A stretch of DNA of 64,000 bases from NCBI GenBank assembly GCA_019454165.1, contig CP075367.1, positions 67,971-131,970 of the forward strand. The letters run 5' to 3'. Below, in pieces: positions 1-64,000 of this stretch. The position numbers and the translations under genes are program-made. Under the pieces are notes generated by a model, which searched no databases, was not told the DNA's origin, and saw only the letters and a list, made by a program, of their open reading frames with translations. Position 1 is the stretch's first letter. Each line of letters begins with the position of its first letter. This DNA comes from Anaerolineales bacterium. GTDB taxonomy: Bacteria; Chloroflexota; Anaerolineae; Anaerolineales; UBA11579.

Positions 1-70
1 CCGAGGGATTCTTTGCCCCTCATCTTCCAAACAACGCCTCTTCCTAACGCCCCCCCCAAAAAAAAGAAAA

Positions 71-250
71 CTATTCCTCGTCAAAATCCTCATCGTCATC
101 GTCTTCGATCGGCCAATCCAACTCCAACGGATCCAGCCACACAATATCTAGCTCCGTATCGCACGCAGTACACGTCACGCTCATGCCGATCTTTGGCGTA
201 CCCTTCACGCTCACCTGGGCGCCACACGAGGGGCAAACAGCATCGCTCAT
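71..250 (-). CDS. lysW: LysW-type amino-group carrier protein (internal ATG of the 93-aa ORF)
   Basis: The 59-aa product is MSDAVCPSCGAQV...CTACDTELDIVWLDPLELD...DDDDEDFDEE. It has two CxxC pairs (zinc ribbon), the ELxxVxLDPLxL core and an acidic tail ending in Glu, as in LysW. ATG at 248-250. Confidence 0.7.
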   Translation of the reverse strand: MSDAVCPSCGAQVSVKGTPKIGMSVTCTACDTELDIVWLDPLELDWPIEDDDDEDFDEE

Positions 251-410
251 TTGAGGGTTCCTTTCAGCCAACCTGGCTGCATCTAAAAGTGGAGCGCACT
301 GTACAGCAAACAGCCCCCGCACGCTGGCAAAACCACAGGCGAAGCCATCCACAGCAACTATTCAATTCTTCGACTATTCGAGAGGGGTTCCTGCGCCATT
401 AGGCGCGAAC

Positions 411-1142
411 TCAGCTAACTTCGCTAGCGCTCTTTTCCGTCTTGCTGAACATCCGCTGCTGGTCCGGCTCAGGCTCAAAGTAGTACCCGATGCCCGCATC
501 CGTCATGATATAGCGCGGGTTCGAAGGGTCCGGCTCGATCTTGCCGCGCAAACGGCTGATCAGACCGCGCACCAGGCCCTGGCTGCCCTCGCCGCCATAG
601 CCCCATACATACTCCACCAAATTCTCGGATGGGATGATGCGCCCCGGGTGGGTCATCAGCGCATACAGCAGACGGAACTCCAGCTGCGTCAAGCGCGTGG
701 CCGCCTGCTTGCCCACCTGCACGCTGCGCTTCGAAGGATCCAGCGTGATGCCCGCCTGGCTCAGCGCCGGCAGGCTAAAGTACGGCAGGCCGGAGCTGCG
801 GCGCATCAGCGCCCGCAGCTGCGCCACCATGAACTTGGGGCTGTACGGACGGCTGAACACCAGGTCGGCGCCGGCCTCGATGAAATCGATCTGCGCGCTT
901 TCATCGCCGGCTTCCATCAGCAGCACGATCGGCGCCTGGTTCTCCAAACGCAGCTGGCTGATGAATTCGGATGTGATCGCTTTTTCGGTAGTGAACGCGA
1001 AGAAGAAAAGCTCTGCCGGGCGATCGCCCTGCGATAGCTGGTCAAGCTCAGTAACTAAGCGGACTTCGAAGCCGGCGCGTTGCAGGATAAGAGTGAGTAC
1101 AGCTGCTTCGTCTGCGTCCGGTGAAAACAGTAAGGTCAGCAT
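411..1142 (-). CDS. OmpR/PhoB-family response regulator with degenerate (pseudo-)receiver domain
   Basis: C-terminal winged helix: LTQLEFRLLYALMTHPGRIIPSENLVEYVWGY...RLRGKIEPDPSNPRYIMTDAGIGYYF. The N-terminal length and pattern are CheY-like, but the expected acceptor Asp position reads ELFFFAF. Confidence 0.85.
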   Translation of the reverse strand: MLTLLFSPDADEAAVLTLILQRAGFEVRLVTELDQLSQGDRPAELFFFAFTTEKAITSEFISQLRLENQAPIVLLMEAGDESAQIDFIEAGADLVFSRPYSPKFMVAQLRALMRRSSGLPYFSLPALSQAGITLDPSKRSVQVGKQAATRLTQLEFRLLYALMTHPGRIIPSENLVEYVWGYGGEGSQGLVRGLISRLRGKIEPDPSNPRYIMTDAGIGYYFEPEPDQQRMFSKTEKSASEVS

Positions 1143-1172
1143 TGAAAGAGCGTGTTGCTAGTTATAACACGT

Positions 1173-2897
1173 TCATGCCTTTGTGGTGGCGCGCACAGCA
1201 TCCATTAATTCACGCGCCGATTGCAATGTCCCTTCACTTATTTCACCAAACATGTTAGCCAATTCGTTCACACGTGCATCGTCTTTCAAACGCACCGCTT
1301 GCGTTTGCGTGCGGCCATCGTTCACAACTTTTTCAACTTTGAAATGCTGATCGCCGAACGCGGCCAGCTGCGGCAGATGCGTCACGCATAGCACCTGATG
1401 CGCCCGCGCCAGCCGCCATAGCTTCTCGCCCACCACGCTGCCTACCCGGCCGCCAATGCCTTGATCGATCTCGTCAAAGATCAGCGTAGGCGTATGGTCA
1501 GCCCGCGCCAGCACGTTCTTCATCGCCAGCATCAGGCGCGCCGTCTCACCGCCTGAGGCGATCTTGACCAGTGGCTTCAAGCCCTCGCCGGGATTCGGCG
1601 CCACCAGAAACTCCACCGTCTCGTGCCCGTGCGCATCGAAGGCCACCCGCTGGCCGTCGATCTCCAAACCGTTCGCGTCCGCCGTCGTGCGGAAGTCGAC
1701 GCCAAAGCGCGCCGCTTCCATCTTGAGGTCGTCGAGCTCGATCTCGATCCCCTTGCTCAGCTCCTCGGCCGCGCTGTGGCGCCTAGCCGCCAGCGCCATC
1801 GCTTCCTGCGCCAGGCGCGCCAACAGCTCGCCCTCGCCCTTCTGCAGCGCCTCCAGGCGCTCCTCAGCATTGGAGATGTTCTCGAGGTCCTTGCGCGCTC
1901 GCTGGCCAAATTCCAATATCGCCGGAATATCCTCGCCATACTTGCGCTTCAGGCTCTGCAGCAGCGCCAGCCGCTCTTCCACTTCTTCCAGCCGCTTGGG
2001 GTTGAACTCGATCTGCTCCAGGTACCCCCGCAGCTCATGCGCAATATCAGCCATCTCATCCAGCAGCCCCTGGGCGCGGTTCTCCAGCCCGGCCTGCGAG
2101 CCGTCCACCCGCGCCAGCGCCCCCAGGGCCTCTACCGCCGCGCCCATCCGGTCGCTCGCCGAGGCCGCCTCGTCCTGACCCTCATCCAGGGCGGCCAGCG
2201 CCAGGGTGGCGTTGGCCGCCAGGCTCTCGGCATTCGCCAGCCGCGTGCGCTCATCCCGCAGGCCGGCCTCTTCCTCCGGCTGCAGCTTGGCCGCCTCGAT
2301 CTCCTGCACCTGGAAGCTCAATAGTTCGATCCGCCGGGCGGCGTCCGCCTCGGCTTCCCGCAAGCTGCTCAGCTCGCGGCGCAGCTCCTGCAGTTGGCCG
2401 TAGGTCTTCTGGTACGCCGCCAGCTCGCGCTCCACGCCCGCATAACGGTCCAGCAGTACCCGGTGAGACGGCACGCGCAGCAGCGAGAGATGCTCGGACT
2501 GCCCGTGCAGATCGATCAGCAGCTCGCCCAGTTCGCGCACCAGCGCCACGGTCGAGGGCCGCCCATTGATGCGCACCACATTGCGCCCTTCGCGCCGGAA
2601 CTCGCGCGCGATCTGGACATAATCCGCATCATCCAGCAGCTCTTCGCGCTGCAAAATAGCGTGGATGTGTTCGCGGGTCGCATCCGGAATGCGGAAGGTG
2701 CCTTCCACCATGGCGCGGTCATCGCCGGCCCGGATCAGGCTGGTATCCGCCCGCACGCCCAGCAAAGTCTCCACCGCATCGATCAGGATGGACTTACCCG
2801 CGCCGGTCTCGCCGGAAAAAGTCACCAGACCGCTGCCCAATTCCAGGGTCAGGTCTTCGATGATCGCAAAATTCTGGATGCGCAGTTCGGTCAGCAT
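1173..2897 (-). CDS. recN: DNA repair protein RecN
   Basis: Walker A GETGAGKS, a long coiled-coil middle, SGGETARLMLA signature, and Walker B LIFDEIDQGIGG. Start taken at MLTELRIQNF (ATG 2895-2897), overlapping the upstream stop as TAATG. Confidence 0.93.
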   Translation of the reverse strand: MLTELRIQNFAIIEDLTLELGSGLVTFSGETGAGKSILIDAVETLLGVRADTSLIRAGDDRAMVEGTFRIPDATREHIHAILQREELLDDADYVQIAREFRREGRNVVRINGRPSTVALVRELGELLIDLHGQSEHLSLLRVPSHRVLLDRYAGVERELAAYQKTYGQLQELRRELSSLREAEADAARRIELLSFQVQEIEAAKLQPEEEAGLRDERTRLANAESLAANATLALAALDEGQDEAASASDRMGAAVEALGALARVDGSQAGLENRAQGLLDEMADIAHELRGYLEQIEFNPKRLEEVEERLALLQSLKRKYGEDIPAILEFGQRARKDLENISNAEERLEALQKGEGELLARLAQEAMALAARRHSAAEELSKGIEIELDDLKMEAARFGVDFRTTADANGLEIDGQRVAFDAHGHETVEFLVAPNPGEGLKPLVKIASGGETARLMLAMKNVLARADHTPTLIFDEIDQGIGGRVGSVVGEKLWRLARAHQVLCVTHLPQLAAFGDQHFKVEKVVNDGRTQTQAVRLKDDARVNELANMFGEISEGTLQSARELMDAVRATTKA

Positions 2898-3415
2898 TAG
2901 CGTTTGAGTTCGATACCCGCCAGGCGGTAGTAGGTGGAAGAGACTGCCAGCGAAAGATAGATCAGCGGCCACAAGACCGCGATCAGAGTGCGGATGCCGG
3001 CGCCGCCCAGCAATATATACGCCAGCGGCAGCAGCACGAACGGCGCCGCCCCCAGGCCCACTGCCACCGCCGCCAGGCGGAACAGGCGCGGCGAGCGGCG
3101 CCGGCCGGTCAGGCGCCTGATCACCTCGGCGATCAGGTTGCCCGCCAGCGGCGCCAGAAACAGGGTGAAGAAGCCGATCCGCATCGCAATGAACGCGCCA
3201 ATGCCGGAAAGCAGCGCCCCAACCACAAAAGCCACAACGAAGTCAGCCGTAGTGGCGGTCTCGAACACTTTCTGGCGGCCGCGCACACACTCTTTGCAGC
3301 GGTAGCCGGTTGGCGTGTGCACTGCGCACTGGGCGCAGATGTATTTCTCGCAATTGTTGCAGCGCAGGCCGGTTTCCCGGTCCGGGTGGTTGGCGCAATA
3401 GGTGGTCGTCGTCAC
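2897..3415 (-). CDS. B-box-type zinc-finger membrane protein (hypothetical)
   Basis: N-terminus CANHPDRETGLRCNNCEKYICAQCAVHTPTGYRCKEC is followed by 4-5 hydrophobic helices. GTG start overlaps the nadK stop (GTGA). Confidence 0.6.
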   Translation of the reverse strand: MTTTTYCANHPDRETGLRCNNCEKYICAQCAVHTPTGYRCKECVRGRQKVFETATTADFVVAFVVGALLSGIGAFIAMRIGFFTLFLAPLAGNLIAEVIRRLTGRRRSPRLFRLAAVAVGLGAAPFVLLPLAYILLGGAGIRTLIAVLWPLIYLSLAVSSTYYRLAGIELKR

Positions 3416-4308
3416 GCGGCGGCTCCAGTGGAAGGATTGTTGGCCATCAAAGACAGCAGACGTTGGTAGAAGTAGCTGGCCTCGCGGAAGCGCAGGAAGT
3501 GCAGGCTGTGCTCGCTGGCGCGCACATCCACCCGGTCGCCGATCTGCATGGCTTCGGGCGGCTGGCCGTCCACGCTCAGCACGGCCTCGTCGCCGCGCTC
3601 CAGCTCCACGGTGATGCTGGCGCCTTCGGCCAGCACAATGGCGCGGTCCACGCTCAGGTGCGGCGCCACTGGCAGCAGCAGCAGGTTGCGCAGCGTGGGC
3701 GGCAGGATCGGCCCACCCGCGGCCAGCGCATACGCGGTCGACCCCGTCGGCGTGGAAATGATCAGCCCGTCCGACACATATGTGGTGAGCGGGTGCCGAT
3801 CCAGGCTGGCGCTCAAATGCACCGGGCGCACCACCCGGCCGCGGCCCACCATCGCCTCGTTGAGGGCATGCCAGCTGCCCACCACGGTGTCACCGCGGCG
3901 CAGGTCCACCTGCAGCAGCATGCGCTTTTCCATCGAATAATCGCCGCTCACCAGACGCGGCAACTGCTGCTGCCATTCATCCGGCCCCAACTCAATAAGA
4001 AATCCAAAATTGCCGTGGTTGATGCCGATCAGCGGGATGCTCAACGGCGCACACACTTGCCCCGCCCGCAGCATGGTGCCGTCGCCCCCCAGCGCGATCA
4101 CCAGATCGCTGCCTTTTTCCTTCAGTTGCTGCTGGGTGGCCTGGCCTTGCAGCAGGCCGCTGTCGGCGGCCAGCCCCAGGCCCTGCAAAAAGCGCACCAC
4201 ATCCTCACACAGGCTGACCGCCTGCGCGTTGCTGGCGCTGGCCAGTACCGCCACATGCTTGAACTTGCTCGCGCGTGTCTCACCCATAGGCTTAGTGTAT
4301 CCGTTCAC
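3412..4308 (-). CDS. nadK: NAD kinase
   Basis: Motifs GGDGTMLRAG, NHGNFGFL and STPTGSTAYALAAGGPI. GTG start at 4308; alternative ATG at 4287. Confidence 0.9.
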   Translation of the reverse strand: MNGYTKPMGETRASKFKHVAVLASASNAQAVSLCEDVVRFLQGLGLAADSGLLQGQATQQQLKEKGSDLVIALGGDGTMLRAGQVCAPLSIPLIGINHGNFGFLIELGPDEWQQQLPRLVSGDYSMEKRMLLQVDLRRGDTVVGSWHALNEAMVGRGRVVRPVHLSASLDRHPLTTYVSDGLIISTPTGSTAYALAAGGPILPPTLRNLLLLPVAPHLSVDRAIVLAEGASITVELERGDEAVLSVDGQPPEAMQIGDRVDVRASEHSLHFLRFREASYFYQRLLSLMANNPSTGAAA

Positions 4309-4807
4309 TACATACCTGGCGGTAGCCGCAGGCGGCGCAGCGCGCCGCAGTGCTGTGCGAGCGGTGCAGCTCGCCCTGCCTCAGCCCCTGGCGCATCGCC
4401 GCCAGCAGGCTCAGCACCTGCGCTTCCAGCGCCGCGCTGAACTCCACCCGGAAGCTGCGCTCCGGGTAGCGGATGATGCCGTAGGCCGGCCGCTGCTCGA
4501 ACTGGCGCGCCACCAGCACACAGTACGCCGCCAGTTGATAGATATGCGATTGGTAGGGCTGCCGCGGCGTGCGCCCGCTCTTGACTTCCACCGGCACCAG
4601 GCCGTCCCCGTTCTGAACCAAATAATCGGGCCGGCCGATCAAACCCAGTGCTTCGTCCATCAAGGGCTGCTCCAGCCGCCGCTCGACTCCCGTGTCGGAG
4701 TACAGCACCTGCCCACTCGGCAAACCCAGCGCGCTGCGTTGGCGCGTGCTGACCCACAAGAGTACTACCGCCAACACCAGCAGAACCAGAGCGACCGTGA
4801 CGTACAT
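4292..4807 (-). CDS. Cas4/RecB-like PD-(D/E)XK nuclease, C-terminal part (TM helix plus nuclease core plus Cys cluster)
   Basis: N-terminal TM helix, then GRPDYLV...VPVEVKSG...QLAAYCVL and terminal CAACGYRQVC. It is in the same reading frame as ORF 4811..5044, separated only by TGA-TGT. Confidence 0.7.
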   Translation of the reverse strand: MYVTVALVLLVLAVVLLWVSTRQRSALGLPSGQVLYSDTGVERRLEQPLMDEALGLIGRPDYLVQNGDGLVPVEVKSGRTPRQPYQSHIYQLAAYCVLVARQFEQRPAYGIIRYPERSFRVEFSAALEAQVLSLLAAMRQGLRQGELHRSHSTAARCAACGYRQVCSERIH

Positions 4808-4810
4808 ACA

Positions 4811-5044
4811 TCAGCCCAGGAATTGCGCAGCCAGCAAGATCAACGCCACCAGCGCCAGCCCGGCCGCCACGACCCGCAGCCCGCGAGCCATCTGCCAGCC
4901 ACGCCCGTGCCGGGCGTGCTGGCGCGTCCCTTCGGCCAGCTCCTGCACGTTGGCGCTGGCTGCGCCTTGCAGGCGCAGCCACCAGGCGCGTTGGCAATAC
5001 AAATACTCGCCGAGCTCAGACGCTTTGATCCACTGCACGCTCAT
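4811..5044 (-). CDS. Cas4-like N-terminal fragment (first Fe-S Cys motif plus TM helix)
   Basis: [18 protein letters not shown]...EGTRQH resembles the Cas4/DUF83 N-terminal Cys-helix. It is followed by the TM helix [23 protein letters not shown] and ends at an in-frame TGA (4811-4813). Confidence 0.6.
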
Positions 5045-5676
5045 GCGTCCTTCAGTTTGTCTTCCAGGCTCTGCAGGCTGGCTTCCAGCCGCTGCTGGCG
5101 CAGGCTGATGGTCATATCGCCGCGCGTGCGCTCCACCAGACTACGGCAGATGTCCGTCAGGCGGCGCAGGCCGCGCGTGACCGCATCGGGGTAATCCATG
5201 GTCACCAGCACGGCATAGATATCATCCATCTGGCCCAGCAGGCGCTCGGCCTCTTCCGAATGGCCGTGGCGCAAAATATCCAGGCAGCGGCGGCGCAGTT
5301 CGCCTGCCGCTTCCGACAGCCCTTGCAGATACGTGGCCGATTCCACCTTCAGATCTTGCGGGCTAGGCAGGCTGCCATTGTTCACCAACGCGTGCACGAT
5401 GTTGGCTTCGGCATACTCCTTCAACGCATCCTGCGTGTATCCGGCAAAGTACAGATCAGGGAATTCCCTCAAACCGGCCCGCAACACATCCGCCAGGTCG
5501 GCCGCCGCCTTCAACTCCGCCGCGGCGGTCTCGTGCTCATCCCGGTGGATGGCGCGGATCGCCTGCGAGCAGTGACGCGTCAGCTGGCGCGCCTGGCCCA
5601 AGGCCGCATCCCGCGCTGCGGTCTGGGCGTCAAAGTCGGCGCGGATGCCATCGGCGATCTGTTCCAAACGCTCCAT
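5041..5676 (-). CDS. Translin-family protein
   Basis: All-helical protein with [23 protein letters not shown] and [18 protein letters not shown], typical of prokaryotic translin-like proteins (COG2178). ATG at 5674-5676; a TTG at 5682 is also possible. Confidence 0.7.
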
Positions 5677-5678
5677 GC

Positions 5679-6047
5679 TCAACTCTTCGGTTCTTCGCCA
5701 TCGGGCGATTGGATAGATTTAAACAGATCATCCGCCAGGCTCTTGCCCGCCGGCAGCTTGATCTCACCGAATTGCTTTTCGTACTTGGCAATGTTCTCGC
5801 TCAAGGCGCGCTGCAACAGCTTGGCGCTCAGGGGCGACATCAGCACTCGCGATTTGATGATGATGTCCAGCTCACCCGGCAGCAAACGCCCAAAGTCGAA
5901 CACCATCTCCGCCGGCGAATGCGCCACCCGCACCACATTGCTGTACAGCACCTCGGTGCCGGGCGGGATCACCAGCCGCGGGCGGGCCTGGCCTGAGGCG
6001 GGTTGCCCCGCCCCAGGCGGATTCTTGGGATTGGTCGGCTCAGCCAT
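5679..6047 (-). CDS. DUF3467 domain protein
   Basis: YSNVVRVAHSPAEMVFDFGRLLPG...RVLMSPLSAKLLQRALSENIAKYEKQFGEI matches my recollection of the DUF3467 pattern. Confidence 0.7.
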   Translation of the reverse strand: MAEPTNPKNPPGAGQPASGQARPRLVIPPGTEVLYSNVVRVAHSPAEMVFDFGRLLPGELDIIIKSRVLMSPLSAKLLQRALSENIAKYEKQFGEIKLPAGKSLADDLFKSIQSPDGEEPKS

Positions 6048-6053
6048 GGCTGC

Positions 6054-6509
6054 CTAGAACGGGATCTCGTCCTCGCTGCCGCCCATCATGCCGTCGGGCT
6101 CAGAGGGCAGGCCGCCGTACTCGCCGCCGCCCATGTCACCTCCGCCGCCGCCACTGCCGCCGCGCCCGCCCAGGAATACGACCCGCTCGGCCGTCACCTC
6201 GTACGAGGCGGCCGGCGTGCCGTCCTGGCGCGTCCACACCCGCGGGCCACCGCTGGCTTTGTCGGGCGTCATGCGCCCTTCGATCATCACCTGGCTGCCG
6301 GTCTTCAGGTACTGGTTGCAGATCTCGGCTTGGCGCCCCCATGCCGAAATACGGAACCACACGGTTTCCTTGATCTTCTCGCCGTTCGAGCCGGTGTACT
6401 GGCGGTTGCTGGCCACATTGAAGTTGGTCACCGCCTGGCCGCCCGGGGTATAGCGCATTTCAGGGTCACGCCCCAAATTGCCTACGATCGTGATCTTGTG
6501 ATAAGACAT
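6054..6509 (-). CDS. ssb: Single-stranded DNA-binding protein
   Basis: OB-fold N-terminus ITIVGNLGRDPEMRYTPGGQAVTNFNVA...WFRISAWGRQAE, Gly-rich linker, acidic tip DEIPF. GGAGGA SD precedes the ATG. Confidence 0.95.
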   Translation of the reverse strand: MSYHKITIVGNLGRDPEMRYTPGGQAVTNFNVASNRQYTGSNGEKIKETVWFRISAWGRQAEICNQYLKTGSQVMIEGRMTPDKASGGPRVWTRQDGTPAASYEVTAERVVFLGGRGGSGGGGGDMGGGEYGGLPSEPDGMMGGSEDEIPF

Positions 6510-6676
6510 GTTTCCTCCAGAAAAATAGGTATCAAAACAAACTCAGTCTGTTAGCCAATAGTTTGTGCATATTCAATTTTGTGTCGGATGGGGCTCCTTT
6601 TCGGATGAGCGGCTGGGTAAGTTTCCCGGGCTGCTGTGCCCGGTGCTGGTCGAAGAATTCGCTCACCGACCCTGAA

Positions 6677-6706
6677 ATTATAGACCAAATGTGCGAACCG
6701 AGTCAA
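6677..6706 (-). promoter_or_regulatory. Sigma-70-like promoter for the ssb-to-recN operon
   Basis: Minus strand reads TTGACT (6706-6701), an 18-nt spacer, then TATAAT (6682-6677), about 165 nt upstream of the ssb ATG. Confidence 0.5.
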
Positions 6707-6709
6707 TAT

Positions 6710-7471
6710 CTAGCGATCTACCTGCCATACCTTGAGGGTTGAGAAGCTCACCGAGACGTCCCGGTCGCTGGAGGTGTGCACATACACGCCCACCGCACCC
6801 TGGAACAAGAGCGAGTCGGTCACGCTGAACAGGTACATATCATTCACAAAGAAGTGCAGCTGGCTGCCCGCCGCCCACACCCCCAGCCGGCTCGTGCCCG
6901 GGGCGATCGAGGGAATCGTGCCGCTGCTCACCCAGCCCGCCTGGCGGCTCAGGCTACCGCTGTGGAAGCGGTCCACCTTGGCGCGCCCATCGCACGACAA
7001 TGCAAAGCGGAAGTGATTGCCATCCAGCGCCCGCACCAGCAGGCCGTACTCGTCATCCACATTGCAGAAATTGGTGGTGGCCGTGATCTCGGCATAAAAA
7101 TCGCCGAAGATGGGGCTGTTGCGCGTGCTGAACAGATAGCTGCGCGTCGCATTCAGCACCAGGTTCATGCGCCCATTGCTGATCTGGGCGCTGCCGTCGG
7201 CGTTCGTGCTGGTCGGCCAGAACACGGCCTCGCTGAAGTCATCCTCCAGCAGCAGCTGGCCGATCCCCGGGCGCATGTCGGCGGTCGGGTTGACCACCGG
7301 CGTGGGAAACGGCGAGGGCGTCGGCGTCGCCGGGAACCACACCGGCGTCTCCGTGGCTGTCGCCGTTGGCTCCAGCTCCGGCTCCGTCGTCGGCTCCACC
7401 ACCTGCGGCATGATGCAGCCGGCCAGTAAGGCGGCCGCCGCCAGCAGCGTCACAATAGCATTACGCAACAT
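6710..7471 (-). CDS. Secreted lipoprotein, hypothetical (beta-sandwich/LamG-like C-terminal domain suspected)
   Basis: Signal peptide with lipobox LLAGC and a Pro/Thr-rich linker, then a roughly 180-aa domain. No catalytic motif recognised. Confidence 0.55.
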   Translation of the reverse strand: MLRNAIVTLLAAAALLAGCIMPQVVEPTTEPELEPTATATETPVWFPATPTPSPFPTPVVNPTADMRPGIGQLLLEDDFSEAVFWPTSTNADGSAQISNGRMNLVLNATRSYLFSTRNSPIFGDFYAEITATTNFCNVDDEYGLLVRALDGNHFRFALSCDGRAKVDRFHSGSLSRQAGWVSSGTIPSIAPGTSRLGVWAAGSQLHFFVNDMYLFSVTDSLLFQGAVGVYVHTSSDRDVSVSFSTLKVWQVDR

Positions 7472-7518
7472 CACGGGCGCAATTATAGCCAGCGCTAAGC
7501 GAGTAGAATCTGAGACCT

Positions 7519-7860
7519 ATGCGCATTCTTGTCCGCTCCAAGATCCATAACGCCACTGTCACCGAGGCCAACCTGGCCTACATCGGCAGCATCACCATCG
7601 ACGAAGAATTGGTGGAACGCGCCGGCCTGTGGCCCGGCGAAAAAGTGCTCGTGGTCAGCAACACCACCGGTGAACGGCTGGAGACCTACGTCATCGTCGG
7701 CCCGCGCGGCAGCGGCACGATCACCATGAACGGCGCCGCCGCCCATCTCATCAAAGCCGGCGAACAGGTCATCATCATGGCCTTCGAGATCAGCGCCGAG
7801 CCGGTGGAAGCCACCTTCATCCTGGTGGACGAGAACAATAAGTTCGTGCGCTATCTCTAG
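7519..7860 (+). CDS. panD: Aspartate 1-decarboxylase
   Basis: MRILVRSKIHNATVTEANLAYIGSITIDEEL contains the Gly-Ser self-processing site. Length is typical. Confidence 0.93.
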   Translation: MRILVRSKIHNATVTEANLAYIGSITIDEELVERAGLWPGEKVLVVSNTTGERLETYVIVGPRGSGTITMNGAAAHLIKAGEQVIIMAFEISAEPVEATFILVDENNKFVRYL

Positions 7861-8240
7861 CCACGCCGTTTTCTGAGGCCGCGCAAACGGTGGCCTTCGC
7901 GCAGCAAACCATCCAGCTCTTCCCAGTCAGTCTGCTCGTCTAAATACACGCCGATCCAGCCGCTCTTGCCCTGATAGGGCGGCACAAAATACTGTGCGGG
8001 CGCGGCCCGCACCAGCAGGTCGCGCTCGTCCGCTTCGGCCATGATCCACACCGCCGTTCGCCCATCACCGTGGTGCGTATCCGGCGAAGCGAACATGGCG
8101 AACATCTTGCCTTTGACGCGGAAGGTCGGCTCGCCCCAGGCTTCCACCTCGGTCGTGTCCGCCAGGCTGCGGCACAGCGTGCGCAGGCGCGCCAATTGGC
8201 TGCGTGAGTGTTGGCTTTGCTTCTTGGGCGGGTGCGCCAT
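7857..8240 (-). CDS. MmcQ/YjbR-family DNA-binding protein
   Basis: EAWGEPTFRVKGKMFAMFA...GWIGVYL pattern typical of the YjbR fold family. Confidence 0.7.
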   Translation of the reverse strand: MAHPPKKQSQHSRSQLARLRTLCRSLADTTEVEAWGEPTFRVKGKMFAMFASPDTHHGDGRTAVWIMAEADERDLLVRAAPAQYFVPPYQGKSGWIGVYLDEQTDWEELDGLLREGHRLRGLRKRRG

Positions 8241-9247
8241 TAAGCCTGGTATCGCTGGCGGATATTGGGCACCAGGTACTCATCAAAACAGCGCTTGAGG
8301 TCATACTCCGGCGCCCAGCCCCAGTCGGCCCGCGCCGCGCTGTCATCGATCCCCATCGGCCAGCTGTCTACGATGCCCTGGCGCTTCGCATCCGGCGCAA
8401 AGCTGATCTGCGCCTGCGGGAACGCCGCCAGCACCTGTTGTCGAAACTCCTCGGCAGACAAACTAAAACTGTTCACGTTATACGCCGTGCGGCTAAGCGC
8501 CTGGCGCGGCGCCGCGGCCAGGGTCAGCATCGCCTTGACTCCGTCCGGCATCGCCATGAACGCGATCGTGGTATCCGGCCGCACGAAGCACGCATACGGC
8601 TTGTCCTGCGCCGCCGCATGCAGCATCTCCGGCCCATAGTCGCTCGTGCCGCCCGTCGGCAGCGTGAACGCGCTGATCAAGCCCGGAAAGCGCAACGCCC
8701 GGAAGTCCAGCAGCGCCGCCGGCGCATCGCCCAGCTGCTTGTACCGGCGCGAGTAGTACGCGCCCAGCAGTTCCACCGCCAACTTGTTGGCGCCGTACAC
8801 CGTATCCGGGTGCAGCCATTCGTCTTCCTTCACGCGCGGGTTGGCCGCCTTCGTTTCCAGGTCCGGCATGCCGTAGATCGCCTTGGAGCTGGGGAAAATG
8901 AACTTGACCGCCACCCCCCGCGCCGCAGACTGGGCCGCGGCCAGCTCTAAAAGCAAAACGCTGGCATCCACGTTCACCTCGTGGGCCAGCGCCGGGGAAT
9001 GCTCCGCTCGCGTGGAGAGCAAAGCCGCCAGATGATAGATAGTGTCAAAGGTGTACTCGGCCCCCAAACGCTCGATCAGCGCCTTGTCCGTGATGCTGCC
9101 GGTCACATGCGTGGTTTCGCCGGCCAGCTCCTCCGGCATGGCGGCCAGATCCAAAGTGACGATGCGGGCATTGCCAGCCAGTTCGCGCACCAAAGCCTGG
9201 CCAATTTCGCCGGCTGCGCCAGTGATTAAAACAACGGGTTTGCTCAT
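8240..9247 (-). CDS. NAD-dependent epimerase/dehydratase-family protein, L-threonine 3-dehydrogenase-like
   Basis: VLITGAAGEIGQAL Rossmann motif, YGANK (YxxxK), and C-terminal QGIVDSWPMGIDDSAARADWGW resembling extended-SDR threonine dehydrogenases. Start at MSKPVVLITG (ATG 9245-9247). Confidence 0.65.
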   Translation of the reverse strand: MSKPVVLITGAAGEIGQALVRELAGNARIVTLDLAAMPEELAGETTHVTGSITDKALIERLGAEYTFDTIYHLAALLSTRAEHSPALAHEVNVDASVLLLELAAAQSAARGVAVKFIFPSSKAIYGMPDLETKAANPRVKEDEWLHPDTVYGANKLAVELLGAYYSRRYKQLGDAPAALLDFRALRFPGLISAFTLPTGGTSDYGPEMLHAAAQDKPYACFVRPDTTIAFMAMPDGVKAMLTLAAAPRQALSRTAYNVNSFSLSAEEFRQQVLAAFPQAQISFAPDAKRQGIVDSWPMGIDDSAARADWGWAPEYDLKRCFDEYLVPNIRQRYQA

Positions 9248-9339
9248 GGGCCTCTTTCGGGGGCTAAGTGGCAGTCGCCGCTCAGGGCTGATTATAAAAC
9301 AATGCCCCCAGCCGCCCCATTTGCCGCCTTCATTTTCAC

Positions 9340-9369
9340 TTGACGCAGAACGCCTGTTCATGTTATTCT
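9340..9369 (+). promoter_or_regulatory. lexA promoter (TTGACG ... TATTCT)
   Basis: TTGACG at 9340-9345 and a -10-like TATTCT at 9364-9369. The operator lies in the spacer. Confidence 0.55.
9348..9359. promoter_or_regulatory. LexA operator (Cheo-type SOS box GAAC-N4-GTTC)
   Basis: Exact GAACGCCTGTTC palindrome, 59 nt upstream of the lexA ATG. Confidence 0.75.
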
Positions 9370-9417
9370 GGCATAGCACAAATGACCTAAGATCAGGCCA
9401 GGTGCAGGAGCAGGCAT

Positions 9418-10119
9418 ATGATGATGGCTAAAAGACGCAAAGGCTTGAGCGAGCGCCACAAGAAGATCCTCGACTTGCTTGAGCGCTATCAGGACGAGAA
9501 CGGCTACCCGCCCTCCATCCGTGAGATCGGCAAGCAGACCGGCATCTCTTCCACCTCCGTGGTGAATTACTACCTCAACCAGTTGGAAGAAGAAGGCTAC
9601 ATCGAGCGTGACCGCAAGATCTCGCGCGGCGTGCGCCTGGTCAAGGGCGTCACCGCCGCCGCCAACGCGGTGCGTGAAGCCATCGAAGAGCTCATCAAGG
9701 TGCCCGTGGTCGGCCGCATCGTCGCCGGCTCCCCCATGCCTGTCCCCGGCTCCGATTTCGCCTACTACGATCAGGACAGCGGTGTAGAGATCGCCCGCAG
9801 CCTGCTCGCCCCCGGTGACAAAGAAGAAGACCTCTTCGCCCTCGAAGTCCAGGGTGACTCGATGGTGGATGCCATGGTCAACGATGGCGACATCGTCGTC
9901 ATGAAGAAGGCCCAGGACGCCCGCAACGGTGAAATGGTCGCCGTCTGGCTGACCGACCGTGACGAGACCACCCTCAAATACTTCTACAAAGAGAACGGCG
10001 GCATCCGCCTGCAGCCTGCCAACCCCACCATGCAACCCATCTTTGTCGATAACCCGCGCGCCGTCCAGGTGCAGGGCAAAGTGGTCATGGTCATCCGCCA
10101 GATGGGCGCTCCCAACTAG
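9418..10119 (+). CDS. lexA: LexA repressor
   Basis: N-terminal wHTH YPPSIREIGKQTGISSTSVVNYYLNQLEEEGYIER, cleavage-site region VVGRIVAGSP, and S24 peptidase core VQGDSMVDA...NGEMVAV. Confidence 0.93.
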   Translation: MMMAKRRKGLSERHKKILDLLERYQDENGYPPSIREIGKQTGISSTSVVNYYLNQLEEEGYIERDRKISRGVRLVKGVTAAANAVREAIEELIKVPVVGRIVAGSPMPVPGSDFAYYDQDSGVEIARSLLAPGDKEEDLFALEVQGDSMVDAMVNDGDIVVMKKAQDARNGEMVAVWLTDRDETTLKYFYKENGGIRLQPANPTMQPIFVDNPRAVQVQGKVVMVIRQMGAPN

Positions 10120-10141
10120 CACAACTCTATCCATAAAAAAA

Positions 10142-10166
10142 GTCGCTCAAGTTGAGCGGCTTTTTT
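10142..10166 (+). terminator. Rho-independent terminator after lexA
   Basis: GTCGCTC-AAGTT-GAGCGGC stem-loop followed by T6. It is preceded by an A-run, so it may work in both directions. Confidence 0.6.
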
Positions 10167-10244
10167 GTTGGTCAGGTGCTGACGAATTCTCATCGATGGA
10201 TTTTCATCATCGCATCTATTCGTCTTGCGCTTAGAATACGGCCC

Positions 10245-11210
10245 ATGCCGACCCCAAGCCAAGAACGCATCTTCGTCACCCTCCTGCGCGAGATCGCCGC
10301 AGAGCAAGGCTACACCCTGACCTCCTTCTCGCAAGACTGGATCTTGCGCTTCGAAAAAGCGGGCCAGGCGCGCCATACCTTTGGTTTTAACTTTGAGATC
10401 AATTCCACCACCGCCTACATGCTGGCGGGCGATAAAGCCGCCGTGGCCGCCGTGCTGCAACACCAGGCCGTCCCCCACATTGAACACCGCTTCTTCATCA
10501 ACCCGAACCGCAGCACCTATGTGCCAGAGACTGGCCACTGGCCCGCCATCCTGGCTTACGCGCAGGAGCAAAACTACAACCTGGTCGCCAAGCCTAACGA
10601 GGGCACCGGCGGCCTGGGTGTGGTACGCGTCACCAACCAAGCCCAGCTTGAAAAAGCCGTCCTGAGCATTTTCCAAAAAGGCCAGTCGCTCAGCCTCTCG
10701 CCCTATTACGACATCCACAACGAGTACCGCCTCATCATGCTCGACGGCGAGTGCCAGCTGGCCTACGCCAAACAGCGCCCGCAGGTCAGCGGAGACGCAA
10801 CCGCCGGCCTGCGCGTCCTGATCGAGCGCCAGCTGCTGGCTGGCGCTATCACGCAGGCCCAGGCCGCCGAAGCGCTGGAGCAGCACCGCGACCGGCTTGA
10901 CGAGGTGCTGCCCGCCGGCCAGACCCTTACCATCAGTTGGAAACACAACCTCGGCGCCGGCTCGGCCCCCCAACTCCTCGATACCAACCCCCTGCTCGAG
11001 CATCTGTTGCCGCTCGCCATCGCCGCCCAGCAAGCCATCAACATTCGCTTCGCCTCGATCGACATCGTGGAGATCGAAGGCAGTCTGCGCGTGCTCGAGG
11101 TCAATTCGGGCATCATGATGGAGCATTTCGTCCAGCACCAGCCCCAGCACCGTGACACGGCCAAGGCCATCTACGCCCGCGCCCTCGAAAAGATGTTCGC
11201 CTCGCGCTGA
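10245..11210 (+). CDS. ATP-grasp domain protein (RimK/D-Ala-D-Ala ligase-like), function unknown
   Basis: LVAKPNEGTGGLGVVRV, EYRLIMLDGE and FASIDIVE...LEVNSG resemble ATP-grasp B and C subdomains. Start at MPTPSQ (ATG 10245). Confidence 0.65.
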   Translation: MPTPSQERIFVTLLREIAAEQGYTLTSFSQDWILRFEKAGQARHTFGFNFEINSTTAYMLAGDKAAVAAVLQHQAVPHIEHRFFINPNRSTYVPETGHWPAILAYAQEQNYNLVAKPNEGTGGLGVVRVTNQAQLEKAVLSIFQKGQSLSLSPYYDIHNEYRLIMLDGECQLAYAKQRPQVSGDATAGLRVLIERQLLAGAITQAQAAEALEQHRDRLDEVLPAGQTLTISWKHNLGAGSAPQLLDTNPLLEHLLPLAIAAQQAINIRFASIDIVEIEGSLRVLEVNSGIMMEHFVQHQPQHRDTAKAIYARALEKMFASR

Positions 11211-11222
11211 TAAAATCCTTGC

Positions 11223-11873
11223 GTGCCCGCGCGCGTTGCCATCCCCCGCTCCAAGCGCACCTTTGACCTACTTCTGACCCTGCTGGCGCTGCCGCTCCTG
11301 CTGCCGCTGGTGCTGCTCATCGGCCTGCTGGTGCGTATCTTCCTGGGCCGGCCCGTCCTGTTCCGCCAGCCGCGCCCAGGCATCGGCGGCCTGCCCTTCA
11401 TGCTCTACAAGTTCCGCACCATGCAGGACGCCCTGGGGCCAGACGGCCAGCCCCTGCCGGATGCCCAGCGCCTCACCGGCTTCGGCCGCCTGCTGCGCGC
11501 CAGCAGCCTTGACGAGCTGCCCGAACTCTGGAACGTGCTGCGCGGCGAGATGAGCCTGGTAGGCCCGCGCCCCCTCCTCATGAGATATCTCGACCGTTAC
11601 ACGCCCCAGCAGTTCCGCCGCCACCTCACCCTACCCGGCATGACCGGCTGGGCTCAGATCAACGGCCGCAACAACGTCTCGTGGGAAGACAAGTTCGCCC
11701 TGGATGTCTGGTACGTCGATAACTGGTCGCTGTGGCTCGACCTCAAGATCCTGCTGCTTACTCCGCTCAAAGTCCTGCGCCGCGAGGGTATCAACCAACC
11801 CGGCAACGCCACCGCCATGGAATTCATGGGCAGCACCCCGCCAAGCCCGGGCGAAAAAGGCCGCCCGTTATAA
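11223..11873 (+). CDS. Polyprenyl-phosphate sugar-phosphate transferase (small PglC/WbaP-C-type 'bacterial sugar transferase')
   Basis: KRTFDLLLTLLALPLLLPLVLLIGLLV re-entrant helix, then YKFRTM and DELPELWNVLRGEMSLVGPRP. Confidence 0.88.
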   Translation: MPARVAIPRSKRTFDLLLTLLALPLLLPLVLLIGLLVRIFLGRPVLFRQPRPGIGGLPFMLYKFRTMQDALGPDGQPLPDAQRLTGFGRLLRASSLDELPELWNVLRGEMSLVGPRPLLMRYLDRYTPQQFRRHLTLPGMTGWAQINGRNNVSWEDKFALDVWYVDNWSLWLDLKILLLTPLKVLRREGINQPGNATAMEFMGSTPPSPGEKGRPL

Positions 11874-11881
11874 TCCGCGCC

Positions 11882-12793
11882 ATGTCAGACGATGCCGCGC
11901 TGTACACCCAGCTCGCCACCATCCGCCGTTTTGAAGAAACCGTGCTGGATGCGTTCCCCAAAGGCGCCTTCTACGGCACCACCCACACCTACATCGGGCA
12001 GGAGGCCAATGCCGCCGGCGTCCTCGCTCACCTGCACGATAGCGATCTGGTCTTCAGCAACCACCGCTGCCACGGCCACTTCCTGGCCTATGGCGGCGAT
12101 GCGCGTGCCCTCTTCGCCGAACTGATGGGCAAAGCCACCGGCGTATGCGGCGGCATCGGCGGCTCGCAGCATCTGCACTGGAAGAATTTCTATTCCAACG
12201 GAGTCCTCGGCAGCACCGCCCCTATCGCGGTTGGCGCCGCCCTTGCGGAGAAGCGCAAGGGCAGCCAGGCCGTGACCGTGCTCTTCCTCGGCGACGGCGC
12301 TATGGGCGAGGGTGTGGTCTACGAGAGCCTAAACATCGCCTCGCTGTGGGGTGCGCCGATCCTCTTCGTCGTCGAGAACAATCACATCGCCCAAACCACG
12401 CCCACTGAGCTGGCGATGGCTGGCAGCCTGGCGGGCCGCTTCGCCGCCTTTAACATCCCCGCCGTCGAGCTCGACAGCAGCGACGCCCGCCAGATCTACG
12501 ACATTGCCGCGCAAGAGTTTGCCCAAGTGCGCAGCACACCCGGCCCGCGCGCCTTGATCCTGCACACCGCCCGCTTTGGCCCGCACTCCAAGGGCGACGA
12601 TACGCGCGACCCTGCCTTCATCGAGGAATTGCGCGCCATGCGTGACCCGCTCACCATCCACGGCGACCGCCTGGAAAATGGCCAACGCGCAGCCATCGAA
12701 GCCGAGGTGGATTCCGCCATCGCCGCGGCCTACGCCCAAGCCGAAGCCGATCCTCTGCCAGAGCACGCTGCCCATGTAAAGTCCGGCCATTAA
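11882..12793 (+). CDS. TPP-dependent 2-oxoacid dehydrogenase E1 component, alpha subunit
   Basis: TPP-binding motif LGDGAMGEGVVYESLNIASLWGAPILFVVENNHIAQ. Start at MSDDAALYTQL (ATG 11882). Confidence 0.88.
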   Translation: MSDDAALYTQLATIRRFEETVLDAFPKGAFYGTTHTYIGQEANAAGVLAHLHDSDLVFSNHRCHGHFLAYGGDARALFAELMGKATGVCGGIGGSQHLHWKNFYSNGVLGSTAPIAVGAALAEKRKGSQAVTVLFLGDGAMGEGVVYESLNIASLWGAPILFVVENNHIAQTTPTELAMAGSLAGRFAAFNIPAVELDSSDARQIYDIAAQEFAQVRSTPGPRALILHTARFGPHSKGDDTRDPAFIEELRAMRDPLTIHGDRLENGQRAAIEAEVDSAIAAAYAQAEADPLPEHAAHVKSGH

Positions 12794-12842
12794 TGACCTC
12801 CCTGCTCACTCCTCACTCCTCGCTCCTCACTGGTCTTTATTC

Positions 12843-13859
12843 ATGACCAGCGTGCTCGAATCACTCAACCAGGGGCTGCATGCTGCCTTCGCGCAGGATG
12901 CCCGCGTCTACCTCATCGGCGAAGACCTGCTCGATCCGTACGGAGGCGCCTTCAAGGTCAGCCGCAACCTCTCCACCCAGTACCCTGACCGCGTCTGGAC
13001 CAGCCCCGTGTCCGAAGCCGCCATTGCCGGCGTAGGCGCCGGCATGGCGTTGCGCGGCCTGCGCCCCGTCGTGGAGTTGATGTTCGGTGACTTCAGCACC
13101 CTGGTGGCCGACCAGCTCATCAACAGCATCACCAAGTTCCCCGCCATGTACAACGGCGCCGCCCAGGTGCCGGTCGTGATCCGTACGCCCATGGGCGGGC
13201 GCCGCGGCTATGGCCCCACCCACAGCCAAACGCTGGAGAAGCTCTATCTCGGCGTGCCCGGCTTGCGCGTCCTCGCCCCCAACACCCTGAGCGATCCTGG
13301 CGACTTGCTGCGCCGCGCCATCCTGGAACAGAACGACCCGGTCCTCTTTGTCGAGAACAAGGTTCTCTACCCCAAACAGGTTTTGGATAACGCCGCCCTG
13401 GCCGATTTCGAGATCGAGGCCAGCACGCAAGACTTTGCGCCCACCCATACACTGCGTCTCAAAGGCGCGCCGCGCCCCGCGCTCACCCTGACCGCCTACG
13501 GCTACATGGCCGAGCTGGCCCGCGAGGCCCTGACCCGCCTGGCCTTCGAGCACGAGATCTTTTGCGAACTGGTCGTCCCCACCCAGCTCGCGCCGCTGCC
13601 GGCTGACGGCGGGCTGCAGCTCGCCCTGCAAGCCTCGCTGCAGCACAGCAGGCGCCTGCTCACCATCGAGGAAGGCACCTACTCGCTGGGCTGGGGCGCC
13701 GAGCAGCTCGCCCGCGCCGCCCAGCACTTCGGCGGCCGCCTGCAGGCCGCCCGCCGCGTGGCCGCCGCCGAGGCGCCCATCCCGGCCGCCCGCAACCTTG
13801 AAGATGCCGCCCTGCCCGCGCTCGAAGACATCATCTCCGCCGCGCGGGAAATGGTATAA
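12843..13859 (+). CDS. 2-oxoacid dehydrogenase E1 component, beta subunit
   Basis: GEDLLDPYGGAFKVS, SEAAIAGVGAGMALRGLRPVVELMFGDF and a transketolase-C-like tail. Confidence 0.9.
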   Translation: MTSVLESLNQGLHAAFAQDARVYLIGEDLLDPYGGAFKVSRNLSTQYPDRVWTSPVSEAAIAGVGAGMALRGLRPVVELMFGDFSTLVADQLINSITKFPAMYNGAAQVPVVIRTPMGGRRGYGPTHSQTLEKLYLGVPGLRVLAPNTLSDPGDLLRRAILEQNDPVLFVENKVLYPKQVLDNAALADFEIEASTQDFAPTHTLRLKGAPRPALTLTAYGYMAELAREALTRLAFEHEIFCELVVPTQLAPLPADGGLQLALQASLQHSRRLLTIEEGTYSLGWGAEQLARAAQHFGGRLQAARRVAAAEAPIPAARNLEDAALPALEDIISAAREMV

Positions 13860-13866
13860 AGCCTTG

Positions 13867-14961
13867 ATGGCTGAAACCACCGCGCAGGCCGTTCACGTCC
13901 CGCTCATCAATCCCAACGAAACCGAAGCTCGCCTGGTGAGTTTGCCTGTTTCAAATGGCGATAAAGTCGCCAAAGGCGATACCCTGGCCACGCTGGAAAC
14001 CACCAAGTCGACCTTTGAGCTGCTTTCGGATGCGGATGGCTTTGTAGCCGGCCTGCAAGCCAAACAGGGCGATATGCTGCCCGCCGGGCAGGTGTTCCTG
14101 TACCTGGCCCCCAGCAAAGAATGGCAAGCTCCCCAAAAACAATCCGAAATTGAATCGGGCGTCCCCGATGGTCTGCGCATTACCCAGCCTGCCCTGCAAC
14201 TGGCCGAAAAACGCGGCATCGCCCTGGCCGCATTGCCCATCGGCCCCATCATCACTGAAGACTACATCGCCAAACTCGCTCCCAAAGCTGGCGAAGCCTC
14301 CTTTGCGATCCCAGACGCCGCCAGCCTGCCCAACTCCGTCATCGTCTACGGCGGCGGCGGCCACGGCAAAGCCGTGATCGATCTGCTGCGTGCCGCTGGC
14401 GGCTACACCCTGGCTGGCGTGGTGGATGACAGCCGCCAGCCGGGCGACCGCGTGCTGGATGCGGCCGTCATCGGCGGCGAAGCCGCACTGGCCGCCTTGC
14501 ACGCCGCCGGCTGCACCCGTGCGCTCAATGCCGTCGGCGGCATCGGCGCCATGAGTACCCGCATCACCGTATTCGACCGCCTGGAAGCCGCCGGCTTCGA
14601 GCTGCCCACGCTCGTTCACCCGAGCGCCGTCGTGGAACCCAGCGCCCAGCTCGGCCCCGGCGTGCAGGTCTTCCCGCACGCCTACATCGGCTCGGATGCA
14701 CGCATCGGCAAAGGCGTCATCGTCAACACCGGCGCCATCGTCTCGCATGATTGCGTGCTGGAAGACTACGTCAACCTGGCCCCGGGCAGCATCCTGGCCG
14801 GCAATGTCCAGGTCAGCCGCGGCACCCTGATCGGCATGGGCGTCACCATCAACCTGAACGTGCACATCGGCAGCCTGGCCCGCATCGGCAACGGCGCCAC
14901 GGTCAAAGACGCCGTCCCCGACGGCGGCGTAGTCCGCGCCGGCACAATCTGGCCGTCTTAA
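13867..14961 (+). CDS. Fusion protein: lipoyl domain, degenerate E1/E3-binding segment, and NeuD/PglD-family hexapeptide acyltransferase
   Basis: Lipoyl-lysine context LATLETTKSTFEL; RITQPALQLAEKRGIALAAL; then VIVYGGGGHGKAVIDLLRAAGGYTLAGVVDD and imperfect hexapeptide repeats (IGKGVIVNTGAIVSHD...VTINLNVHIGSLARIGNGATV). No DHRxxDG E2 catalytic motif. Confidence 0.8.
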   Translation: MAETTAQAVHVPLINPNETEARLVSLPVSNGDKVAKGDTLATLETTKSTFELLSDADGFVAGLQAKQGDMLPAGQVFLYLAPSKEWQAPQKQSEIESGVPDGLRITQPALQLAEKRGIALAALPIGPIITEDYIAKLAPKAGEASFAIPDAASLPNSVIVYGGGGHGKAVIDLLRAAGGYTLAGVVDDSRQPGDRVLDAAVIGGEAALAALHAAGCTRALNAVGGIGAMSTRITVFDRLEAAGFELPTLVHPSAVVEPSAQLGPGVQVFPHAYIGSDARIGKGVIVNTGAIVSHDCVLEDYVNLAPGSILAGNVQVSRGTLIGMGVTINLNVHIGSLARIGNGATVKDAVPDGGVVRAGTIWPS

Positions 14962-15064
14962 ACATCTCAGTATCTTTTTGACAAACTTGCTCTGCTAAGG
15001 GAATTCTGCAAAACACCCCTATTCCAACGCGGGTCACACTGAAGCCCTGCCTGGGCTGCACCAC

Positions 15065-15157
15065 CCAGACTGATCCGTCTGGAGGGGGTTCTGCGCTGCT
15101 GCGCAGCGCTGGGGGAACTAGCAGTTCCCCTAAGCGGGGTCAGGGGCAGAGCCCCTG
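15065..15157. repeat. Run of four short GC-rich hairpins (REP-like)
   Basis: CCAGAC-tgatcc-GTCTGG; GCGCTGC-tgc-GCAGCGC; GGGGAACT-agc-AGTTCCCC; CAGGGGC-aga-GCCCCTG. Confidence 0.6.
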
Positions 15158-15261
15158 AAAAAGAAAATCTTTGTTTCGTGCAATATCTAAAACGCGTCCT
15201 CATCACCGTCGGGAGAGGCAGGCTTTAAAAAGAGATTAGTTTTTTCTGTTACATTTCCCCC

Positions 15262-16170
15262 ATGGCCACCGGCAAACGCAGTTCCAAAAAAGGCACGCGC
15301 AGCCGTGCCTTTGGCTCCTCCAGCCGAGAGAACCACGATGCCAGCGGCTTCTACAACAGCTCGCTCTACGCCAAGCTCCCGGCTGAAAGCAACACCCCCT
15401 ACACCCAAACCGAGCTGCCCGCCGACGCCCGCAACCGCATCTTCGCTCACAGCAGCGAAGACATGCACGAGCTGCCCGACAACAGCGTGCACCTCATGGT
15501 CACCTCACCGCCCTACAACGCCGGCAAGGAATACGACAAAGACCTCGACCTTGAGCAATATCTGGGCATGCTGCGCCGCGTCTGGGCCGAGACCTTGCGC
15601 GTGCTGATGCCCGGCGGCCGCGCCTGCATCAACGTGGCCAACCTGGGCCGCAAGCCCTACATTCCCCTGCACGCCTTCATCATCCACGACATGCTTTCGC
15701 TCGGCTACCTGATGCGCGGCGAGATCATCTGGGATAAGGCCAGCTCGGCCGGCGGCTCCACCGCCTGGGGTTCCTGGCGCAGCGCCAGCAACCCCACCCT
15801 GAGGGATGTGCACGAGTACATCCTCGTCTTCAGCAAGGACCGCTTCGGCCGCCCGGCGCCCAAAGACGCCAACCGCTTCACCAGCGAACGTGATGATTTT
15901 CTGCAGAACACCAAAAGCGTCTGGAGCTTTCCCACCGTCTCCGCCAAAAAGATCGGCCACCCCGCACCCTTTCCGGAGGAGTTGCCGCGCCGCCTGATCG
16001 AGCTCTACACTTTCCCCGGCGAAGTGGTGCTCGATCCCTTCATGGGCAGCGGCACCAGCGCCATAGCTGCGCTCCGTACGGAGCGCAGCTATGTGGGCTA
16101 CGAGATGGATAAGAAATACGCCAAACTGGCCGAAAAGCGCATTGCCAGCTCCACGACTCAAGCCACTTAG
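15262..16170 (+). CDS. DNA methyltransferase (N4-cytosine/N6-adenine, beta-class, pfam01555-like)
   Basis: Motif IV LMVTSPPYNAGKEY precedes motif I VLDPFMGSGTSAIAA. No adjacent endonuclease gene. Confidence 0.85.
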   Translation: MATGKRSSKKGTRSRAFGSSSRENHDASGFYNSSLYAKLPAESNTPYTQTELPADARNRIFAHSSEDMHELPDNSVHLMVTSPPYNAGKEYDKDLDLEQYLGMLRRVWAETLRVLMPGGRACINVANLGRKPYIPLHAFIIHDMLSLGYLMRGEIIWDKASSAGGSTAWGSWRSASNPTLRDVHEYILVFSKDRFGRPAPKDANRFTSERDDFLQNTKSVWSFPTVSAKKIGHPAPFPEELPRRLIELYTFPGEVVLDPFMGSGTSAIAALRTERSYVGYEMDKKYAKLAEKRIASSTTQAT

Positions 16171-16185
16171 CAGTACACTTTCCCC

Positions 16186-16836
16186 ATGGAAACCACCTGG
16201 CAATCTGTAGACAAGTTCCTCGAAAGTCTGACCGCCCCTGACGACCCTGTGCTGGCTGCCGCCGTGCAGGCCGCCGAGCAAGCCGGCCTGCCCAGCATCC
16301 AGGTCTCGGCCATGCAGGGCCAGCTCCTGCATATCCTCGCCCGCGCCATCGGCGCCAAACGCATCCTCGAAGTCGGCACCCTGGCCGGCTACAGCGGCAT
16401 CTGGCTCGCCCGTGCCCTGCCGGCCGATGGCCTGCTGGTCACGCTCGAAGCCGACCCCAAACACGCCGCCGTAGCCCAGGCCAACTTTGCCGCCGCCGGC
16501 CTCGCCGAGCGCGTGGACCTGCGCCAGGGCGCCGCTCTCGACACCCTGCCGACCCTACTGCCGCAGTTCGCCGCCGGCTTTGATCTCTGCTTCCTCGACG
16601 CCGACAAGCCCAACCTGCCCGCCTACTTCGACTGGGCGCGCAAGCTCACCCGCAAAGGCGGCCTCATCATCAGTGACAACGTGGTGCGCAACGGCGAGGT
16701 CATAGACGGGCAGGATCCCAACAGCACGGGCGCACGCAATCTATTGCAAGCGCTGGGGAAGACGGGCAACAGCACGGTCATCCAGACCGTGGGCAGCAAG
16801 GGTTACGACGGTTTCGCGCTCACCATCGTGGAGTAG
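16186..16836 (+). CDS. Class I SAM-dependent O-methyltransferase (family 3, caffeoyl-CoA OMT/YrrM-like)
   Basis: ILEVGTLAGYSGIWLARAL SAM motif, FDLCFLDADKPN, GGLIISDNV. Confidence 0.85.
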   Translation: METTWQSVDKFLESLTAPDDPVLAAAVQAAEQAGLPSIQVSAMQGQLLHILARAIGAKRILEVGTLAGYSGIWLARALPADGLLVTLEADPKHAAVAQANFAAAGLAERVDLRQGAALDTLPTLLPQFAAGFDLCFLDADKPNLPAYFDWARKLTRKGGLIISDNVVRNGEVIDGQDPNSTGARNLLQALGKTGNSTVIQTVGSKGYDGFALTIVE

Positions 16837-16842
16837 CCCCCG

Positions 16843-17847
16843 CTAGTGCCCCGCGTCCTGGGTATAGAAGTCAACCACCCGCGACGGCGTCTTGGTAGCG
16901 ATCAGGTCAAAGAAGTATTGGGCTTCCTCGTACGATCCATCATGGCCCTGATGCCCGATAGACGGCTGTACCCGCAGGCCTAGCCAGCCCTTCTTCTCCT
17001 CGTATTTCTGCAGCAGCGGCAGCGTGTCCGTTCCAAACGGGTTTGAACGGTCATACTGGTTCTGGATCAAAAAGAGCGGCGGCAGGCTTTCAGCCTTGCC
17101 CGCCTCGGCATAAACATTCGGCGCGCCGACTAACTCAATATCCTCTTTGGACACCAGCTCGGTGTACACGGTCTGGACGCCGCGCTGGCGATACTCTGCG
17201 ATCTTGCTCTTCAAGTCAATGATCGGCGTCGTCACATACACGCCGTCCGCGGCGTGCTTGATCCCGTGATACAGAGCGGCAAAGCCGCCCATCGATGCGC
17301 CCATGCTGAACCAAAGGCGGCTCCCTCGCTCGCGCATCTTCTCGCGTATCAGGCCCTGGGTCATCGCTTCCACATAGTTCCTGCCATCCGTGCCCCAGAA
17401 CCAACTCCCGAGCGACTTCCAGCCAAAGTTGTCGTACGGCAGCAACAGATCAAAATGCTTCCAGCTATAGCGCAGGGGATACACCTCAAAGCCCAGGTAG
17501 CCATGAAAGACCACGACCAGCCCCTTGGGCTGCTCCACCGCCGGGAAGAACACATAACGCAAGCTGCCCCCATCCTCGTGCTCATAAATGGATGGGAAGT
17601 GACTGCTCAGGTCCTTATTGGCTTCTTCTTTCTTGAGGTTGCTGCGGCTGTGTTTGCGCGCAAAGGTGCGGATCGCGCCAACATCCGACGCCAGGATCAG
17701 ATCGCGGTCGGCATTCGCCAGCGGGAAGCTGGCCTGCGCGCTGGGGCGAAACATGGAGCTGATGCTTCGCCAGGCTTGGCGTAAACCCAGAACCCGCACT
17801 TTGTTGGCAAAGCGCTTGACCCTATGCAGCAATGAAAGTTGGCTCAA
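16843..17847 (-). CDS. Alpha/beta-fold hydrolase (esterase-like), hypothetical
   Basis: Nucleophile elbow GASMGG, VVFHGY and a late HQGHD. TTG start. Confidence 0.6.
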   Translation of the reverse strand: MSQLSLLHRVKRFANKVRVLGLRQAWRSISSMFRPSAQASFPLANADRDLILASDVGAIRTFARKHSRSNLKKEEANKDLSSHFPSIYEHEDGGSLRYVFFPAVEQPKGLVVVFHGYLGFEVYPLRYSWKHFDLLLPYDNFGWKSLGSWFWGTDGRNYVEAMTQGLIREKMRERGSRLWFSMGASMGGFAALYHGIKHAADGVYVTTPIIDLKSKIAEYRQRGVQTVYTELVSKEDIELVGAPNVYAEAGKAESLPPLFLIQNQYDRSNPFGTDTLPLLQKYEEKKGWLGLRVQPSIGHQGHDGSYEEAQYFFDLIATKTPSRVVDFYTQDAGH

Positions 17848-17880
17848 CGCAAGCTCCGTGGGTCATTATACTTACGCACT

Positions 17881-18423
17881 ATGAACATCACCGTCTTCGG
17901 CTCCGCCTCCCCGCAACCTGGCCACCCCGCCTACGAGGAAGCCCGCCGCCTGGGCGAGCTGCTCGCCCGCGCCGGCCACACTGTGCTCACCGGCGGCTAC
18001 ATGGGCACCATGGAAGCCGCCTCGCGCGGCGCCGCCGAAGCCGGCGGCCACGTGGTCGGCGTGACCTGCCAACAGATCGAGGATTGGCGCGCCGCCAAGC
18101 ACAACCCCTGGGTCCTCGAGGAGCGCAAGTTCCCCACCCTGCGCGAGCGCCTCTACTGCCTGGTCGACTCGTGCGATGCCGCCCTGGCGCTGCCCGGCGG
18201 CATCGGCACCCTCGACGAGATCGTCACCATGTGGAGCCAGATGCAAACCGCCGCCATGCCGGTGCGCCCGCTCATCCTCATCGGCCAGGGTTGGCGTCGC
18301 ACCATCACCGCTCTGCTCGAAGCCCAGGACGAGCACATCCGCCCGGCTCATCGTGACCTGCTCACCTTCGCCGAAGACATTGATAACGCCGTCACCAAGC
18401 TGGCCGAGGCGCTGGCGGTCTGA
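17881..18423 (+). CDS. LOG-family / TIGR00730-type Rossmann-fold nucleotide-binding protein
   Basis: ITVFGSAS...VLTGGYMGTMEAASRGAAEAGGHVVGV...ALPGGIGTLDEI. Confidence 0.8.
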   Translation: MNITVFGSASPQPGHPAYEEARRLGELLARAGHTVLTGGYMGTMEAASRGAAEAGGHVVGVTCQQIEDWRAAKHNPWVLEERKFPTLRERLYCLVDSCDAALALPGGIGTLDEIVTMWSQMQTAAMPVRPLILIGQGWRRTITALLEAQDEHIRPAHRDLLTFAEDIDNAVTKLAEALAV

Positions 18424-19214
18424 TGCCCAGCGTGCAACTGGGGCAGTTGCAGCAGGAAGCTGCCCAACTTTCTGAGCATTTCACCGACCCAGCCGCCTAT
18501 CTCAAGCAGCTTGAACGCCTGCTGCTAAGCTACTCCACGCCCATCCACCGCCAAGGCCGCATCAGCGGTTTGCGTCCGGTTATCTTCAGCTTTGAGGTTC
18601 CGCCCCCCGTGCTCAAACGGCTTGAGCTCGAGATGGCGCTGCAAGCCTCCCAGCAGCCCGCCGCCGCCCTGGCGGTCGCAGACACCCTGTGGGAACGGCG
18701 TAGCTATGAGACCCGCCAGCTCGCCGTCCGCATGCTGGGCGCCACCCCCGCGCCCGCCTCCGAAGTCACCAGCCGGCTGGCAGCCTGGGCCAGCGAGAAT
18801 CAGGAGGAGCTCCTGGTAACCGAGCTCTATCAGCGCGGCCCGCGCACCCTCATACAAAACGACCCGGACGGCGTGCTGCAGTTCGCCAGCCAACTCCTGG
18901 CCAGCCAGGATCACCGCAAACAGGTCCTGAGCATCGGCAGCCTGGAAACCTTGATAACTACTGGCAGTTTCACGAACCTGCCCGCCCTGTTCACCTTGCT
19001 CATGCCTCCCAGCCTGGACCCACCCCGCAAGTTGCAACCCTTCCTAACCTCCGTGCTTAACGCTCTCGCCCAACGCAGCCCCAAAGAAACCGCCTATTTC
19101 CTCGGCCAGCTGTTGAACAGCCAGCCCAGCGTAGCTGCCCGCCGGATGGCACGCCAGGTCCTGCGCCAGCTACCCGCCGACATGCAGGCCACCCTGCGCG
19201 ATCTAGCCCGTTAG
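18423..19214 (+). CDS. Hypothetical helical-repeat protein (possibly DNA alkylation repair/HEAT-like)
   Basis: All-helical; ADTLWERRSYETRQLAVRMLG resembles AlkD-like repeat proteins. ATG overlaps the upstream stop (TGATG). Confidence 0.45.
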   Translation: MPSVQLGQLQQEAAQLSEHFTDPAAYLKQLERLLLSYSTPIHRQGRISGLRPVIFSFEVPPPVLKRLELEMALQASQQPAAALAVADTLWERRSYETRQLAVRMLGATPAPASEVTSRLAAWASENQEELLVTELYQRGPRTLIQNDPDGVLQFASQLLASQDHRKQVLSIGSLETLITTGSFTNLPALFTLLMPPSLDPPRKLQPFLTSVLNALAQRSPKETAYFLGQLLNSQPSVAARRMARQVLRQLPADMQATLRDLAR

Positions 19215-19480
19215 TATTCCGCCTTTATCTGGGTTCATCTGTGGACGATCCTCGCCCTATATGTATCCAGCGGCGGCAAAGTCCTTGACCTTGGTTTTAT
19301 CCGCGTAAATCAGCTGCGTGGCGCAGCCACGCACATCTGCGGCAAAAGCTTTGCTTTGGCTTTATCTCTTTATATGTTCATCTGCGGCAAAAAAAGCCTT
19401 TGCTTTTGGTTTTATCCGCCTTATCCGTGTTTATCTGTGGACGATCCTCGCCTTATCTGTTTTCATCTGTGGACAGTTTC
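19215..19480 (+). repeat. Degenerate direct-repeat array (about 12 copies of T(T/C)ATC(T/C)G(T/C)G; three roughly 32-nt and two roughly 46-nt longer units)
   Basis: Motif starts near 19225, 19235, 19263, 19297, 19333, 19362, 19378, 19412, 19421, 19431, 19453 and 19463. Exact 20-mer ATCTGTGGACGATCCTCGCC occurs at 19237 and 19433. Units CGGCAAA..GC.TTTG.C.TTGG.TTTATC occur at 19271, 19339 and 19384. Confidence 0.8.
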
Positions 19481-19506
19481 CTCCCATACATAATCCCACT
19501 CCGACC

Positions 19507-19515
19507 TGATATAAT
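19507..19515 (+). promoter_or_regulatory. Extended -10 promoter element for rpsO
   Basis: TGATATAAT (TGn-TATAAT), 91 nt upstream of the rpsO ATG. Confidence 0.5.
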
Positions 19516-19605
19516 CTCGGCCTGACTCGACCAGTAGGCGGCAAACCCCATTCGGGGCCACCTGCCTGCTCGGAGACCTGCCAATACAAAGGAGATGCAG
19601 ACGTC

Positions 19606-19884
19606 ATGCCGTTAGCAAAAGACAAGAAAGACCAGATCATTGGCGATTATCGCCGCGCCGAGGGCGACACCGGCTCCACTGAAGTACAGATCGCCCTCCT
19701 CACCAGCCGCATTGAGCAGCTCACAGCCCACGGGCAAACCCACAAGAAAGACGTGGCTTCCCGCCGTGGCCTGGTCAAGCTGGTCGGCCAACGCCGCCGC
19801 TTGCTCAACTACCTGCGCAACCGGGATTACGATGCCTACGTTGCGCTGGCGGATCGGCTCAGCATCCGCCGCAAGACCAAGTAG
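19606..19884 (+). CDS. rpsO: 30S ribosomal protein S15
   Basis: GDTGSTEVQIALLTSRIEQLTAHGQTHKKDVASRRGLVKLVGQRRRLLNYL; AGGAG SD. Confidence 0.96.
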   Translation: MPLAKDKKDQIIGDYRRAEGDTGSTEVQIALLTSRIEQLTAHGQTHKKDVASRRGLVKLVGQRRRLLNYLRNRDYDAYVALADRLSIRRKTK

Positions 19885-19891
19885 CAAACAC

Positions 19892-19930
19892 AAATAGTGG
19901 ATATGCGCAGCATATCCACTATTTTGTTAT
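19892..19930 (+). terminator. rpsO terminator/attenuator hairpin
   Basis: Perfect 14-bp stem AAATAGTGGATATG/CATATCCACTATTT with loop CGCAG, followed by a T-rich tail. Confidence 0.75.
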
Positions 19931-20144
19931 TTAGCCCGCCGACCACGGGGCAGGTGGGCGCATTTGCAGATACACTTAAGCCCCAAACAACTAGTCACCC
20001 GCCCGTTAGGGGCATTGGTACTTGCTGGCAATTGCTCAACAACAATTGCCGGCAATTGCCAGTTCCTCAACAGGCGGGCCAGGTGCAATATCGCCGTTCC
20101 CGCGCCCGCGCGGCCTATAGGTGAATTGCGCCTATAGGAGAGAA

Positions 20145-22385
20145 ATGAAACCAGAAGTACACAGTTACACCGCCACCGTTGGCAACCAAAGCATCACCCT
20201 GGAGACCGGCAAGCTGGCCCGTCTGGCCGGCGGCGCCGTCACTGCCCGCATCGGCGAATCGCTCATCCTGGCCACCGCCACCATGAGCGCCAACCCCCGC
20301 ACCGGCATTGACTTCTTCCCGCTCAGCGTGGATTTCGAAGAGCGCATGTACGCCGGCGGCCGCATCCCCGGCTCCTTCTTCCGCCGTGAGGGCCGCCCAA
20401 CCGAGGTCGCCATCCTCACCTCGCGCCTCACCGACCGCCCGCTGCGCCCGCTGTTCCCCAAAGACCTGCGCAATGACGTCCAGGTCATCATGACCGCCCT
20501 GTCGGCCGACACCGAGAACGTCCTGGACGTGATCGCCGTCAACGCCGCCTCGGCCGCCATCATGATCTCTGACATCCCCTGGAACGGCCCGGTCGGCGCG
20601 GTACGCGTCGGCCGCATCAACGGCGAGTTCGTCGTCAACCCCACCTACAGCCAGCTGCCCGAGTCTGACCTCGACCTGCGCATCGCCGGCACGCGTGAAG
20701 CCATCCTCATGGTGGAATGCGGCGCCAACGAGGTGGACGAAGACGCCATGGCCGCCGCCCTCGTGCTCGGCCACCAGGCCCTGCAGCCGCTGATCGACAT
20801 CCAGCTGGAGATGGCGGCCGCGGTGGGCAAACCCAAGCGTGACTACCAGAAGTTCAGCATCGACGAAGACCTCAAGAAGAAAGTGCTGGCCCGCGCCGAA
20901 AGCGAGCTGGAGAACATCCTCGAGAACACCGAAGGCAAGGCCGCCCAGTACGAGGCCATTGACCAGCTGCGCGACACCATCGTGGCGGAACTTGCCGGCG
21001 ACGACGCCGCCCTGGCTGGCCAGGTCAAGGAAGCCTACACCTCGGCTGAGAAAGCCGTCGTGCGCCGCCGCATCATCAACGACGGCAAGCGCCCGGATGG
21101 CCGCAAGCCCACCGAGATCCGCCCCATCTGGGCCGAGGTCGACCTCAGCCCGCGCGCGCACGGCTCCGGCCTGTTCACCCGTGGCGAGACCCAGGTGCTC
21201 ACCCTGACCACCCTGGGCACGCCCAAGGAAGCCCAGGAGCTGGACAACCTGACCCCCATCAGCTCGAAGCGCTACATGCACCACTACAACTTCCCGCCGT
21301 ACTCCACCGGTGAAGCCCGCCCGCTGCGCGGCTCCTCCCGCCGTGAGATCGGCCACGGCGCCCTCGCCGAGCGCGCCCTGCTGGCCGTCATCCCTGACGA
21401 GAAGGATTTCCCCTACACCCTGCGCCTGGTCTCCGAGTGCCTGTCCTCCAACGGAAGCACCTCGATGGGCTCCGTGTGTGGCAGCACCCTGGCGCTCATG
21501 GATGCCGGCGTGCCCATCAAGGCCCCCGTCTCCGGTATCGCCATGGGCCTCGTCACCGATGGCAGCAAGTACCAGATCCTGAGCGACATTCAGGGTATCG
21601 AAGATCACCTCGGCGATATGGACTTCAAGGTCGCCGGCACCGACAAGGGCATCACTGCCCTGCAGATGGACATCAAGATCTCGGGCCTGAACCTGCAAAT
21701 GATGGCCGAAGCCCTGGCGCAGGCCAAGGAAGGCCGCAAGCACATCCTCAACAAGATGCTGGAGGCCCTGGCTGCCCCGCGTGCAGACCTGAAGGACCAT
21801 GCCCCGCGTATCACCACAATCCAGGTCCCGGTCGAGAAGATCGGCGCGGTCATCGGCCCAGGCGGCAAGACCATTCGCGCCATTCAAGAGGAAAGCGGCG
21901 CCAAGATCGATATCGCTGACGACGGCACCGTGTTCATCGCCTCAGACGATGGCGAGAAGGCCCGCATCGCCCGTGAGCGCATCGAAGCCCTCACCGAGAC
22001 GGCCGAGATCGGCAAGATCTACACCGGCAAGGTTGTCCGCACTACGGACTTCGGCGCCTTTGTCGAGATCCTGCCCAACATTGACGGCATGGTCCACATC
22101 TCGCAACTCGACAGCAACCATGTCGAGAGCGTCGAAAGCGTGGTGCAGGTCGGCGATGAAGTCTCCGTCATGGTGACCGATGTTGACCCCAGCGGCAAGA
22201 TCCGCCTCAGCCGCCAGGCCGTGCTCGAAGGCTGGACTGCCGAAGAGGCCCGCGAGCGCGACAAGGGCGGCGCCAGCCGCCCCCGCAACGGTGGCGGCGG
22301 TGACCGCGGCCGGGGTGGCCGCGATGGCGGCCGCGGCCGAGACGGTGGCCGTGACCGTGGCGGTTTCCGCGGCGGCCGCCGCTAA
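20145..22385 (+). CDS. pnp: Polyribonucleotide nucleotidyltransferase (PNPase) with C-terminal Arg/Gly-rich tail
   Basis: Two RNase PH domains (FFRREGRPTE, HYNFPPYSTGE, ISGLNL..), KH (VIGPGGKTIRAIQEESGAKIDI), S1 (GKIYTGKVVRTTDFGAFVEI), then GGGDRGRGGRDGGRGRDGGRDRGGFRGGRR. Start at MKPEVHS (ATG 20145, SD AGGAG). Confidence 0.96.
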   Translation: MKPEVHSYTATVGNQSITLETGKLARLAGGAVTARIGESLILATATMSANPRTGIDFFPLSVDFEERMYAGGRIPGSFFRREGRPTEVAILTSRLTDRPLRPLFPKDLRNDVQVIMTALSADTENVLDVIAVNAASAAIMISDIPWNGPVGAVRVGRINGEFVVNPTYSQLPESDLDLRIAGTREAILMVECGANEVDEDAMAAALVLGHQALQPLIDIQLEMAAAVGKPKRDYQKFSIDEDLKKKVLARAESELENILENTEGKAAQYEAIDQLRDTIVAELAGDDAALAGQVKEAYTSAEKAVVRRRIINDGKRPDGRKPTEIRPIWAEVDLSPRAHGSGLFTRGETQVLTLTTLGTPKEAQELDNLTPISSKRYMHHYNFPPYSTGEARPLRGSSRREIGHGALAERALLAVIPDEKDFPYTLRLVSECLSSNGSTSMGSVCGSTLALMDAGVPIKAPVSGIAMGLVTDGSKYQILSDIQGIEDHLGDMDFKVAGTDKGITALQMDIKISGLNLQMMAEALAQAKEGRKHILNKMLEALAAPRADLKDHAPRITTIQVPVEKIGAVIGPGGKTIRAIQEESGAKIDIADDGTVFIASDDGEKARIARERIEALTETAEIGKIYTGKVVRTTDFGAFVEILPNIDGMVHISQLDSNHVESVESVVQVGDEVSVMVTDVDPSGKIRLSRQAVLEGWTAEEARERDKGGASRPRNGGGGDRGRGGRDGGRGRDGGRDRGGFRGGRR

Positions 22386-22411
22386 CCGCAGTCGCACTGC
22401 ATCCAAGAATC

Positions 22412-22446
22412 AAACAGCCCCGCCATTCTGGCGGGGCTGTTCTGTT
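22412..22446 (+). terminator. pnp rho-independent terminator
   Basis: 13-bp stem AACAGCCCCGCCA/TGGCGGGGCTGTT with loop TTC, then CTGTTT. Confidence 0.75.
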
Positions 22447-22544
22447 TAACTTGTGCATCTATCCTCGCTGCCTTAGCCCCCAACCGCGGCCCGTCATTGC
22501 GAACGCAACGAGGGATGCTCGCTGCATACGCGGCGCTAAGCGTA

Positions 22545-23477
22545 CTAGCCGTACCGCCCCGTTAAATACTCTATATACTCCCCATGCTCTTCTTCCAGCT
22601 CCTCCGCCAGACGGCGGATAAGCTCCTGATACGTTATTGACGCAAACGCGATCCCATCCGCCCTGGCGATCTCAGTGAAAGCAGCCGCTTCATCCGCGTG
22701 CACACGCCCCTCATCGCCATCAGCCGCGTACCAGAGATATACGAGGCAGAAATTGCGTCCGTACATACGCCGCAAGCCCAGCGTGTGCTTGATTAGCTGA
22801 GCTGCGTGCAAAAACCGAAAACGTGTATCCTCCGGAGACAAGGCTAGTGCCAATCTGTGCAACGCCGGCAACTCTGGCCACAGTTCAGCCACATTTAAAT
22901 ACTTGACCTTCAAACCCTTGCTGGGGTTGATGCGATACGCTTCAGAAAACTTGCACTCGATCGCCACAACCGGCTGCTGAAGGCCAAGAGGCTTGATAAC
23001 TACATCCACATTGGGAGCAATACCAAACCCCTTACCGACGGGATATTTTTCTTCGAATACCACCGTAGCAGACCGGTAAGCAGCCGCGTCCCCGCCGCCC
23101 ACGGCTGCGTCTGCTCTGCCCACTTCCCCTAAATACTGGAACACATTGACAGCCAGCGCAGAGGTGGAGTGCACTGCGCGCATCTTGGCGGGCTTATGGG
23201 GGTGATCGCCAATTTCGTTGCCGTCGCCCCTGCGGAAACATTCCAGCGTTGCAGGGGTAAGCGGCCGGAATAGATTGTCGTCAATCCTAGGCAGGTAAGC
23301 GAGACGCCCACGCTGTCCGCCGCGGCTATCTATGCGCGGCAAGCCACTCTGTGTTGCCCAATCTATTTGCCGTTGCAAAATAGTTTCGTACGCACTCAAT
23401 TCTTTAACTCGCTCCCTACAACAGTCTACACTCGTAGCAGGATTTTGCTGCACTAGCTGGTCATCTTTCCAACCCAC
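22545..23477 (-). CDS. Hypothetical protein with PD-(D/E)XK nuclease-like motif
   Basis: PNVDVVI...PVVAIECKFSE fits D...E-x-K; HSTSALAVNVF lies upstream. Visibly more A/T-rich than its neighbours. GTG start. Confidence 0.5.
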   Translation of the reverse strand: MGWKDDQLVQQNPATSVDCCRERVKELSAYETILQRQIDWATQSGLPRIDSRGGQRGRLAYLPRIDDNLFRPLTPATLECFRRGDGNEIGDHPHKPAKMRAVHSTSALAVNVFQYLGEVGRADAAVGGGDAAAYRSATVVFEEKYPVGKGFGIAPNVDVVIKPLGLQQPVVAIECKFSEAYRINPSKGLKVKYLNVAELWPELPALHRLALALSPEDTRFRFLHAAQLIKHTLGLRRMYGRNFCLVYLWYAADGDEGRVHADEAAAFTEIARADGIAFASITYQELIRRLAEELEEEHGEYIEYLTGRYG

Positions 23478-23709
23478 ATTTGGGTGTCATAGGATAGGTC
23501 GACTGTTTATCCTTCCGCCCTCATCCCTCATCCTTTTTTACTGTCCAACCCCTTGACTTCCACACCAACTTCCGGCCCGCGCCACTTATCTATGGCACTA
23601 TCCTGCCACACGCGCACGGCCGGCATGCGCCGCCAGTACAGCCTGCTACCTGCAGAATGCCGGCTGCTGAGCACAAAGGAGAACACAGTAGAGGGAAAGA
23701 TCTGCCTGG

Positions 23710-23745
23710 CCGGCAAGCCAGCTGAGCGCTCAGCTGGTTTGCCGG
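23710..23745. repeat. 36-nt near-perfect palindrome
   Basis: CCGGCAAGCCAGCTGAGC|GCTCAGCTGGTTTGCCGG has one G-T mismatch and no loop. Confidence 0.8.
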
Positions 23746-23933
23746 GCTTCAAGCTCCATAGTGTCACCCTGAGCGTAGCGAAGGGCATTTTTCTGGCTTA
23801 GGGAAACAAGATGTTGGCTGAAACAATGAGGGCAAAAAAATGCTAATAATCTGTCAAGTTGTATCGAGATCCCCCACCCACTGCAACAACAATATCTACA
23901 CCCGCCCGTCGGGCCAACCCGCCCGCCAGATGC

Positions 23934-25469
23934 CTACCCTGCCGTCGGCAGGCTAGGCATCTCCGGCCCCGGCACGCCCAGCAGCTCCGCCAGTGCCGAC
24001 CGCGTCGCCACCCGGTCGTCCCACGGGTACTCGGTCTCACCGAAGCACATAGACTGCTCGTGCCCCTTGCCGAGCACGATGACCACATCGCCCGGCTGCG
24101 CCTGCAGCAGGGCGAACGAGATCGCCGCCCCGCGGTCAGGCACGCGGAAGAAGCTCTTGCCCTCCACGCCGCCGCGGCTCTCGGCCGCGTGCGCCATCTC
24201 AGCCAATATTTCGTCTAGGCTCTCGGTGCGCGGGTCCTCCGCCGTCAGCACGCTGATGTCCGCCAGCTCGGCGGCGTGTTCGGGCATCATGCGCCGCTTG
24301 GCCTTGTCGCGCAACCCGGCCGAGCCGAACACGGTGATGACGCGGCCCTGGGTAAATTGCCGCGCCGACTCGAGCGCCACTTTGAGCGCATTCGGCGTGT
24401 GCGCAAAATCTACGATAGTCGTGAAGTCCTGGCCCATCTCGATCCGCTCCATGCGCCCGGGTACGCCTTCCAGCGCCGCAATACCGGCCTGAGCCGCCTC
24501 CACCGGCAGCCCCAGGCCCACCACGCTGGCGCCGATCGCCGCCAGCGAGTTGGATACGTTGTACGCGCCGAACATCTTGGTCTCCACCGGGAAGCTGAAG
24601 CCCGGCCCATGCGCCACGAAGCTCAGCCTGCCGGGCTCATTGCGAATATCTGATGCGCGCAGGTCGGCTTCAGGATGCAGCCCGTACGAGATCTGCCTGG
24701 CCTTCGTACGCTTGGCCAGCCCCTCGTACGACTTGTCGTCTCGGTTCAACACCGCCAGCCGTTCCACGGCACGCGCCTTCTCGAAGGGCTGGTCCAGCCC
24801 TTCGAACAGCAGCGCCTTGGCGTCAAAGTAGGCCTCATAGGTGCCGTGATCGTTCAAATGCTCATGGGTGATGTTGGTGACGATCGCAATATCAAACTCG
24901 CGCGGCCGCGCCCCGCGCTGCTGCACCAGCCCGATCGAGGTCATCTCCAGGATCGCGTGCGTCAGCCCGCTATCCACCATCTGGCGCAAATAACGCTGCA
25001 TGTCGAACGCTTCCGGCGTCGTGACGTGGAAGCCGGTATCCAGCACCTCTTCGCCAATCTGGGCGTTCACCGTGCTCACCATGCCGGTGTTCAGCCCGGC
25101 CATCCGCACGATCTGGTACAGAAAATTAGACGTGGTGGTCTTGCCGTCCGTGCCGGTGATGCCCAACAGCGTCAGATCGCGTGCCGGGTAGCCGTAAAAA
25201 GCGGCCGCCGCCTCGGCCAGCGCCGCCCGCGCATCCGGCACGGTGATATGCGGTATTGGCGACTGCGCGTCCTTGCGTTCGCCCACCACCGCCACCGCGC
25301 CCCGCGCCGCCACTTCGTCCAGGTACTGGTAGCGGTCCACGCCGCGCACGATCGCGAAGAACAGGTCGCCGGGTTTCACCAGGCGCGAGTCGAGCGCGAG
25401 GCCGGTCACCTCCACATCCGGCACGGCCGTTTGCAGATCAAGCGTGCGCAACAGTTCGGTCAACTTCAT
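23934..25469 (-). CDS. murE: UDP-N-acetylmuramoyl-L-alanyl-D-glutamate--2,6-diaminopimelate ligase
   Basis: GITGTDGKTTT P-loop, Mur ligase middle and C-terminal domains, and AEDPRTE (DNPR-type motif). Confidence 0.92.
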   Translation of the reverse strand: MKLTELLRTLDLQTAVPDVEVTGLALDSRLVKPGDLFFAIVRGVDRYQYLDEVAARGAVAVVGERKDAQSPIPHITVPDARAALAEAAAAFYGYPARDLTLLGITGTDGKTTTSNFLYQIVRMAGLNTGMVSTVNAQIGEEVLDTGFHVTTPEAFDMQRYLRQMVDSGLTHAILEMTSIGLVQQRGARPREFDIAIVTNITHEHLNDHGTYEAYFDAKALLFEGLDQPFEKARAVERLAVLNRDDKSYEGLAKRTKARQISYGLHPEADLRASDIRNEPGRLSFVAHGPGFSFPVETKMFGAYNVSNSLAAIGASVVGLGLPVEAAQAGIAALEGVPGRMERIEMGQDFTTIVDFAHTPNALKVALESARQFTQGRVITVFGSAGLRDKAKRRMMPEHAAELADISVLTAEDPRTESLDEILAEMAHAAESRGGVEGKSFFRVPDRGAAISFALLQAQPGDVVIVLGKGHEQSMCFGETEYPWDDRVATRSALAELLGVPGPEMPSLPTAG

Positions 25470-25487
25470 GGCGGCTCATTGTATTGC

Positions 25488-25517
25488 AAAAAGAGACGCC
25501 CGTTTCCGGGCGTCTCT
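25488..25517 (-). terminator. Rho-independent terminator after the Fo cluster
   Basis: 11-bp stem AGAGACGCCCG/CGGGCGTCTCT with a 4-nt loop. On the minus strand it is followed by TTTTT (plus-strand A-run 25488-25492). Confidence 0.7.
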
Positions 25518-25544
25518 TTGGTTCGCAGTCTAACAGGCAGAAAG

Positions 25545-26282
25545 CTAGCGAATGCTCTGGCGCAGGGCGCCTAGCTGGCCGGATACAGAGCCGTCCAGCA
25601 CCTTGTCGCCCACACGCACCACCAGGCCACCCAGGATGTTGGGGTCAACCTTGAAGGTGACCTCACCCTTGCCGCCCAGCGTCTTCAGCACCTGCTCCTG
25701 CACGGAGGATTGCTCCGTCGCGCTCAGCGGCAGGGCGCTGGTCACCACGGCGCTGCTGCCGGCCGCGTCCGCGCCTTCCAGCACGGTCACCTTGCCGGAC
25801 TTCACGCCGGAGAAGAACTCGTCGATCAAGGCTTGCTGCTTCTTGGCGTCCAAAGCCTCGCCGATCAGCTTCTGGGCCGCGGCAACCGCCAGCGCACCCA
25901 CCTGGCCGCGCACCTCGCCCAGCACACGCACGCGCTCCTGGTCAACTTCGGCCAGGGCAGTCTCGCGCGCCTTGCCAGCCTTGGCTTCAGCGTCCTTGAT
26001 GATCTCTTTGGCCTGCGCCTCAGCACGAGCGGTCAGCTCGCGCGCCTCGGTCGCAGCTTGTGCACGGGCTTCGCTCAGCAGTTTCTCAGCTTCCTTCTCG
26101 GCATTCTCGCGGGCTTCAGCAGCAATGCTGGCGTCCTCGAGGCCCTTGCTGATCGTCTCACGGCGTTTCTCAAGCATGTTCACGATCGGCGTGAACACAA
26201 ACTTGCGCAGCAAGATCAACAACAACAGGAAGTTGAAGATCTGAACGAGCAGAAAACCCAGGTTAATACCTAAAGCTTCCAA
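25545..26282 (-). CDS. atpF: ATP synthase Fo subunit b fused to a delta (OSCP) C-terminal-domain-like segment
   Basis: N-terminal TM helix plus long Ala/Glu/Lys coiled coil (b). The last roughly 68 aa, VVTSALPLSATEQ...KVDPNILGGLVVRVGDKVLDGSVSGQLGALRQSI, match the delta C-terminal pattern. TTG start with AAGGAG SD. Confidence 0.85.
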   Translation of the reverse strand: MEALGINLGFLLVQIFNFLLLLILLRKFVFTPIVNMLEKRRETISKGLEDASIAAEARENAEKEAEKLLSEARAQAATEARELTARAEAQAKEIIKDAEAKAGKARETALAEVDQERVRVLGEVRGQVGALAVAAAQKLIGEALDAKKQQALIDEFFSGVKSGKVTVLEGADAAGSSAVVTSALPLSATEQSSVQEQVLKTLGGKGEVTFKVDPNILGGLVVRVGDKVLDGSVSGQLGALRQSIR

Positions 26283-26323
26283 TGTCGGGTCTCCTTTCTA
26301 TCGTGTCCTATCAGTGTCTGTTC

Positions 26324-26548
26324 TTAGATGAACAGAATGAGCATTGCTACCACCAGACAATAAATGGCGATAGCTTCAGTGAACACGATACCCAGGATCA
26401 TGCTGGTCTGGATAGTGCCTGCAGCATCCGGGTTGCGGGCGATACCCTGCACGCCACCCAGGGCGGCAAGGCCTACACCCAGACCGGCGCCCATAGCACC
26501 GATCATTGCGATCCCAGCACCAATCATTTTTGCGGCTTCAGCTTCCAT
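26324..26548 (-). CDS. atpE: ATP synthase Fo subunit c
   Basis: Hairpin of two TM helices, loop RNPD, carboxylate in FTEAIAIY. Confidence 0.94.
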   Translation of the reverse strand: MEAEAAKMIGAGIAMIGAMGAGLGVGLAALGGVQGIARNPDAAGTIQTSMILGIVFTEAIAIYCLVVAMLILFI

Positions 26549-26584
26549 GTTTCCTCAACCTCCATCAAAAGATGAGTCAGATTT

Positions 26585-27631
26585 TTAGTGGTGTTCTGCG
26601 TCGCCGTGATGCGACTGTGTTGCCTGGGCCATGAAGATCATGGTGAGCATGCCGAACACCAGAGCCTGGATCAGGCCCACGGCAAACTCCAGCATCAACA
26701 CGCCGGTTTGGGCCGCCACAGGAATAAGCGTACCGATCACCAGCAGCAAGATCATGCCCGCAAAAATGTTACCGAAAAGACGGAACGAGAACGAGATGAT
26801 CTTGGAAAACTCAGAGACGATTTCGAAGATACCGACAATGAAATCGATCTTGCCCATGCCCGGCTTGCCCAGGGCACGGATGTTGATGAACTTCTCAAAG
26901 TAGCTCAGACCCTGGGCGCGTACGCCAATGATCTGAATGGCCATGAAGGATACAAAGGCCAGGCCCAGCGTGAAGTTCAGGTCGGTCGCAGCGGCACGCA
27001 CGAACGGAGCGATCGCCGCAGCGCAATCCGGCTGGCCGCCGATCGACACCACTTCGGTGCTGCCGATCGTGAACAGCGGGTCAATGTCACAGTCAGTTTC
27101 AACGTGCAGATCCGGGTTCACATGGTGAGCGTGCTCCAGGCTGACCTCATTGATAACGCCAATGCTGTCAACGCCGGGGATCAACTCCATCCAGTTAACC
27201 GTCAGGACCAGGAAGGTGATCGTGGCAAAGATCGGCACGATCGTCTTTGTCCACTTGCCCGCCGTGCTGGAGGTCAGGTTGTAGATCACCTCCACCAAAG
27301 CTTCAACCACACCAACAATTCCCTTGAACACCTGTTTGCCGGATTTCAGCGCCGGGCGAATGACGAACAACGCCAGGCCGATAAGGAACACATCGGCGAT
27401 CAGCACGGCCACCATGGTGTTGGTGAGGAAGAACTTCTCGCCCGTCAAGGGGAAGTAAAACAGTGTGTCAGTGAGATGCTCCGCCGGAAGCGAAATGTAC
27501 GGGCGCAGCGGCGGGTAGATCCCAGCCGCAATGACGCCAGCGACAATAATCGCCAGAGCGATCCAGCGATTTACACCGTACTTCCATTTGCGGGTAGCTT
27601 CTTGTTTAGCCACTAGCCGCGTCCTCCTCAT
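26585..27631 (-). CDS. atpB: ATP synthase Fo subunit a (long form with loop insertion)
   Basis: ISFSFRLFGNIFAGMILL (essential Arg) and ATDLNFTLGLAF. About 55 extra residues precede the latter motif. Confidence 0.9.
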   Translation of the reverse strand: MRRTRLVAKQEATRKWKYGVNRWIALAIIVAGVIAAGIYPPLRPYISLPAEHLTDTLFYFPLTGEKFFLTNTMVAVLIADVFLIGLALFVIRPALKSGKQVFKGIVGVVEALVEVIYNLTSSTAGKWTKTIVPIFATITFLVLTVNWMELIPGVDSIGVINEVSLEHAHHVNPDLHVETDCDIDPLFTIGSTEVVSIGGQPDCAAAIAPFVRAAATDLNFTLGLAFVSFMAIQIIGVRAQGLSYFEKFINIRALGKPGMGKIDFIVGIFEIVSEFSKIISFSFRLFGNIFAGMILLLVIGTLIPVAAQTGVLMLEFAVGLIQALVFGMLTMIFMAQATQSHHGDAEHH

Positions 27632-27896
27632 CTTTCGGTGAATTCACCGGCTTAATGCGAGAGGTTGCGAAGTTCACAACCCATAGCATGGCCAGCAATG
27701 TTACAGGCACGCTCGCGCAGAGAAGACCGATCTTCCACACGTTGTTCTCAGTTGCAAAGTAGTTGTCGAGCCAAAAACCGGCGAACAAGGCTACAAAAAG
27801 AATGGCAACTGTGATGAAACCAGCCAGAGAAGCCGCGCCTACCAATGCCATATTGGCAGCATAACGACGCGGGTTCTTCTTCGGTGGGCTGCCCAT
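27606..27896 (-). CDS. AtpZ/AtpI-family small membrane protein
   Basis: Two TM helices with GFWLDNYFATEN between them. It lies immediately upstream of atpB. Confidence 0.6.
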   Translation of the reverse strand: MGSPPKKNPRRYAANMALVGAASLAGFITVAILFVALFAGFWLDNYFATENNVWKIGLLCASVPVTLLAMLWVVNFATSRIKPVNSPKDEEDAASG

Positions 27897-27905
27897 CGTT
27901 AGAGA

Positions 27906-27933
27906 ATTATATCACAATCCAAAGGGCTGTCAA
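27906..27933 (-). promoter_or_regulatory. Near-consensus sigma-70 promoter of the Fo cluster
   Basis: Minus strand reads TTGACA (27933-27928), a 16-nt spacer ending in TGA, then TATAAT (27911-27906). Only 9 nt separate the -10 from the ATG at 27896. Confidence 0.6.
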
Positions 27934-27939
27934 ACAAGC

Positions 27940-29388
27940 CTAGAACAGCGAGGCCGCAGCCGCGATCGCCCAGTTGTAGCCTGGGGCAATGATCACACCC
28001 AGGATCAGCACCAGCAGCACACTCGCCACGATCGCCACCCCGTGCGCACGCACCACCGGCACCGGCTCTTCGCTCTTGGGCTGGCCCAGATAGACCTCTT
28101 TCAGCACGATGAGGTAGTAGTACAAGCCAATGATCGAGGCCAGCACGCCCACCACCGCCAGCCACACAAAGCCAGCCTCCACCGCCGCGGCAAACACCAA
28201 TACCTTGGCAATGAAGCCGCCCAGGGGCGGGATACCTGCCAACGAGAGGAACGCCAGCAGCAGCACCAGCGCCAGCATCGGCGAGCGGCGGCTCAGGCCG
28301 GCAAAGTCCTCGATCTCATCCGAGCCAACGATGCGCGAGACAATGATCACCACACCGAAGCTGGCCATGTTGGTTACCACATACACCAGCAAGTAGTACA
28401 TCACGCTGGCCACACCCAACTCAGAGGCGGCCACCACGCCCAGCAAGGCATACCCGGCATGCGCAATGCCAGAGTACGCCAGCAGGCGCTTCAGGTTCTT
28501 CTGCGTCAGCGCCACCACGTTACCAATGAACATAGAAGCCACCGCCAGGATGCCCAGCATAAGCTGCCAGTCCGCCAGAATGTTCGGGAAGCTGGCCAGC
28601 ATGACCCGCACCAGCACCATGAAGCCCGCCGCCTTGGACGCGGTGGACAGGAACGCCGTGATCGGCGTGGGCGCGCCTTCGTACACATCCGGAGCCCAGA
28701 AGTGCATCGGCACGATCGCCACTTTGAAGCCCAGGCCCAGCAGCACCAGCACCAGCGTGCCCACCAGCACCGGGCCAGGCACCGCACCCGCACTGATCGC
28801 ATCCGCCATCGCGTACAGGTTGCTCGTGCCAGCGAAGCCGAACAGCAGGCTGAAGCCGTACAACATCACCGCGGTGGTCATGGCGCCGAACAGCAGATAC
28901 TTGAAACCCGCCTCGGTGGACTTGTTGTCGCCGGTCATGAAACCAGCCAGAATATACAGAGGGATGGAGGTCGTCTCGATCGCCAGGAACAGCATGACCA
29001 GGTCGGCCGAGGCGGCCATCAGGGTCATACCAATCGTGGACGTGAGCACCAGCAGATAGTACTCACCCTTCAGCCACACATCCTCCAGCTTCACGCTCAA
29101 CAGCACCGTGATGAACGCCGCAAAGATGAACAGCAGCTTGGCCACATACGCCAGCATGTCGTGGCGCAGCATGCCGCCCCACACCAGCTCGGCGCTGTTG
29201 CCGGGGTTGGCAAACAGCAGGGTCAGCACGAACGTTGCGATCAGCCCCACGCCGGTCAACACGGCCAGAATGCCGCGGCGCGTCTCCGGCAGCACCAGGT
29301 CAACAATAAAGACGATCGCCAAAACCACCAGGAGAGAGATCTCCGGCAGAATGGCCAAAATCATGTCAGGGGTAATGGTGCCAAACAC
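27940..29388 (-). CDS. nuoN: NADH-quinone oxidoreductase subunit N
   Basis: 14-TM antiporter-like protein of NuoN length and pattern, last gene of the nuo run. GTG start. Confidence 0.9.
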   Translation of the reverse strand: MFGTITPDMILAILPEISLLVVLAIVFIVDLVLPETRRGILAVLTGVGLIATFVLTLLFANPGNSAELVWGGMLRHDMLAYVAKLLFIFAAFITVLLSVKLEDVWLKGEYYLLVLTSTIGMTLMAASADLVMLFLAIETTSIPLYILAGFMTGDNKSTEAGFKYLLFGAMTTAVMLYGFSLLFGFAGTSNLYAMADAISAGAVPGPVLVGTLVLVLLGLGFKVAIVPMHFWAPDVYEGAPTPITAFLSTASKAAGFMVLVRVMLASFPNILADWQLMLGILAVASMFIGNVVALTQKNLKRLLAYSGIAHAGYALLGVVAASELGVASVMYYLLVYVVTNMASFGVVIIVSRIVGSDEIEDFAGLSRRSPMLALVLLLAFLSLAGIPPLGGFIAKVLVFAAAVEAGFVWLAVVGVLASIIGLYYYLIVLKEVYLGQPKSEEPVPVVRAHGVAIVASVLLVLILGVIIAPGYNWAIAAAASLF

Positions 29389-29390
29389 AG

Positions 29391-30863
29391 TTACGCGCCT
29401 CCTACCAGGGCCAGCACAGCTTCCACGCCGTGCTCAACCATGGGAACAATCACACCCGGGAAGATACCAATTGCGATCATGATGACGCACAGAATGCCCA
29501 GGGCCAGCTTCTCAGAGATCTTGATGTCGTGCATGTGGCCTTCCAGCGCGGCCGGCAGCTCGCCAAAGAACACCTTGCCCACCGCCCGCAGAATATAGGC
29601 CGCCGTCACCGCGATCGAGATCGCCGCTACGATGGCGATCCACGGCGTATCACGCCACACCCCCATAAAGATGGGGAACTCAGCCACAAAGCCAGAGAAG
29701 CCCGGCATACCCATCGACACCAAACCGCCGATGATGAACGCAATGCCCGCGAACGGCATGATCTTCATCATGCCGCCCAGCTCGGGGATCTGGCGGGTGT
29801 GCGCCTGGTCATAGATCATGCCGACCACCGCGAAGAACAGCGCCGTCATCACACCGTGCGACACCATCTGGATGCTGGCGCCCACCAAACCGTCGTGGTT
29901 CAGCGTCGCCAGGCCCATCGCCACCAGGCCCATGTGCGAGACCGACGAATAGCCGATCATGAACTTGAAGTCGGTCTGCGTCATGGCGATGAATGCGCCA
30001 TAGACCACATTCACCAGCGTCAGCAGCAGGATCCACCACATGTGGAACTGGGCGCCCTCAGGCATCAGCATGATGCCCACCCGCAGCGCCGCGAACGCGC
30101 CCAGCTTCATCAGCACGCCGGCATGGAACATCGAGACCGCCGTAGGGGCAGCCACATGGCCCACCGGGCTCCAGTTATGGAACGGGAAGATGCCGCCCAG
30201 CACCGCGAAGCCAAAGAACACGAACGGGAACCACAGCTTCTGGAACTCGGGCGAGAAGTTGGCGTTTTGCAGCGCCAGAAAGTCGAACGTGTTGAGCCCG
30301 GAGTTGAAATACATCGCCAGCACACCAACTAGGGCGATCACCGAGCCGATGAAAAGGTACAGGGTCAGCTTCATCGCCGCGTATTCGCGCGATTGCTTCC
30401 AACCCCAAATAGCGATCAGCAGGTACATCGGGAACACGGCGATCTCATAGAAGAAGAACAGGGCGAACAGGTCCAGCGCCACGAACACGCCGAACACACC
30501 GCTCGCCAACAGGAACAGGAACGCGAAGAATTCACGCGGGCGGTCATCGATGCGCTGCGAAATGATCACACCGGTAAAGATCACCACACCCGTCAGCAGC
30601 ACCAGCGGGGCGGCGATGCCATCCACGCCAACGTGGTACGAGATGCCCAGCTGCGGCAACCAGTCATACTTCTCAACGAACTGGAAGGTCTCCCCGGTGG
30701 CATCAAAGCCCACATACACCACGATCGACAGCAGGAAAGTCACCAGGGCGATCGCCAGGGCGAAGCTGTAGATCAGCTTGTGGTTCTTGGGCGGCAGGAA
30801 CAGCAGCACCACGCCAGCCAGAATGGGGAGTAAGACGATTGCGCTTAGGATAGGAAAGCCCAT
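29391..30863 (-). CDS. nuoM: NADH-quinone oxidoreductase subunit M (copy 2 in transcription order)
   Basis: GISYHVGVDGIAAPLVLLT and WLPDAH-equivalent NWSPVGHVAAPTAVSMFHAGVLMKLG. Start at MGFPILS (ATG 30861-30863, AGGTGA SD). Confidence 0.88.
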   Translation of the reverse strand: MGFPILSAIVLLPILAGVVLLFLPPKNHKLIYSFALAIALVTFLLSIVVYVGFDATGETFQFVEKYDWLPQLGISYHVGVDGIAAPLVLLTGVVIFTGVIISQRIDDRPREFFAFLFLLASGVFGVFVALDLFALFFFYEIAVFPMYLLIAIWGWKQSREYAAMKLTLYLFIGSVIALVGVLAMYFNSGLNTFDFLALQNANFSPEFQKLWFPFVFFGFAVLGGIFPFHNWSPVGHVAAPTAVSMFHAGVLMKLGAFAALRVGIMLMPEGAQFHMWWILLLTLVNVVYGAFIAMTQTDFKFMIGYSSVSHMGLVAMGLATLNHDGLVGASIQMVSHGVMTALFFAVVGMIYDQAHTRQIPELGGMMKIMPFAGIAFIIGGLVSMGMPGFSGFVAEFPIFMGVWRDTPWIAIVAAISIAVTAAYILRAVGKVFFGELPAALEGHMHDIKISEKLALGILCVIMIAIGIFPGVIVPMVEHGVEAVLALVGGA

Positions 30864-30873
30864 CAATTCACCT

Positions 30874-32430
30874 TTAGCCGAACAATGCAACGACGGCTTG
30901 ATTGATTACGTTGAGCAGCCAGGCCGGCCAAAAGCCCAGCCACAGCATCAGCACCACCAGCGGCGCCATCACCAACAGCTCGCGGCCATTGATCTCGGAA
31001 ACATGGCCCTTCCATTCCTCGTTCAGCGGGCCGTGCAAAGTCTTGGCGATCCCTTTCAAGATATACGCGCCGGTGAAGAACAGGCCGATCATGCTGATGG
31101 CCGTGTACGCCGTAAAGATCGGCCAGGCGCCACGCACCACCAGGAACTCGGACACGAAGCCGTTCAAGCCGGGCAAGCCCAGCGAGGCCATCGAGCTCAG
31201 GATCAGCAGCGCGCCGTACAGCGGCACCAGCGGGAACAGGCCGCCGAACTTCTCGAGGTCACGCGTATGCGTGCGCTCGTAGATCACGCCCACCAAAAAG
31301 AACATGGCCGCCGCCGAAATGCCGTGGTTGAACATCTGCAGCACCGCGCCGTTCATGGCGATCGTGGCGCTTTCGGTGCCAGCCGCATACGCCGCTGCGG
31401 CGATGCCCAGCACCACAAAGCCCATATGGTTCACAGACGAATATGCCACCAGGCGCTTGAAGTCCGTTTGCGCCCAGGCCGAGAGGGCGCCGAACACGAT
31501 CGCCGCCGTGGCCAGCAGCGCCAGCACGCCCGCATACTGCTGGGCCTGCTCGGGGTACAGCGGCAGCACCAGGCGCAGGAAGCCATACGCGCCCAGCTTC
31601 AGCAGCACGCCGGCCAGGATCATGGAACCGGCCGTCGGCGCCTCGGTGTGCGCATCCGGCAGCCAGGTGTGGAACGGCCACACCGGCACCTTGATGGCGA
31701 ACGCGATCGCGAAGGCCCAGAAGGCAATGCTCTTGACCGTGGCCACCGGCAGGCCGAACAGCGTGCCTTGCAGCGCCGGCCAGCTCTGGAAGATGGCGAT
31801 CAGGTCAAAGGTGCCGGAGACGACACCGATCATCTGAATGGCCAGCAGCAATCCCAGCGAGCCGGCCATGGTGTAGATCATGAATTTGAACGAAGCGTAG
31901 CGGCGGGCCGGCACCTTCATGCCGTTCCACAACTCACGCTCGCCCTTAGCGCTGCCCCATTGGTCGATCAGGAAGAACATCGGCACCAGGCCGATCTCCC
32001 AGAATACAAAGAACAGCAGCAGGTCCAGCGAGAGGAACACGCCCAGCATGCCGGTCTCCAACGCCAGGAACAAGGCCATATACGTCTTGACCTTCTCCTC
32101 AACGCTGAACGAAGCCAGAATGGCGATCGGCGTCAGGATCGTGGTCAGCAGCACCATGCTGAGCGAGAGACCATCAATGCCCAGGTGATAGTTGGAGTTG
32201 ATCGCGCTGTACCAGACCGTCTGCTCCTGGAAGCGGAAGCCATCCACCACCGGGGCCGCCTCGAAGCCGAACCAGGCCAGCAGCGTCAGCGCCAACGGAA
32301 CCAGGCTCAGCACCAGCGCCACTCGGCGGGCAAGGTTTTTGTTCTGGCCGGGCAGCAACAGCACGATCAGGGCCGCTGCCAGCGGGCTGAACAAGATCAA
32401 TGAGAGAAGATGCGAATTCAAAAAGTCCAT
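30874..32430 (-). CDS. nuoM: NADH-quinone oxidoreductase subunit M (copy 1 in transcription order)
   Basis: NYHLGIDGLSLSMVLLT and HTWLPDAHTEAPTAGSMILAGVLLKLGAYG. Start at MDFLNSH (ATG 32428-32430). Confidence 0.9.
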   Translation of the reverse strand: MDFLNSHLLSLILFSPLAAALIVLLLPGQNKNLARRVALVLSLVPLALTLLAWFGFEAAPVVDGFRFQEQTVWYSAINSNYHLGIDGLSLSMVLLTTILTPIAILASFSVEEKVKTYMALFLALETGMLGVFLSLDLLLFFVFWEIGLVPMFFLIDQWGSAKGERELWNGMKVPARRYASFKFMIYTMAGSLGLLLAIQMIGVVSGTFDLIAIFQSWPALQGTLFGLPVATVKSIAFWAFAIAFAIKVPVWPFHTWLPDAHTEAPTAGSMILAGVLLKLGAYGFLRLVLPLYPEQAQQYAGVLALLATAAIVFGALSAWAQTDFKRLVAYSSVNHMGFVVLGIAAAAYAAGTESATIAMNGAVLQMFNHGISAAAMFFLVGVIYERTHTRDLEKFGGLFPLVPLYGALLILSSMASLGLPGLNGFVSEFLVVRGAWPIFTAYTAISMIGLFFTGAYILKGIAKTLHGPLNEEWKGHVSEINGRELLVMAPLVVLMLWLGFWPAWLLNVINQAVVALFG

Positions 32431-32440
32431 GAGGTCCCGT

Positions 32441-34600
32441 TTAGCGCAACACAGTGAATAGATAGTAGAAGAGACCGCCAAAGGCCACCAGCGCCACCAG
32501 CAGCAGGTACTGCTGCACCGCGCCGGTCTGCACCTTGCGCAGCACCCGGCCGATCGCCGCCGTGCTGTTGGCCGCCCAGTCAGCCACCCCGCTGATCACG
32601 GGGCCTTCGAAGCGGTCACGGAACACCAGGCCCAGGTTGACCGAGTTCTCGGCGACCCAATGCAGCACGCCGTCGATCACCTTGCGGTCCAGGAACCAGT
32701 ACGAGAACTTCTCGGCGATCACACCTGCCGGGCGGATGAACACCCTGGTATACAGCTCGTCAAAGTAGTACTTGTTCTCCAGCAGGGTATACAGCGGGCC
32801 TAATGGCTTGCGCAGCGGGTCCTCGGCGCCGGCCTTGCGGTACACCAGATACCCGAGGCCAAGACCGCCCAGCGCTACGCCCAGCGAGATCCCCAGCGGG
32901 ATCCAGCTGAAGTCGGGCGCATGCGGGTGCTCCAGCAGGCTGCTGCCCACAAAATCGTGGAACCAGTTGGGCAGCAGACCGCCGATCACCGGAAAATGTT
33001 CCGGGATGCCAACCCAACCAGCGATGATGGCGAACACAGACAGCACCATCAGCGGGCCGGTCATCACCAGTTTGTTTTCGCTGGCGTGGTCAGCTGCCTT
33101 GGTGCGCGGTGCGCCAAAGAAGGTCAGCGTGATCTGGCGCATGGTGTAGAACGCCGTCAGCAGCGCCGCCAGCGACAGAGTGATCAGCAAAGCATAGTGG
33201 TGGTTGGCGAACGCGTCCGCCAGAATTTCGTCTTTCGACCAGAAGCCAGACGTGATCAGCGGGAAACCGGACAGCGCAAAGCCGCCGATGAGGAAGGTCC
33301 AGAACGTGATCGGCATCTTCTTCTTCAGGCCGCCCATGTTGAACATGTCCTGCGGGTCCACATGCTCACCGGTGTGCAGCACACCGTGCTCCATACCGTG
33401 AATGACCGAGCCAGACCCCAGGAACAGCAGCGCCTTGAAGAAGGCGTGCGTCACCAGGTGGAACGCGGCCGCCACATACGCGCCAATGCCCAGCGCCGCG
33501 ATCATGAAGCCCAGCTGGCTGATCGTCGAATACGCCAGCACGCGCTTGATGTCCTTCTGCGCCACTGCGATCGTGGCTGCGAAAATAGCCGTGAATGCGC
33601 CAATGAACGCCATCACCGTCATGGTGGTGGTCAGCGGGTCGCCGTGGTGCCAGCCCGCCGAGAGCAGCGGGAACATGCGCAGCACCATGTACACACCGGC
33701 CGACACCATCGTGGCCGCATGGATCATGGCCGAGACCGGGGTCGGGCCTTCCATCGCGTCCGGCAGCCACACGTGCAGCGGCCACTGGGCTGACTTGCCC
33801 ACCGTGCCGATGAACAGCAGCAGGCCGATCAGGCCCGCAGCCGAGAGCCCCATCACACCGCTGGGCGAACTGGCCAGCATGTGCAAAACATTCTCATTGC
33901 GCAAAATTTCGTGGAAGTTCAGCGTGCCGGTGGCCGAGTACAGCGCCACGATACCCAACAGCATGAACACATCACCGATACGGGTGGTCAGGAACGCTTT
34001 CTTGGCCGCATCCCGCGCCGAGGGCTTGGCATACCAGAAGCCGATCAGCAGATACGAGCACAGGCCCATGATCTCCCAACCCACGAACAGTGTCAGCAGA
34101 TTGTCAGACACCACCAGGGTGTACATGCCGAAGGCGAACAGGGCAATGAAGGCAAAGAAGCGCGAGTACATCGGCTCCACTGAGGGCACATGGTGGCCGT
34201 GGTCCTCAGCGCCATGCGGCGGCAGGCCCGGCTTGTCATGATCGCCCTTGGGCGCGCCGAAGTTGTGATAGCCGATGCTATAGATGAAGATCATCAGCAC
34301 GGTCCACGCCACAAAGAACAGCACGGCCGCGCTCAGCGGGTCGATCATCACGCCGATATTAAAGAAGGTCTCGCCCGTCGGCAGCCAGGCGATCGCCGAA
34401 TGGAACGGGTGCTCGCCAAAGTGGTCGATCCCGACCGCGGCGAAGAACACCAGCATGCCGAGAAGCCACGAGGTGGCCGCAGCAACAACGCCCACCGTAT
34501 GGCTGAGGGCATTGTTCTTGCGCGTGAACAGCAGGATCAGAAAGAACGCCAGCAGCGGCGGGAGCGGAATAAGCCAGATCAAAGTTTCAGTCGGCATCAC
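32441..34600 (-). CDS. nuoL: NADH-quinone oxidoreductase subunit L (extended, 719 aa)
   Basis: HVWLPDAMEGPTPVSAMIHAATMVSAGVYM, and a C-terminal lateral-helix region KYYFDELY...IDG...QTGAVQQY plus a final TM helix. Confidence 0.93.
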   Translation of the reverse strand: MMPTETLIWLIPLPPLLAFFLILLFTRKNNALSHTVGVVAAATSWLLGMLVFFAAVGIDHFGEHPFHSAIAWLPTGETFFNIGVMIDPLSAAVLFFVAWTVLMIFIYSIGYHNFGAPKGDHDKPGLPPHGAEDHGHHVPSVEPMYSRFFAFIALFAFGMYTLVVSDNLLTLFVGWEIMGLCSYLLIGFWYAKPSARDAAKKAFLTTRIGDVFMLLGIVALYSATGTLNFHEILRNENVLHMLASSPSGVMGLSAAGLIGLLLFIGTVGKSAQWPLHVWLPDAMEGPTPVSAMIHAATMVSAGVYMVLRMFPLLSAGWHHGDPLTTTMTVMAFIGAFTAIFAATIAVAQKDIKRVLAYSTISQLGFMIAALGIGAYVAAAFHLVTHAFFKALLFLGSGSVIHGMEHGVLHTGEHVDPQDMFNMGGLKKKMPITFWTFLIGGFALSGFPLITSGFWSKDEILADAFANHHYALLITLSLAALLTAFYTMRQITLTFFGAPRTKAADHASENKLVMTGPLMVLSVFAIIAGWVGIPEHFPVIGGLLPNWFHDFVGSSLLEHPHAPDFSWIPLGISLGVALGGLGLGYLVYRKAGAEDPLRKPLGPLYTLLENKYYFDELYTRVFIRPAGVIAEKFSYWFLDRKVIDGVLHWVAENSVNLGLVFRDRFEGPVISGVADWAANSTAAIGRVLRKVQTGAVQQYLLLVALVAFGGLFYYLFTVLR

Positions 34601-34909
34601 TTACCACTTCATCAAGTTGATTTCGTCCGCAGCCACGGTCTTGCGGCGGCGGTAGATGGAAATAACCAGGGCCAGACCCACCGCCACTTCAGCCGCGGCG
34701 ATGGCAAATACGATCACCACAAACGCGTGCGCAGCGATCAGGTCAGGCGTGAAATAGCGCCAAAAAGCCACCAGGTTGATGTTCACGGCGTTGAGCATCA
34801 GCTCCACGCCCATCAAAATAGCCACGGCATTCTTGCGGGCCAGCACACCATACAGGCCGATGCAGAACAGCAGGGCGGCCAGCACCAGGTACCAGGAAAG
34901 CGGGATCAT
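34601..34909 (-). CDS. nuoK: NADH-quinone oxidoreductase subunit K
   Basis: 102 aa, 3 TM helices, GVELMLNAVN and AAAEVAVGLA motifs. Confidence 0.93.
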   Translation of the reverse strand: MIPLSWYLVLAALLFCIGLYGVLARKNAVAILMGVELMLNAVNINLVAFWRYFTPDLIAAHAFVVIVFAIAAAEVAVGLALVISIYRRRKTVAADEINLMKW

Positions 34910-34917
34910 AGCGTCGC

Positions 34918-35433
34918 TTACTTACCTTTCTTCTGCGGGCGGGCCACCATCAGCGCGCCCACCAGGGCCGCCAACAGCAATACCGAAGCCACTTCGAACG
35001 GAATAACAAAGCCTTCGGGGGAGACCAGGGCCACGCCCAGCTCAGCCGCCAGATCGCGGCTGGTGTCGATCTCGCCCGCCAGGCTGGCCACCGCCGGCCA
35101 CTGGCCGATCAAGATGATCAGGCCAAAAGCGAACAGGGCCGCCAGCACCAGCGCCCAGCCGTAGTTCTTGTTCACCGGCGCTTCTTCAATAACATCGCCG
35201 CGGGTAAGCATCACGGCGAAGATCATGATGATCGAGATCGCGCCGATGTACACCAGCACCTGCACCACCGCCAGGAAACCTGCATCCAGCAGCACAAAGA
35301 TGATCGAGACGCCGAACAGCGCCAGGATCAGGTAAAAGGCGGCGTGCACCAGGTTCTGGCGCGTCACCATCATGAAAGCCGCCCACAAGATCAGGCCGGC
35401 CGTGAAAAGAAAAACACCTTGCATTGCAGTCAT
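34918..35433 (-). CDS. nuoJ: NADH-quinone oxidoreductase subunit J
   Basis: 171 aa, VHAAFYLILALFGVS...VQVLVYIGAISIIMIF. Confidence 0.9.
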   Translation of the reverse strand: MTAMQGVFLFTAGLILWAAFMMVTRQNLVHAAFYLILALFGVSIIFVLLDAGFLAVVQVLVYIGAISIIMIFAVMLTRGDVIEEAPVNKNYGWALVLAALFAFGLIILIGQWPAVASLAGEIDTSRDLAAELGVALVSPEGFVIPFEVASVLLLAALVGALMVARPQKKGK

Positions 35434-35460
35434 GCGTTTGGCTCCATCACAAAAGGCACG

Positions 35461-36651
35461 TTACGGCTGGACCGCACGGGCCTCTGGGCGTTTCTTGAAG
35501 ACTTGGCGCTCGCGGCGTGCCTTGCGAGACATCATGCGCAGCAGGGCCCAGCTCAGCACCAGCACCACCAGATTGCCGGCCAGCAAAGCCGGCACACGCA
35601 GGGCGGTCTCGGCGAATAGCTTGTCCAGCACCGCCGTGGTGATCAGCAAAGCCAGCGAGACGGGCGTAAGCACCTTCCAGTTCAGGTCCAGCATGTGGTC
35701 AATGCGGATGCGCGGCAGCGTGCTGCGCACCCACATCACAATGAAATAGCCAATGCTCGACTTCGCCATCAGGTACACCACACCCAGAATCGGATACTGC
35801 TCCGCGCCCGGGCCGCGCCAGCCGCCCAGATACAGAATGGCGAACAGCACACCCACCGTGAACGCATGCAAAAATTCAGCCGCAAAGAACAGACCGAATT
35901 TCATGCCGGTGTATTCAGTGTGATAGCCGGCCACAATTTCAGACTCGGCTTCGATAAGGTCAAAGGGAGTGCGGCCAACCTCAGCGATCGAGGACACCAA
36001 AAAGATGATGCCCGCCACCGGGGCCAGCGCAATGAACCAGGTGCTCTGCGTCTCCACCACGGTCATCATGCCCATGCTGCGCGCCAGCAGCACCGGCACC
36101 AGCAGGGTCAGCAGCATCGGCACTTCGTAAGAGATCAGCTGCGCCACGGCGCGGAAGGCGCCGAGCAGCGCGTACTTGTTGTTGGAAGCCCAGCCCGCCA
36201 TCAGGATCGAGAGGATGCCGAACGAGCCCACCGCCGCGATGTACAGCACGCCTACGTTCAGGTCGGTGCCGATCCAACCCGGGGCAAATGGAATGACAGC
36301 CCAAATCAGCAGCACCGCGATCATCGAGACGATCGGGGCCAGGTTGAAGGTCAGCTTGTCCGCCTTCTCAGGGATGCTGTCTTCCTTAGTAAGCAGTTTT
36401 ACGATGTCAGCGATTGTCTGCAGCAAGCCATACGGGCCGGCCCGGTTAGGGCCAATGCGGTCCTGGAAGCGGGCCGCCACTTTGCGCTCCAGCCAGATCA
36501 GGAAGATCACCAGGATCAAGCCGAAGGACGAGACCACCACCACACCAATGATCGTGCTGATCAGGGTGGCCCACGCCTCGGGCAGCAGATCAGCCAGCAG
36601 GCCGGTCAGCCACTCGTTTGCTACAAGGATCGGGTTGCTCCAAAAAGACAT
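35461..36651 (-). CDS. nuoH: NADH-quinone oxidoreductase subunit H
   Basis: ERKVAARFQDRIGPNRAGPYGLLQ, GRTPFDLIEAESEIVAGYHTEY. Confidence 0.94.
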   Translation of the reverse strand: MSFWSNPILVANEWLTGLLADLLPEAWATLISTIIGVVVVSSFGLILVIFLIWLERKVAARFQDRIGPNRAGPYGLLQTIADIVKLLTKEDSIPEKADKLTFNLAPIVSMIAVLLIWAVIPFAPGWIGTDLNVGVLYIAAVGSFGILSILMAGWASNNKYALLGAFRAVAQLISYEVPMLLTLLVPVLLARSMGMMTVVETQSTWFIALAPVAGIIFLVSSIAEVGRTPFDLIEAESEIVAGYHTEYTGMKFGLFFAAEFLHAFTVGVLFAILYLGGWRGPGAEQYPILGVVYLMAKSSIGYFIVMWVRSTLPRIRIDHMLDLNWKVLTPVSLALLITTAVLDKLFAETALRVPALLAGNLVVLVLSWALLRMMSRKARRERQVFKKRPEARAVQP

Positions 36652-36671
36652 TCGTTATCCTCTATCTGTGC

Positions 36672-36710
36672 AATAAAAAAGGCTGTTAAGCAGAAGCTGC
36701 AGCAGCCTTT
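36672..36710 (-). terminator. Terminator-like hairpin between nuoA and nuoH
   Basis: Minus strand: AAAGGCTG..(GCAG-ctt-CTGC)..CAGCCTTT followed by TTTATT. It overlaps the nuoA stop codon. Confidence 0.35.
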
Positions 36711-37065
36711 AGGACCATTCCAGGGCGCCCTTGCGCCAGGCGTAGAAAAGCCCCCCGGCCAGGATCAGGATGAAGATCACGCCTTCGATCACCGCGAACA
36801 TCGGCAGCACGCCGTAAGCCACCGCCCACGGGTACAAGAACGCAGTTTCAATATCAAAGATCAGGAAAACCAGGCCGTAAATGTAGTACTGCACCTTGAA
36901 CTGCACCCAGGTGTCGCCCACCGTCTCCATACCGCACTCATACGTCTCGAGCTTGATGTGGTTGGGCTTGCTGGGGGCCAGGATCCGCGCAATTACGATC
37001 GGCAAAAGAGGGAAAACTCCCGCAATTGCAACGAACACGCCAATAAAAAGCCAGTTTTGTTCCAT
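36709..37065 (-). CDS. nuoA: NADH-quinone oxidoreductase subunit A
   Basis: 118 aa, 3 TM helices, [12 protein letters not shown]...[16 protein letters not shown]. Confidence 0.93.
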
Positions 37066-37136
37066 GCGTATTGGGTCTCTTTGTCCTGATTACCGCAAAA
37101 AAGATTCAACTTGCGGCAGATTTACAGATAAACCGC

Positions 37137-37145
37137 ATTGTAACA
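37137..37145 (-). promoter_or_regulatory. Candidate extended -10 promoter element for the nuo cluster
   Basis: Minus strand TGTTACAAT (TGn-TACAAT), about 70 nt upstream of the nuoA ATG. No clear -35. Confidence 0.3.
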
Positions 37146-37253
37146 CAAGTGCACCGTTTGTGCATCTTTCCGCAATCAAACCCTCAATTCCTTGACGCAC
37201 AGACCCACAAACCCCTCCAACGCTGCAAACTCTGTATATTCCGGCCAACCAAC

Positions 37254-37599
37254 TCCCCCCTCTCCTTTATAAGGGAGGGGCCGGGGGTGAGGGCAAAAGG
37301 AGAAGCAATGAACAAACCACCAGATATCTTTTCAGTTGCACCCCATACCCCCACCCGCTTAACGAACAACATCTTTTCCGCCTTGCGATGCTTAGGCTTG
37401 CCTGAGCAGGCGCAGTGCTCTATCCGCGGCGCAGCAATCCCCAAGCCTCTATATGGACTTGGGCAGGAACTCCCGCGCCGCGGAGCGGGCACAGCAATCC
37501 TGTCGCTCGCTCACCGGAGTTTGCGCAGCAAACTCCCGCGCCGCGGGCGCAGCAAGTCAGTGCAGGCGCAAAGTTGTTAGTTGTTAGTAGTTGTTAGTG
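37254..37599. repeat. Cluster of degenerate GC-rich direct repeats plus (GTTGTTAGT)3 microsatellite
   Basis: AACTCCCGCGCCGCGG at 37468 and 37531. CGCGG..GC(G/A)CAGCAA(T/G) occurs three times. CCCCCTCTCCTTTATAAGGGAGGGGCCGGGGGTGAGGG at 37254. GTTGTTAGT-TGTTAGTA-GTTGTTAGT at 37573-37599. Confidence 0.7.
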
Positions 37600-37707
37600 A
37601 ACACCCCCACCCCACCAAAACATAATAACTTTTGGCGGGGGCGAAAGCGGCTGGGCTATACTTCCATTATTCGAAGTATCCCTAGAACGCATCAAGGAGC
37701 GAACAGA

Positions 37708-39288
37708 ATGTCAAAACCGGGCGAATTCAGACTCACCTATGCCACCATGTATGACCCCCCGGAGGATCTGCATACCCGCTTCGAGGCCGCCATTGCCAAA
37801 GTAAAAGGCAACCTGGGCCAGGAGCACCCTATGTTCATCAACGGCAAAGATGTGCGCGCCGCCGCCAAGTTCGAAGATCGCTCCCCCATCAACACTGACT
37901 GGCTGCTCGGCACCTTCCAGGAAGCCACCGCCGCCGAAGTCGCCCCCGCCATGGAGGCGGCCTACGCCGCCTCCAAAGACTGGGGCCGCCGCCCTTGGCA
38001 GGAGCGAGTCGCCCTCGTGCGCAAAGCGGCCGACCTCATCACCGAGCGCATCTTTGACCTCGCCGCCGTCGTCTCCATCGAGGTTGGCAAGAACCGCATG
38101 GAAGCCCTCGGTGACGTGTCCGAAGCGGCCGACTTCTTCTATTTCGCCTGTGACCAGATGGAAGCCAACAACGGCTACATCAAGCCCATGGGCGTAGACC
38201 CGCTCAAAGGCTACAAGGCCACCAACACCAACCGCCTGCGCCCTTACGGGGTCTGGGTCGTCATTAGCCCCTTCAACTTCCCCTTCGCCCTCACCGCCGG
38301 CCCGGCCGGCACTGCACTGGTCGCCGGCAACACCGTCGTCATGAAGCCGGCCGAGGACACTCCCTGGGCCTCGCGCCTGCTGGCCGAGGTCTTCCGTGAT
38401 GCCGGCTTCCCCGATGGCGTGGTCAACTACGTCACCGGTGACGGCGCCGTCGCCGGCCAGGCCCTGGTGGATGATCCCCGCACGGCCGGGCTCACCTTCA
38501 CCGGCTCCTACGATGTAGGCATGCACATCTACCGCACCTTTGCCAACGGGCGCTACCCGCGCCCCATCCTGCTTGAGATGGGTGGCAAGAACCCCGTCAT
38601 CATCTCCCGCAATGCCGATCTGGAGCGCGCCACCCAGGGCCTCTACCGCTCGGCCTTCGGCCTGCAGGGCCAAAAGTGCTCGGCCGGCTCGCGCATCTAT
38701 ATTGAAGAGCCGGTCTACGATGCGCTGCTTGAGAAGCTGGTCTCCGTCACCAAGACCCTCAAGATCGGCGACCCCACCCTCAAAGACACCTTCATGGGTC
38801 CCGTCATCAACCAGGGCGCCTACAACAACTACAAGGGCTGGGCTGAGGATCTCTCCCAGAACGGCGCCATCGCCACCGGCGGCCGCGTCCTCACCGAGGG
38901 CGAGCTGGGCAAGGGCTACTTCTGCGAACCCACCATCGTCACGGATGTGCCCACCAGCCACAAGCTCTGGAAGCAGGAGATGTTCCTACCCATCACCCTG
39001 GTGCACAAGATCAAAAGCCTGGACGAGGGCATGGCCCTCGCCAACGATGTTGACTTCGGCCTCACCGCCGGCTTCTACGGCAGCGCCGATGAATCCAAGT
39101 GGTTCTTCGAGAACATCGAGGCCGGCGTCACCTACGCCAACCGCCCGCAGGGCGCCAGCACCGGCGCCTGGCCCGGCTTCCAGCCCTTCGGCGGCTGGAA
39201 GGGTTCCGGCTCCTCCGGCAAGGGCGCCGGCGGCCACTACTACCTGCCGCTCTACATGCATGAGCAGACCAACACCGTCATTGAATAA
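37708..39288 (+). CDS. Aldehyde dehydrogenase-family protein, probably L-glutamate gamma-semialdehyde (P5C) dehydrogenase
   Basis: ISPFNFPFAL, LEMGGKNP (catalytic Glu), GQKCSAGSR (catalytic Cys). Length and N-terminus resemble Thermus-type P5CDH. AGGAG SD. Confidence 0.8.
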   Translation: MSKPGEFRLTYATMYDPPEDLHTRFEAAIAKVKGNLGQEHPMFINGKDVRAAAKFEDRSPINTDWLLGTFQEATAAEVAPAMEAAYAASKDWGRRPWQERVALVRKAADLITERIFDLAAVVSIEVGKNRMEALGDVSEAADFFYFACDQMEANNGYIKPMGVDPLKGYKATNTNRLRPYGVWVVISPFNFPFALTAGPAGTALVAGNTVVMKPAEDTPWASRLLAEVFRDAGFPDGVVNYVTGDGAVAGQALVDDPRTAGLTFTGSYDVGMHIYRTFANGRYPRPILLEMGGKNPVIISRNADLERATQGLYRSAFGLQGQKCSAGSRIYIEEPVYDALLEKLVSVTKTLKIGDPTLKDTFMGPVINQGAYNNYKGWAEDLSQNGAIATGGRVLTEGELGKGYFCEPTIVTDVPTSHKLWKQEMFLPITLVHKIKSLDEGMALANDVDFGLTAGFYGSADESKWFFENIEAGVTYANRPQGASTGAWPGFQPFGGWKGSGSSGKGAGGHYYLPLYMHEQTNTVIE

Positions 39289-39324
39289 CCCCGCGGGCTC
39301 TCTCCGCACGCAGCATTCGCATTC

Positions 39325-39362
39325 GTACTGGCGCAGCCTCGGCTGCGCCAGTACACTTTTCT
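39325..39362 (+). terminator. Rho-independent terminator after the dehydrogenase gene
   Basis: 14-bp stem GTACTGGCGCAGCC/GGCTGCGCCAGTAC, then ACTTTTCT. Confidence 0.7.
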
Positions 39363-39393
39363 GCAACCCGCTCACAAGAAAGAACCTGCTACG

Positions 39394-40875
39394 ATGCACA
39401 AGACCCCACGCGCCATAGCCTGGGCGCTCAGCGCACTGCTGCTCAGCAGCCTGGCCTGCACGACCCTGCTCGGCGAACCCGAAGCCGAGCGCGACTACGA
39501 GCTGGACCTGCGCCCCACCCAGCCGCCAACCCAGCCAGCCCCGGCCGTGCTGACTCAGCGCCTTGACGGCCTGCAGTTGCTGCCTGACCTGGCCCTGGCC
39601 CCGCCGGCCCGCAGCCCTAACGACTCCGACCGCCCGCGGCTCAGCGGCGTCATGTACGTCTTGGATACCCAGAACTTCCGCATCCACTACACCCGTGAGG
39701 GTGAAGACGCCGTGCCGCCCGCCCAAACCACAGATAGCGGCCATCCGGACTACGTGATCGAGGTCGCCCGCGCCATGGAGTATTCCTGGTTCGCCTCCAT
39801 CGACCATTTCGGCTGGGCGCCGCCCCCGCCAGACTTCGGCCTGGGCGGCGATGACCGCTACGACGTCTATCTCATGAACATCATGGACGAAGACTATGCC
39901 GGCTATACCGACTCGGACTATGACGATCCGGTCATCGGTGACAACCCCAACAGCCCGCTGGTCGAGCTGGCCTCGACCCATACCCACCTCGTGCTCGATA
40001 ACGACTATCTTGAGGATTACGACTACAACGAAGATGGCACTTACCCCATCGCCGGGCTGAATTACATGCGCAGTACCGCCGCCCACGAGTTCCACCATGC
40101 CATCCAGTTCGGCTACGATGGCGAAGAGCCGCACGATTGGGTTTGGGAAGCTACATCCACCTGGATCGAAGAGGAGTTGTTCAACAGCGTCAACGACCCG
40201 GTATACACGCTCGACTCTGTAATGAAGTCGCCCGACTCGTGCCAGCTGGCCGAAGGCGGTGAAGTCCACGACGATGATCTTGACCGCTGGTACGGCATGT
40301 GGATCTTCATGCGCCACCTCTCCGAGCAATATGGGCACGGCATCGTGCTGCGCCTGTGGGAGCACATCATCGAGCTGGACGGATACGCCGCCTGGGATGC
40401 AGTGCTGGCAGAGTACGGCACCACCCTTGAAGATGTCTTTCTCGATTACAGCATCGTCCTGTTGACGCGTGACTTTGAAGAGGGGTTGCGCTATCCCACT
40501 GTCGCGCTCGAAGGGACTGCCAACCTCAATGAATGGTTCGTGTCCACCACCGGAGTTCACCAACTCGGCGCGGACTACATATCCCTGCCCTTCCAAGAAA
40601 CCATCACCGTCACCCTGGAGGCCGAAGGCATGCTCGGCGCCGTCGTGGGTATCACCGAAGGCCGGAGCTATATCTACCCCCTATGGGATGGCGAGCTCAG
40701 CCTCGACAGCCGTTGGCATGAGCGCACCTATCTGGTTGTGATGAACATGGAGCGCGCCGTCAACGCCCGCAACTGTTTCAGCAGCGACTATTCGGTCTTC
40801 GTCATCGGCGGCGGCAGCCCGCAGGAGCCCGAGTGGAGCCTGGCAGCCTCTAACTTTCAGCCGCCGCGTCCATAA
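39394..40875 (+). CDS. Secreted lipoprotein, putative zinc metallopeptidase (HExxH)
   Basis: Signal peptide with lipobox SSLAC; STAAHEFHHAIQFGYD contains HExxH. Confidence 0.6.
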   Translation: MHKTPRAIAWALSALLLSSLACTTLLGEPEAERDYELDLRPTQPPTQPAPAVLTQRLDGLQLLPDLALAPPARSPNDSDRPRLSGVMYVLDTQNFRIHYTREGEDAVPPAQTTDSGHPDYVIEVARAMEYSWFASIDHFGWAPPPPDFGLGGDDRYDVYLMNIMDEDYAGYTDSDYDDPVIGDNPNSPLVELASTHTHLVLDNDYLEDYDYNEDGTYPIAGLNYMRSTAAHEFHHAIQFGYDGEEPHDWVWEATSTWIEEELFNSVNDPVYTLDSVMKSPDSCQLAEGGEVHDDDLDRWYGMWIFMRHLSEQYGHGIVLRLWEHIIELDGYAAWDAVLAEYGTTLEDVFLDYSIVLLTRDFEEGLRYPTVALEGTANLNEWFVSTTGVHQLGADYISLPFQETITVTLEAEGMLGAVVGITEGRSYIYPLWDGELSLDSRWHERTYLVVMNMERAVNARNCFSSDYSVFVIGGGSPQEPEWSLAASNFQPPRP

Positions 40876-40958
40876 AATGACCTGGGCATGAGAGAATCTT
40901 TAACTGCTTTTACGGGCGATATAATCCCTGCCTTACGCCAAAAATTCGAGGTGCAGTT

Positions 40959-41624
40959 GTGAGAAATTCGAAACAAATTCTGGTCACGATCCTGTTGGCA
41001 GGCGCGGTTCTCCTCAGCGCATGCGGCGGCTCTGGCGCCAACACGGATGCCGTGCTGACCGAAGCCGCCCAGATCGCTTTCCAAGCGCTAACTGAGACCG
41101 CCGCGGCCGCACCCCCAACCGCTACCTTCACCCCGGTACCGCCCACCCCCACCTTCACACCTGAACCCCCCACGCCTACGGCTACGCCGGAAGGCGGCGT
41201 CACCCCAACTCCATTCCCCACTCCCGCCCAGGAGCAACCCAGCACCTCCGGCATCCCCTGCCTGCGCGCCAACCTGGAATGGGAATCCCATCCGGATGGC
41301 GTCGAGATCTATGCCAAGATCCCCTTCACCAAGATCTGGCGCCTGAAGAACACCGGCTCTTGCACCTGGAAGCGCGACTTTGCCGCTGTCTGGGTCCAGG
41401 GTGACCTGATCGGCGCTGAAACCGTCGTCGAATTCACCGACCGCGAGATCCCGCCTGGCGACTACGCCATGGTGGAGGTCAGCATGCGCGCCCCTGACCG
41501 CTCTGGCAACTACAAGGGCTACTGGATGCTGCGCGGCGATGGTGTCGTCTTCGGCATCGGCACCAATGCCCGCGAATGGTTCTGGGTCGACATCAAAGTC
41601 CTGCCCATCGCTGAGGAAAACTAA
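40959..41624 (+). CDS. Lipoprotein with Pro/Thr linker and NBR1-FW-like Ig domain
   Basis: Lipobox LSAC, PTPT-rich linker, WRLKNTGSCTWKRDF...PPGDYAMVEVSMRAPDRSGNYKGYWMLR...VFG. GTG start with GAGGTG SD. Confidence 0.6.
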   Translation: MRNSKQILVTILLAGAVLLSACGGSGANTDAVLTEAAQIAFQALTETAAAAPPTATFTPVPPTPTFTPEPPTPTATPEGGVTPTPFPTPAQEQPSTSGIPCLRANLEWESHPDGVEIYAKIPFTKIWRLKNTGSCTWKRDFAAVWVQGDLIGAETVVEFTDREIPPGDYAMVEVSMRAPDRSGNYKGYWMLRGDGVVFGIGTNAREWFWVDIKVLPIAEEN

Positions 41625-41640
41625 CCCTTCCCCGCTAACA

Positions 41641-41675
41641 AAACGCCCGCTGAATCTTCAGCGGGCGTTTTTATT
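41641..41675 (+). terminator. Rho-independent terminator
   Basis: 13-bp stem AAACGCCCGCTGA/TCAGCGGGCGTTT with loop ATCT, then TTTATT. Confidence 0.8.
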
Positions 41676-41733
41676 CTCTTCTGACACGAAACACTTGACA
41701 GGGGGTTATTCGTTATAAGACGATGGGAAACGC

Positions 41734-42495
41734 ATGAACGCAACACGGCCACTCAAAGCCATATTCTTTGACCTGGGCAATACGCTGCTCTACTTTGACG
41801 GCGCCTGGCCCGAGGTCCAGCGCCGGGCTGACGCCCAGCTGCTGGCCCACCTGCAAGACGAAGGACTGACCCTGGATGCGCCCAGCTTCCTGCAGGAATT
41901 TCGTGCCCGCCTGAATGCGTATTACGCCCACCGTGAAGCTGAGTTTGTTGAGCAGACAACCGCCTATGTGCTCAAAACCTTGCTGGCTGACCTGGGGTAT
42001 CCGGATGTTGGCCCAAACCAGCTCACCCCCGCCCTGCGCGCCTTGTACGCAGCCTCACAAGCACACTGGCTGCTCGAGGATGACACCTTGCCCACACTGG
42101 AGGCGCTGAAGTCTGCCGGGTACAAGCTTGCCATCATCTCCAACGCCGGGGACGACGAGGATGTCCAGACCCTGGTGGATAAGGCTGAGTTGCGCCCCTA
42201 CTTCGAGCTGGTTCTAAGCTCGGCAGCGTGCGGGGTGCGCAAGCCCAATCCGCGCATTTTTTCGATCGCGCTGGAGCAACTCGCCGTCCAGGCCAGCGAA
42301 GCCGCAATGGTGGGCGACACGCTGGGGGCCGATATCCTGGGGGCCAACAACGCAGGCATCTTTAGCATCTGGCTCACCCGCCGGGCGGAAACCCCCGCCA
42401 ACCGGGAACACGCCCAGACCATCACCCCAGATGCCCAGATTCCCTCCTTGGCCGAGCTTCCCTCTCTCATTAAAGAAGTTGCTTCAAGTAGGTAG
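41734..42495 (+). CDS. HAD-superfamily hydrolase (subfamily IA-like)
   Basis: IFFDLGNTLL (motif I), IISNAG (II), MVGDTLGADILGANNAG (III/IV). Confidence 0.82.
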   Translation: MNATRPLKAIFFDLGNTLLYFDGAWPEVQRRADAQLLAHLQDEGLTLDAPSFLQEFRARLNAYYAHREAEFVEQTTAYVLKTLLADLGYPDVGPNQLTPALRALYAASQAHWLLEDDTLPTLEALKSAGYKLAIISNAGDDEDVQTLVDKAELRPYFELVLSSAACGVRKPNPRIFSIALEQLAVQASEAAMVGDTLGADILGANNAGIFSIWLTRRAETPANREHAQTITPDAQIPSLAELPSLIKEVASSR

Positions 42496-42718
42496 ATTCC
42501 GACGAATCTGTGGCACAATTCGACAATTAAAGCCCTATAATGAATTTCTGTACTACCAGGGCTCGCAATTCGTTGCGGCAATAGCTGGCTGTGCTTTTTT
42601 TGTGTTTGTCAGCTAAAGGCGTAAGCCTAATCTTCAAACCAAAGGAGGTGGTACTCACCAGAGGCGCTGAATTACCTACCTAACCAATCCTTAGTCAAAT
42701 TTTTACGGAGGAGAACAC

Positions 42719-45280
42719 ATGCAACGCAATCGCATTTTGGCGCTGTTCAGCATCCTGCTAATCGCTAGCTTGGTGCTGGGCGCGTGCCAGCCGGCTGCTG
42801 AAGCCACGGCCACTGAAGCCCCGGCCGAGGCCACGGCAGCCCCTGAAACTGAAGCACCTCCCGCTACCACCCGTGTGGGTGGCTGGCTGGACGAGATCGG
42901 CATGAAGATCGTGGGCGCCGACTCCGCAATCACCCAGATTGCGGCCGGCGACATCGACATCTACACGTCGAACCTCTCCCGCCCGCAGGATGTGCAGGCT
43001 GCTGACGCAGCTGGCCTGGAGCGCTCGTTCCAGTATGGTATTTACTACGAGTTGACCTTCAACCCGGCCACTGCTGAGGTGGGTGGTGTAGAGTTCCTGA
43101 ACGGCACTCTGAACCCCTTCACCAACGCCACCATCCGCAAGGCGATGAACAACCTCATCGACCGTGACTACATCAACCAGGAAGTGTACGGCGGCCTGGG
43201 CACTCCGAAGTTCTTCTCGTTTGTGTCCGCGTTCCCCGACTACGCTCGCCACGTTGATGTGATCCGCGGCCTCGAGGCCCAGCTGTCCTACGACCCTGAG
43301 GGCGCCGAAGCCACCATCTCCGCTGAGATGGAAGCCATGGGCGCCGAGCTGGTGGACGGCAAGTGGAACTACAACGGTTCCCCTGTCAACATCATCTTCT
43401 TGATCCGCACTGACTCTGACGGCACCCGTGTTCCGGTTGGTGACTACATCTCCAACCAGCTCGAGTCCATCGGCTTCACTGTGACCCGCCAGTACGGCAC
43501 CTCTTCTGAGTTGGCCGCCCTGTGGGTGAGCGGTAACGCTCCGGACGGTCTGTGGCACATCTACACCGGCGCCTGGGGCGTTGGTGGTATCACCCGTGAT
43601 GACGCTGCTGACTTCCAGTTCTTTGACTCCCCGGACAGCGCCTACGGCTTCACCACGCTGTGGCAGTCCTTCGCCAACCAGATCGCTCCTGAGTACCGCG
43701 CTCTGGCTAACGACCTGGCCAACGCCAACTACTCCACTCTGGAAGAGCGCAAGGCCATGATCAGCGAAGCCCTGCAGTACGCTGCTGACAGCGCCCTGCA
43801 CGTCTGGCTGATCGACGGTCAGGCCTTCAGCCCGTGGCAGCCCAACGTTTCCGTGGCCTTCGACTTGGCCGCTGGCGTTGACATCAACCCGCTGACCACC
43901 TTCACCCTGCGCTTCGACGACCAAGAGGGTGGCACCCTGCAATGGGGTACCCCTGACATCTTCGTCGAGCCCGCCAACCCGATCGGTGGTAGCAACTGGA
44001 CGTACGACAACCAGTGGCAGCTGCTGACCCGTGACTCCGCTGTGCTGCTGAACCCGCACACCGGTATCCCCCTGCCGCAGCGCCTCGAAAGCGCTGAAGT
44101 GTACGCGCAGGAAGGCCTGCCCATCGGCACCACCTACGACTGGGTTGACCTGAGCTTCGTTGCCAGCAACGACGTCCCGGCTGACGCCTGGATCGACTGG
44201 AACCCGGAGACCGAGACCTTCATCACCGTGGGCGAAGCCTACCCTGATGGTCTGAGCTCCCTGATCAAGACCGTTGTTCACTACCCCGCCGAGCTGTTCG
44301 ACCGCACTTGGCACGATGGCAGCCCGATGACCGCGGCTGACTTCATCATGCCGATGATCATGACGTTCGCTACCGGCACCGAGGGCAGCCCCATCTACGA
44401 TGAGGCCGCTGCTGGTGGTCTGGCTGCGTTCAAGGGCGGCTTCAAGGGCTGGCGCATTGTGTCCACCGACCCGCTGAGCATTGAGTACTACACCGATGTG
44501 TGGACTCAGGACGCTGAACTGATCGCTGGCGCTGGCGCCGCTACCCTGTGGCCGGAGTACGGTTACGGTAACGCCGGCTGGCACGCCATTGCGGCTGCCA
44601 ACTGGGCCGAGGCTGAAGGCGAACTCGCCTACACCCCGGACAAGGCCGTTCAAGCCGAGGTGGAGCAGACCAACTTCGTTGGTGGCCCCAGCCTGGAAGT
44701 CCTGGCCTCCTACCTGCAGCGTGGCGCCGATGAGGGTTACATCCCCTTCGCTGCCACCATGGGTAGCTACATCACCGCCGAAGAAGCCACTGCTCGCTAC
44801 AACAACCTGCTGGACTTCTACGGCACCTATGGTCACGTCTGGGCTGGTGTTGGTCCTTACATCCTGGAGCAGGCTCTGCTCGTGGAGAAGACCGCCGTTC
44901 TGGTGCACAACCCGAACTTCACCGACCTGGCTGACAAGTGGTCCGCTTTCGCGGCTCCCAAGGTCGCCACTGCTGAGATTGATGGCTCCGCCCGCGTAAC
45001 CGTGGGTGAAGAGGCCACCTTCGACGTTCTGGTGTCCTTCGATGGCGCGGCTTACCCGGCTGACGAGATCTCGAGCGTGAGCTACCTGCTGTACAACGCA
45101 GAAGGTGCTCTGGTTGAGACCGGCTCCGCCGAGTTGAGCGCTGACGGCCACTATGTGGTCACCCTGAGCGGCGAAACCACTGCCGCCCTGGGCGCTGGCT
45201 CCAACAAGCTGGAAGTTGCTGTTGTTGCCATCCCGGTCAGCATCCCGGCCTTCGCCACCTTCGACTTTGTGACCGAGTAA
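42719..45280 (+). CDS. ABC transporter substrate-binding lipoprotein, family 5 (peptide/nickel type) with long C-terminal extension
   Basis: Lipobox LVLGAC and SBP_bac_5-like core. At 853 aa it is far longer than usual, with an Ig-like tail (ARVTVGEEATFDVLVSFDG...). Confidence 0.85.
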   Translation: MQRNRILALFSILLIASLVLGACQPAAEATATEAPAEATAAPETEAPPATTRVGGWLDEIGMKIVGADSAITQIAAGDIDIYTSNLSRPQDVQAADAAGLERSFQYGIYYELTFNPATAEVGGVEFLNGTLNPFTNATIRKAMNNLIDRDYINQEVYGGLGTPKFFSFVSAFPDYARHVDVIRGLEAQLSYDPEGAEATISAEMEAMGAELVDGKWNYNGSPVNIIFLIRTDSDGTRVPVGDYISNQLESIGFTVTRQYGTSSELAALWVSGNAPDGLWHIYTGAWGVGGITRDDAADFQFFDSPDSAYGFTTLWQSFANQIAPEYRALANDLANANYSTLEERKAMISEALQYAADSALHVWLIDGQAFSPWQPNVSVAFDLAAGVDINPLTTFTLRFDDQEGGTLQWGTPDIFVEPANPIGGSNWTYDNQWQLLTRDSAVLLNPHTGIPLPQRLESAEVYAQEGLPIGTTYDWVDLSFVASNDVPADAWIDWNPETETFITVGEAYPDGLSSLIKTVVHYPAELFDRTWHDGSPMTAADFIMPMIMTFATGTEGSPIYDEAAAGGLAAFKGGFKGWRIVSTDPLSIEYYTDVWTQDAELIAGAGAATLWPEYGYGNAGWHAIAAANWAEAEGELAYTPDKAVQAEVEQTNFVGGPSLEVLASYLQRGADEGYIPFAATMGSYITAEEATARYNNLLDFYGTYGHVWAGVGPYILEQALLVEKTAVLVHNPNFTDLADKWSAFAAPKVATAEIDGSARVTVGEEATFDVLVSFDGAAYPADEISSVSYLLYNAEGALVETGSAELSADGHYVVTLSGETTAALGAGSNKLEVAVVAIPVSIPAFATFDFVTE

Positions 45281-45312
45281 TCGGCCAACAAAGCGAAAGT
45301 AGCAAGAACTAA

Positions 45313-45350
45313 AACAGCGGCAGGGCCTAGGCCCTGCCGCTGTTGCTTTA
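45313..45350 (+). terminator. Intra-operon hairpin/attenuator after the binding-protein gene
   Basis: 15-nt arms AACAGCGGCAGGGCC / GGCCCTGCCGCTGTT, then GCTTTA. Confidence 0.6.
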
Positions 45351-45472
45351 ACTACCCTTGTTTCCCCTGCTCACCCTCGTTGTGAAAAGGATTCTCATTA
45401 TAGGGAAAAGCGTTTTTTGGTATATTATTTGGGCGTTCCGCCCCGCTTCAACCGGAAGCAAGGAGAAATTGA

Positions 45473-46612
45473 ATGAGTGTTACTACGCCAGATCTTGAGG
45501 CTCCGCCAAGCGTACCTCAAGAGCAGACCACTAGTCCTAAGCGCAAGACCAGCACGTTTGCTCGTGTAGCTAAATACACCCTGCTCAAGATGGTTAGTAT
45601 CTTCTTGAGTGTGATCATTGCCGTGTACCTGACGATCTTGATCGCTAACATGGGCGGCTATGTTGACCAGATCGTACGCGGCCAGATCCGCGAATTCATT
45701 GGCCAACAGCTACGGGCTGATCAGAACTACCAGCAAATGGATCCCGCGGCCAAGAATGAGTTCTTTTTGGCCCAGGTTGAACGGGCCGAGAAGCGTTATG
45801 GCTTGGATAAGCCGTTTGCTGTCCGCAGCCTGACCTTTCTGTGGAACGCGATCCGCATGGACTTTGGCACGGCGCAGTTAATGGCCAGTGATACCGGTTC
45901 CCGGCAAGTCAAGCTGATCATTCTTGACCGCCTGGGGCCAACGCTGTTACTCGTGGGTGCGTCCAATCTGCTGTTGTTTTTTGGCAGTATTGCCCTGGCG
46001 CTTATGTTGTCTCGCTCCTACGGCAATTTCTGGGACAAATTGATCATCGGTTTCTCGCCCACGTCCTCAGCTCCATCGTGGTTCTATGGCTTGTTCCTTA
46101 TCCTGCTTTTCGCGGCGGTGCTGAGGTGGCTTCCCTTTGGCGGCATGATCGATTCGCCCCCGCCCCGTGACCAGCTAGGCTATATCCTGAATGTTGGCAA
46201 GCACTTGATCCTGCCCACCCTGGCCATCATTCTTAGCAACTTGTTCATCAGTATCTACAACTGGCGCACATTCTTCCTGATCTATTCCAGTGAAGACTAT
46301 GTGGAAATGGCCAAGGCCAAAGGCTTGAGCGACCGTGACATTCAGTATCGCTACATCCTGCGCCCCACCCTGCCAACCATCATTACCAGCTTCGCCTTGC
46401 TGGTGATCGGCCTGTGGACCGGTTTGATCCTGACGGAAGGCGTGTTCCAATGGCCTGGCCTGGGGCGCACCTTCATCACCGCGATTGGTCTATATGACAC
46501 TCCGGTAATCGTGGCGCTCACCATTATCTATGCCTATCTACTGGCAATTACGGTGTTTGTGCTTGACTTTGTTTACGCCCTGGTTGATCCGCGCGTAAAA
46601 ATTGGCAGCTAA
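45473..46612 (+). CDS. ABC transporter permease (OppB/DppB-like)
   Basis: 6 TM helices, EDYVEMAKAKGLSDRDIQYRYILRPTLP (EAA-type loop). Confidence 0.9.
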   Translation: MSVTTPDLEAPPSVPQEQTTSPKRKTSTFARVAKYTLLKMVSIFLSVIIAVYLTILIANMGGYVDQIVRGQIREFIGQQLRADQNYQQMDPAAKNEFFLAQVERAEKRYGLDKPFAVRSLTFLWNAIRMDFGTAQLMASDTGSRQVKLIILDRLGPTLLLVGASNLLLFFGSIALALMLSRSYGNFWDKLIIGFSPTSSAPSWFYGLFLILLFAAVLRWLPFGGMIDSPPPRDQLGYILNVGKHLILPTLAIILSNLFISIYNWRTFFLIYSSEDYVEMAKAKGLSDRDIQYRYILRPTLPTIITSFALLVIGLWTGLILTEGVFQWPGLGRTFITAIGLYDTPVIVALTIIYAYLLAITVFVLDFVYALVDPRVKIGS

Positions 46613-46639
46613 GAAACCAAAGAAACAGGTGAACTGAAG

Positions 46640-47986
46640 ATGCAAGGAATAATCAAGGGCTTTCAACAGCTCCTCAAGTATCCCAGCGCCGTGATAGGCC
46701 TGGCGCTCATCCTCATACTTTTCGTCGTGTCCATCCTCACGGTGATTTTTATCCCGCGCGATGAAGCGATTCGCTTGTGGCGCGGCGGCGAAGCCATCTG
46801 GGGCCAGAACCCCAAGACCGTACCGCCTGCGTGGACGAATCTGTTCCGCTCCAAGAAGCTGCCCGAAACCATCGTGCTCACCCTGAACGATGAAGCTACG
46901 CAAACCGAGATCAACGAACGCAGTGAGGGCGAGAACCGCATCATCGTGTATAGCTTCAACTACACTGCGGACGAAGCCCCTCAGGACGTTGTGTTCAGCT
47001 TTACCTCCAGGTACGCTACGCGCAACCCCTTCGTAAGCATCTTCTGGATCACTCCGGATGGGCGAGAAATTCGCTTGATGGAGCAAGGCATCAATTACAA
47101 CTTCAGCTACCGCGCCACGCAAGACACCAAGCTAAGCCGGCGCCTTGGGGGGTTGAGCCCTGAGATCGGCTTGTTTGACAACCCCGAAACCGAGGCGGTT
47201 GATATTCTGAAGGGCCAGTATCAGATCGTTGTTGACTACATAACCTTCGAAAACGACTCAAGCATCTCGAAGGCTGATGTGATCCTGCATGGCAAGGTGT
47301 ATGGCCTGTTTGGCACTGACCACCAGCGCCGCGATCTTACGATCGGCATTCTGTGGGGCGTTCCCATTGCTCTGGCGTTTGGCTTGGTGGCATCTTTCGG
47401 CACCTCCATCGCTGCGATCATTTTTGCGGCTCTGGGCGTCTGGTACGGCGGCTGGGTTGATGAGTTGATCCAGCGCATTACGGAGATCAACTTGAACCTG
47501 CCGGTCTTGAGCATTTTGATCATGATCGGCACCTTCTACTCCAAGAGCATCACAACCATTCTTGGAGCCACCGTCTTGCTCAGCATCTTTAGTGGCGCCA
47601 TCAAGAGCTACCGCGCCATCTTTATGCAAGTCAAAGAATCCCCATATATCGAGGCTGCTCGTTCCTACGGTGCTAGCAGCTCGCGCATCATCTTTAGCTA
47701 CCTGATCCCACGTGTCACCCCTCTGCTGATCCCGGGGCTGGTGCTGGGCGTGCCCTCCTTCGTGTTCCTGGAAGCCACGCTGGCTTCTCTGAACCTGGGT
47801 GACCCTGTGCTGCCTACCTGGGGCAAGATCATCTATGAGGCGTGGGGCACTGGCGGCGCTGTGTACAATGGCTTCTACTACTGGATCCTGGAGCCTGCGA
47901 TCCTGCTGATCATCACCGGTTTGGGTTTTGCGCTGGTCGGCTTTGCGATGGACCGCATCTTCAACCCTCGCCTGCGCGACATCTAA
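46640..47986 (+). CDS. ABC transporter permease (OppC/DppC-like) with large first external loop
   Basis: N-terminal TM helix, a roughly 190-aa loop, then the permease core with SPYIEAARSYGASSSRIIFSYLIPR. Confidence 0.9.
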   Translation: MQGIIKGFQQLLKYPSAVIGLALILILFVVSILTVIFIPRDEAIRLWRGGEAIWGQNPKTVPPAWTNLFRSKKLPETIVLTLNDEATQTEINERSEGENRIIVYSFNYTADEAPQDVVFSFTSRYATRNPFVSIFWITPDGREIRLMEQGINYNFSYRATQDTKLSRRLGGLSPEIGLFDNPETEAVDILKGQYQIVVDYITFENDSSISKADVILHGKVYGLFGTDHQRRDLTIGILWGVPIALAFGLVASFGTSIAAIIFAALGVWYGGWVDELIQRITEINLNLPVLSILIMIGTFYSKSITTILGATVLLSIFSGAIKSYRAIFMQVKESPYIEAARSYGASSSRIIFSYLIPRVTPLLIPGLVLGVPSFVFLEATLASLNLGDPVLPTWGKIIYEAWGTGGAVYNGFYYWILEPAILLIITGLGFALVGFAMDRIFNPRLRDI

Positions 47987-48014
47987 ACCAAGAAGAAAGA
48001 CGATTTCACTTCTC

Positions 48015-48995
48015 ATGACGAACAACACACTACTCAAAGTAGAAGACCTGACCCTGTCCTTCCGCACTGCGAAAGGCACCGTGCAGGCCGTGGACAAGGT
48101 CCAGTTTGAAATGCCATCTAACCAGGCTGTGGTGGTGATCGGCGAATCAGGCTGCGGAAAGACCTCGTTTGCCAAAGCCCTGCTGCGCCTGCTGCCTCGC
48201 AACATCGAAGAGTACAGCGGCCGCGTCTACCTTGACGGGCAGGACACCATGGCGCTGGACGACGAGACCTACCGCCAGGACATCCGCTGGGCCAAGATCT
48301 CGATGGTGCCCCAGGCGGCCATGAACTCGCTGAACCCTGTCCTGCGTGTGGGTGAGCAGGTAGCAGAACCCCTGATCGTGCACTACGGCATGACCCCTTC
48401 CGAGGCCCTCGAAAAGGCCAAGGAGATGTTCCGCAAAGTCGGCGTGCCGGTTGATTTCCTTGACCGTTACGCCTTTGAGCTCAGCGGTGGTATGCGCCAG
48501 CGCGTGGCGATCGCTATGGCCTTGGTCACCAACCCCAAGCTGATCACGCTGGATGAGCCCACCTCCGCCTTGGATTTGCTGACGCAGGCCAACATCATGA
48601 ACCTGCTGAAGCGCGTCAAGAAAGAAACCGACGCCAGCTTCATCCTCATCACGCATGACATCGCCACCTCCAGTGAGCTGGCTGACCGCGTGGTGGTGAT
48701 GTATGCCGGCCAGATCGTAGAAGATGCCGACTCGGCCCGCTTCTTCACTCAGCCGCTGCACCCCTACTCGCAGAAACTGATGGCGAGCGTGCCCCGCCTG
48801 CGTGAGACGGTAGAGCCCGAATTCATTACCGGCCAACCGCCCAGCTTGATCAATCCCCCCACGGGCTGCCGCTTCGCAGAGCGCTGCCCCAAGCGTTTCG
48901 ATAAATGCACTCAGGACCCTCCGCTCTTTGAAGTCGAGGGCCGCAAAGTGAAATGTTGGTTGTACGAACCCGGTAGCAAGGAGCGCAAAAACTAA
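48015..48995 (+). CDS. ABC transporter ATP-binding protein (OppD-like)
   Basis: GESGCGKTS, LSGGMRQRVAIAMAL, LITLDEPTSALD, C-terminal oligopeptide-type CRFAERCP. Confidence 0.93.
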   Translation: MTNNTLLKVEDLTLSFRTAKGTVQAVDKVQFEMPSNQAVVVIGESGCGKTSFAKALLRLLPRNIEEYSGRVYLDGQDTMALDDETYRQDIRWAKISMVPQAAMNSLNPVLRVGEQVAEPLIVHYGMTPSEALEKAKEMFRKVGVPVDFLDRYAFELSGGMRQRVAIAMALVTNPKLITLDEPTSALDLLTQANIMNLLKRVKKETDASFILITHDIATSSELADRVVVMYAGQIVEDADSARFFTQPLHPYSQKLMASVPRLRETVEPEFITGQPPSLINPPTGCRFAERCPKRFDKCTQDPPLFEVEGRKVKCWLYEPGSKERKN

Positions 48996-50060
48996 ATGGC
49001 TACAAAGAATAAAACCACGGCTAAGGCCGCTGGCAACAACAGCGAAGATCCCAACGCTCCGTTGCTTTCCGTCAAGAACTTGCGCGTATGGTTCGAATTG
49101 CGCCGCTTTGGCTTTGGCAACGCTGGCTTTGTGCGCGCCGTAGATGGCGTGACCTTTGACTTGCACGAAGGCGAAGCGATCGCCATTGTGGGCGAAAGTG
49201 GCTGTGGCAAATCCAGCCTGATGAAGACCATCCTCGGCCTGAACACCCCCACTGAAGGCTCGATCGTCTTCAAAGGGCGCGACATCAGCAACTTCAACCG
49301 CCAGGATCTCGAGTGGTATCGCTCGCTGATCGGTTATGTCCAGCAGGACCCGTTTGGCTCGCTGGCTCCCTTCATGACCATTGAGCGCATCCTTGAGGAG
49401 CCGCTGATCATTCACGGCATCAAGGACAAGGAAGAGCGCATGCGCCGCATCCACAAGGTGATGGAGGAGGTCAAGCTCACTCCGCAGGCCGAAGTGCTGC
49501 CCAAGTTCCCTCACCAGATCAGTGGTGGCCAGGCGCAGCGCGTGGTCATTGCGCGTGCCATGATCCTGGAGCCGAAGTTCATCGTAGCCGATGAACCCGT
49601 ATCCATGCTTGACGCTTCCGTGCGTGTAGAGATCCTGAAACTGCTGCGCGATCTGCAGTCCAGCCACAAGCTGGCCGTGATCTACATCACGCATGACCTT
49701 TCCACGGTTCGCTACTTCTCGGAACGCATCTTTGTGATGTACGCCGGCCAGCTGATCGAAAAGGCCCCGATGGAAGCCCTCCTCAAGAGAGCCCGTCACC
49801 CTTACACGCAAGCTCTTTTGGCCGCGACGTCTGACCCGGATGCCAACAACGCCTTGCACTACAAAGACGTCCCCCCCGGTGAGCCGCCCAGCCTGGTGAA
49901 GCCCCCCATGGGATGCCGCTTCCACCCCCGCTGCTCACACTTCATGGAAGGGTTGTGCACTCAAGATCCGCCCGAGGTTGCTCCTGAGGCAAACTACTTG
50001 ACCTCATGCTGGCTGTACGACCCGGAACTCGAGGTGAAACTTGCTGAGGCTCAGCGCTAA
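48996..50060 (+). CDS. ABC transporter ATP-binding protein (OppF-like)
   Basis: GESGCGKSS, ISGGQAQRVVIARAM, IVADEPVSMLD, CRFHPRCSH. Confidence 0.93.
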   Translation: MATKNKTTAKAAGNNSEDPNAPLLSVKNLRVWFELRRFGFGNAGFVRAVDGVTFDLHEGEAIAIVGESGCGKSSLMKTILGLNTPTEGSIVFKGRDISNFNRQDLEWYRSLIGYVQQDPFGSLAPFMTIERILEEPLIIHGIKDKEERMRRIHKVMEEVKLTPQAEVLPKFPHQISGGQAQRVVIARAMILEPKFIVADEPVSMLDASVRVEILKLLRDLQSSHKLAVIYITHDLSTVRYFSERIFVMYAGQLIEKAPMEALLKRARHPYTQALLAATSDPDANNALHYKDVPPGEPPSLVKPPMGCRFHPRCSHFMEGLCTQDPPEVAPEANYLTSCWLYDPELEVKLAEAQR

Positions 50061-50283
50061 ACAATACCTGATCTACGGCTTCTTGATGGTCCTGTTCGGG
50101 TTCATCATGCCGTGGCTGTTCATTCTGCGTATTGTGCAGATCAACTTCTTCCTTGCCTTCTTGAGCTATGCAGTCTCATTGGCGGGATTGCTCTTCGGGA
50201 TCATCGGTATTGCCATGATCGGCTTGGAGCGACGCCACAAGGACAGACGGGCACGCGAAGAGTACGGAGAATACGACGAATAA
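50041..50283 (+). CDS. Small two-TM membrane protein, hypothetical
   Basis: 80 codons, two clear hydrophobic helices and a charged tail. TTG start overlaps the ATPase gene end by 20 nt (alternative ATG at 50085). A strong terminator follows. Confidence 0.4.
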   Translation: MLRLSAKQYLIYGFLMVLFGFIMPWLFILRIVQINFFLAFLSYAVSLAGLLFGIIGIAMIGLERRHKDRRAREEYGEYDE

Positions 50284-50316
50284 AAAAAACCGCCTGCACT
50301 GCAGGCGGTTTTTTTT
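50282..50316. terminator. Bidirectional rho-independent terminator
   Basis: A8 - CCGCCTGC act GCAGGCGG - T8, between convergent genes. Confidence 0.85.
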
Positions 50317-51220
50317 ATTCGCTATCTCCCAATCTCAGCGCCCGATAAGACTCATAGCGCTCTGGATGAACCTTGCCTTCATCGACAGCGGCCTTGACGG
50401 CGCAATCGGGCTCCTCAAGGTGGCGGCAGCCGCGGTAATGACAGCCATGGATCAGCGGCTTGATCTCAGGAAAATAGCCATCCAACTCTTCTGGCTGAAT
50501 ATCCCACAACGCCAATGCCTTGATGCCGGGTGTGTCCGCCACATAGCCGCCCCCATCCAGCTTGTACATTAGCCGCTCGGCCGTAGTGTGCTTGCCTTTG
50601 CCCGAACTCTGCTGAACATCCCCTACGCGCAGATCAAGCCCGGGTTGGACTGCATTCATCAGGCTCGATTTGCCTGTGCCCGAAGGGCCGGCCAGCACCG
50701 AGATCTTGCCCAGGAGCAGGCTACGCAACTCTTCGATACCCAGACCATCCGCAACCGAGGAGTAGTGCACCGGATAGCCGATCTCAGCATAATGGCCAAA
50801 GATCTCTTGCGCCTGCTGCATGCCGACCAGGTCAACTTTGCTGGCAACGATATGTGCCGGGATCTCTTGCGCTTCGGCAATGATCAGGAAACGATCCAGC
50901 ATGCGCAAACGCGGCGCGGGGTCAGCACAAGCGAAAATGAACAGCGCCTGGTCAGGGTTGGCGATCAGCACCTGCTCATATTCACCGTTGGGACGCGGGT
51001 CACGGCGCACCAGCGCCCGGCTGCGCGGAGCCACCGACTCGATCATCGGCTCGGCGCCCTCCTCGATACTTATCTCTACGCGGTCACCGATCGCAACGAT
51101 ATCGCCGGTGGGGCGGCCTTTTTTCAAGCGGCCGCGTAGGCGAGCTAAATATTCGCCCTGCGCAGTTTCCACCGCGTAGAAGCCAGACTGTGAGCGAAGT
51201 ACCAGGCCGCTAAGCTGCAT
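50315..51220 (-). CDS. rsgA: Ribosome small-subunit-dependent GTPase A
   Basis: OB-fold N-terminus, VASKVDL, GPSGTGKSSLMNA, zinc knuckle HGCHYRGCRHLEEPDCAV. Confidence 0.9.
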   Translation of the reverse strand: MQLSGLVLRSQSGFYAVETAQGEYLARLRGRLKKGRPTGDIVAIGDRVEISIEEGAEPMIESVAPRSRALVRRDPRPNGEYEQVLIANPDQALFIFACADPAPRLRMLDRFLIIAEAQEIPAHIVASKVDLVGMQQAQEIFGHYAEIGYPVHYSSVADGLGIEELRSLLLGKISVLAGPSGTGKSSLMNAVQPGLDLRVGDVQQSSGKGKHTTAERLMYKLDGGGYVADTPGIKALALWDIQPEELDGYFPEIKPLIHGCHYRGCRHLEEPDCAVKAAVDEGKVHPERYESYRALRLGDSE

Positions 51221-51227
51221 CAAGCGG

Positions 51228-53483
51228 TTAGGGCTCCGGAGTTTCCTGAGCTTGCTCAGTCGCCAAGGCTTCAGCCGTTCCGGTAGCCTGCTGCTGCAGG
51301 ATGGGGTTGAAGAACACCGGATTGACTACGCCGTAGTCGGTCTCCCAGGGATACAGCGGCCCGGGGCTGGCGAAGAAGTAGTAGCCTGCCACACGGCGGA
51401 AGATCGGGGCAGCAAAATCAGAGCCATCACCGACGTTTTCAACCAACACCGCAATGGCGATATCCGGTTGGTCCTCTCGATTGGCATCCGTGTAGCCAAT
51501 GAACCATGCATGCGGCAGCAGGCCGGTGCCCGCGGTGGCGGTGCCGGTTTTCCCGTACACGGGCAGGCCAAAGCCGGTAAAGCGGCGGTAGGCCGTACCA
51601 CGCGGGTCAGCCACCACCATGCGCATACCTGTTTGCAGGGTTTCGAGGGTGAGTTGACTTATCGGCAGCGTGCCCTTGACTTGAGGTGTAAAGCTCAGAA
51701 CCTCATCCCCATTGGCATTGACCACACGGTCCACCAGGCTGGGGACGTAGAGGGTGCCGCCATTGCCCACGGCGGCCGTGTACACGGCCGCCTGCAGCGG
51801 AGTCAGCAGCGTAGTACCCTGGCCAAAGGCCTGCTGCACGGCCTGGTTGCGGCCGGTGCCTTCATCGGTTGGCTCAGGGTCGACAACCGAACCTGTCACT
51901 TCGTTCAAGCTCTGAATGCCGGTGAGCGAGCCGAGGCCAAAGCCGCGGGCCATCTCTGCCACCGCGTTCTTGAAGCCGGCGTTGTACAAATCCATGCCGA
52001 TCTGATAGAACCACGGATTGCACGAGCGCATAATGCCTTCAACCAAGGTCAGGCGGCCGCTGCTGGGCAGCTCCTTGTCCAGGGTCCAGTCGATCAAGGT
52101 TTGCCCGGCCAGGCCGTGCCACTCCTGCACACAGTCCATCTGCTGGTCAGGCTGGAACTGGCCGCTTTCCACGGCGGCGGCATACGTGATGACTTTGAAG
52201 ATCGAACCAGGCGGATATTGACCCTGGGTGGCTCGATTAAAGAAGACGTCATCTCCGCCGGTGAAGTAAGAGTTCCAGTCAGAGTTGTAGTTGTTGAAAT
52301 CTGCCCAGTTCTGATTGAACCCAGGTGAGGATGCCATGGCCAAAATGCGGCCTGTGTCACGCTCGAGCACCACGACAGCGCCACGGAAGTCCTTGATAGC
52401 TTCTTGGGCGCGGCGCTGCAATTCACTGTCCAGCGAGGTATAGATCGAATCCGAAGGCTGAGACGCGCTTTGCGCCAGCTGGGTAACTACTTCTCCGGCC
52501 GGATTAAGCACGTACAACGTGCCGCCGCGTGTGCCGGCCAGGTACTCCTCGCCCCAGGCCTCCAGCCCAAGCCGGCCGATGCGGTCGTCACTCTGGTAGC
52601 CGCGCGGAATGAATTCCTGCACCTGCTCTGCCGGAATTGAAGCAAAGTACCCCACGGTCTGCGGGGCCAGGCCGCCGTTGTAGTACAGGCGGGTGTTGTA
52701 TTGAGTAGAGCGGATACCAGACAGGCCGCTCCAATCCCCAGCACGGGCTTGGAATTCTTCTTCGGAGACCTCAGCGATCGAGACGTAATAAGGCGGTTCG
52801 GTATCTTCAGGGAACAGCAAGTTGCTGATCTCAGAAGCGGGCCGGCGGCTGACGCGCGCCAGCTCGCTGATCACGCGGTTGGCATCCTCTTCTTCGATCA
52901 AGCTGGGGAAGGCGCCCACCGCCACGGCAGCCGCGCCGCCGGCGATCACATTCCCGTTACGATCATAGATAAACCCGCGGGCGGGCACAGAACGCTGCAT
53001 GCTGAGGCGGTTGCCGCCAGCCAGCTCCGGCAAGATGATGCGGTCATCCCAGGTGATGCGCCAATTGTTGCCTTCTAGTTTGAGATCAATAGCGGTATCG
53101 CGCGTGATAGGGCCGATAACAGCCGAATTCAGCGTCACCCGATAGCCGACCTGTGCCGTTTGCGGGTTGATGAGCGATTGCAGGATCTCATAATCCACAC
53201 GGAACAGATTGGCCTGAGTGGCCACATCCGCATAGCGGGCCACAAAGTCCTCTTCAGTGATCTGGCTGCGGCTTTCGGCCGTCAGCATGCCGTACATGCT
53301 GGGGTAGTCACCCGCGTTCCATGCATCCAGATAGGAGCGCACAGCCAACTCGGCATCTGGAGCGGCGCTGACGTTGATCTGCGGTGTGGGCAATGCCTGG
53401 CTTTGGCCAAGCCCGCACGCACTGAGTACGATCGAGAGGAGTGCCAAACTGAGAATGACGCGACGCATGGAGTTGTCGTGCAT
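51228..53483 (-). CDS. Class B penicillin-binding protein (transpeptidase) with NTF2-like MecA_N-type N-terminal domain
   Basis: Lipobox-like LSACG; SYLDAWNAGDYPSMYGML (NTF2-like); SIFK (SxxK), SCN (SxN), KTGTA. Start taken at the ATG at 53481-53483, overlapping the maf stop (TAATG). Confidence 0.88.
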   Translation of the reverse strand: MHDNSMRRVILSLALLSIVLSACGLGQSQALPTPQINVSAAPDAELAVRSYLDAWNAGDYPSMYGMLTAESRSQITEEDFVARYADVATQANLFRVDYEILQSLINPQTAQVGYRVTLNSAVIGPITRDTAIDLKLEGNNWRITWDDRIILPELAGGNRLSMQRSVPARGFIYDRNGNVIAGGAAAVAVGAFPSLIEEEDANRVISELARVSRRPASEISNLLFPEDTEPPYYVSIAEVSEEEFQARAGDWSGLSGIRSTQYNTRLYYNGGLAPQTVGYFASIPAEQVQEFIPRGYQSDDRIGRLGLEAWGEEYLAGTRGGTLYVLNPAGEVVTQLAQSASQPSDSIYTSLDSELQRRAQEAIKDFRGAVVVLERDTGRILAMASSPGFNQNWADFNNYNSDWNSYFTGGDDVFFNRATQGQYPPGSIFKVITYAAAVESGQFQPDQQMDCVQEWHGLAGQTLIDWTLDKELPSSGRLTLVEGIMRSCNPWFYQIGMDLYNAGFKNAVAEMARGFGLGSLTGIQSLNEVTGSVVDPEPTDEGTGRNQAVQQAFGQGTTLLTPLQAAVYTAAVGNGGTLYVPSLVDRVVNANGDEVLSFTPQVKGTLPISQLTLETLQTGMRMVVADPRGTAYRRFTGFGLPVYGKTGTATAGTGLLPHAWFIGYTDANREDQPDIAIAVLVENVGDGSDFAAPIFRRVAGYYFFASPGPLYPWETDYGVVNPVFFNPILQQQATGTAEALATEQAQETPEP

Positions 53484-54148
53484 TAGTGCTCCCATTGAAG
53501 GACGAGATGGCTTACTGGGCAATCATAGTTCAGATGTTGCTGGCAGGCCGCCGGCAGATCCACCGCCAGCGGCAAGCCCCAACGCCGCCAGTTGCGCAAC
53601 AAATGGCAAAGGGGCAGGCCAGCCACATTGGCGAAGCACCCGGCAAAATTCTCTACCGGGTGAAAGCTGGTATTTTGTATCCCATAGGCGCCGGCTTTGT
53701 CCAGAGGCTGGCCGCTGGCGATGTAGGCGCTCATCTCGCTATCAGAATAGTTGCGCATCGGCACCTGGCTGAGCGCTAGATCGGTCACCTGGCGGCCGGC
53801 GGCCGTGTCCCATAGGCATAGGCCGCTATAGACCTGGTGGGTGCGGCCGCGCAGCATGCGCAGGATGCGTTCGGCGTCGGCCGCATCCACCGGCTTGCCG
53901 ATGATCTCGCCTTCGTGCACAACCGTGGTATCGGCAGCGATCACCACTGCGGCCACCCCATCCAACCGTTCAGCGATCACCTGCGCCTTGCCTCGGGCCA
54001 GGCGCATGACGTATTCGGTGGGAGCCTCGCCCGGCAGCACATCCTCATTGATGTCGGCGGGCATCACCTCGAACGGCAAGCCCAGCAGCGAAAGCAGCTC
54101 TTTGCGGCGTGGCGAGGTGGAGGCGAGGACCAACTTGGGCGAATCCAT
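53483..54148 (-). CDS. maf: Maf-family nucleoside triphosphate pyrophosphatase
   Basis: LVLASTSPRRKELL, AADTTV, DKAGAYGIQ. Start at MDSPKLV (ATG 54146-54148). Confidence 0.88.
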   Translation of the reverse strand: MDSPKLVLASTSPRRKELLSLLGLPFEVMPADINEDVLPGEAPTEYVMRLARGKAQVIAERLDGVAAVVIAADTTVVHEGEIIGKPVDAADAERILRMLRGRTHQVYSGLCLWDTAAGRQVTDLALSQVPMRNYSDSEMSAYIASGQPLDKAGAYGIQNTSFHPVENFAGCFANVAGLPLCHLLRNWRRWGLPLAVDLPAACQQHLNYDCPVSHLVLQWEH

Positions 54149-54208
54149 AAGCCTTAATTTTAGCTGGCGAAGCGGGAACTTACCAAACTTGTGGTTAAAT
54201 GCTGCGAT

Positions 54209-54778
54209 ATGCAGGCGCTGAAAGAACGCATCCGCAAAGATGGCCGCAACCTGGGCGGGGGCATCCTCAAAGTTGACGGCTTCATCAACCACCAGGTAGA
54301 CCCTGGGCTGATGGAAGCCTGCGGCCGCGAATTTGCCCAGCACTTCAAAGACAGCGGCGCCACCAAGATCCTCACCGCCGAAATTTCCGGCATTGCGCCC
54401 GCCGTTACCACCGGCATCCACCTCAACCTGCCCGTGGTGTACGCCCGCAAGAACAAGCCCATCACCATGCCTGACCAGGTGTTCCTGACCCTGGCGCCCT
54501 CACACACCAAGGGCCGCATGGTGGAGCTGATCGTCTCGCCCGAATACCTGGCCGATGGCGAGAAAGTGCTGATCATTGACGACTTCCTGGCCAGCGGCGC
54601 CACCATTCTGGGCCTGGCGCGCCTGGCCCAGACCGCCGGCGCCCAGATCGTTGGCATAGGCGCTTTGGTGGAAAAAACATTCGAGCAGGGCCGCACGGCC
54701 CTGGAAGTGCTGGGTGTGCCCATCGTCTCTCTGGTTGCCATCACCAATATGGATGGCGACGCCATCGAATTCGCTTAG
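54209..54778 (+). CDS. xpt: Xanthine phosphoribosyltransferase
   Basis: ILKVDGFINHQVDP, VLIIDDFLASGATI PRPP motif. Length 189 aa. Confidence 0.9.
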   Translation: MQALKERIRKDGRNLGGGILKVDGFINHQVDPGLMEACGREFAQHFKDSGATKILTAEISGIAPAVTTGIHLNLPVVYARKNKPITMPDQVFLTLAPSHTKGRMVELIVSPEYLADGEKVLIIDDFLASGATILGLARLAQTAGAQIVGIGALVEKTFEQGRTALEVLGVPIVSLVAITNMDGDAIEFA

Positions 54779-54784
54779 ATAAAC

Positions 54785-56320
54785 ATGATCGTCATTCTGG
54801 ACTTCGGCTCGCAAACATCTCAACTGATCGCCCGCCGTTTGCGCGAAGCCCAGGTGTATTGCCAGCTTTTCCCCTGTGACACACCTGCAGACGAGATCCT
54901 GGCGCTGAAGCCTGAAGGCTTTGTGCTCTCGGGCGGGCCAGCCTCGGTGTATGCCGAGGGGTCGCCCCAACTCCCTGAGTACGTGGTCGAAAGCGGCAAG
55001 CCGATCCTGGGCATCTGCTACGGCATGCAAGCCATGACGCATGCGCTGGGCGGCCAGGTCGCCGCCAGCCAGCAGCGCGAGTATGGCTCGGCGCAAGTGC
55101 GCACCCTCAGCGCCAACGCCCTACTGGGCGAGGGCGAGCAAACCGTGTGGATGTCACACGGCGACCGCATCGAGCAGGCGCCACTCGGCTTCACGCCGAT
55201 CGCAGCCAGCAGCAACGCACCGGTGGCGGCGATGGCGGATGCCAGCCGCGGCTACTACGGCGTCCAGTTCCATCCGGAGGTGCATCACACCCCCGGCGGG
55301 GCCGAGATCCTGCGCCGCTTCGCCATCGAAGTATGCGGCGCACCGGCCACCTGGTCACCAGGTGCGATTGTCGAGCAATCCATTGAAGCGATCCGCACCC
55401 AGGTTGGCAGCGCCACAGCGCTGTCTGCCATCAGCGGCGGCCTGGACTCCAGCGTGGCCTCCGCCTTGGTGCACGCCGCCATCGGCGACCAGCTGGTCGC
55501 CATGTTCGTGGATACCGGCTTGCTGCGCCTGGGCGAGCGCGAAGAGGTCATCCAAGCCTTGCAAAGCGGGCTGGGGATCGAACTGGTGGTGGTGGATGCC
55601 GCGGCCATGTTTCTGGCCGATCTCAAAGGCGTGACCGACCCCGAAGAAAAGCGCCGCCGCATCGGCGAACGCTTTATCCGCGTCTTTGAAGCCCAGGCCC
55701 AGCAACTAGGGCTGCCGCCCTTCCTTGTACAAGGCACTATTTACCCAGACGTTATCGAATCGCGCGCCCCGGAACGCCAGCACGCCGAACGCATCAAAAC
55801 GCACCACAACGTGGGCGGCTTGCCCAAGAATATGAACTTCGAACTTGTGGAGCCGCTGCGCTATCTGTTCAAAGATGAAGTCCGCAAGGTTGGCGAGAGT
55901 CTGGGGCTGCCTGACCATTTGCTGTGGCGCCAGCCCTTCCCCGGGCCGGGTCTGGCGGTGCGCTGCCTGGGCGAAGTGACCGGCCCGCGCCTGGCGGCCC
56001 TGCGCGCCGCGGACGCCATCTTCACCGATGAACTAAAAGAAGCCGGGCTGGTGAACCGCCCCAACGCGCCGCTGGCCCAGGCTTTTGCCGTGCTGCTGCC
56101 GGTGCGCAGCGTAGGCGTAATGGGTGACCAGCGCACCTATCAGGAGACGGTGGCGCTGCGCGCCGTCGCCAGCCAGGACTTCATGACGGCTGACTGGGCT
56201 GCCCTGCCAGACGAACTGCTGCGCAAAGTCTCCAGCCGCATCGTGAACGAGGTCACCGGCGTGAACCGCGTCGTATACGACATCAGCAGTAAGCCTCCGG
56301 CCACCATTGAGTGGGAATAA
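54785..56320 (+). CDS. guaA: GMP synthase (glutamine-hydrolysing)
   Basis: GATase [15 protein letters not shown]-loop SGGLDSSV, C-terminal KPPATIEWE. Confidence 0.96.
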
Positions 56321-56463
56321 GCCAGAGTCGCTTTCTAAGCAAGTAGCATCTGCTCGCTTCACCCCGTTTACGGCAATAGACCGAGCAAACTCCAAAATTA
56401 TCTGAGAAACACGCCCAAAGCAGGCTCAGCGCGTGTATCATCTTTATAAGGAGACACAGCCCA

Positions 56464-57372
56464 ATGGAAATCGGCAACATACTCTCGCGTGCTTGGAAGA
56501 TCATCTGGAAGCACAAAGTTTTGTGGATCTTTGGCATTTTGGCTTCCTGCGGCTCCCGCAGTGGCGGGGGAGGCGGGGGTAACAACTTCAGCACCGATAG
56601 CGGTCAAAACTTCAACCCGCCGCCCGAGCTGCAACAGTTCTTCACCAATCTCGAGCGCAGCATGCGCACCATTTCTGAAGAGCAGATCATTATGTTCGTG
56701 GCCATCTTCTTTGCCGCGATCTGCTTGCTGGTCGTCATCACCTGGCTGGTTGGTCTGTTCGGCAAGACCGGTGTAACGGTAGGCGCCCTGCGCGCCGAAG
56801 CCGGCAGCGCTGTGACCTTCCGCTCCATCTGGAGTGAAAGCTGGCCTGTCTTTGACCGCATTGTGGGGCTCAATTTCCTTCTGGCTCTGCCTCCCATTCT
56901 GCTCGGCGTTGTGCTCGCGGTAGGCTTCGCCGCGATCGGCGTGCTCACCATGGGCATCGGCGCATTGTGCCTGCTGCCCTTGCTGTGTCTGTTCATACCC
57001 ATCGGCATTGCTTATGGCGTATTCACTGACTTTGCCAGCATTGCCGTGATCAAAGAGAACCTGGGCATCAGCGCCGCCATTCAGCGCAGCTGGGATGTGC
57101 TATCCAAGAACGTCGGCAGCCTGGCCCTGCTTGCGCTGGTACTTATCCTGGGCAGCTTCTTCATCAGCATCCTGCTGGCGCTGCCCTTCTTCCTGGCGCT
57201 CCTGCCCCTGATCCTGGGCGCGGCCAATGGCGGCGCCATGCAAAACATGACCGTCACGCTGGTCTGTTTCGCGGCGCTCATCCCGGTCATACTGGTCGCC
57301 AGCGGCATTCTGTACAGCTACCTGCAGACCGCCTGGACCCTGGCCTACGCGGAGCTCACCGCGGCGAAATAG
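56464..57372 (+). CDS. Polytopic membrane protein, hypothetical
   Basis: About 6 hydrophobic helices. N-terminal ILSRAWKIIWKHKVLWIFGIL pattern is seen in uncharacterised membrane families. Confidence 0.55.
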   Translation: MEIGNILSRAWKIIWKHKVLWIFGILASCGSRSGGGGGGNNFSTDSGQNFNPPPELQQFFTNLERSMRTISEEQIIMFVAIFFAAICLLVVITWLVGLFGKTGVTVGALRAEAGSAVTFRSIWSESWPVFDRIVGLNFLLALPPILLGVVLAVGFAAIGVLTMGIGALCLLPLLCLFIPIGIAYGVFTDFASIAVIKENLGISAAIQRSWDVLSKNVGSLALLALVLILGSFFISILLALPFFLALLPLILGAANGGAMQNMTVTLVCFAALIPVILVASGILYSYLQTAWTLAYAELTAAK

Positions 57373-57373
57373 C

Positions 57374-57877
57374 ATGGGCCGGCTGGATACCAACGCCTTC
57401 TCGCGCCTGCGGCGCAACCACGGGCTGGAGCACGCCACCATTCATGTGCTCAGCCGCACCCACCCGCGCATATCCACCGCCGGTCACTCTGACCCCGGCG
57501 GCTTCTGGCTGCTGGGTGACCTGAGCACCGAGGCCGTGTACGCCGCGGTCGAGGAAGCGTTAGCGCGCCTGAATGCAGGGGAACACAACTTGGCCATCCA
57601 CCCAAACTGTGGCACCAACCTGGTCACGGCCAGCGTCACCGCTGGCCTGGCCGGCGCTTTTGCTTTCGGCACGGCACGCAATGACCGCGAGCGCCTGGAG
57701 CGGCTGCCGCTGGCGATCCTCATGTCGCTGGGCGGCCTGCTGCTGGCGAGGCCGCTGGGCGCGCGCATCCAGCAGCGCGTCACCACCTCGGGCGATCCTG
57801 GCAGCTTGCATGTTGTCGAGATCCGCCGCACCCAACGCGGGCGTTTCACCACTCACCGCGTCAGCACGGCGGACTAA
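57374..57877 (+). CDS. Conserved-looking hypothetical protein with HGLEH / HPNCGTN motifs
   Basis: 167 aa, His/Cys-containing motifs. There is a 1-nt gap to both neighbours. Confidence 0.5.
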   Translation: MGRLDTNAFSRLRRNHGLEHATIHVLSRTHPRISTAGHSDPGGFWLLGDLSTEAVYAAVEEALARLNAGEHNLAIHPNCGTNLVTASVTAGLAGAFAFGTARNDRERLERLPLAILMSLGGLLLARPLGARIQQRVTTSGDPGSLHVVEIRRTQRGRFTTHRVSTAD

Positions 57878-57878
57878 T

Positions 57879-58859
57879 ATGGCCGCCAAGCCTAGCGTCT
57901 ATATCTTCATGGGGGAGGATGACACCGCCATCCGTGAAGAGATCGCCAAACTCTCACGGAAGCTCGGCGACCCGGCCACGGCGGAAATGAACACCTCCCG
58001 GCTGGAACCGGGCGCCAATCTGGACGCGTTGCGCCGCGCCGCGCTGGCCGCGCCCTTTCTGGCCGAGCGCAGGCTGGTCATTGCTCAGCAAACTGTAAAA
58101 ACATTCAATGCCGCAGAGGCGCGCAGCCGCTTCACCGAATTCCTCAACGAAGTGCCTGCCAGCACTGCGCTGGTACTGCTCGAAACCACAGTCTTCGAAG
58201 ATAAACATTGGCTGATGAAGTGGGCCGATGCCGCCGAGGGCCGCGCCTTTGTGCGCGAGTTCAATCTGCCGCAGGGCGCCCAGCTGGCCAGCTGGCTGAG
58301 CCAGCGCGCAAAGGAACTGGGCGGCGAGCTGCAGCCGCAGGCAGCCGCAGCGCTGGCGCAGATGCAGGCTACCGACAAGGCCGCCGCCGAACAAGAGCTG
58401 GATAAGCTGCTGGCCTACGCCAACTACAGCCGCCCCATCACGGCGGCCGATGTGCAGGCGGTCAGCCTGCCTAGCGGCGAACATGGTGACTTCTTCGCGC
58501 TGGCCGATGCGCTGAGCGCCGCCAACGGGCAGCGCGCCATGCAAGCCCTGCTGCCCCTGCTGGAGGAGCGCGATCTGATCCTGCTCTACTTCAGCATGGT
58601 GGGACACTTCAGAGGGCTCTTACAAAGCCGGGACCTGCTGGATGCGGGCTTAGGCGAAGCAGATATCGCCAAGCAACTCGGGATGCACCCCTATCGCGCC
58701 AAGAAGTTATCCGCCCAGGCGCGCCAATTCAGCGCCATCAGCCTGCAGCGCATTTACGCACGACTTTTGGAATATGATGAGCAGATCAAGACCGGCGAGA
58801 TGGAACCCCGCCTGGCCATGCAAGCCTTTGTAGCAGAGCTCAGCGTGCAAGCGGCTTAG
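57879..58859 (+). CDS. holA: DNA polymerase III subunit delta
   Basis: SVYIFMGEDDTAIREE, clamp-loader AAA-like N-terminal domain and helical C-terminus. Start at MAAKPSV (ATG 57879). Confidence 0.82.
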   Translation: MAAKPSVYIFMGEDDTAIREEIAKLSRKLGDPATAEMNTSRLEPGANLDALRRAALAAPFLAERRLVIAQQTVKTFNAAEARSRFTEFLNEVPASTALVLLETTVFEDKHWLMKWADAAEGRAFVREFNLPQGAQLASWLSQRAKELGGELQPQAAAALAQMQATDKAAAEQELDKLLAYANYSRPITAADVQAVSLPSGEHGDFFALADALSAANGQRAMQALLPLLEERDLILLYFSMVGHFRGLLQSRDLLDAGLGEADIAKQLGMHPYRAKKLSAQARQFSAISLQRIYARLLEYDEQIKTGEMEPRLAMQAFVAELSVQAA

Positions 58860-59073
58860 TAGCCACGTCTTCCCCCACCCATAGATAGCTCGGCAACACC
58901 GTCTTGCGCGGCTGCAGGCGCAGCGCGCCGAATTGGCGTTCATTTTGCAGCAGGCTGGGGTGCAGCATCACCAGATTGGCGGCGCGTCCATATTTGCGGC
59001 GATAGCGCTCAGCCGCCCACAGGATCTTGCCCTCCAGCTGGTTGGCATCGTCAATAAAGAATAGTTCTCCCAT
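58840..59073 (-). CDS. Hypothetical small protein
   Basis: 77-aa ORF with GGGGGAG SD-like sequence about 10 nt upstream. Composition is not repeat-like. No motif recognised. Confidence 0.35.
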   Translation of the reverse strand: MGELFFIDDANQLEGKILWAAERYRRKYGRAANLVMLHPSLLQNERQFGALRLQPRKTVLPSYLWVGEDVATKPLAR

Positions 59074-59118
59074 ACATAGATTCTCCCCCGCAAATATTGG
59101 AGATTAATTAATGAGTGG

Positions 59119-60153
59119 TTATTTCTCTGTTAGCGCCCAGAGGAAGCGAAAATGGTCCAGGTATTCAGCGGCCAGGCTGGCGCTGTAAATGATCAAGGTA
59201 TTCTCATCATTGCGGCGTTCAGCGTTGGAGCTGAAGTTATAAGAACCGGTAACCACGATCGCTCCATCCACGATCAGCACTTTGTCATGCAGGTTGACGC
59301 CGGGCTCATCCTTGTGCACTTGCACGCCGTTCTGGCGCAAAAAGTCGTACTCACCGCCCTGGTTGCCAATTTGAGCATCATCCATGATGCCAAGCACTTC
59401 CACACCTCGCTGCTGGGCGCGCACCAGTGCATCCCCCAGCTCATCCAGTGTCAGTGAAAAAGCCAGGAAGTACACACTCTCCTCAGCCGCGTCCAGCAGA
59501 TCAACCAGCGCAGCCGCGACAGAATCATCCGGCGAGAAGTAGGTATGCACCTCCACATTGCCAAGATAGATCTCCTGATGCGGCGTATTGTCAAGAGTGA
59601 TCTCGCCGAAGTAACCCCGTGTGAACATCTCATCGAACTCATTGGCGTAGTTGGCCGCCAATTCGCTGGATCGGATGCGCAAGAGGTTATTGCGGTTGCC
59701 ATACATATCGCTGACCGTGTAGTTGGTGGAGCCGGTCCAGACCTCATAGCCATCGATCACGACAAATTTGTTGTGCATGAAGTTGGGGCTGGTATCCGCC
59801 ACCAGCGGAATGCCAGCCTGTGCCAGCTGCTGCAGCTCGCGGCGGTCCATGTTGTCCGCCTCAACCACCAGGCGCACATCCAACCCGCGCGCGTGGGCGT
59901 CCAGAAGGGCATCCCGGATGCTCCATAAGTTCAAGTCGTAGATCGCCATGTGCACACTGGTGCGGGCTTGGTCGATGGCGGCGGCGATCACCTCGTCCGG
60001 CCCACCCTCCACATCACGCGCCCTGGGTGCATAAGGATCCGTGAAATAGACCTGCACCCAGTCCGTTGCTGCCGTATAGGTTGGAGAAGAGGATAGAGCT
60101 GCCTGCGGAGCACACGCGGCGAGCAGGGCCAGACATAAAAGTAGTGAACGCAT
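59119..60153 (-). CDS. Secreted phospholipase D-family protein (two HKD motifs), lipoprotein
   Basis: MRSLLLCLALLAACA lipobox; HNKFVVIDGYEVWTGSTN and HDKVLIVDGAIVVTGSYN. Confidence 0.85.
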   Translation of the reverse strand: MRSLLLCLALLAACAPQAALSSSPTYTAATDWVQVYFTDPYAPRARDVEGGPDEVIAAAIDQARTSVHMAIYDLNLWSIRDALLDAHARGLDVRLVVEADNMDRRELQQLAQAGIPLVADTSPNFMHNKFVVIDGYEVWTGSTNYTVSDMYGNRNNLLRIRSSELAANYANEFDEMFTRGYFGEITLDNTPHQEIYLGNVEVHTYFSPDDSVAAALVDLLDAAEESVYFLAFSLTLDELGDALVRAQQRGVEVLGIMDDAQIGNQGGEYDFLRQNGVQVHKDEPGVNLHDKVLIVDGAIVVTGSYNFSSNAERRNDENTLIIYSASLAAEYLDHFRFLWALTEK

Positions 60154-60166
60154 CGGCAACATTATA

Positions 60167-60721
60167 ATGAGCCACATGGACAAGACCTATCCGGTTCAGG
60201 TTGCTGGGCTCACCCGCAAGTTGCCGCTGTTCGAGGTGGCCCCAGGCGTCACCATAGCCATCCTCAACATCCTTGGCGATGTAGAACTGGTGCGCGCCTG
60301 CGCCAAAGAACTGGCGCACAAACTTGCCCAAACCGAATATGACGTGCTGCTGAGCGCAGAAGCCAAAAGCATTCCGCTCATTCATTCCCTGGCCGAAGAA
60401 GCCAACAAACCCTACGTGGTGCTGCGCAAGAACTACAAGTCCTATATGGGCGATGCCATCTCGGCCGAAACCGTATCCATCACCACCAACTCCACCCAAA
60501 CCCTGTACCTTGATGCCAAGGATCTGCCGCTGGTCGCAGGCCGCCGCGTCGTACTACTAGATGACGTGGTAAGCACCGGTTCAACTCAGCAAGGCATGCG
60601 CGCCGTCGTCGAGAAAGCGGGCGGCAGCGTTGTCGCCGAGGCTGCCATCTTCACCGAGGGCGACCGTGCCAAATGGGTTCACATCATTTCCCTCGGGCAT
60701 CTACCTGTATTTGCTTCGTAA
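60167..60721 (+). CDS. Phosphoribosyltransferase-family protein (purine/adenine PRT-like)
   Basis: PRPP-binding loop VVLLDDVVSTGST. Confidence 0.78.
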   Translation: MSHMDKTYPVQVAGLTRKLPLFEVAPGVTIAILNILGDVELVRACAKELAHKLAQTEYDVLLSAEAKSIPLIHSLAEEANKPYVVLRKNYKSYMGDAISAETVSITTNSTQTLYLDAKDLPLVAGRRVVLLDDVVSTGSTQQGMRAVVEKAGGSVVAEAAIFTEGDRAKWVHIISLGHLPVFAS

Positions 60722-60892
60722 AGGTTTTGTTATCGCTGTGCCACTTTGTGTGAGCTCTCCACATAAAGTGCTATACTTTTTGTGAAATCCAATGCCCCTT
60801 TGAAATAACTAGGGCATTTCCCACTCTGACGTATCTCGTTGTTGTTCTCTGCGCAGTTGGCGCGGGACTGCCCAACTGGGCACTTGTTTATC

Positions 60893-62113
60893 ATGAGTAC
60901 TGTTGCCATCCTCCACTATTCTGGGCCGCCGATCGTTGGCGGCGTTGAAAGCGTGATCGATCATCATGCTCGCATGCTGGTTGCCGCGGGCCATTCCGTG
61001 CGCATCATCGCGGGGCGCGGCCAGGCTACCGACCGCCGGATCGCTTTCACCAAGATCCCTCTGCTTGACTCTCGCCATTCACGCGTCCTGGCCGCCAAGC
61101 AGGCCCTGGATTCCGGCCGGGTGCCGGACACTTGGCCCGGTTTGGTCTCTGATATCTCCTCTCGTTTACACAACGCCTTATCGGGCGTAGATGTGGTCAT
61201 CGCTCACAACGTATCTTCGCTCCACAAAAATTTAGCGCTGACCACGGCGCTGTATGAGCTCTCGCTCCAGCCCAGCTTCCCACGCCTGATCCTTTGGAAC
61301 CATGACCTGGCTTGGGGCTCGGACCGCTACGGGCACGAGCTTCACGCCGGCCAGCCCTGGGATCTACTGCGCATACCCTGGCCGGCAGCGACCCAGGTAA
61401 CCATTTCCAGCGCCAGACAGATGGAGATGGCCAAGCTGCTTCAGATCCCTGCTGGGCAGATCCTGGTCGTGCCCAATGGCGTTAGCCCACGCCTGTTCTT
61501 CAAGTTAGGCCGTCTCTCGATCGAGTTGGTCAACTCACTGGATCTGTTGTCTGCCAGCCCGCTGCTCTTAATGCCCGTACGCCTGACCAGCCGCAAGAAT
61601 ATTGAGCTGGCCTTGGAAACATTATCCATATTGCGCAAGCGTCTCCCTGAGGCGCGGCTGGTAATTACAGGTCCATTAGGCCCGCACAACCCAGCCAATC
61701 AAAGCTATTTCGATAAGCTATTGCAGTTGCGCAGCAAACTTGGTTTGGAATCTCATGCGCATTTCCTGGCTGAGCATGTATCCGGCTTCATCCCGGATGA
61801 GGTCATCAGTGATCTCTACCAGTTGGCCGATGCGCTTTTCCTGCCCAGCAAAGATGAAGGGTTTGGCATTCCAGTGCTAGAGGCTGGCCTGGCGGGGCTG
61901 CCGGTATTCTGCTCAAGCATCCCGGCCCTGGAGGAGCTGGCGGGCGAGGAAGCCCATTACTTCGCGCCAGATTCCGGGCCGGAGCCCATAGCCAAATTGA
62001 TAAGCGACGCGCTGCAGTCTGACCCAACATGGCGCCTGAGGGCGCGCGTGCGCAGCCAATACACCTGGCAGCAGATCTACAACCAGTATTTAGCGCCCCT
62101 GGTGGCAGCATGA
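60893..62113 (+). CDS. GT4-family glycosyltransferase
   Basis: PPIVGGVESVIDHHARML N-terminus and C-terminal LFLPSKDEGFGIPVLEAGLAGLPV (E-x7-E region). ATG at 60893. Confidence 0.85.
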   Translation: MSTVAILHYSGPPIVGGVESVIDHHARMLVAAGHSVRIIAGRGQATDRRIAFTKIPLLDSRHSRVLAAKQALDSGRVPDTWPGLVSDISSRLHNALSGVDVVIAHNVSSLHKNLALTTALYELSLQPSFPRLILWNHDLAWGSDRYGHELHAGQPWDLLRIPWPAATQVTISSARQMEMAKLLQIPAGQILVVPNGVSPRLFFKLGRLSIELVNSLDLLSASPLLLMPVRLTSRKNIELALETLSILRKRLPEARLVITGPLGPHNPANQSYFDKLLQLRSKLGLESHAHFLAEHVSGFIPDEVISDLYQLADALFLPSKDEGFGIPVLEAGLAGLPVFCSSIPALEELAGEEAHYFAPDSGPEPIAKLISDALQSDPTWRLRARVRSQYTWQQIYNQYLAPLVAA

Positions 62114-63945
62114 AGCTCAACCGCAAATCTGACCTGCTGCGCCATATCCTTGTACCCGTTATCGATGGCTGCGACATGGAGTTGCCGCGCACGCTGGGCC
62201 ATCTGCTTGCCGGCGAGCAACCGCAACTCTTAGGCATTGTGCCCGTAGACCAAAATGAATCGCTCAGCACCGGCACCGCCCCTGCCCGTCAGCTGCGCGC
62301 CGTGATACGCAGCGTGCCGGGCGTACAGCCTCTGCGCACCATGGTTTCGCACCAGCCCTGGCAGGAATTGCTGGCCGTGGTGGCGGATGAGGAGCCAGAC
62401 CTGCTCATCCTCGAATACCCGACCGCGCTCAAAAAGCTCGGCGTTTCGCTTGACACTCTGTTGCGCGAACTCCCATGTGACGTAGCCCTCATCCGCGGCC
62501 CTCTGCCGCGCAAACTAAGCAAGATCCTGGTCGCTTTACGCGGTGGCCCCTTTGCCGAGCTCGCCCTGCGTTTGGCGCTAACCCTTTCCCGCGCCAGTGG
62601 CGCCCGCGTACAGTCGCTGCATGTGCGCTCCACGCGCAAGCCAGACATCCCGTCTGCCAAGCGGGTGGCCGCCCAACGTGATGCTGCGTTCCGCGGCTTG
62701 CAACGCGTGCTGCAAAACCTTCCTGAGGTCGAGCAGCTCCAGCTTCAAAGCAGCGACCCGGCCTTATCCATCATTCGGGCTTCGCGCCGCAGCAGCCTTA
62801 CGATCCTGGGTGTTGCGGCCCACTTCCCCGCCACCGGCCCGAGCTTTGGCCGCACGGTCCAGCGCGTGCTGAACGAGAGCGCCGGCAGCGTCATCCTGGT
62901 GCGCTCCAGCCAGCCCCTGCCCAAAGGCGCGCTGACCGAAAGCGCGGGAAGCAAAGCGATCTCCGTTTTGGTGGACAAGTGGTTCGCCGAGAACACGTAT
63001 CATGCCGATGAGTTTTCAGACCTGAAGCAACTGGTGGCGCTCAAAGAACAGCAGGGGCTGACCATCAGCCTGGCCATGCCATCTTTGAACGAAGAGGCCA
63101 CGGTTGGCAAAGTGATCCGCACGGTCAAGACCGCCCTCATGGAGCGCGTCCCGCTGGTGGATGAGATCGTCTTGATCGATTCAGGTTCCACGGATCGCAC
63201 CCGCGCCATCGCCGAGAATCTCGGCGTACCCTCCTATGTGCATCAGGACCTCCTGCCCGAATATGGCGCACGCCGCGGCAAGGGAGAGGCGCTATGGAAG
63301 AGCCTGCATGTCACCCGTGGCGACATCCTGGCCTGGATCGACACCGACATCGTCAACATCCACCCGCGTTTCGTCTACGGGCTGCTAGGCCCTTTGCTGG
63401 TCAATCCCAAATTGCAATTCATCAAGGGCTTCTACCGCCGCCCGCTGCGGGTCGGCCGCCAGCTGACCGCCGGCGGCGGCGGCCGCGTGACCGAGCTCAC
63501 CGCCCGCCCCATGCTCAACCTCTTTTACCCGGAACTATCGGGTGTCGTGCAGCCGCTCTCTGGTGAATACGGCGGCCGCCGCTCGGCGCTGGAGAAATTG
63601 ACCTTTTATTCAGGCTACGGGGTCGAAACCGGCTTGCTGATCGATATGCTCGAAAAATTCGGTCTCTCTGCCATCGGCCAGACCGATCTAATGGAACGCA
63701 TCCACCACAATCAAAGCCTGGAAGCATTGAGCATGATGTCGTTCGCCATCATCCAGGTCGTCATTCACAAGCTGGAAGCCCGCAAAGGGATCGAGCTGAT
63801 CGAAGAGGTCAATAAGACCATAAAGCTGATCCACTACACGGATGAGCGCTTCTCGCTTGATGTGCAAGAGATCAACGAGCAGTCCCGCCCGCCGATGATC
63901 ACACTGCCGGAGTACAAGAAGCCGCGCCTGCGCAAACGCCGTTAG
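62110..63945 (+). CDS. gpgS: Tandem universal-stress-protein-like domains fused to glucosyl-3-phosphoglycerate synthase (GT81)
   Basis: C-terminal half: ISLAMPSLNEEATVGKVI...LIDSGSTDRT...RRGKGEALWKS...DTDI (GpgS-like). N-terminal roughly 290 aa has two ILVPV/ILVAL...LLILE/LTILG USP-like units. ATGA overlap with the GT4 gene. Confidence 0.82.
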   Translation: MKLNRKSDLLRHILVPVIDGCDMELPRTLGHLLAGEQPQLLGIVPVDQNESLSTGTAPARQLRAVIRSVPGVQPLRTMVSHQPWQELLAVVADEEPDLLILEYPTALKKLGVSLDTLLRELPCDVALIRGPLPRKLSKILVALRGGPFAELALRLALTLSRASGARVQSLHVRSTRKPDIPSAKRVAAQRDAAFRGLQRVLQNLPEVEQLQLQSSDPALSIIRASRRSSLTILGVAAHFPATGPSFGRTVQRVLNESAGSVILVRSSQPLPKGALTESAGSKAISVLVDKWFAENTYHADEFSDLKQLVALKEQQGLTISLAMPSLNEEATVGKVIRTVKTALMERVPLVDEIVLIDSGSTDRTRAIAENLGVPSYVHQDLLPEYGARRGKGEALWKSLHVTRGDILAWIDTDIVNIHPRFVYGLLGPLLVNPKLQFIKGFYRRPLRVGRQLTAGGGGRVTELTARPMLNLFYPELSGVVQPLSGEYGGRRSALEKLTFYSGYGVETGLLIDMLEKFGLSAIGQTDLMERIHHNQSLEALSMMSFAIIQVVIHKLEARKGIELIEEVNKTIKLIHYTDERFSLDVQEINEQSRPPMITLPEYKKPRLRKRR

Positions 63946-64000
63946 TCGGCTGCGTTGGCGACCTCATCCATGTAGGCTTTGATGCTGGGTACTCCGCTCA
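63942..64000 (-). CDS. 3' end of an unidentified convergent gene (partial)
   Basis: Open frame to the window edge, reading ...SGVPSIKAYMDEVANAAD-stop. Too short to identify. Confidence 0.25.
   Translation of the reverse strand, partial: SGVPSIKAYMDEVANAAD

Follow-up and report, generated by a model that had tools for sequence, protein, structure and literature searches.

Five open reading frames, all on the forward (+) strand, span positions 10245–14961 of the 64,000-nucleotide stretch of DNA analyzed here (the window) and are separated, in order, by gaps of 12, 8, 49 and 7 nt. Their domains were assigned by Pfam and NCBIfam searches. The first gene (10245..11210, 321 aa) encodes an ATP-grasp amide ligase, recognized by RimK, ATP-grasp and ATPgrasp_ST matches and by an ortholog profile, and the second (11223..11873, 216 aa) a small monotopic phosphoglycosyl transferase (PGT) of the PglC type (Bac_transf, 2.3e-60). 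These are followed by the alpha subunit of a ThDP-dependent E1 (11882..12793, 303 aa; E1_dh, 9.5e-54), the E1 beta subunit (12843..13859, 338 aa; Transket_pyr, 5e-28; Transketolase_C, 7e-10) and a 364-aa fusion protein (13867..14961) that joins a lipoyl domain, a peripheral-subunit-binding domain (PSBD) and a PglD/PerB-type N-acyltransferase. A preliminary description of this DNA had listed the same five co-directional genes; our coordinates and gaps reproduce it exactly, and the motifs it quoted (LATLETTKSTFEL, RITQPALQLAEKRGIALAAL, VIVYGGGGHGKAVIDLL and GDGAMGEG...VVENNHIAQ) are all found in the sequence. It had also reported neither an E3 nor a conventional E2 in the window, and our searches bear this out: regular expressions for the E2 motif DH[RK]xxDG and the E3 motif GG[TS]CxxxGCxP were empty in all six frames, and tblastn of the window with E3, LplA and DegT queries returned no match. 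The window holds no gene for E3, LplA, an aminotransferase or a 4,6-dehydratase, and the pathway is therefore locally incomplete.

Both profile and fold searches agree with the earlier claim that the lipoyl domain is fused to a NeuD-type left-handed beta-helix (LbH) with no E2 core. Pfam assigns Biotin_lipoyl to aa 9–78 of the fusion (13891..14100; 5e-11), the nucleotide-sugar-binding domain PglD_N to aa 158–239 (14338..14583; 1e-10) and Hexapep to the LbH acyltransferase domain at aa 246–356 (14602..14934; 1.7e-14), and neither Pfam nor NCBIfam matches a 2-oxoacid_dh domain, the E2 core, in this protein. Foldseek searches with the AF2 model (pLDDT 92.7) align the C-terminal half with PerB (TM 0.92) and the N-terminus with the L2 lipoyl domain of PDH E2 (3crk_C, TM 0.82), that is, a lipoyl fold joined to something other than a normal E2 fold. 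Lys47 (codon 14005–14007), the predicted lipoylation site, does not vary in alignment A1. Identity between the LbH domain and PerB (4ea7, 2.7e-28) is 38%, and the catalytic His294 of this domain (codon 14746–14748), also invariant in A1, aligns with the PerB residue that the depositors replaced to make the mutants H141N and H141A (4eaa, 4eab). The PglD_N domain carries a GGGGHGK motif and aligns with PerB from residue 12 on. The closest solved relatives of this acyltransferase half, PerB, the PglB acetyltransferase domain, PglD and VioB, are all N-acetyltransferases of NDP-4-amino-4,6-dideoxy sugars.

A segment at aa ~104–140 (14176..14286) had been called a degenerate subunit-binding segment. 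The homology stands: a profile of the segment (A2) matches the solved PSBDs 1w4i (1.6e-6), 1w4j (7.7e-6), 2eq8_C (5e-5), 2eq9_C (3e-4) and 2btg (0.018), and the AF2 model has a helix at 107–115, a short helix at 120–122, a loop and a helix at 131–137, with the block-mean pLDDT dropping from 86–89 to ~75 across the segment. Pfam E3_binding is silent on the fusion, and the loop is three residues shorter than usual; we take the segment to be a true PSBD with a short loop.

The fusion belongs to a large family found in at least five phyla (Chloroflexota, Bacillota, Bacteroidota, Omnitrophota and Armatimonadota). Hundreds of homologues of 360–380 aa have an identical domain order, so the architecture is no gene-calling accident. 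Position 47 is Lys in 407 of 408 family members and position 294 is His in 407 of 408, a conservation that holds in sequences down to 26% identity and that points to purifying selection on exactly the residues required by the mechanism proposed below. Databases annotate the family as plain NeuD/PglB/VioB acetyltransferase; the C-terminal 210 aa score 182 bits on TIGR03570 (NeuD/PglB/VioB, cutoff 160.8), and all catalytic residues are present. The protein could thus be an ordinary acyl-CoA-dependent NeuD/PglD enzyme that uses its lipoyl and PSBD segments only to dock to E1/E3 or to housekeeping PDH, for acetyl-CoA channeling or regulation. We consider this quite improbable because docking leaves unexplained the near-absolute conservation of a lipoylatable lysine and, as described below, both the presence of LplA and E3 in the cluster and a dedicated, co-evolving E1 that accompanies most fusions and no stand-alone enzyme.

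The best solved relative of E1 alpha is human PDH E1 alpha (8e-42; BCKDH, ~1e-20), and E1 beta matches human PDH E1 beta (1.6e-43). The alpha subunit keeps the ThDP motif GDG...ENN and the His of 'GPHS', which aligns with human 'HGHS', and its subfamily has the signature ENN[HRQK][IY]AQ[TS]T and SNHR[CG]HGH; every fusion-linked E1 examined retains the His of 'PTHSQ' in E1 beta, which aligns with human 'AQHSQ'. Fusion-linked E1s, which are 45–49% identical between Chloroflexota and Bacillota, form a coherent subfamily in which the ThDP motif is retained along with the two active-site histidines. Closeness to PDH E1, combined with a lipoyl domain and a PSBD, would also suit a catabolic E2 substitute that forms acyl-CoA in an unusual pyruvate/acetoin/2-oxoacid dehydrogenase complex and has nothing to do with sugars. 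NCBIfam PRK14875 does match the fusion (lipoyl region only, 32 bits vs a cutoff of 307), and the lipoyl protein AcoC of acetoin dehydrogenase likewise has a non-canonical catalytic domain. Such a role is nonetheless very unlikely given the conserved PglD_N domain and GGGGH.K motif, the location of the module inside glycan clusters in several phyla, its polysaccharide-locus setting in Bacillus sp. NRRL B-14911 and the PglC-type PGT beside it in most Anaerolineae.

Of 96 fusion genes, 86 have E1 immediately upstream and 93 have it at any position in the locus, the few fusions without E1 nearby being those at L092, L072 and L081, whereas the same scan places E1 near 0 of 66 stand-alone NeuD-type genes. 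Restricting the comparison to stand-alone NeuD-type loci with enough upstream flank gives 86/96 vs 0/41 (Fisher, 8e-26, kinship ignored). Synteny in Anaerolineales extends over the whole region, PanD, LexA, S15 and PNPase included, so adjacency within that order says little by itself. The survey of gene neighborhoods suggested in the preliminary description found the E1–fusion pair again well outside related genomes, in other phyla and in unrelated contexts. An E1 in which alpha and beta are fused abuts the fusion gene in Bacillus sp. NRRL B-14911, where the module is inside a polysaccharide locus, as well as in a Chitinophagaceae MAG, Anaerocolumna xylanovorans, an Omnitrophota nonulosonic-acid cluster and a Dokdonia MAG. 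Two distant loci carry the remaining lipoyl machinery beside the pair: the L088 operon also has LplA (lipoate-protein ligase; TIGR00545, 312 bits, cutoff 280) and dihydrolipoyl dehydrogenase (TIGR01350, 401.7 bits), and the gene order at L099 is E1a, E1b, LplA, E3 (477.6 bits, cutoff 408.8), fusion.

Glycan genes surround the fusion in several phyla and include DegT aminotransferases, 4,6-dehydratases, glycosyltransferases, Wzx/Wzy, ABC transporters and NeuB. The aminotransferase needed to supply the amine, which the window lacks, is encoded at other loci: of 61 other, more distant Anaerolineae loci, 32 have a PseC/LegC-like aminotransferase gene immediately after the fusion. Outside the Chloroflexi, 9 of the 13 loci that extend far enough downstream contain DegT-type genes, and among the 67 Anaerolineae loci that include 4 kb or more of upstream sequence, 48 have a PGT. 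In such settings the E1 pair could instead make a C–C bond on a keto sugar, giving a two-carbon branch, with the fusion acting as a separate acetyltransferase. The PDH-E1-like AviB1/AviB2 (avilamycin eurekanate) and AlmDI/DII (aldgarose) have reportedly been proposed to add a two-carbon branch to a keto sugar, and some sugar clusters do contain E1-like pairs that lack a lipoyl partner, for example a second E1a/E1b pair at L087 (13008–15036). However, this second pair has a different active-site signature, and branching leaves unexplained why fusion-linked E1s should associate specifically with lipoyl-bearing acyltransferases and why LplA and E3 join the operon, which makes this reading highly improbable.

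We favor the view, on the strength of the demonstrated domain architecture, catalytic-residue conservation and gene linkage, that E1 alpha, E1 beta and the fusion probably constitute a dedicated miniature complex of the 2-oxoacid dehydrogenase type that ends in sugar N-acylation, not in acyl-CoA. The domain, fold and neighborhood results in this way support the overall interpretation offered earlier, in which an E1-loaded lipoyl arm feeds a NeuD/PglD module. E1 alpha-beta would use ThDP to decarboxylate a small 2-oxo acid, for which pyruvate is the default guess, and would reductively acylate lipoyl-Lys47 on the N-terminal swinging arm, while the PSBD would keep E1 and/or E3 on an LbH trimer that substitutes for the E2 core. 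The acyl-dihydrolipoyl arm would then enter the PglD/PerB-type active site (His294), where it would hand the acyl group to a bacillosamine-type, nucleotide-linked 4-amino-4,6-dideoxy sugar at its 4-amino group, and the arm would be re-oxidized by a dihydrolipoyl dehydrogenase encoded elsewhere in the same genome. Finally, a glycan would be started when the adjacent PglC-type PGT moves the N-acylated sugar phosphate onto polyprenyl phosphate. The net reaction would be 2-oxo acid + NDP-amino sugar + NAD+ -> CO2 + NDP-acylamido sugar + NADH. It is lipoylation, direct CoA-free transfer and the identities of acyl group and acceptor that we infer here, and the acyl group may differ from acetyl because there is no evident reason to take acetyl from pyruvate when acetyl-CoA is available. 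A full-text literature search found no description of a lipoyl–PSBD–PglD/LbH architecture, and the scheme, if true, suggests an undescribed route for putting acyl groups on cell-surface amino sugars directly from 2-oxo acids.

CoA might take part in a different way, with the arm entering from the acceptor side, acylating LbH-bound CoA in the donor tunnel and leaving, after which the amino sugar is acylated; CoA would be a catalytic shuttle, and so would be needed without the acyl-CoA pool being consumed. PerB, which resembles the LbH domain as closely as noted above, was solved with CoA bound, and all of the linkage evidence fits equally well. Comparison of fusions with stand-alone NeuD-type enzymes gave no clear sign that the CoA-binding site has been lost, the C-terminal coils have no obvious deletion or lost conserved position, and the GGGGH.K motif is equally conserved in both groups. 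Seven positions are invariant only in the fusions (E257, G275, S276, S293, M324, T327 and N342), and the contrast between the two groups is limited to such positions. S293, which adjoins the catalytic His and stands in place of E/D, and M324 and N342 in the distal coils suggest a remodeled site. The shuttle would also require two different substrates to occupy the acceptor site one after the other, a behavior not known for this family. Sequence data alone do not separate this shuttle from direct transfer, though on balance we think it unlikely.

Turning to the two upstream genes, the PGT matches the solved N,N'-diacetylbacillosaminyl-1-phosphate transferase 8g1n over its full length (6.8e-57), and the alignment brings the SLDELP and GPRP motifs into register. 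The ATP-grasp identity given in the preliminary description, weak in single-sequence matches to RimK, ATP-grasp and ATPgrasp_ST, is firm with a profile of 12 orthologs, which finds cyanophycin synthetase (1.5e-10) and the RimK-domain protein 8fxh (1.5e-8); Pfam RimK is matched by 12/12 of these orthologs and ATPgrasp_ST, weakly, by 8/12. The gene is confined to loci L001–L017, the window's close clade, and is a clade-specific accessory amide ligase outside the conserved core; the preliminary description had proposed that it may add an amino-acid substituent.

The proposed complex resembles PDH, OGDH and BCKDH in its heterotetramer-type ThDP E1 alpha and beta, nearest to PDH E1, in an N-terminal lipoyl domain with the lysine at a hairpin followed by a PSBD on one chain, and in the joining of LplA and E3 to E1 and fusion in one operon at two related loci. 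The PglD/PerB-type LbH family is trimeric, and the fusion thus shares with 2-oxoacid dehydrogenase complexes a catalytic domain from a trimeric family. It differs from them in having, instead of a CAT-fold E2 core with DHRxxDG, a PglD/PerB-type LbH with a nucleotide-sugar-binding domain, in its predicted acceptor, an amino sugar and not CoA, and in a context of glycan assembly, not central metabolism. With PglD, PglB, PerB and VioB the fusion shares the two-domain fold (TM 0.88–0.92), the catalytic His, GGGGH.K, a score above the TIGR03570 cutoff and partnership with a PglC-type PGT and a PglE/PseC-type aminotransferase. Those known enzymes use acetyl-CoA, and unlike them the fusion has ~150 extra N-terminal residues (lipoyl and PSBD), a dedicated E1 and family-specific invariant LbH residues (S293, M324, N342 and others). 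In AcoC of acetoin dehydrogenase a lipoyl domain is fused to an acetyltransferase of the alpha/beta-hydrolase fold with CoA as acceptor; the fusion is likewise a lipoyl protein with a catalytic domain other than the canonical E2 core, but with a different catalytic fold and acceptor. Modules of the QncN/QncL/QncM type, as summarized in PMC6335953, combine a ThDP enzyme, a lipoyl domain and an E2 acyltransferase domain to pass a glycolicacyl unit to ACP, and so also place a PDH-like ThDP and lipoyl module in biosynthesis with delivery to a non-CoA acceptor; in those modules the ThDP enzyme is a split transketolase type, the E2 domain is canonical and the acceptor is ACP, whereas the window has an E1_dh-type enzyme, an LbH catalytic domain and a predicted amino-sugar acceptor. 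Neisseria PglB, a PGT–acetyltransferase fusion, leads to diNAcBac, and PglB2, an ATP-grasp/PGT fusion, to the glyceramido sugar GATDH (PMC11130364). Here too a PglC-type PGT is coupled to a 4-amino N-acylating enzyme, and the PGT gene is flanked by genes for both an ATP-grasp protein and an LbH acyltransferase; unlike in Neisseria, each activity has a gene of its own and the LbH enzyme bears a lipoyl arm. The weak ATPgrasp_ST match in 8 of the 12 orthologs is the single lead to a possible link between the ATP-grasp protein and the PglB2 domain, and by this analogy the protein may have a PglB2-like role, a reading absent from the preliminary description.

The preliminary description had placed five ORFs on the forward strand with gaps of 12, 8, 49 and 7 nt, and all five were recovered in these positions. 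They encode an ATP-grasp protein (10245–11210; weak as a single sequence and recognized through a 12-ortholog profile), a PglC-type phosphoglycosyl transferase (PGT; 11223–11873; Bac_transf, 2.3e-60), the two subunits of a ThDP-dependent E1 (E1 alpha, 11882–12793, E1_dh, 9.5e-54; E1 beta, 12843–13859, Transket_pyr and Transketolase_C) and a 364-aa fusion protein (13867–14961; Biotin_lipoyl, PglD_N and hexapeptide repeats). The start codons chosen are consistent with the lengths of the orthologs, and promoter and terminator scans across the cluster returned nothing exceeding the shuffle expectation. The 49-nt spacer between the E1 alpha and E1 beta genes (12794–12842) carries pyrimidine-rich CTCC/CTCAC repeats (CCTCCCTGCTCACTCCTCACTCCTCGCTCCTCACTGG) resembling an anti-Shine-Dalgarno sequence; several orthologous loci lack this spacer, their E1 alpha and E1 beta genes overlapping or abutting.

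The fusion protein contains a Biotin_lipoyl domain at aa 9–78 (5e-11), PglD_N at aa 158–239 (1e-10) and Hexapep repeats (1.7e-14), and scores 182.4 bits against the NeuD/PglB/VioB family TIGR03570, above the cutoff of 160.8. An AlphaFold2 model built from a 30-sequence alignment (mean pLDDT 92.7) was compared with the PDB using Foldseek. In the model, the C-terminal 210 residues match the perosamine N-acetyltransferase PerB (TM 0.92, 38% identity), followed by the acetyltransferase domain of Neisseria PglB, PglD, WeeI and VioB; the top 21 matches are all left-handed beta-helix (LbH) enzymes of the PerB/PglB/PglD class. Enzymes of the PglD/PerB-type LbH family act as trimers. The N-terminus matches lipoyl domains of PDH E2 (3crk_C, the PDH L2 domain, TM 0.82). 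Pfam E3_binding, run on 30 family members with E up to 1, matched none of them (0/30), yet a profile of the intervening segment itself (window protein aa 98–145) retrieved solved peripheral-subunit-binding domains (PSBDs) from the PDB sequences (1w4i, 1.6e-6; 1w4j, 7.7e-6; 2eq8_C, 5e-5; 2eq9_C, 3e-4; 2btg, 0.018), and because of these matches the silence of the Pfam profile was not taken as absence of a PSBD. The alignment to solved PSBDs has a three-residue loop deletion, and the modeled region has two main helices (107–115 and 131–137) with a loop between them.

An E2 catalytic core was not found in the fusion protein: there is no Pfam or NCBIfam match over the catalytic region, and the best Foldseek matches to E2 chains reach only TMt 0.18 with no superposition. 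The E2 core motif (DHRxxDG) and the redox motif of E3 (dihydrolipoyl dehydrogenase) are missing from all six frames of the window, a tblastn search there for E3 was equally empty, and no homologs of LplA (lipoate-protein ligase) or DegT were found in the window. The protein had been described as a lipoyl domain and a degenerate subunit-binding segment joined to a NeuD/PglD-type module in place of an E2 core, with neither a conventional E2 gene nor an E3 gene in the window; each part of that description stands, and the degenerate segment can now be called a divergent PSBD homolog. Taking together the lipoyl and PSBD matches, the PerB-type fold and the missing E2 core, the fusion protein is in its architecture an E2 chain (lipoyl domain, then PSBD) with its catalytic core exchanged for an LbH sugar N-acyltransferase.

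Selective conservation is directly visible at the two sites that such a protein would need. Invariant columns of the 30-sequence alignment, which reaches down to 26% identity, include Glu44 and Lys47 in the ETTK hairpin, Lys47 being the predicted lipoylation site, and His294. Among 408 fusion-length sequences (335–420 aa; 407 collected relatives and the window protein), the lipoyl-lysine column holds K in 407 and the catalytic-histidine column holds H in 407. His294 aligns with the PerB residue changed in the depositors' H141N and H141A mutants (4eaa, 4eab) and so occupies the position of the NeuD-family catalytic histidine (PerB His141, PglD His125). In the fusions Thr/Ser flank the lipoyl lysine, unlike the Met-Lys-Met typical of biotinyl domains. 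Comparing alignment columns of the 408 fusions with those of 44 stand-alone LbH enzymes yielded fusion-specific invariant residues only and no decisive loss of a CoA site. A relay through CoA bound within the LbH domain is a less likely rival; direct transfer from the lipoyl arm is the reading we prefer.

Two operons outside the window encode further steps of a lipoyl cycle. In Anaerocolumna xylanovorans the order is PGT, epimerase, three GT4 genes, E1 alpha-beta, fusion, lipoate-protein ligase (TIGR00545, 312 bits; cutoff 280), dihydrolipoyl dehydrogenase (TIGR01350, 401.7 bits) and DegT; in a second locus (L099) it is E1 alpha, E1 beta, LplA, E3 (477.6 bits; cutoff 408.8) and fusion. LplA and E3 genes in fusion operons are hard to explain unless the arm is lipoylated and cycles between oxidized and dihydro forms, and because both operons carry them we take the arm to be probably a true lipoyl arm. 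The unlikely rival in which the arm has a docking-only role leaves these two genes hard to explain.

The E1 subunits carry the sequence features of ThDP-dependent E1 enzymes. GDGAMGEG...ENN is present in E1 alpha, where the histidine of 'GPHS' aligns with human 'HGHS', and the histidine of 'PTHSQ' in E1 beta aligns with human 'AQHSQ'; these positions are known from the literature as the two catalytic histidines of the E1 active site. E1 alpha is much nearer to PDH E1 (8e-42) than to BCKDH E1 (~1e-20), for which reason pyruvate, giving an acetyl group, is the default substrate predicted for the enzyme. E1s linked to fusions share the signatures ENN[HRQK][IY]AQ[TS]T, SNHR[CG]HGH, HSKGDD and PMGGxRGYGPTHSQ and retain both active-site histidines as well as the ThDP motif. 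They form a subfamily of their own: identity between the window E1 alpha and fusion-linked E1s of Bacillota is 45–49%, against only 32% for the corresponding fusion proteins. In the loop after the ENN motif they have AQ[TS]T where canonical PDH has GMGT. Because of this difference, and because an Omnitrophota cluster (L090) holds a stand-alone PglD-like enzyme alongside its E1-linked fusion, another small acyl group is conceivable.

The window is 95–99% identical to one other locus (L005), which places it in an Anaerolineales (Chloroflexota) bacterium, and the Anaerolineales region is syntenic throughout (PanD, SDR, LexA, the cluster, then S15 and PNPase); adjacency within Anaerolineales is thus weak evidence, and the decisive linkage data come from distant lineages. 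The fusion gene is directly adjoined by a gene for a fused E1 alpha-beta protein of 640–685 aa in six distant loci, those of Bacillus sp. NRRL B-14911 (L085), A. xylanovorans (L088), Dokdonia (L089), a Chitinophagaceae MAG (L086), an Omnitrophota MAG (L090) and a metagenome contig (L087). Five of the six lie inside polysaccharide or nonulosonic-acid clusters with genes for DegT aminotransferases, 4,6-dehydratases, glycosyltransferases, Wzx/Wzy or ABC exporters, and NeuB with a CMP-transferase. The unlikely rival that the fusion is an alternative catabolic E2 shares its E1, lipoyl domain and PSBD with our preferred reading of sugar N-acylation, and would have to accommodate both these surroundings and the conserved PglD_N domain.

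Linkage was counted in a tblastn survey of 170 loci, in which the metagenome loci are those among the matches listed. With at least 1.1 kb of upstream sequence available, E1 lies directly upstream of the fusion gene in 86 of 96 loci and somewhere in the locus in 93 of 96; near stand-alone NeuD-type genes it was found in none of 66 loci among the metagenome matches listed, 41 of which have enough flank. Fisher's exact test for E1 linkage of fusion versus stand-alone genes gives 8e-26, a value that ignores kinship among the loci. The 86/96 count and the six distant loci establish that the E1/lipoyl-NeuD neighborhood, proposed in the preliminary description as something to look for, recurs beyond related genomes; this gene linkage is observed directly. 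Among fusions without an adjacent E1, one (L081) looks disrupted by low-complexity sequence and another (L072) has 1.2 kb upstream with no large ORF in it. A genuine exception is L092 (9875–12064), where the genes directly after a full-length lipoyl-LbH fusion are DegT and an ABC exporter, and the 10 kb to each side hold no E1; this fusion may use an E1 encoded elsewhere.

The arrangement varies in detail. A conserved protein of ~427 aa with an N-terminal CPxCG zinc-ribbon-like motif separates E1 beta from the fusion in four Anaerolineae loci (L051, L058, L059, L063), a different 359-aa protein is inserted there in L041, and DeoC-like and aldehyde dehydrogenase-like genes lie between E1 alpha and E1 beta in L036. 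In the Dokdonia MAG (L089, 1–11110), E1 alpha-beta and the fusion, whose lipoyl domain is undetected by Pfam, follow NRPS-type genes (AMP-binding, PP-binding, Condensation) and a TonB-dependent receptor with no glycan cluster, and the acceptor in this lineage may be something other than a sugar. Downstream of the E1-fusion pair in the glycan cluster of L087, positions 11273–17545 hold several methyltransferases, an SDR, a split transketolase (Transketolase_N and Transket_pyr) and a second, separate E1 alpha/E1 beta pair whose active-site signature differs; together they may serve C2-branching or a second route of acyl generation. For the fusion-linked E1, too, C2-branching is a rival function, though an unlikely one that does not account for the specific tie of this E1 to lipoyl-bearing acyltransferases.

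Elsewhere in the window, a small variable island (15262–17847) of genes extra to the syntenic loci lies between the fusion gene and a LOG-family gene (17839–18423). It comprises an adenine-specific DNA methyltransferase (15262–16170), also in locus L001 and absent in L003, and two ORFs with no NCBIfam match, of 216 aa (16186–16836) and, on the reverse strand, 334 aa (16843–17847). On the reverse strand at 27940–36651 are polytopic membrane proteins that by eye resemble NADH:quinone oxidoreductase subunits (NuoN, two NuoM-like paralogs, NuoL, NuoH). The strong positive AT skew across this region (0.2–0.28) is probably due to this Nuo-like run, and the region appears ordinary.

The fusion family is large. 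In a first search, which scored the best 8000 candidates, at least 2377 clusters at 90% identity pass 1e-5; an exhaustive search returned 436 representatives at 50% identity with 1e-30 or better, most aligned over their full length. Members occur in Anaerolineae and other Chloroflexota, Bacillus sp. NRRL B-14911, A. xylanovorans, Omnitrophota, Armatimonadota, Chitinophagaceae, Ferruginibacter, Polaribacter and Dokdonia; the contig scan covered the best 80 loci by similarity, all Chloroflexota, and the wider phyla came from protein searches and the metagenome scan. No Rosetta-stone protein joining E1 or PGT to the lipoyl-LbH chain was seen among odd-length relatives, which are instead tandem LbH proteins, proteins with N-terminal extensions and one DUF5671 fusion. 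Existing annotation names members only as NeuD/PglB/VioB family sugar acetyltransferase or lipoyl-binding-domain protein. The full-text literature outside subscription-only titles yielded no account of a lipoyl-LbH fusion or of sugar N-acylation that depends on E1, and no searchable full text with both 'lipoyl' and 'bacillosamine'; one apparent match for lipoyl (PMC4875605) was rejected as the word there refers to fatty acylation. As far as could be determined, the architecture is visible in databases and its meaning had apparently not been worked out before.

Partner genes point to an amino-sugar acceptor. All of the nearest characterized LbH relatives are N-acetyltransferases of NDP-4-amino-4,6-dideoxy sugars. 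Outside the window's clade, 32 of 61 Anaerolineae loci have a PseC/LegC-like aminotransferase as the gene directly downstream of the fusion (37/61 have one anywhere in the locus). A PglC-like PGT occurs in 48 of the 67 Anaerolineae loci whose upstream sequence reaches 4 kb or more, and PGT and DegT genes accompany the E1-fusion pair in four non-Chloroflexi contigs (L088, L094, L096, L103). From these counts the common operon is PGT, E1 alpha, E1 beta, lipoyl-PglD and aminotransferase, much like a pglC-pglD-pglE set extended by an E1 and a swinging arm. The window PGT itself aligns end-to-end (residues 11–204 with 11–204, 6.8e-57) with solved 8g1n, a PglC-type N,N'-diacetylbacillosaminyl-1-phosphate transferase, with SLDELP and GPRP conserved between them; by sequence it has the single Bac_transf domain of ~200 aa, Asp-Glu dyad and PRP motif of the PglC type.

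In the window's own clade (fusions at least 57% identical) an adjacent aminotransferase is found in 0 of 15 loci, and an ATP-grasp gene lies instead 12 nt upstream of the PGT gene. A profile of 12 orthologs matches the ATP-grasp domains of cyanophycin synthetase and RimK (1.5e-10), and the nearest solved structures are cyanophycin synthetase, RimK and GshAB; against ATPgrasp_ST the window protein scores 18 bits (cutoff 31.4), with weak matches in 8 of 12 orthologs (best 5.7e-5). Neisseria PGT domains are fused either to an acetyltransferase (PglB, leading to diNAcBac) or to an ATP-grasp domain (PglB2, leading to the glyceramido sugar GATDH) (PMC11130364). Because PglB2 pairs a PGT with ATP-grasp, the window enzyme might by analogy be a second, ATP-driven N-acyl ligase rather than one that adds an amino acid. 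A divergently oriented extended SDR on the reverse strand (8240–9253), with lexA between it and the cluster, keeps its position throughout the clade. Its best NCBIfam match is D-erythronate dehydrogenase at 110 bits, far below the cutoff of 325; the product of that dehydrogenase is a 2-oxo acid, 2-oxo-tetronate, from which oxidative decarboxylation by E1 would give a glyceroyl group. More speculatively, this SDR might supply the E1 substrate.

The reading best supported by these comparisons is a miniature 2-oxoacid-dehydrogenase complex that would end in sugar N-acylation. E1 alpha-beta would decarboxylate a small 2-oxo acid and reductively acylate lipoyl-Lys47; the PSBD would tether E1 and/or E3 to the LbH trimer; at the His294 site the acyl-dihydrolipoyl arm would acylate an NDP-amino sugar on its 4-amino group; E3 would re-oxidize the arm; and the PGT would place the N-acylated product onto polyprenyl phosphate. 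Here we infer the lipoylation, a direct transfer without CoA, and the identities of acyl group and acceptor. All available computational tests favored the central idea, put forward in the preliminary description, of an acyl group loaded by E1 onto the lipoyl arm and delivered to an amino sugar, and the cross-phylum linkage and cluster-encoded LplA and E3 strengthened it. We consider it an even call that these proteins constitute an undescribed multienzyme class, spread over at least five phyla, in which E1 and a lipoyl arm feed acyl groups from 2-oxo acids into a trimeric LbH enzyme for N-acylation of NDP-amino sugars without acyl-CoA.

If the mechanism holds, sugar N-acylation would have a third source of acyl groups in addition to acyl-CoA/ACP-dependent transferases and ATP-grasp ligases, and a lipoyl swinging arm would for the first time be seen to deliver its cargo to a carbohydrate, bringing the swinging-arm principle into glycan tailoring. 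Thousands of 'NeuD/PglB/VioB family sugar acetyltransferase' entries would need corrected annotation. The route may be the missing one to glycolyl, glyceroyl and propionyl groups on bacillosamine-type and nonulosonic-acid sugars, and gives a testable hypothesis for how N-acyl groups of unexplained biosynthesis arise. The conserved housekeeping neighborhood of the Anaerolineae module is suggestive of a core envelope glycan in this little-understood phylum. An LbH trimer with three lipoyl-PSBD arms would also be a minimal and tractable model of E2 scaffolding.

Among known systems, the 2-oxoacid dehydrogenase complexes work alike in using E1, a lipoyl domain and a PSBD, but their defining CAT-fold E2 core (2-oxoacid_dh, DHRxxDG) is absent from the fusion. 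The C-terminal domain belongs to the NeuD/PglD family on all sequence and fold evidence, whereas the E2-type N-terminal region is absent from characterized members of that family. QncN/QncL/QncM-type modules deliver a glycolicacyl unit to ACP by means of a ThDP enzyme, a lipoyl domain and the acyltransferase domain of an E2 (PMC6335953). Those modules have a split transketolase-type ThDP enzyme, an E2 domain and ACP, whereas the window E1 is of the E1_dh type and the window cluster has neither an E2 domain nor a PP-binding gene. AcoC carries a lipoyl domain on an alpha/beta-hydrolase fold. Together with AcoC, the QncN/QncL/QncM modules are the closest functional precedents for the fusion system.
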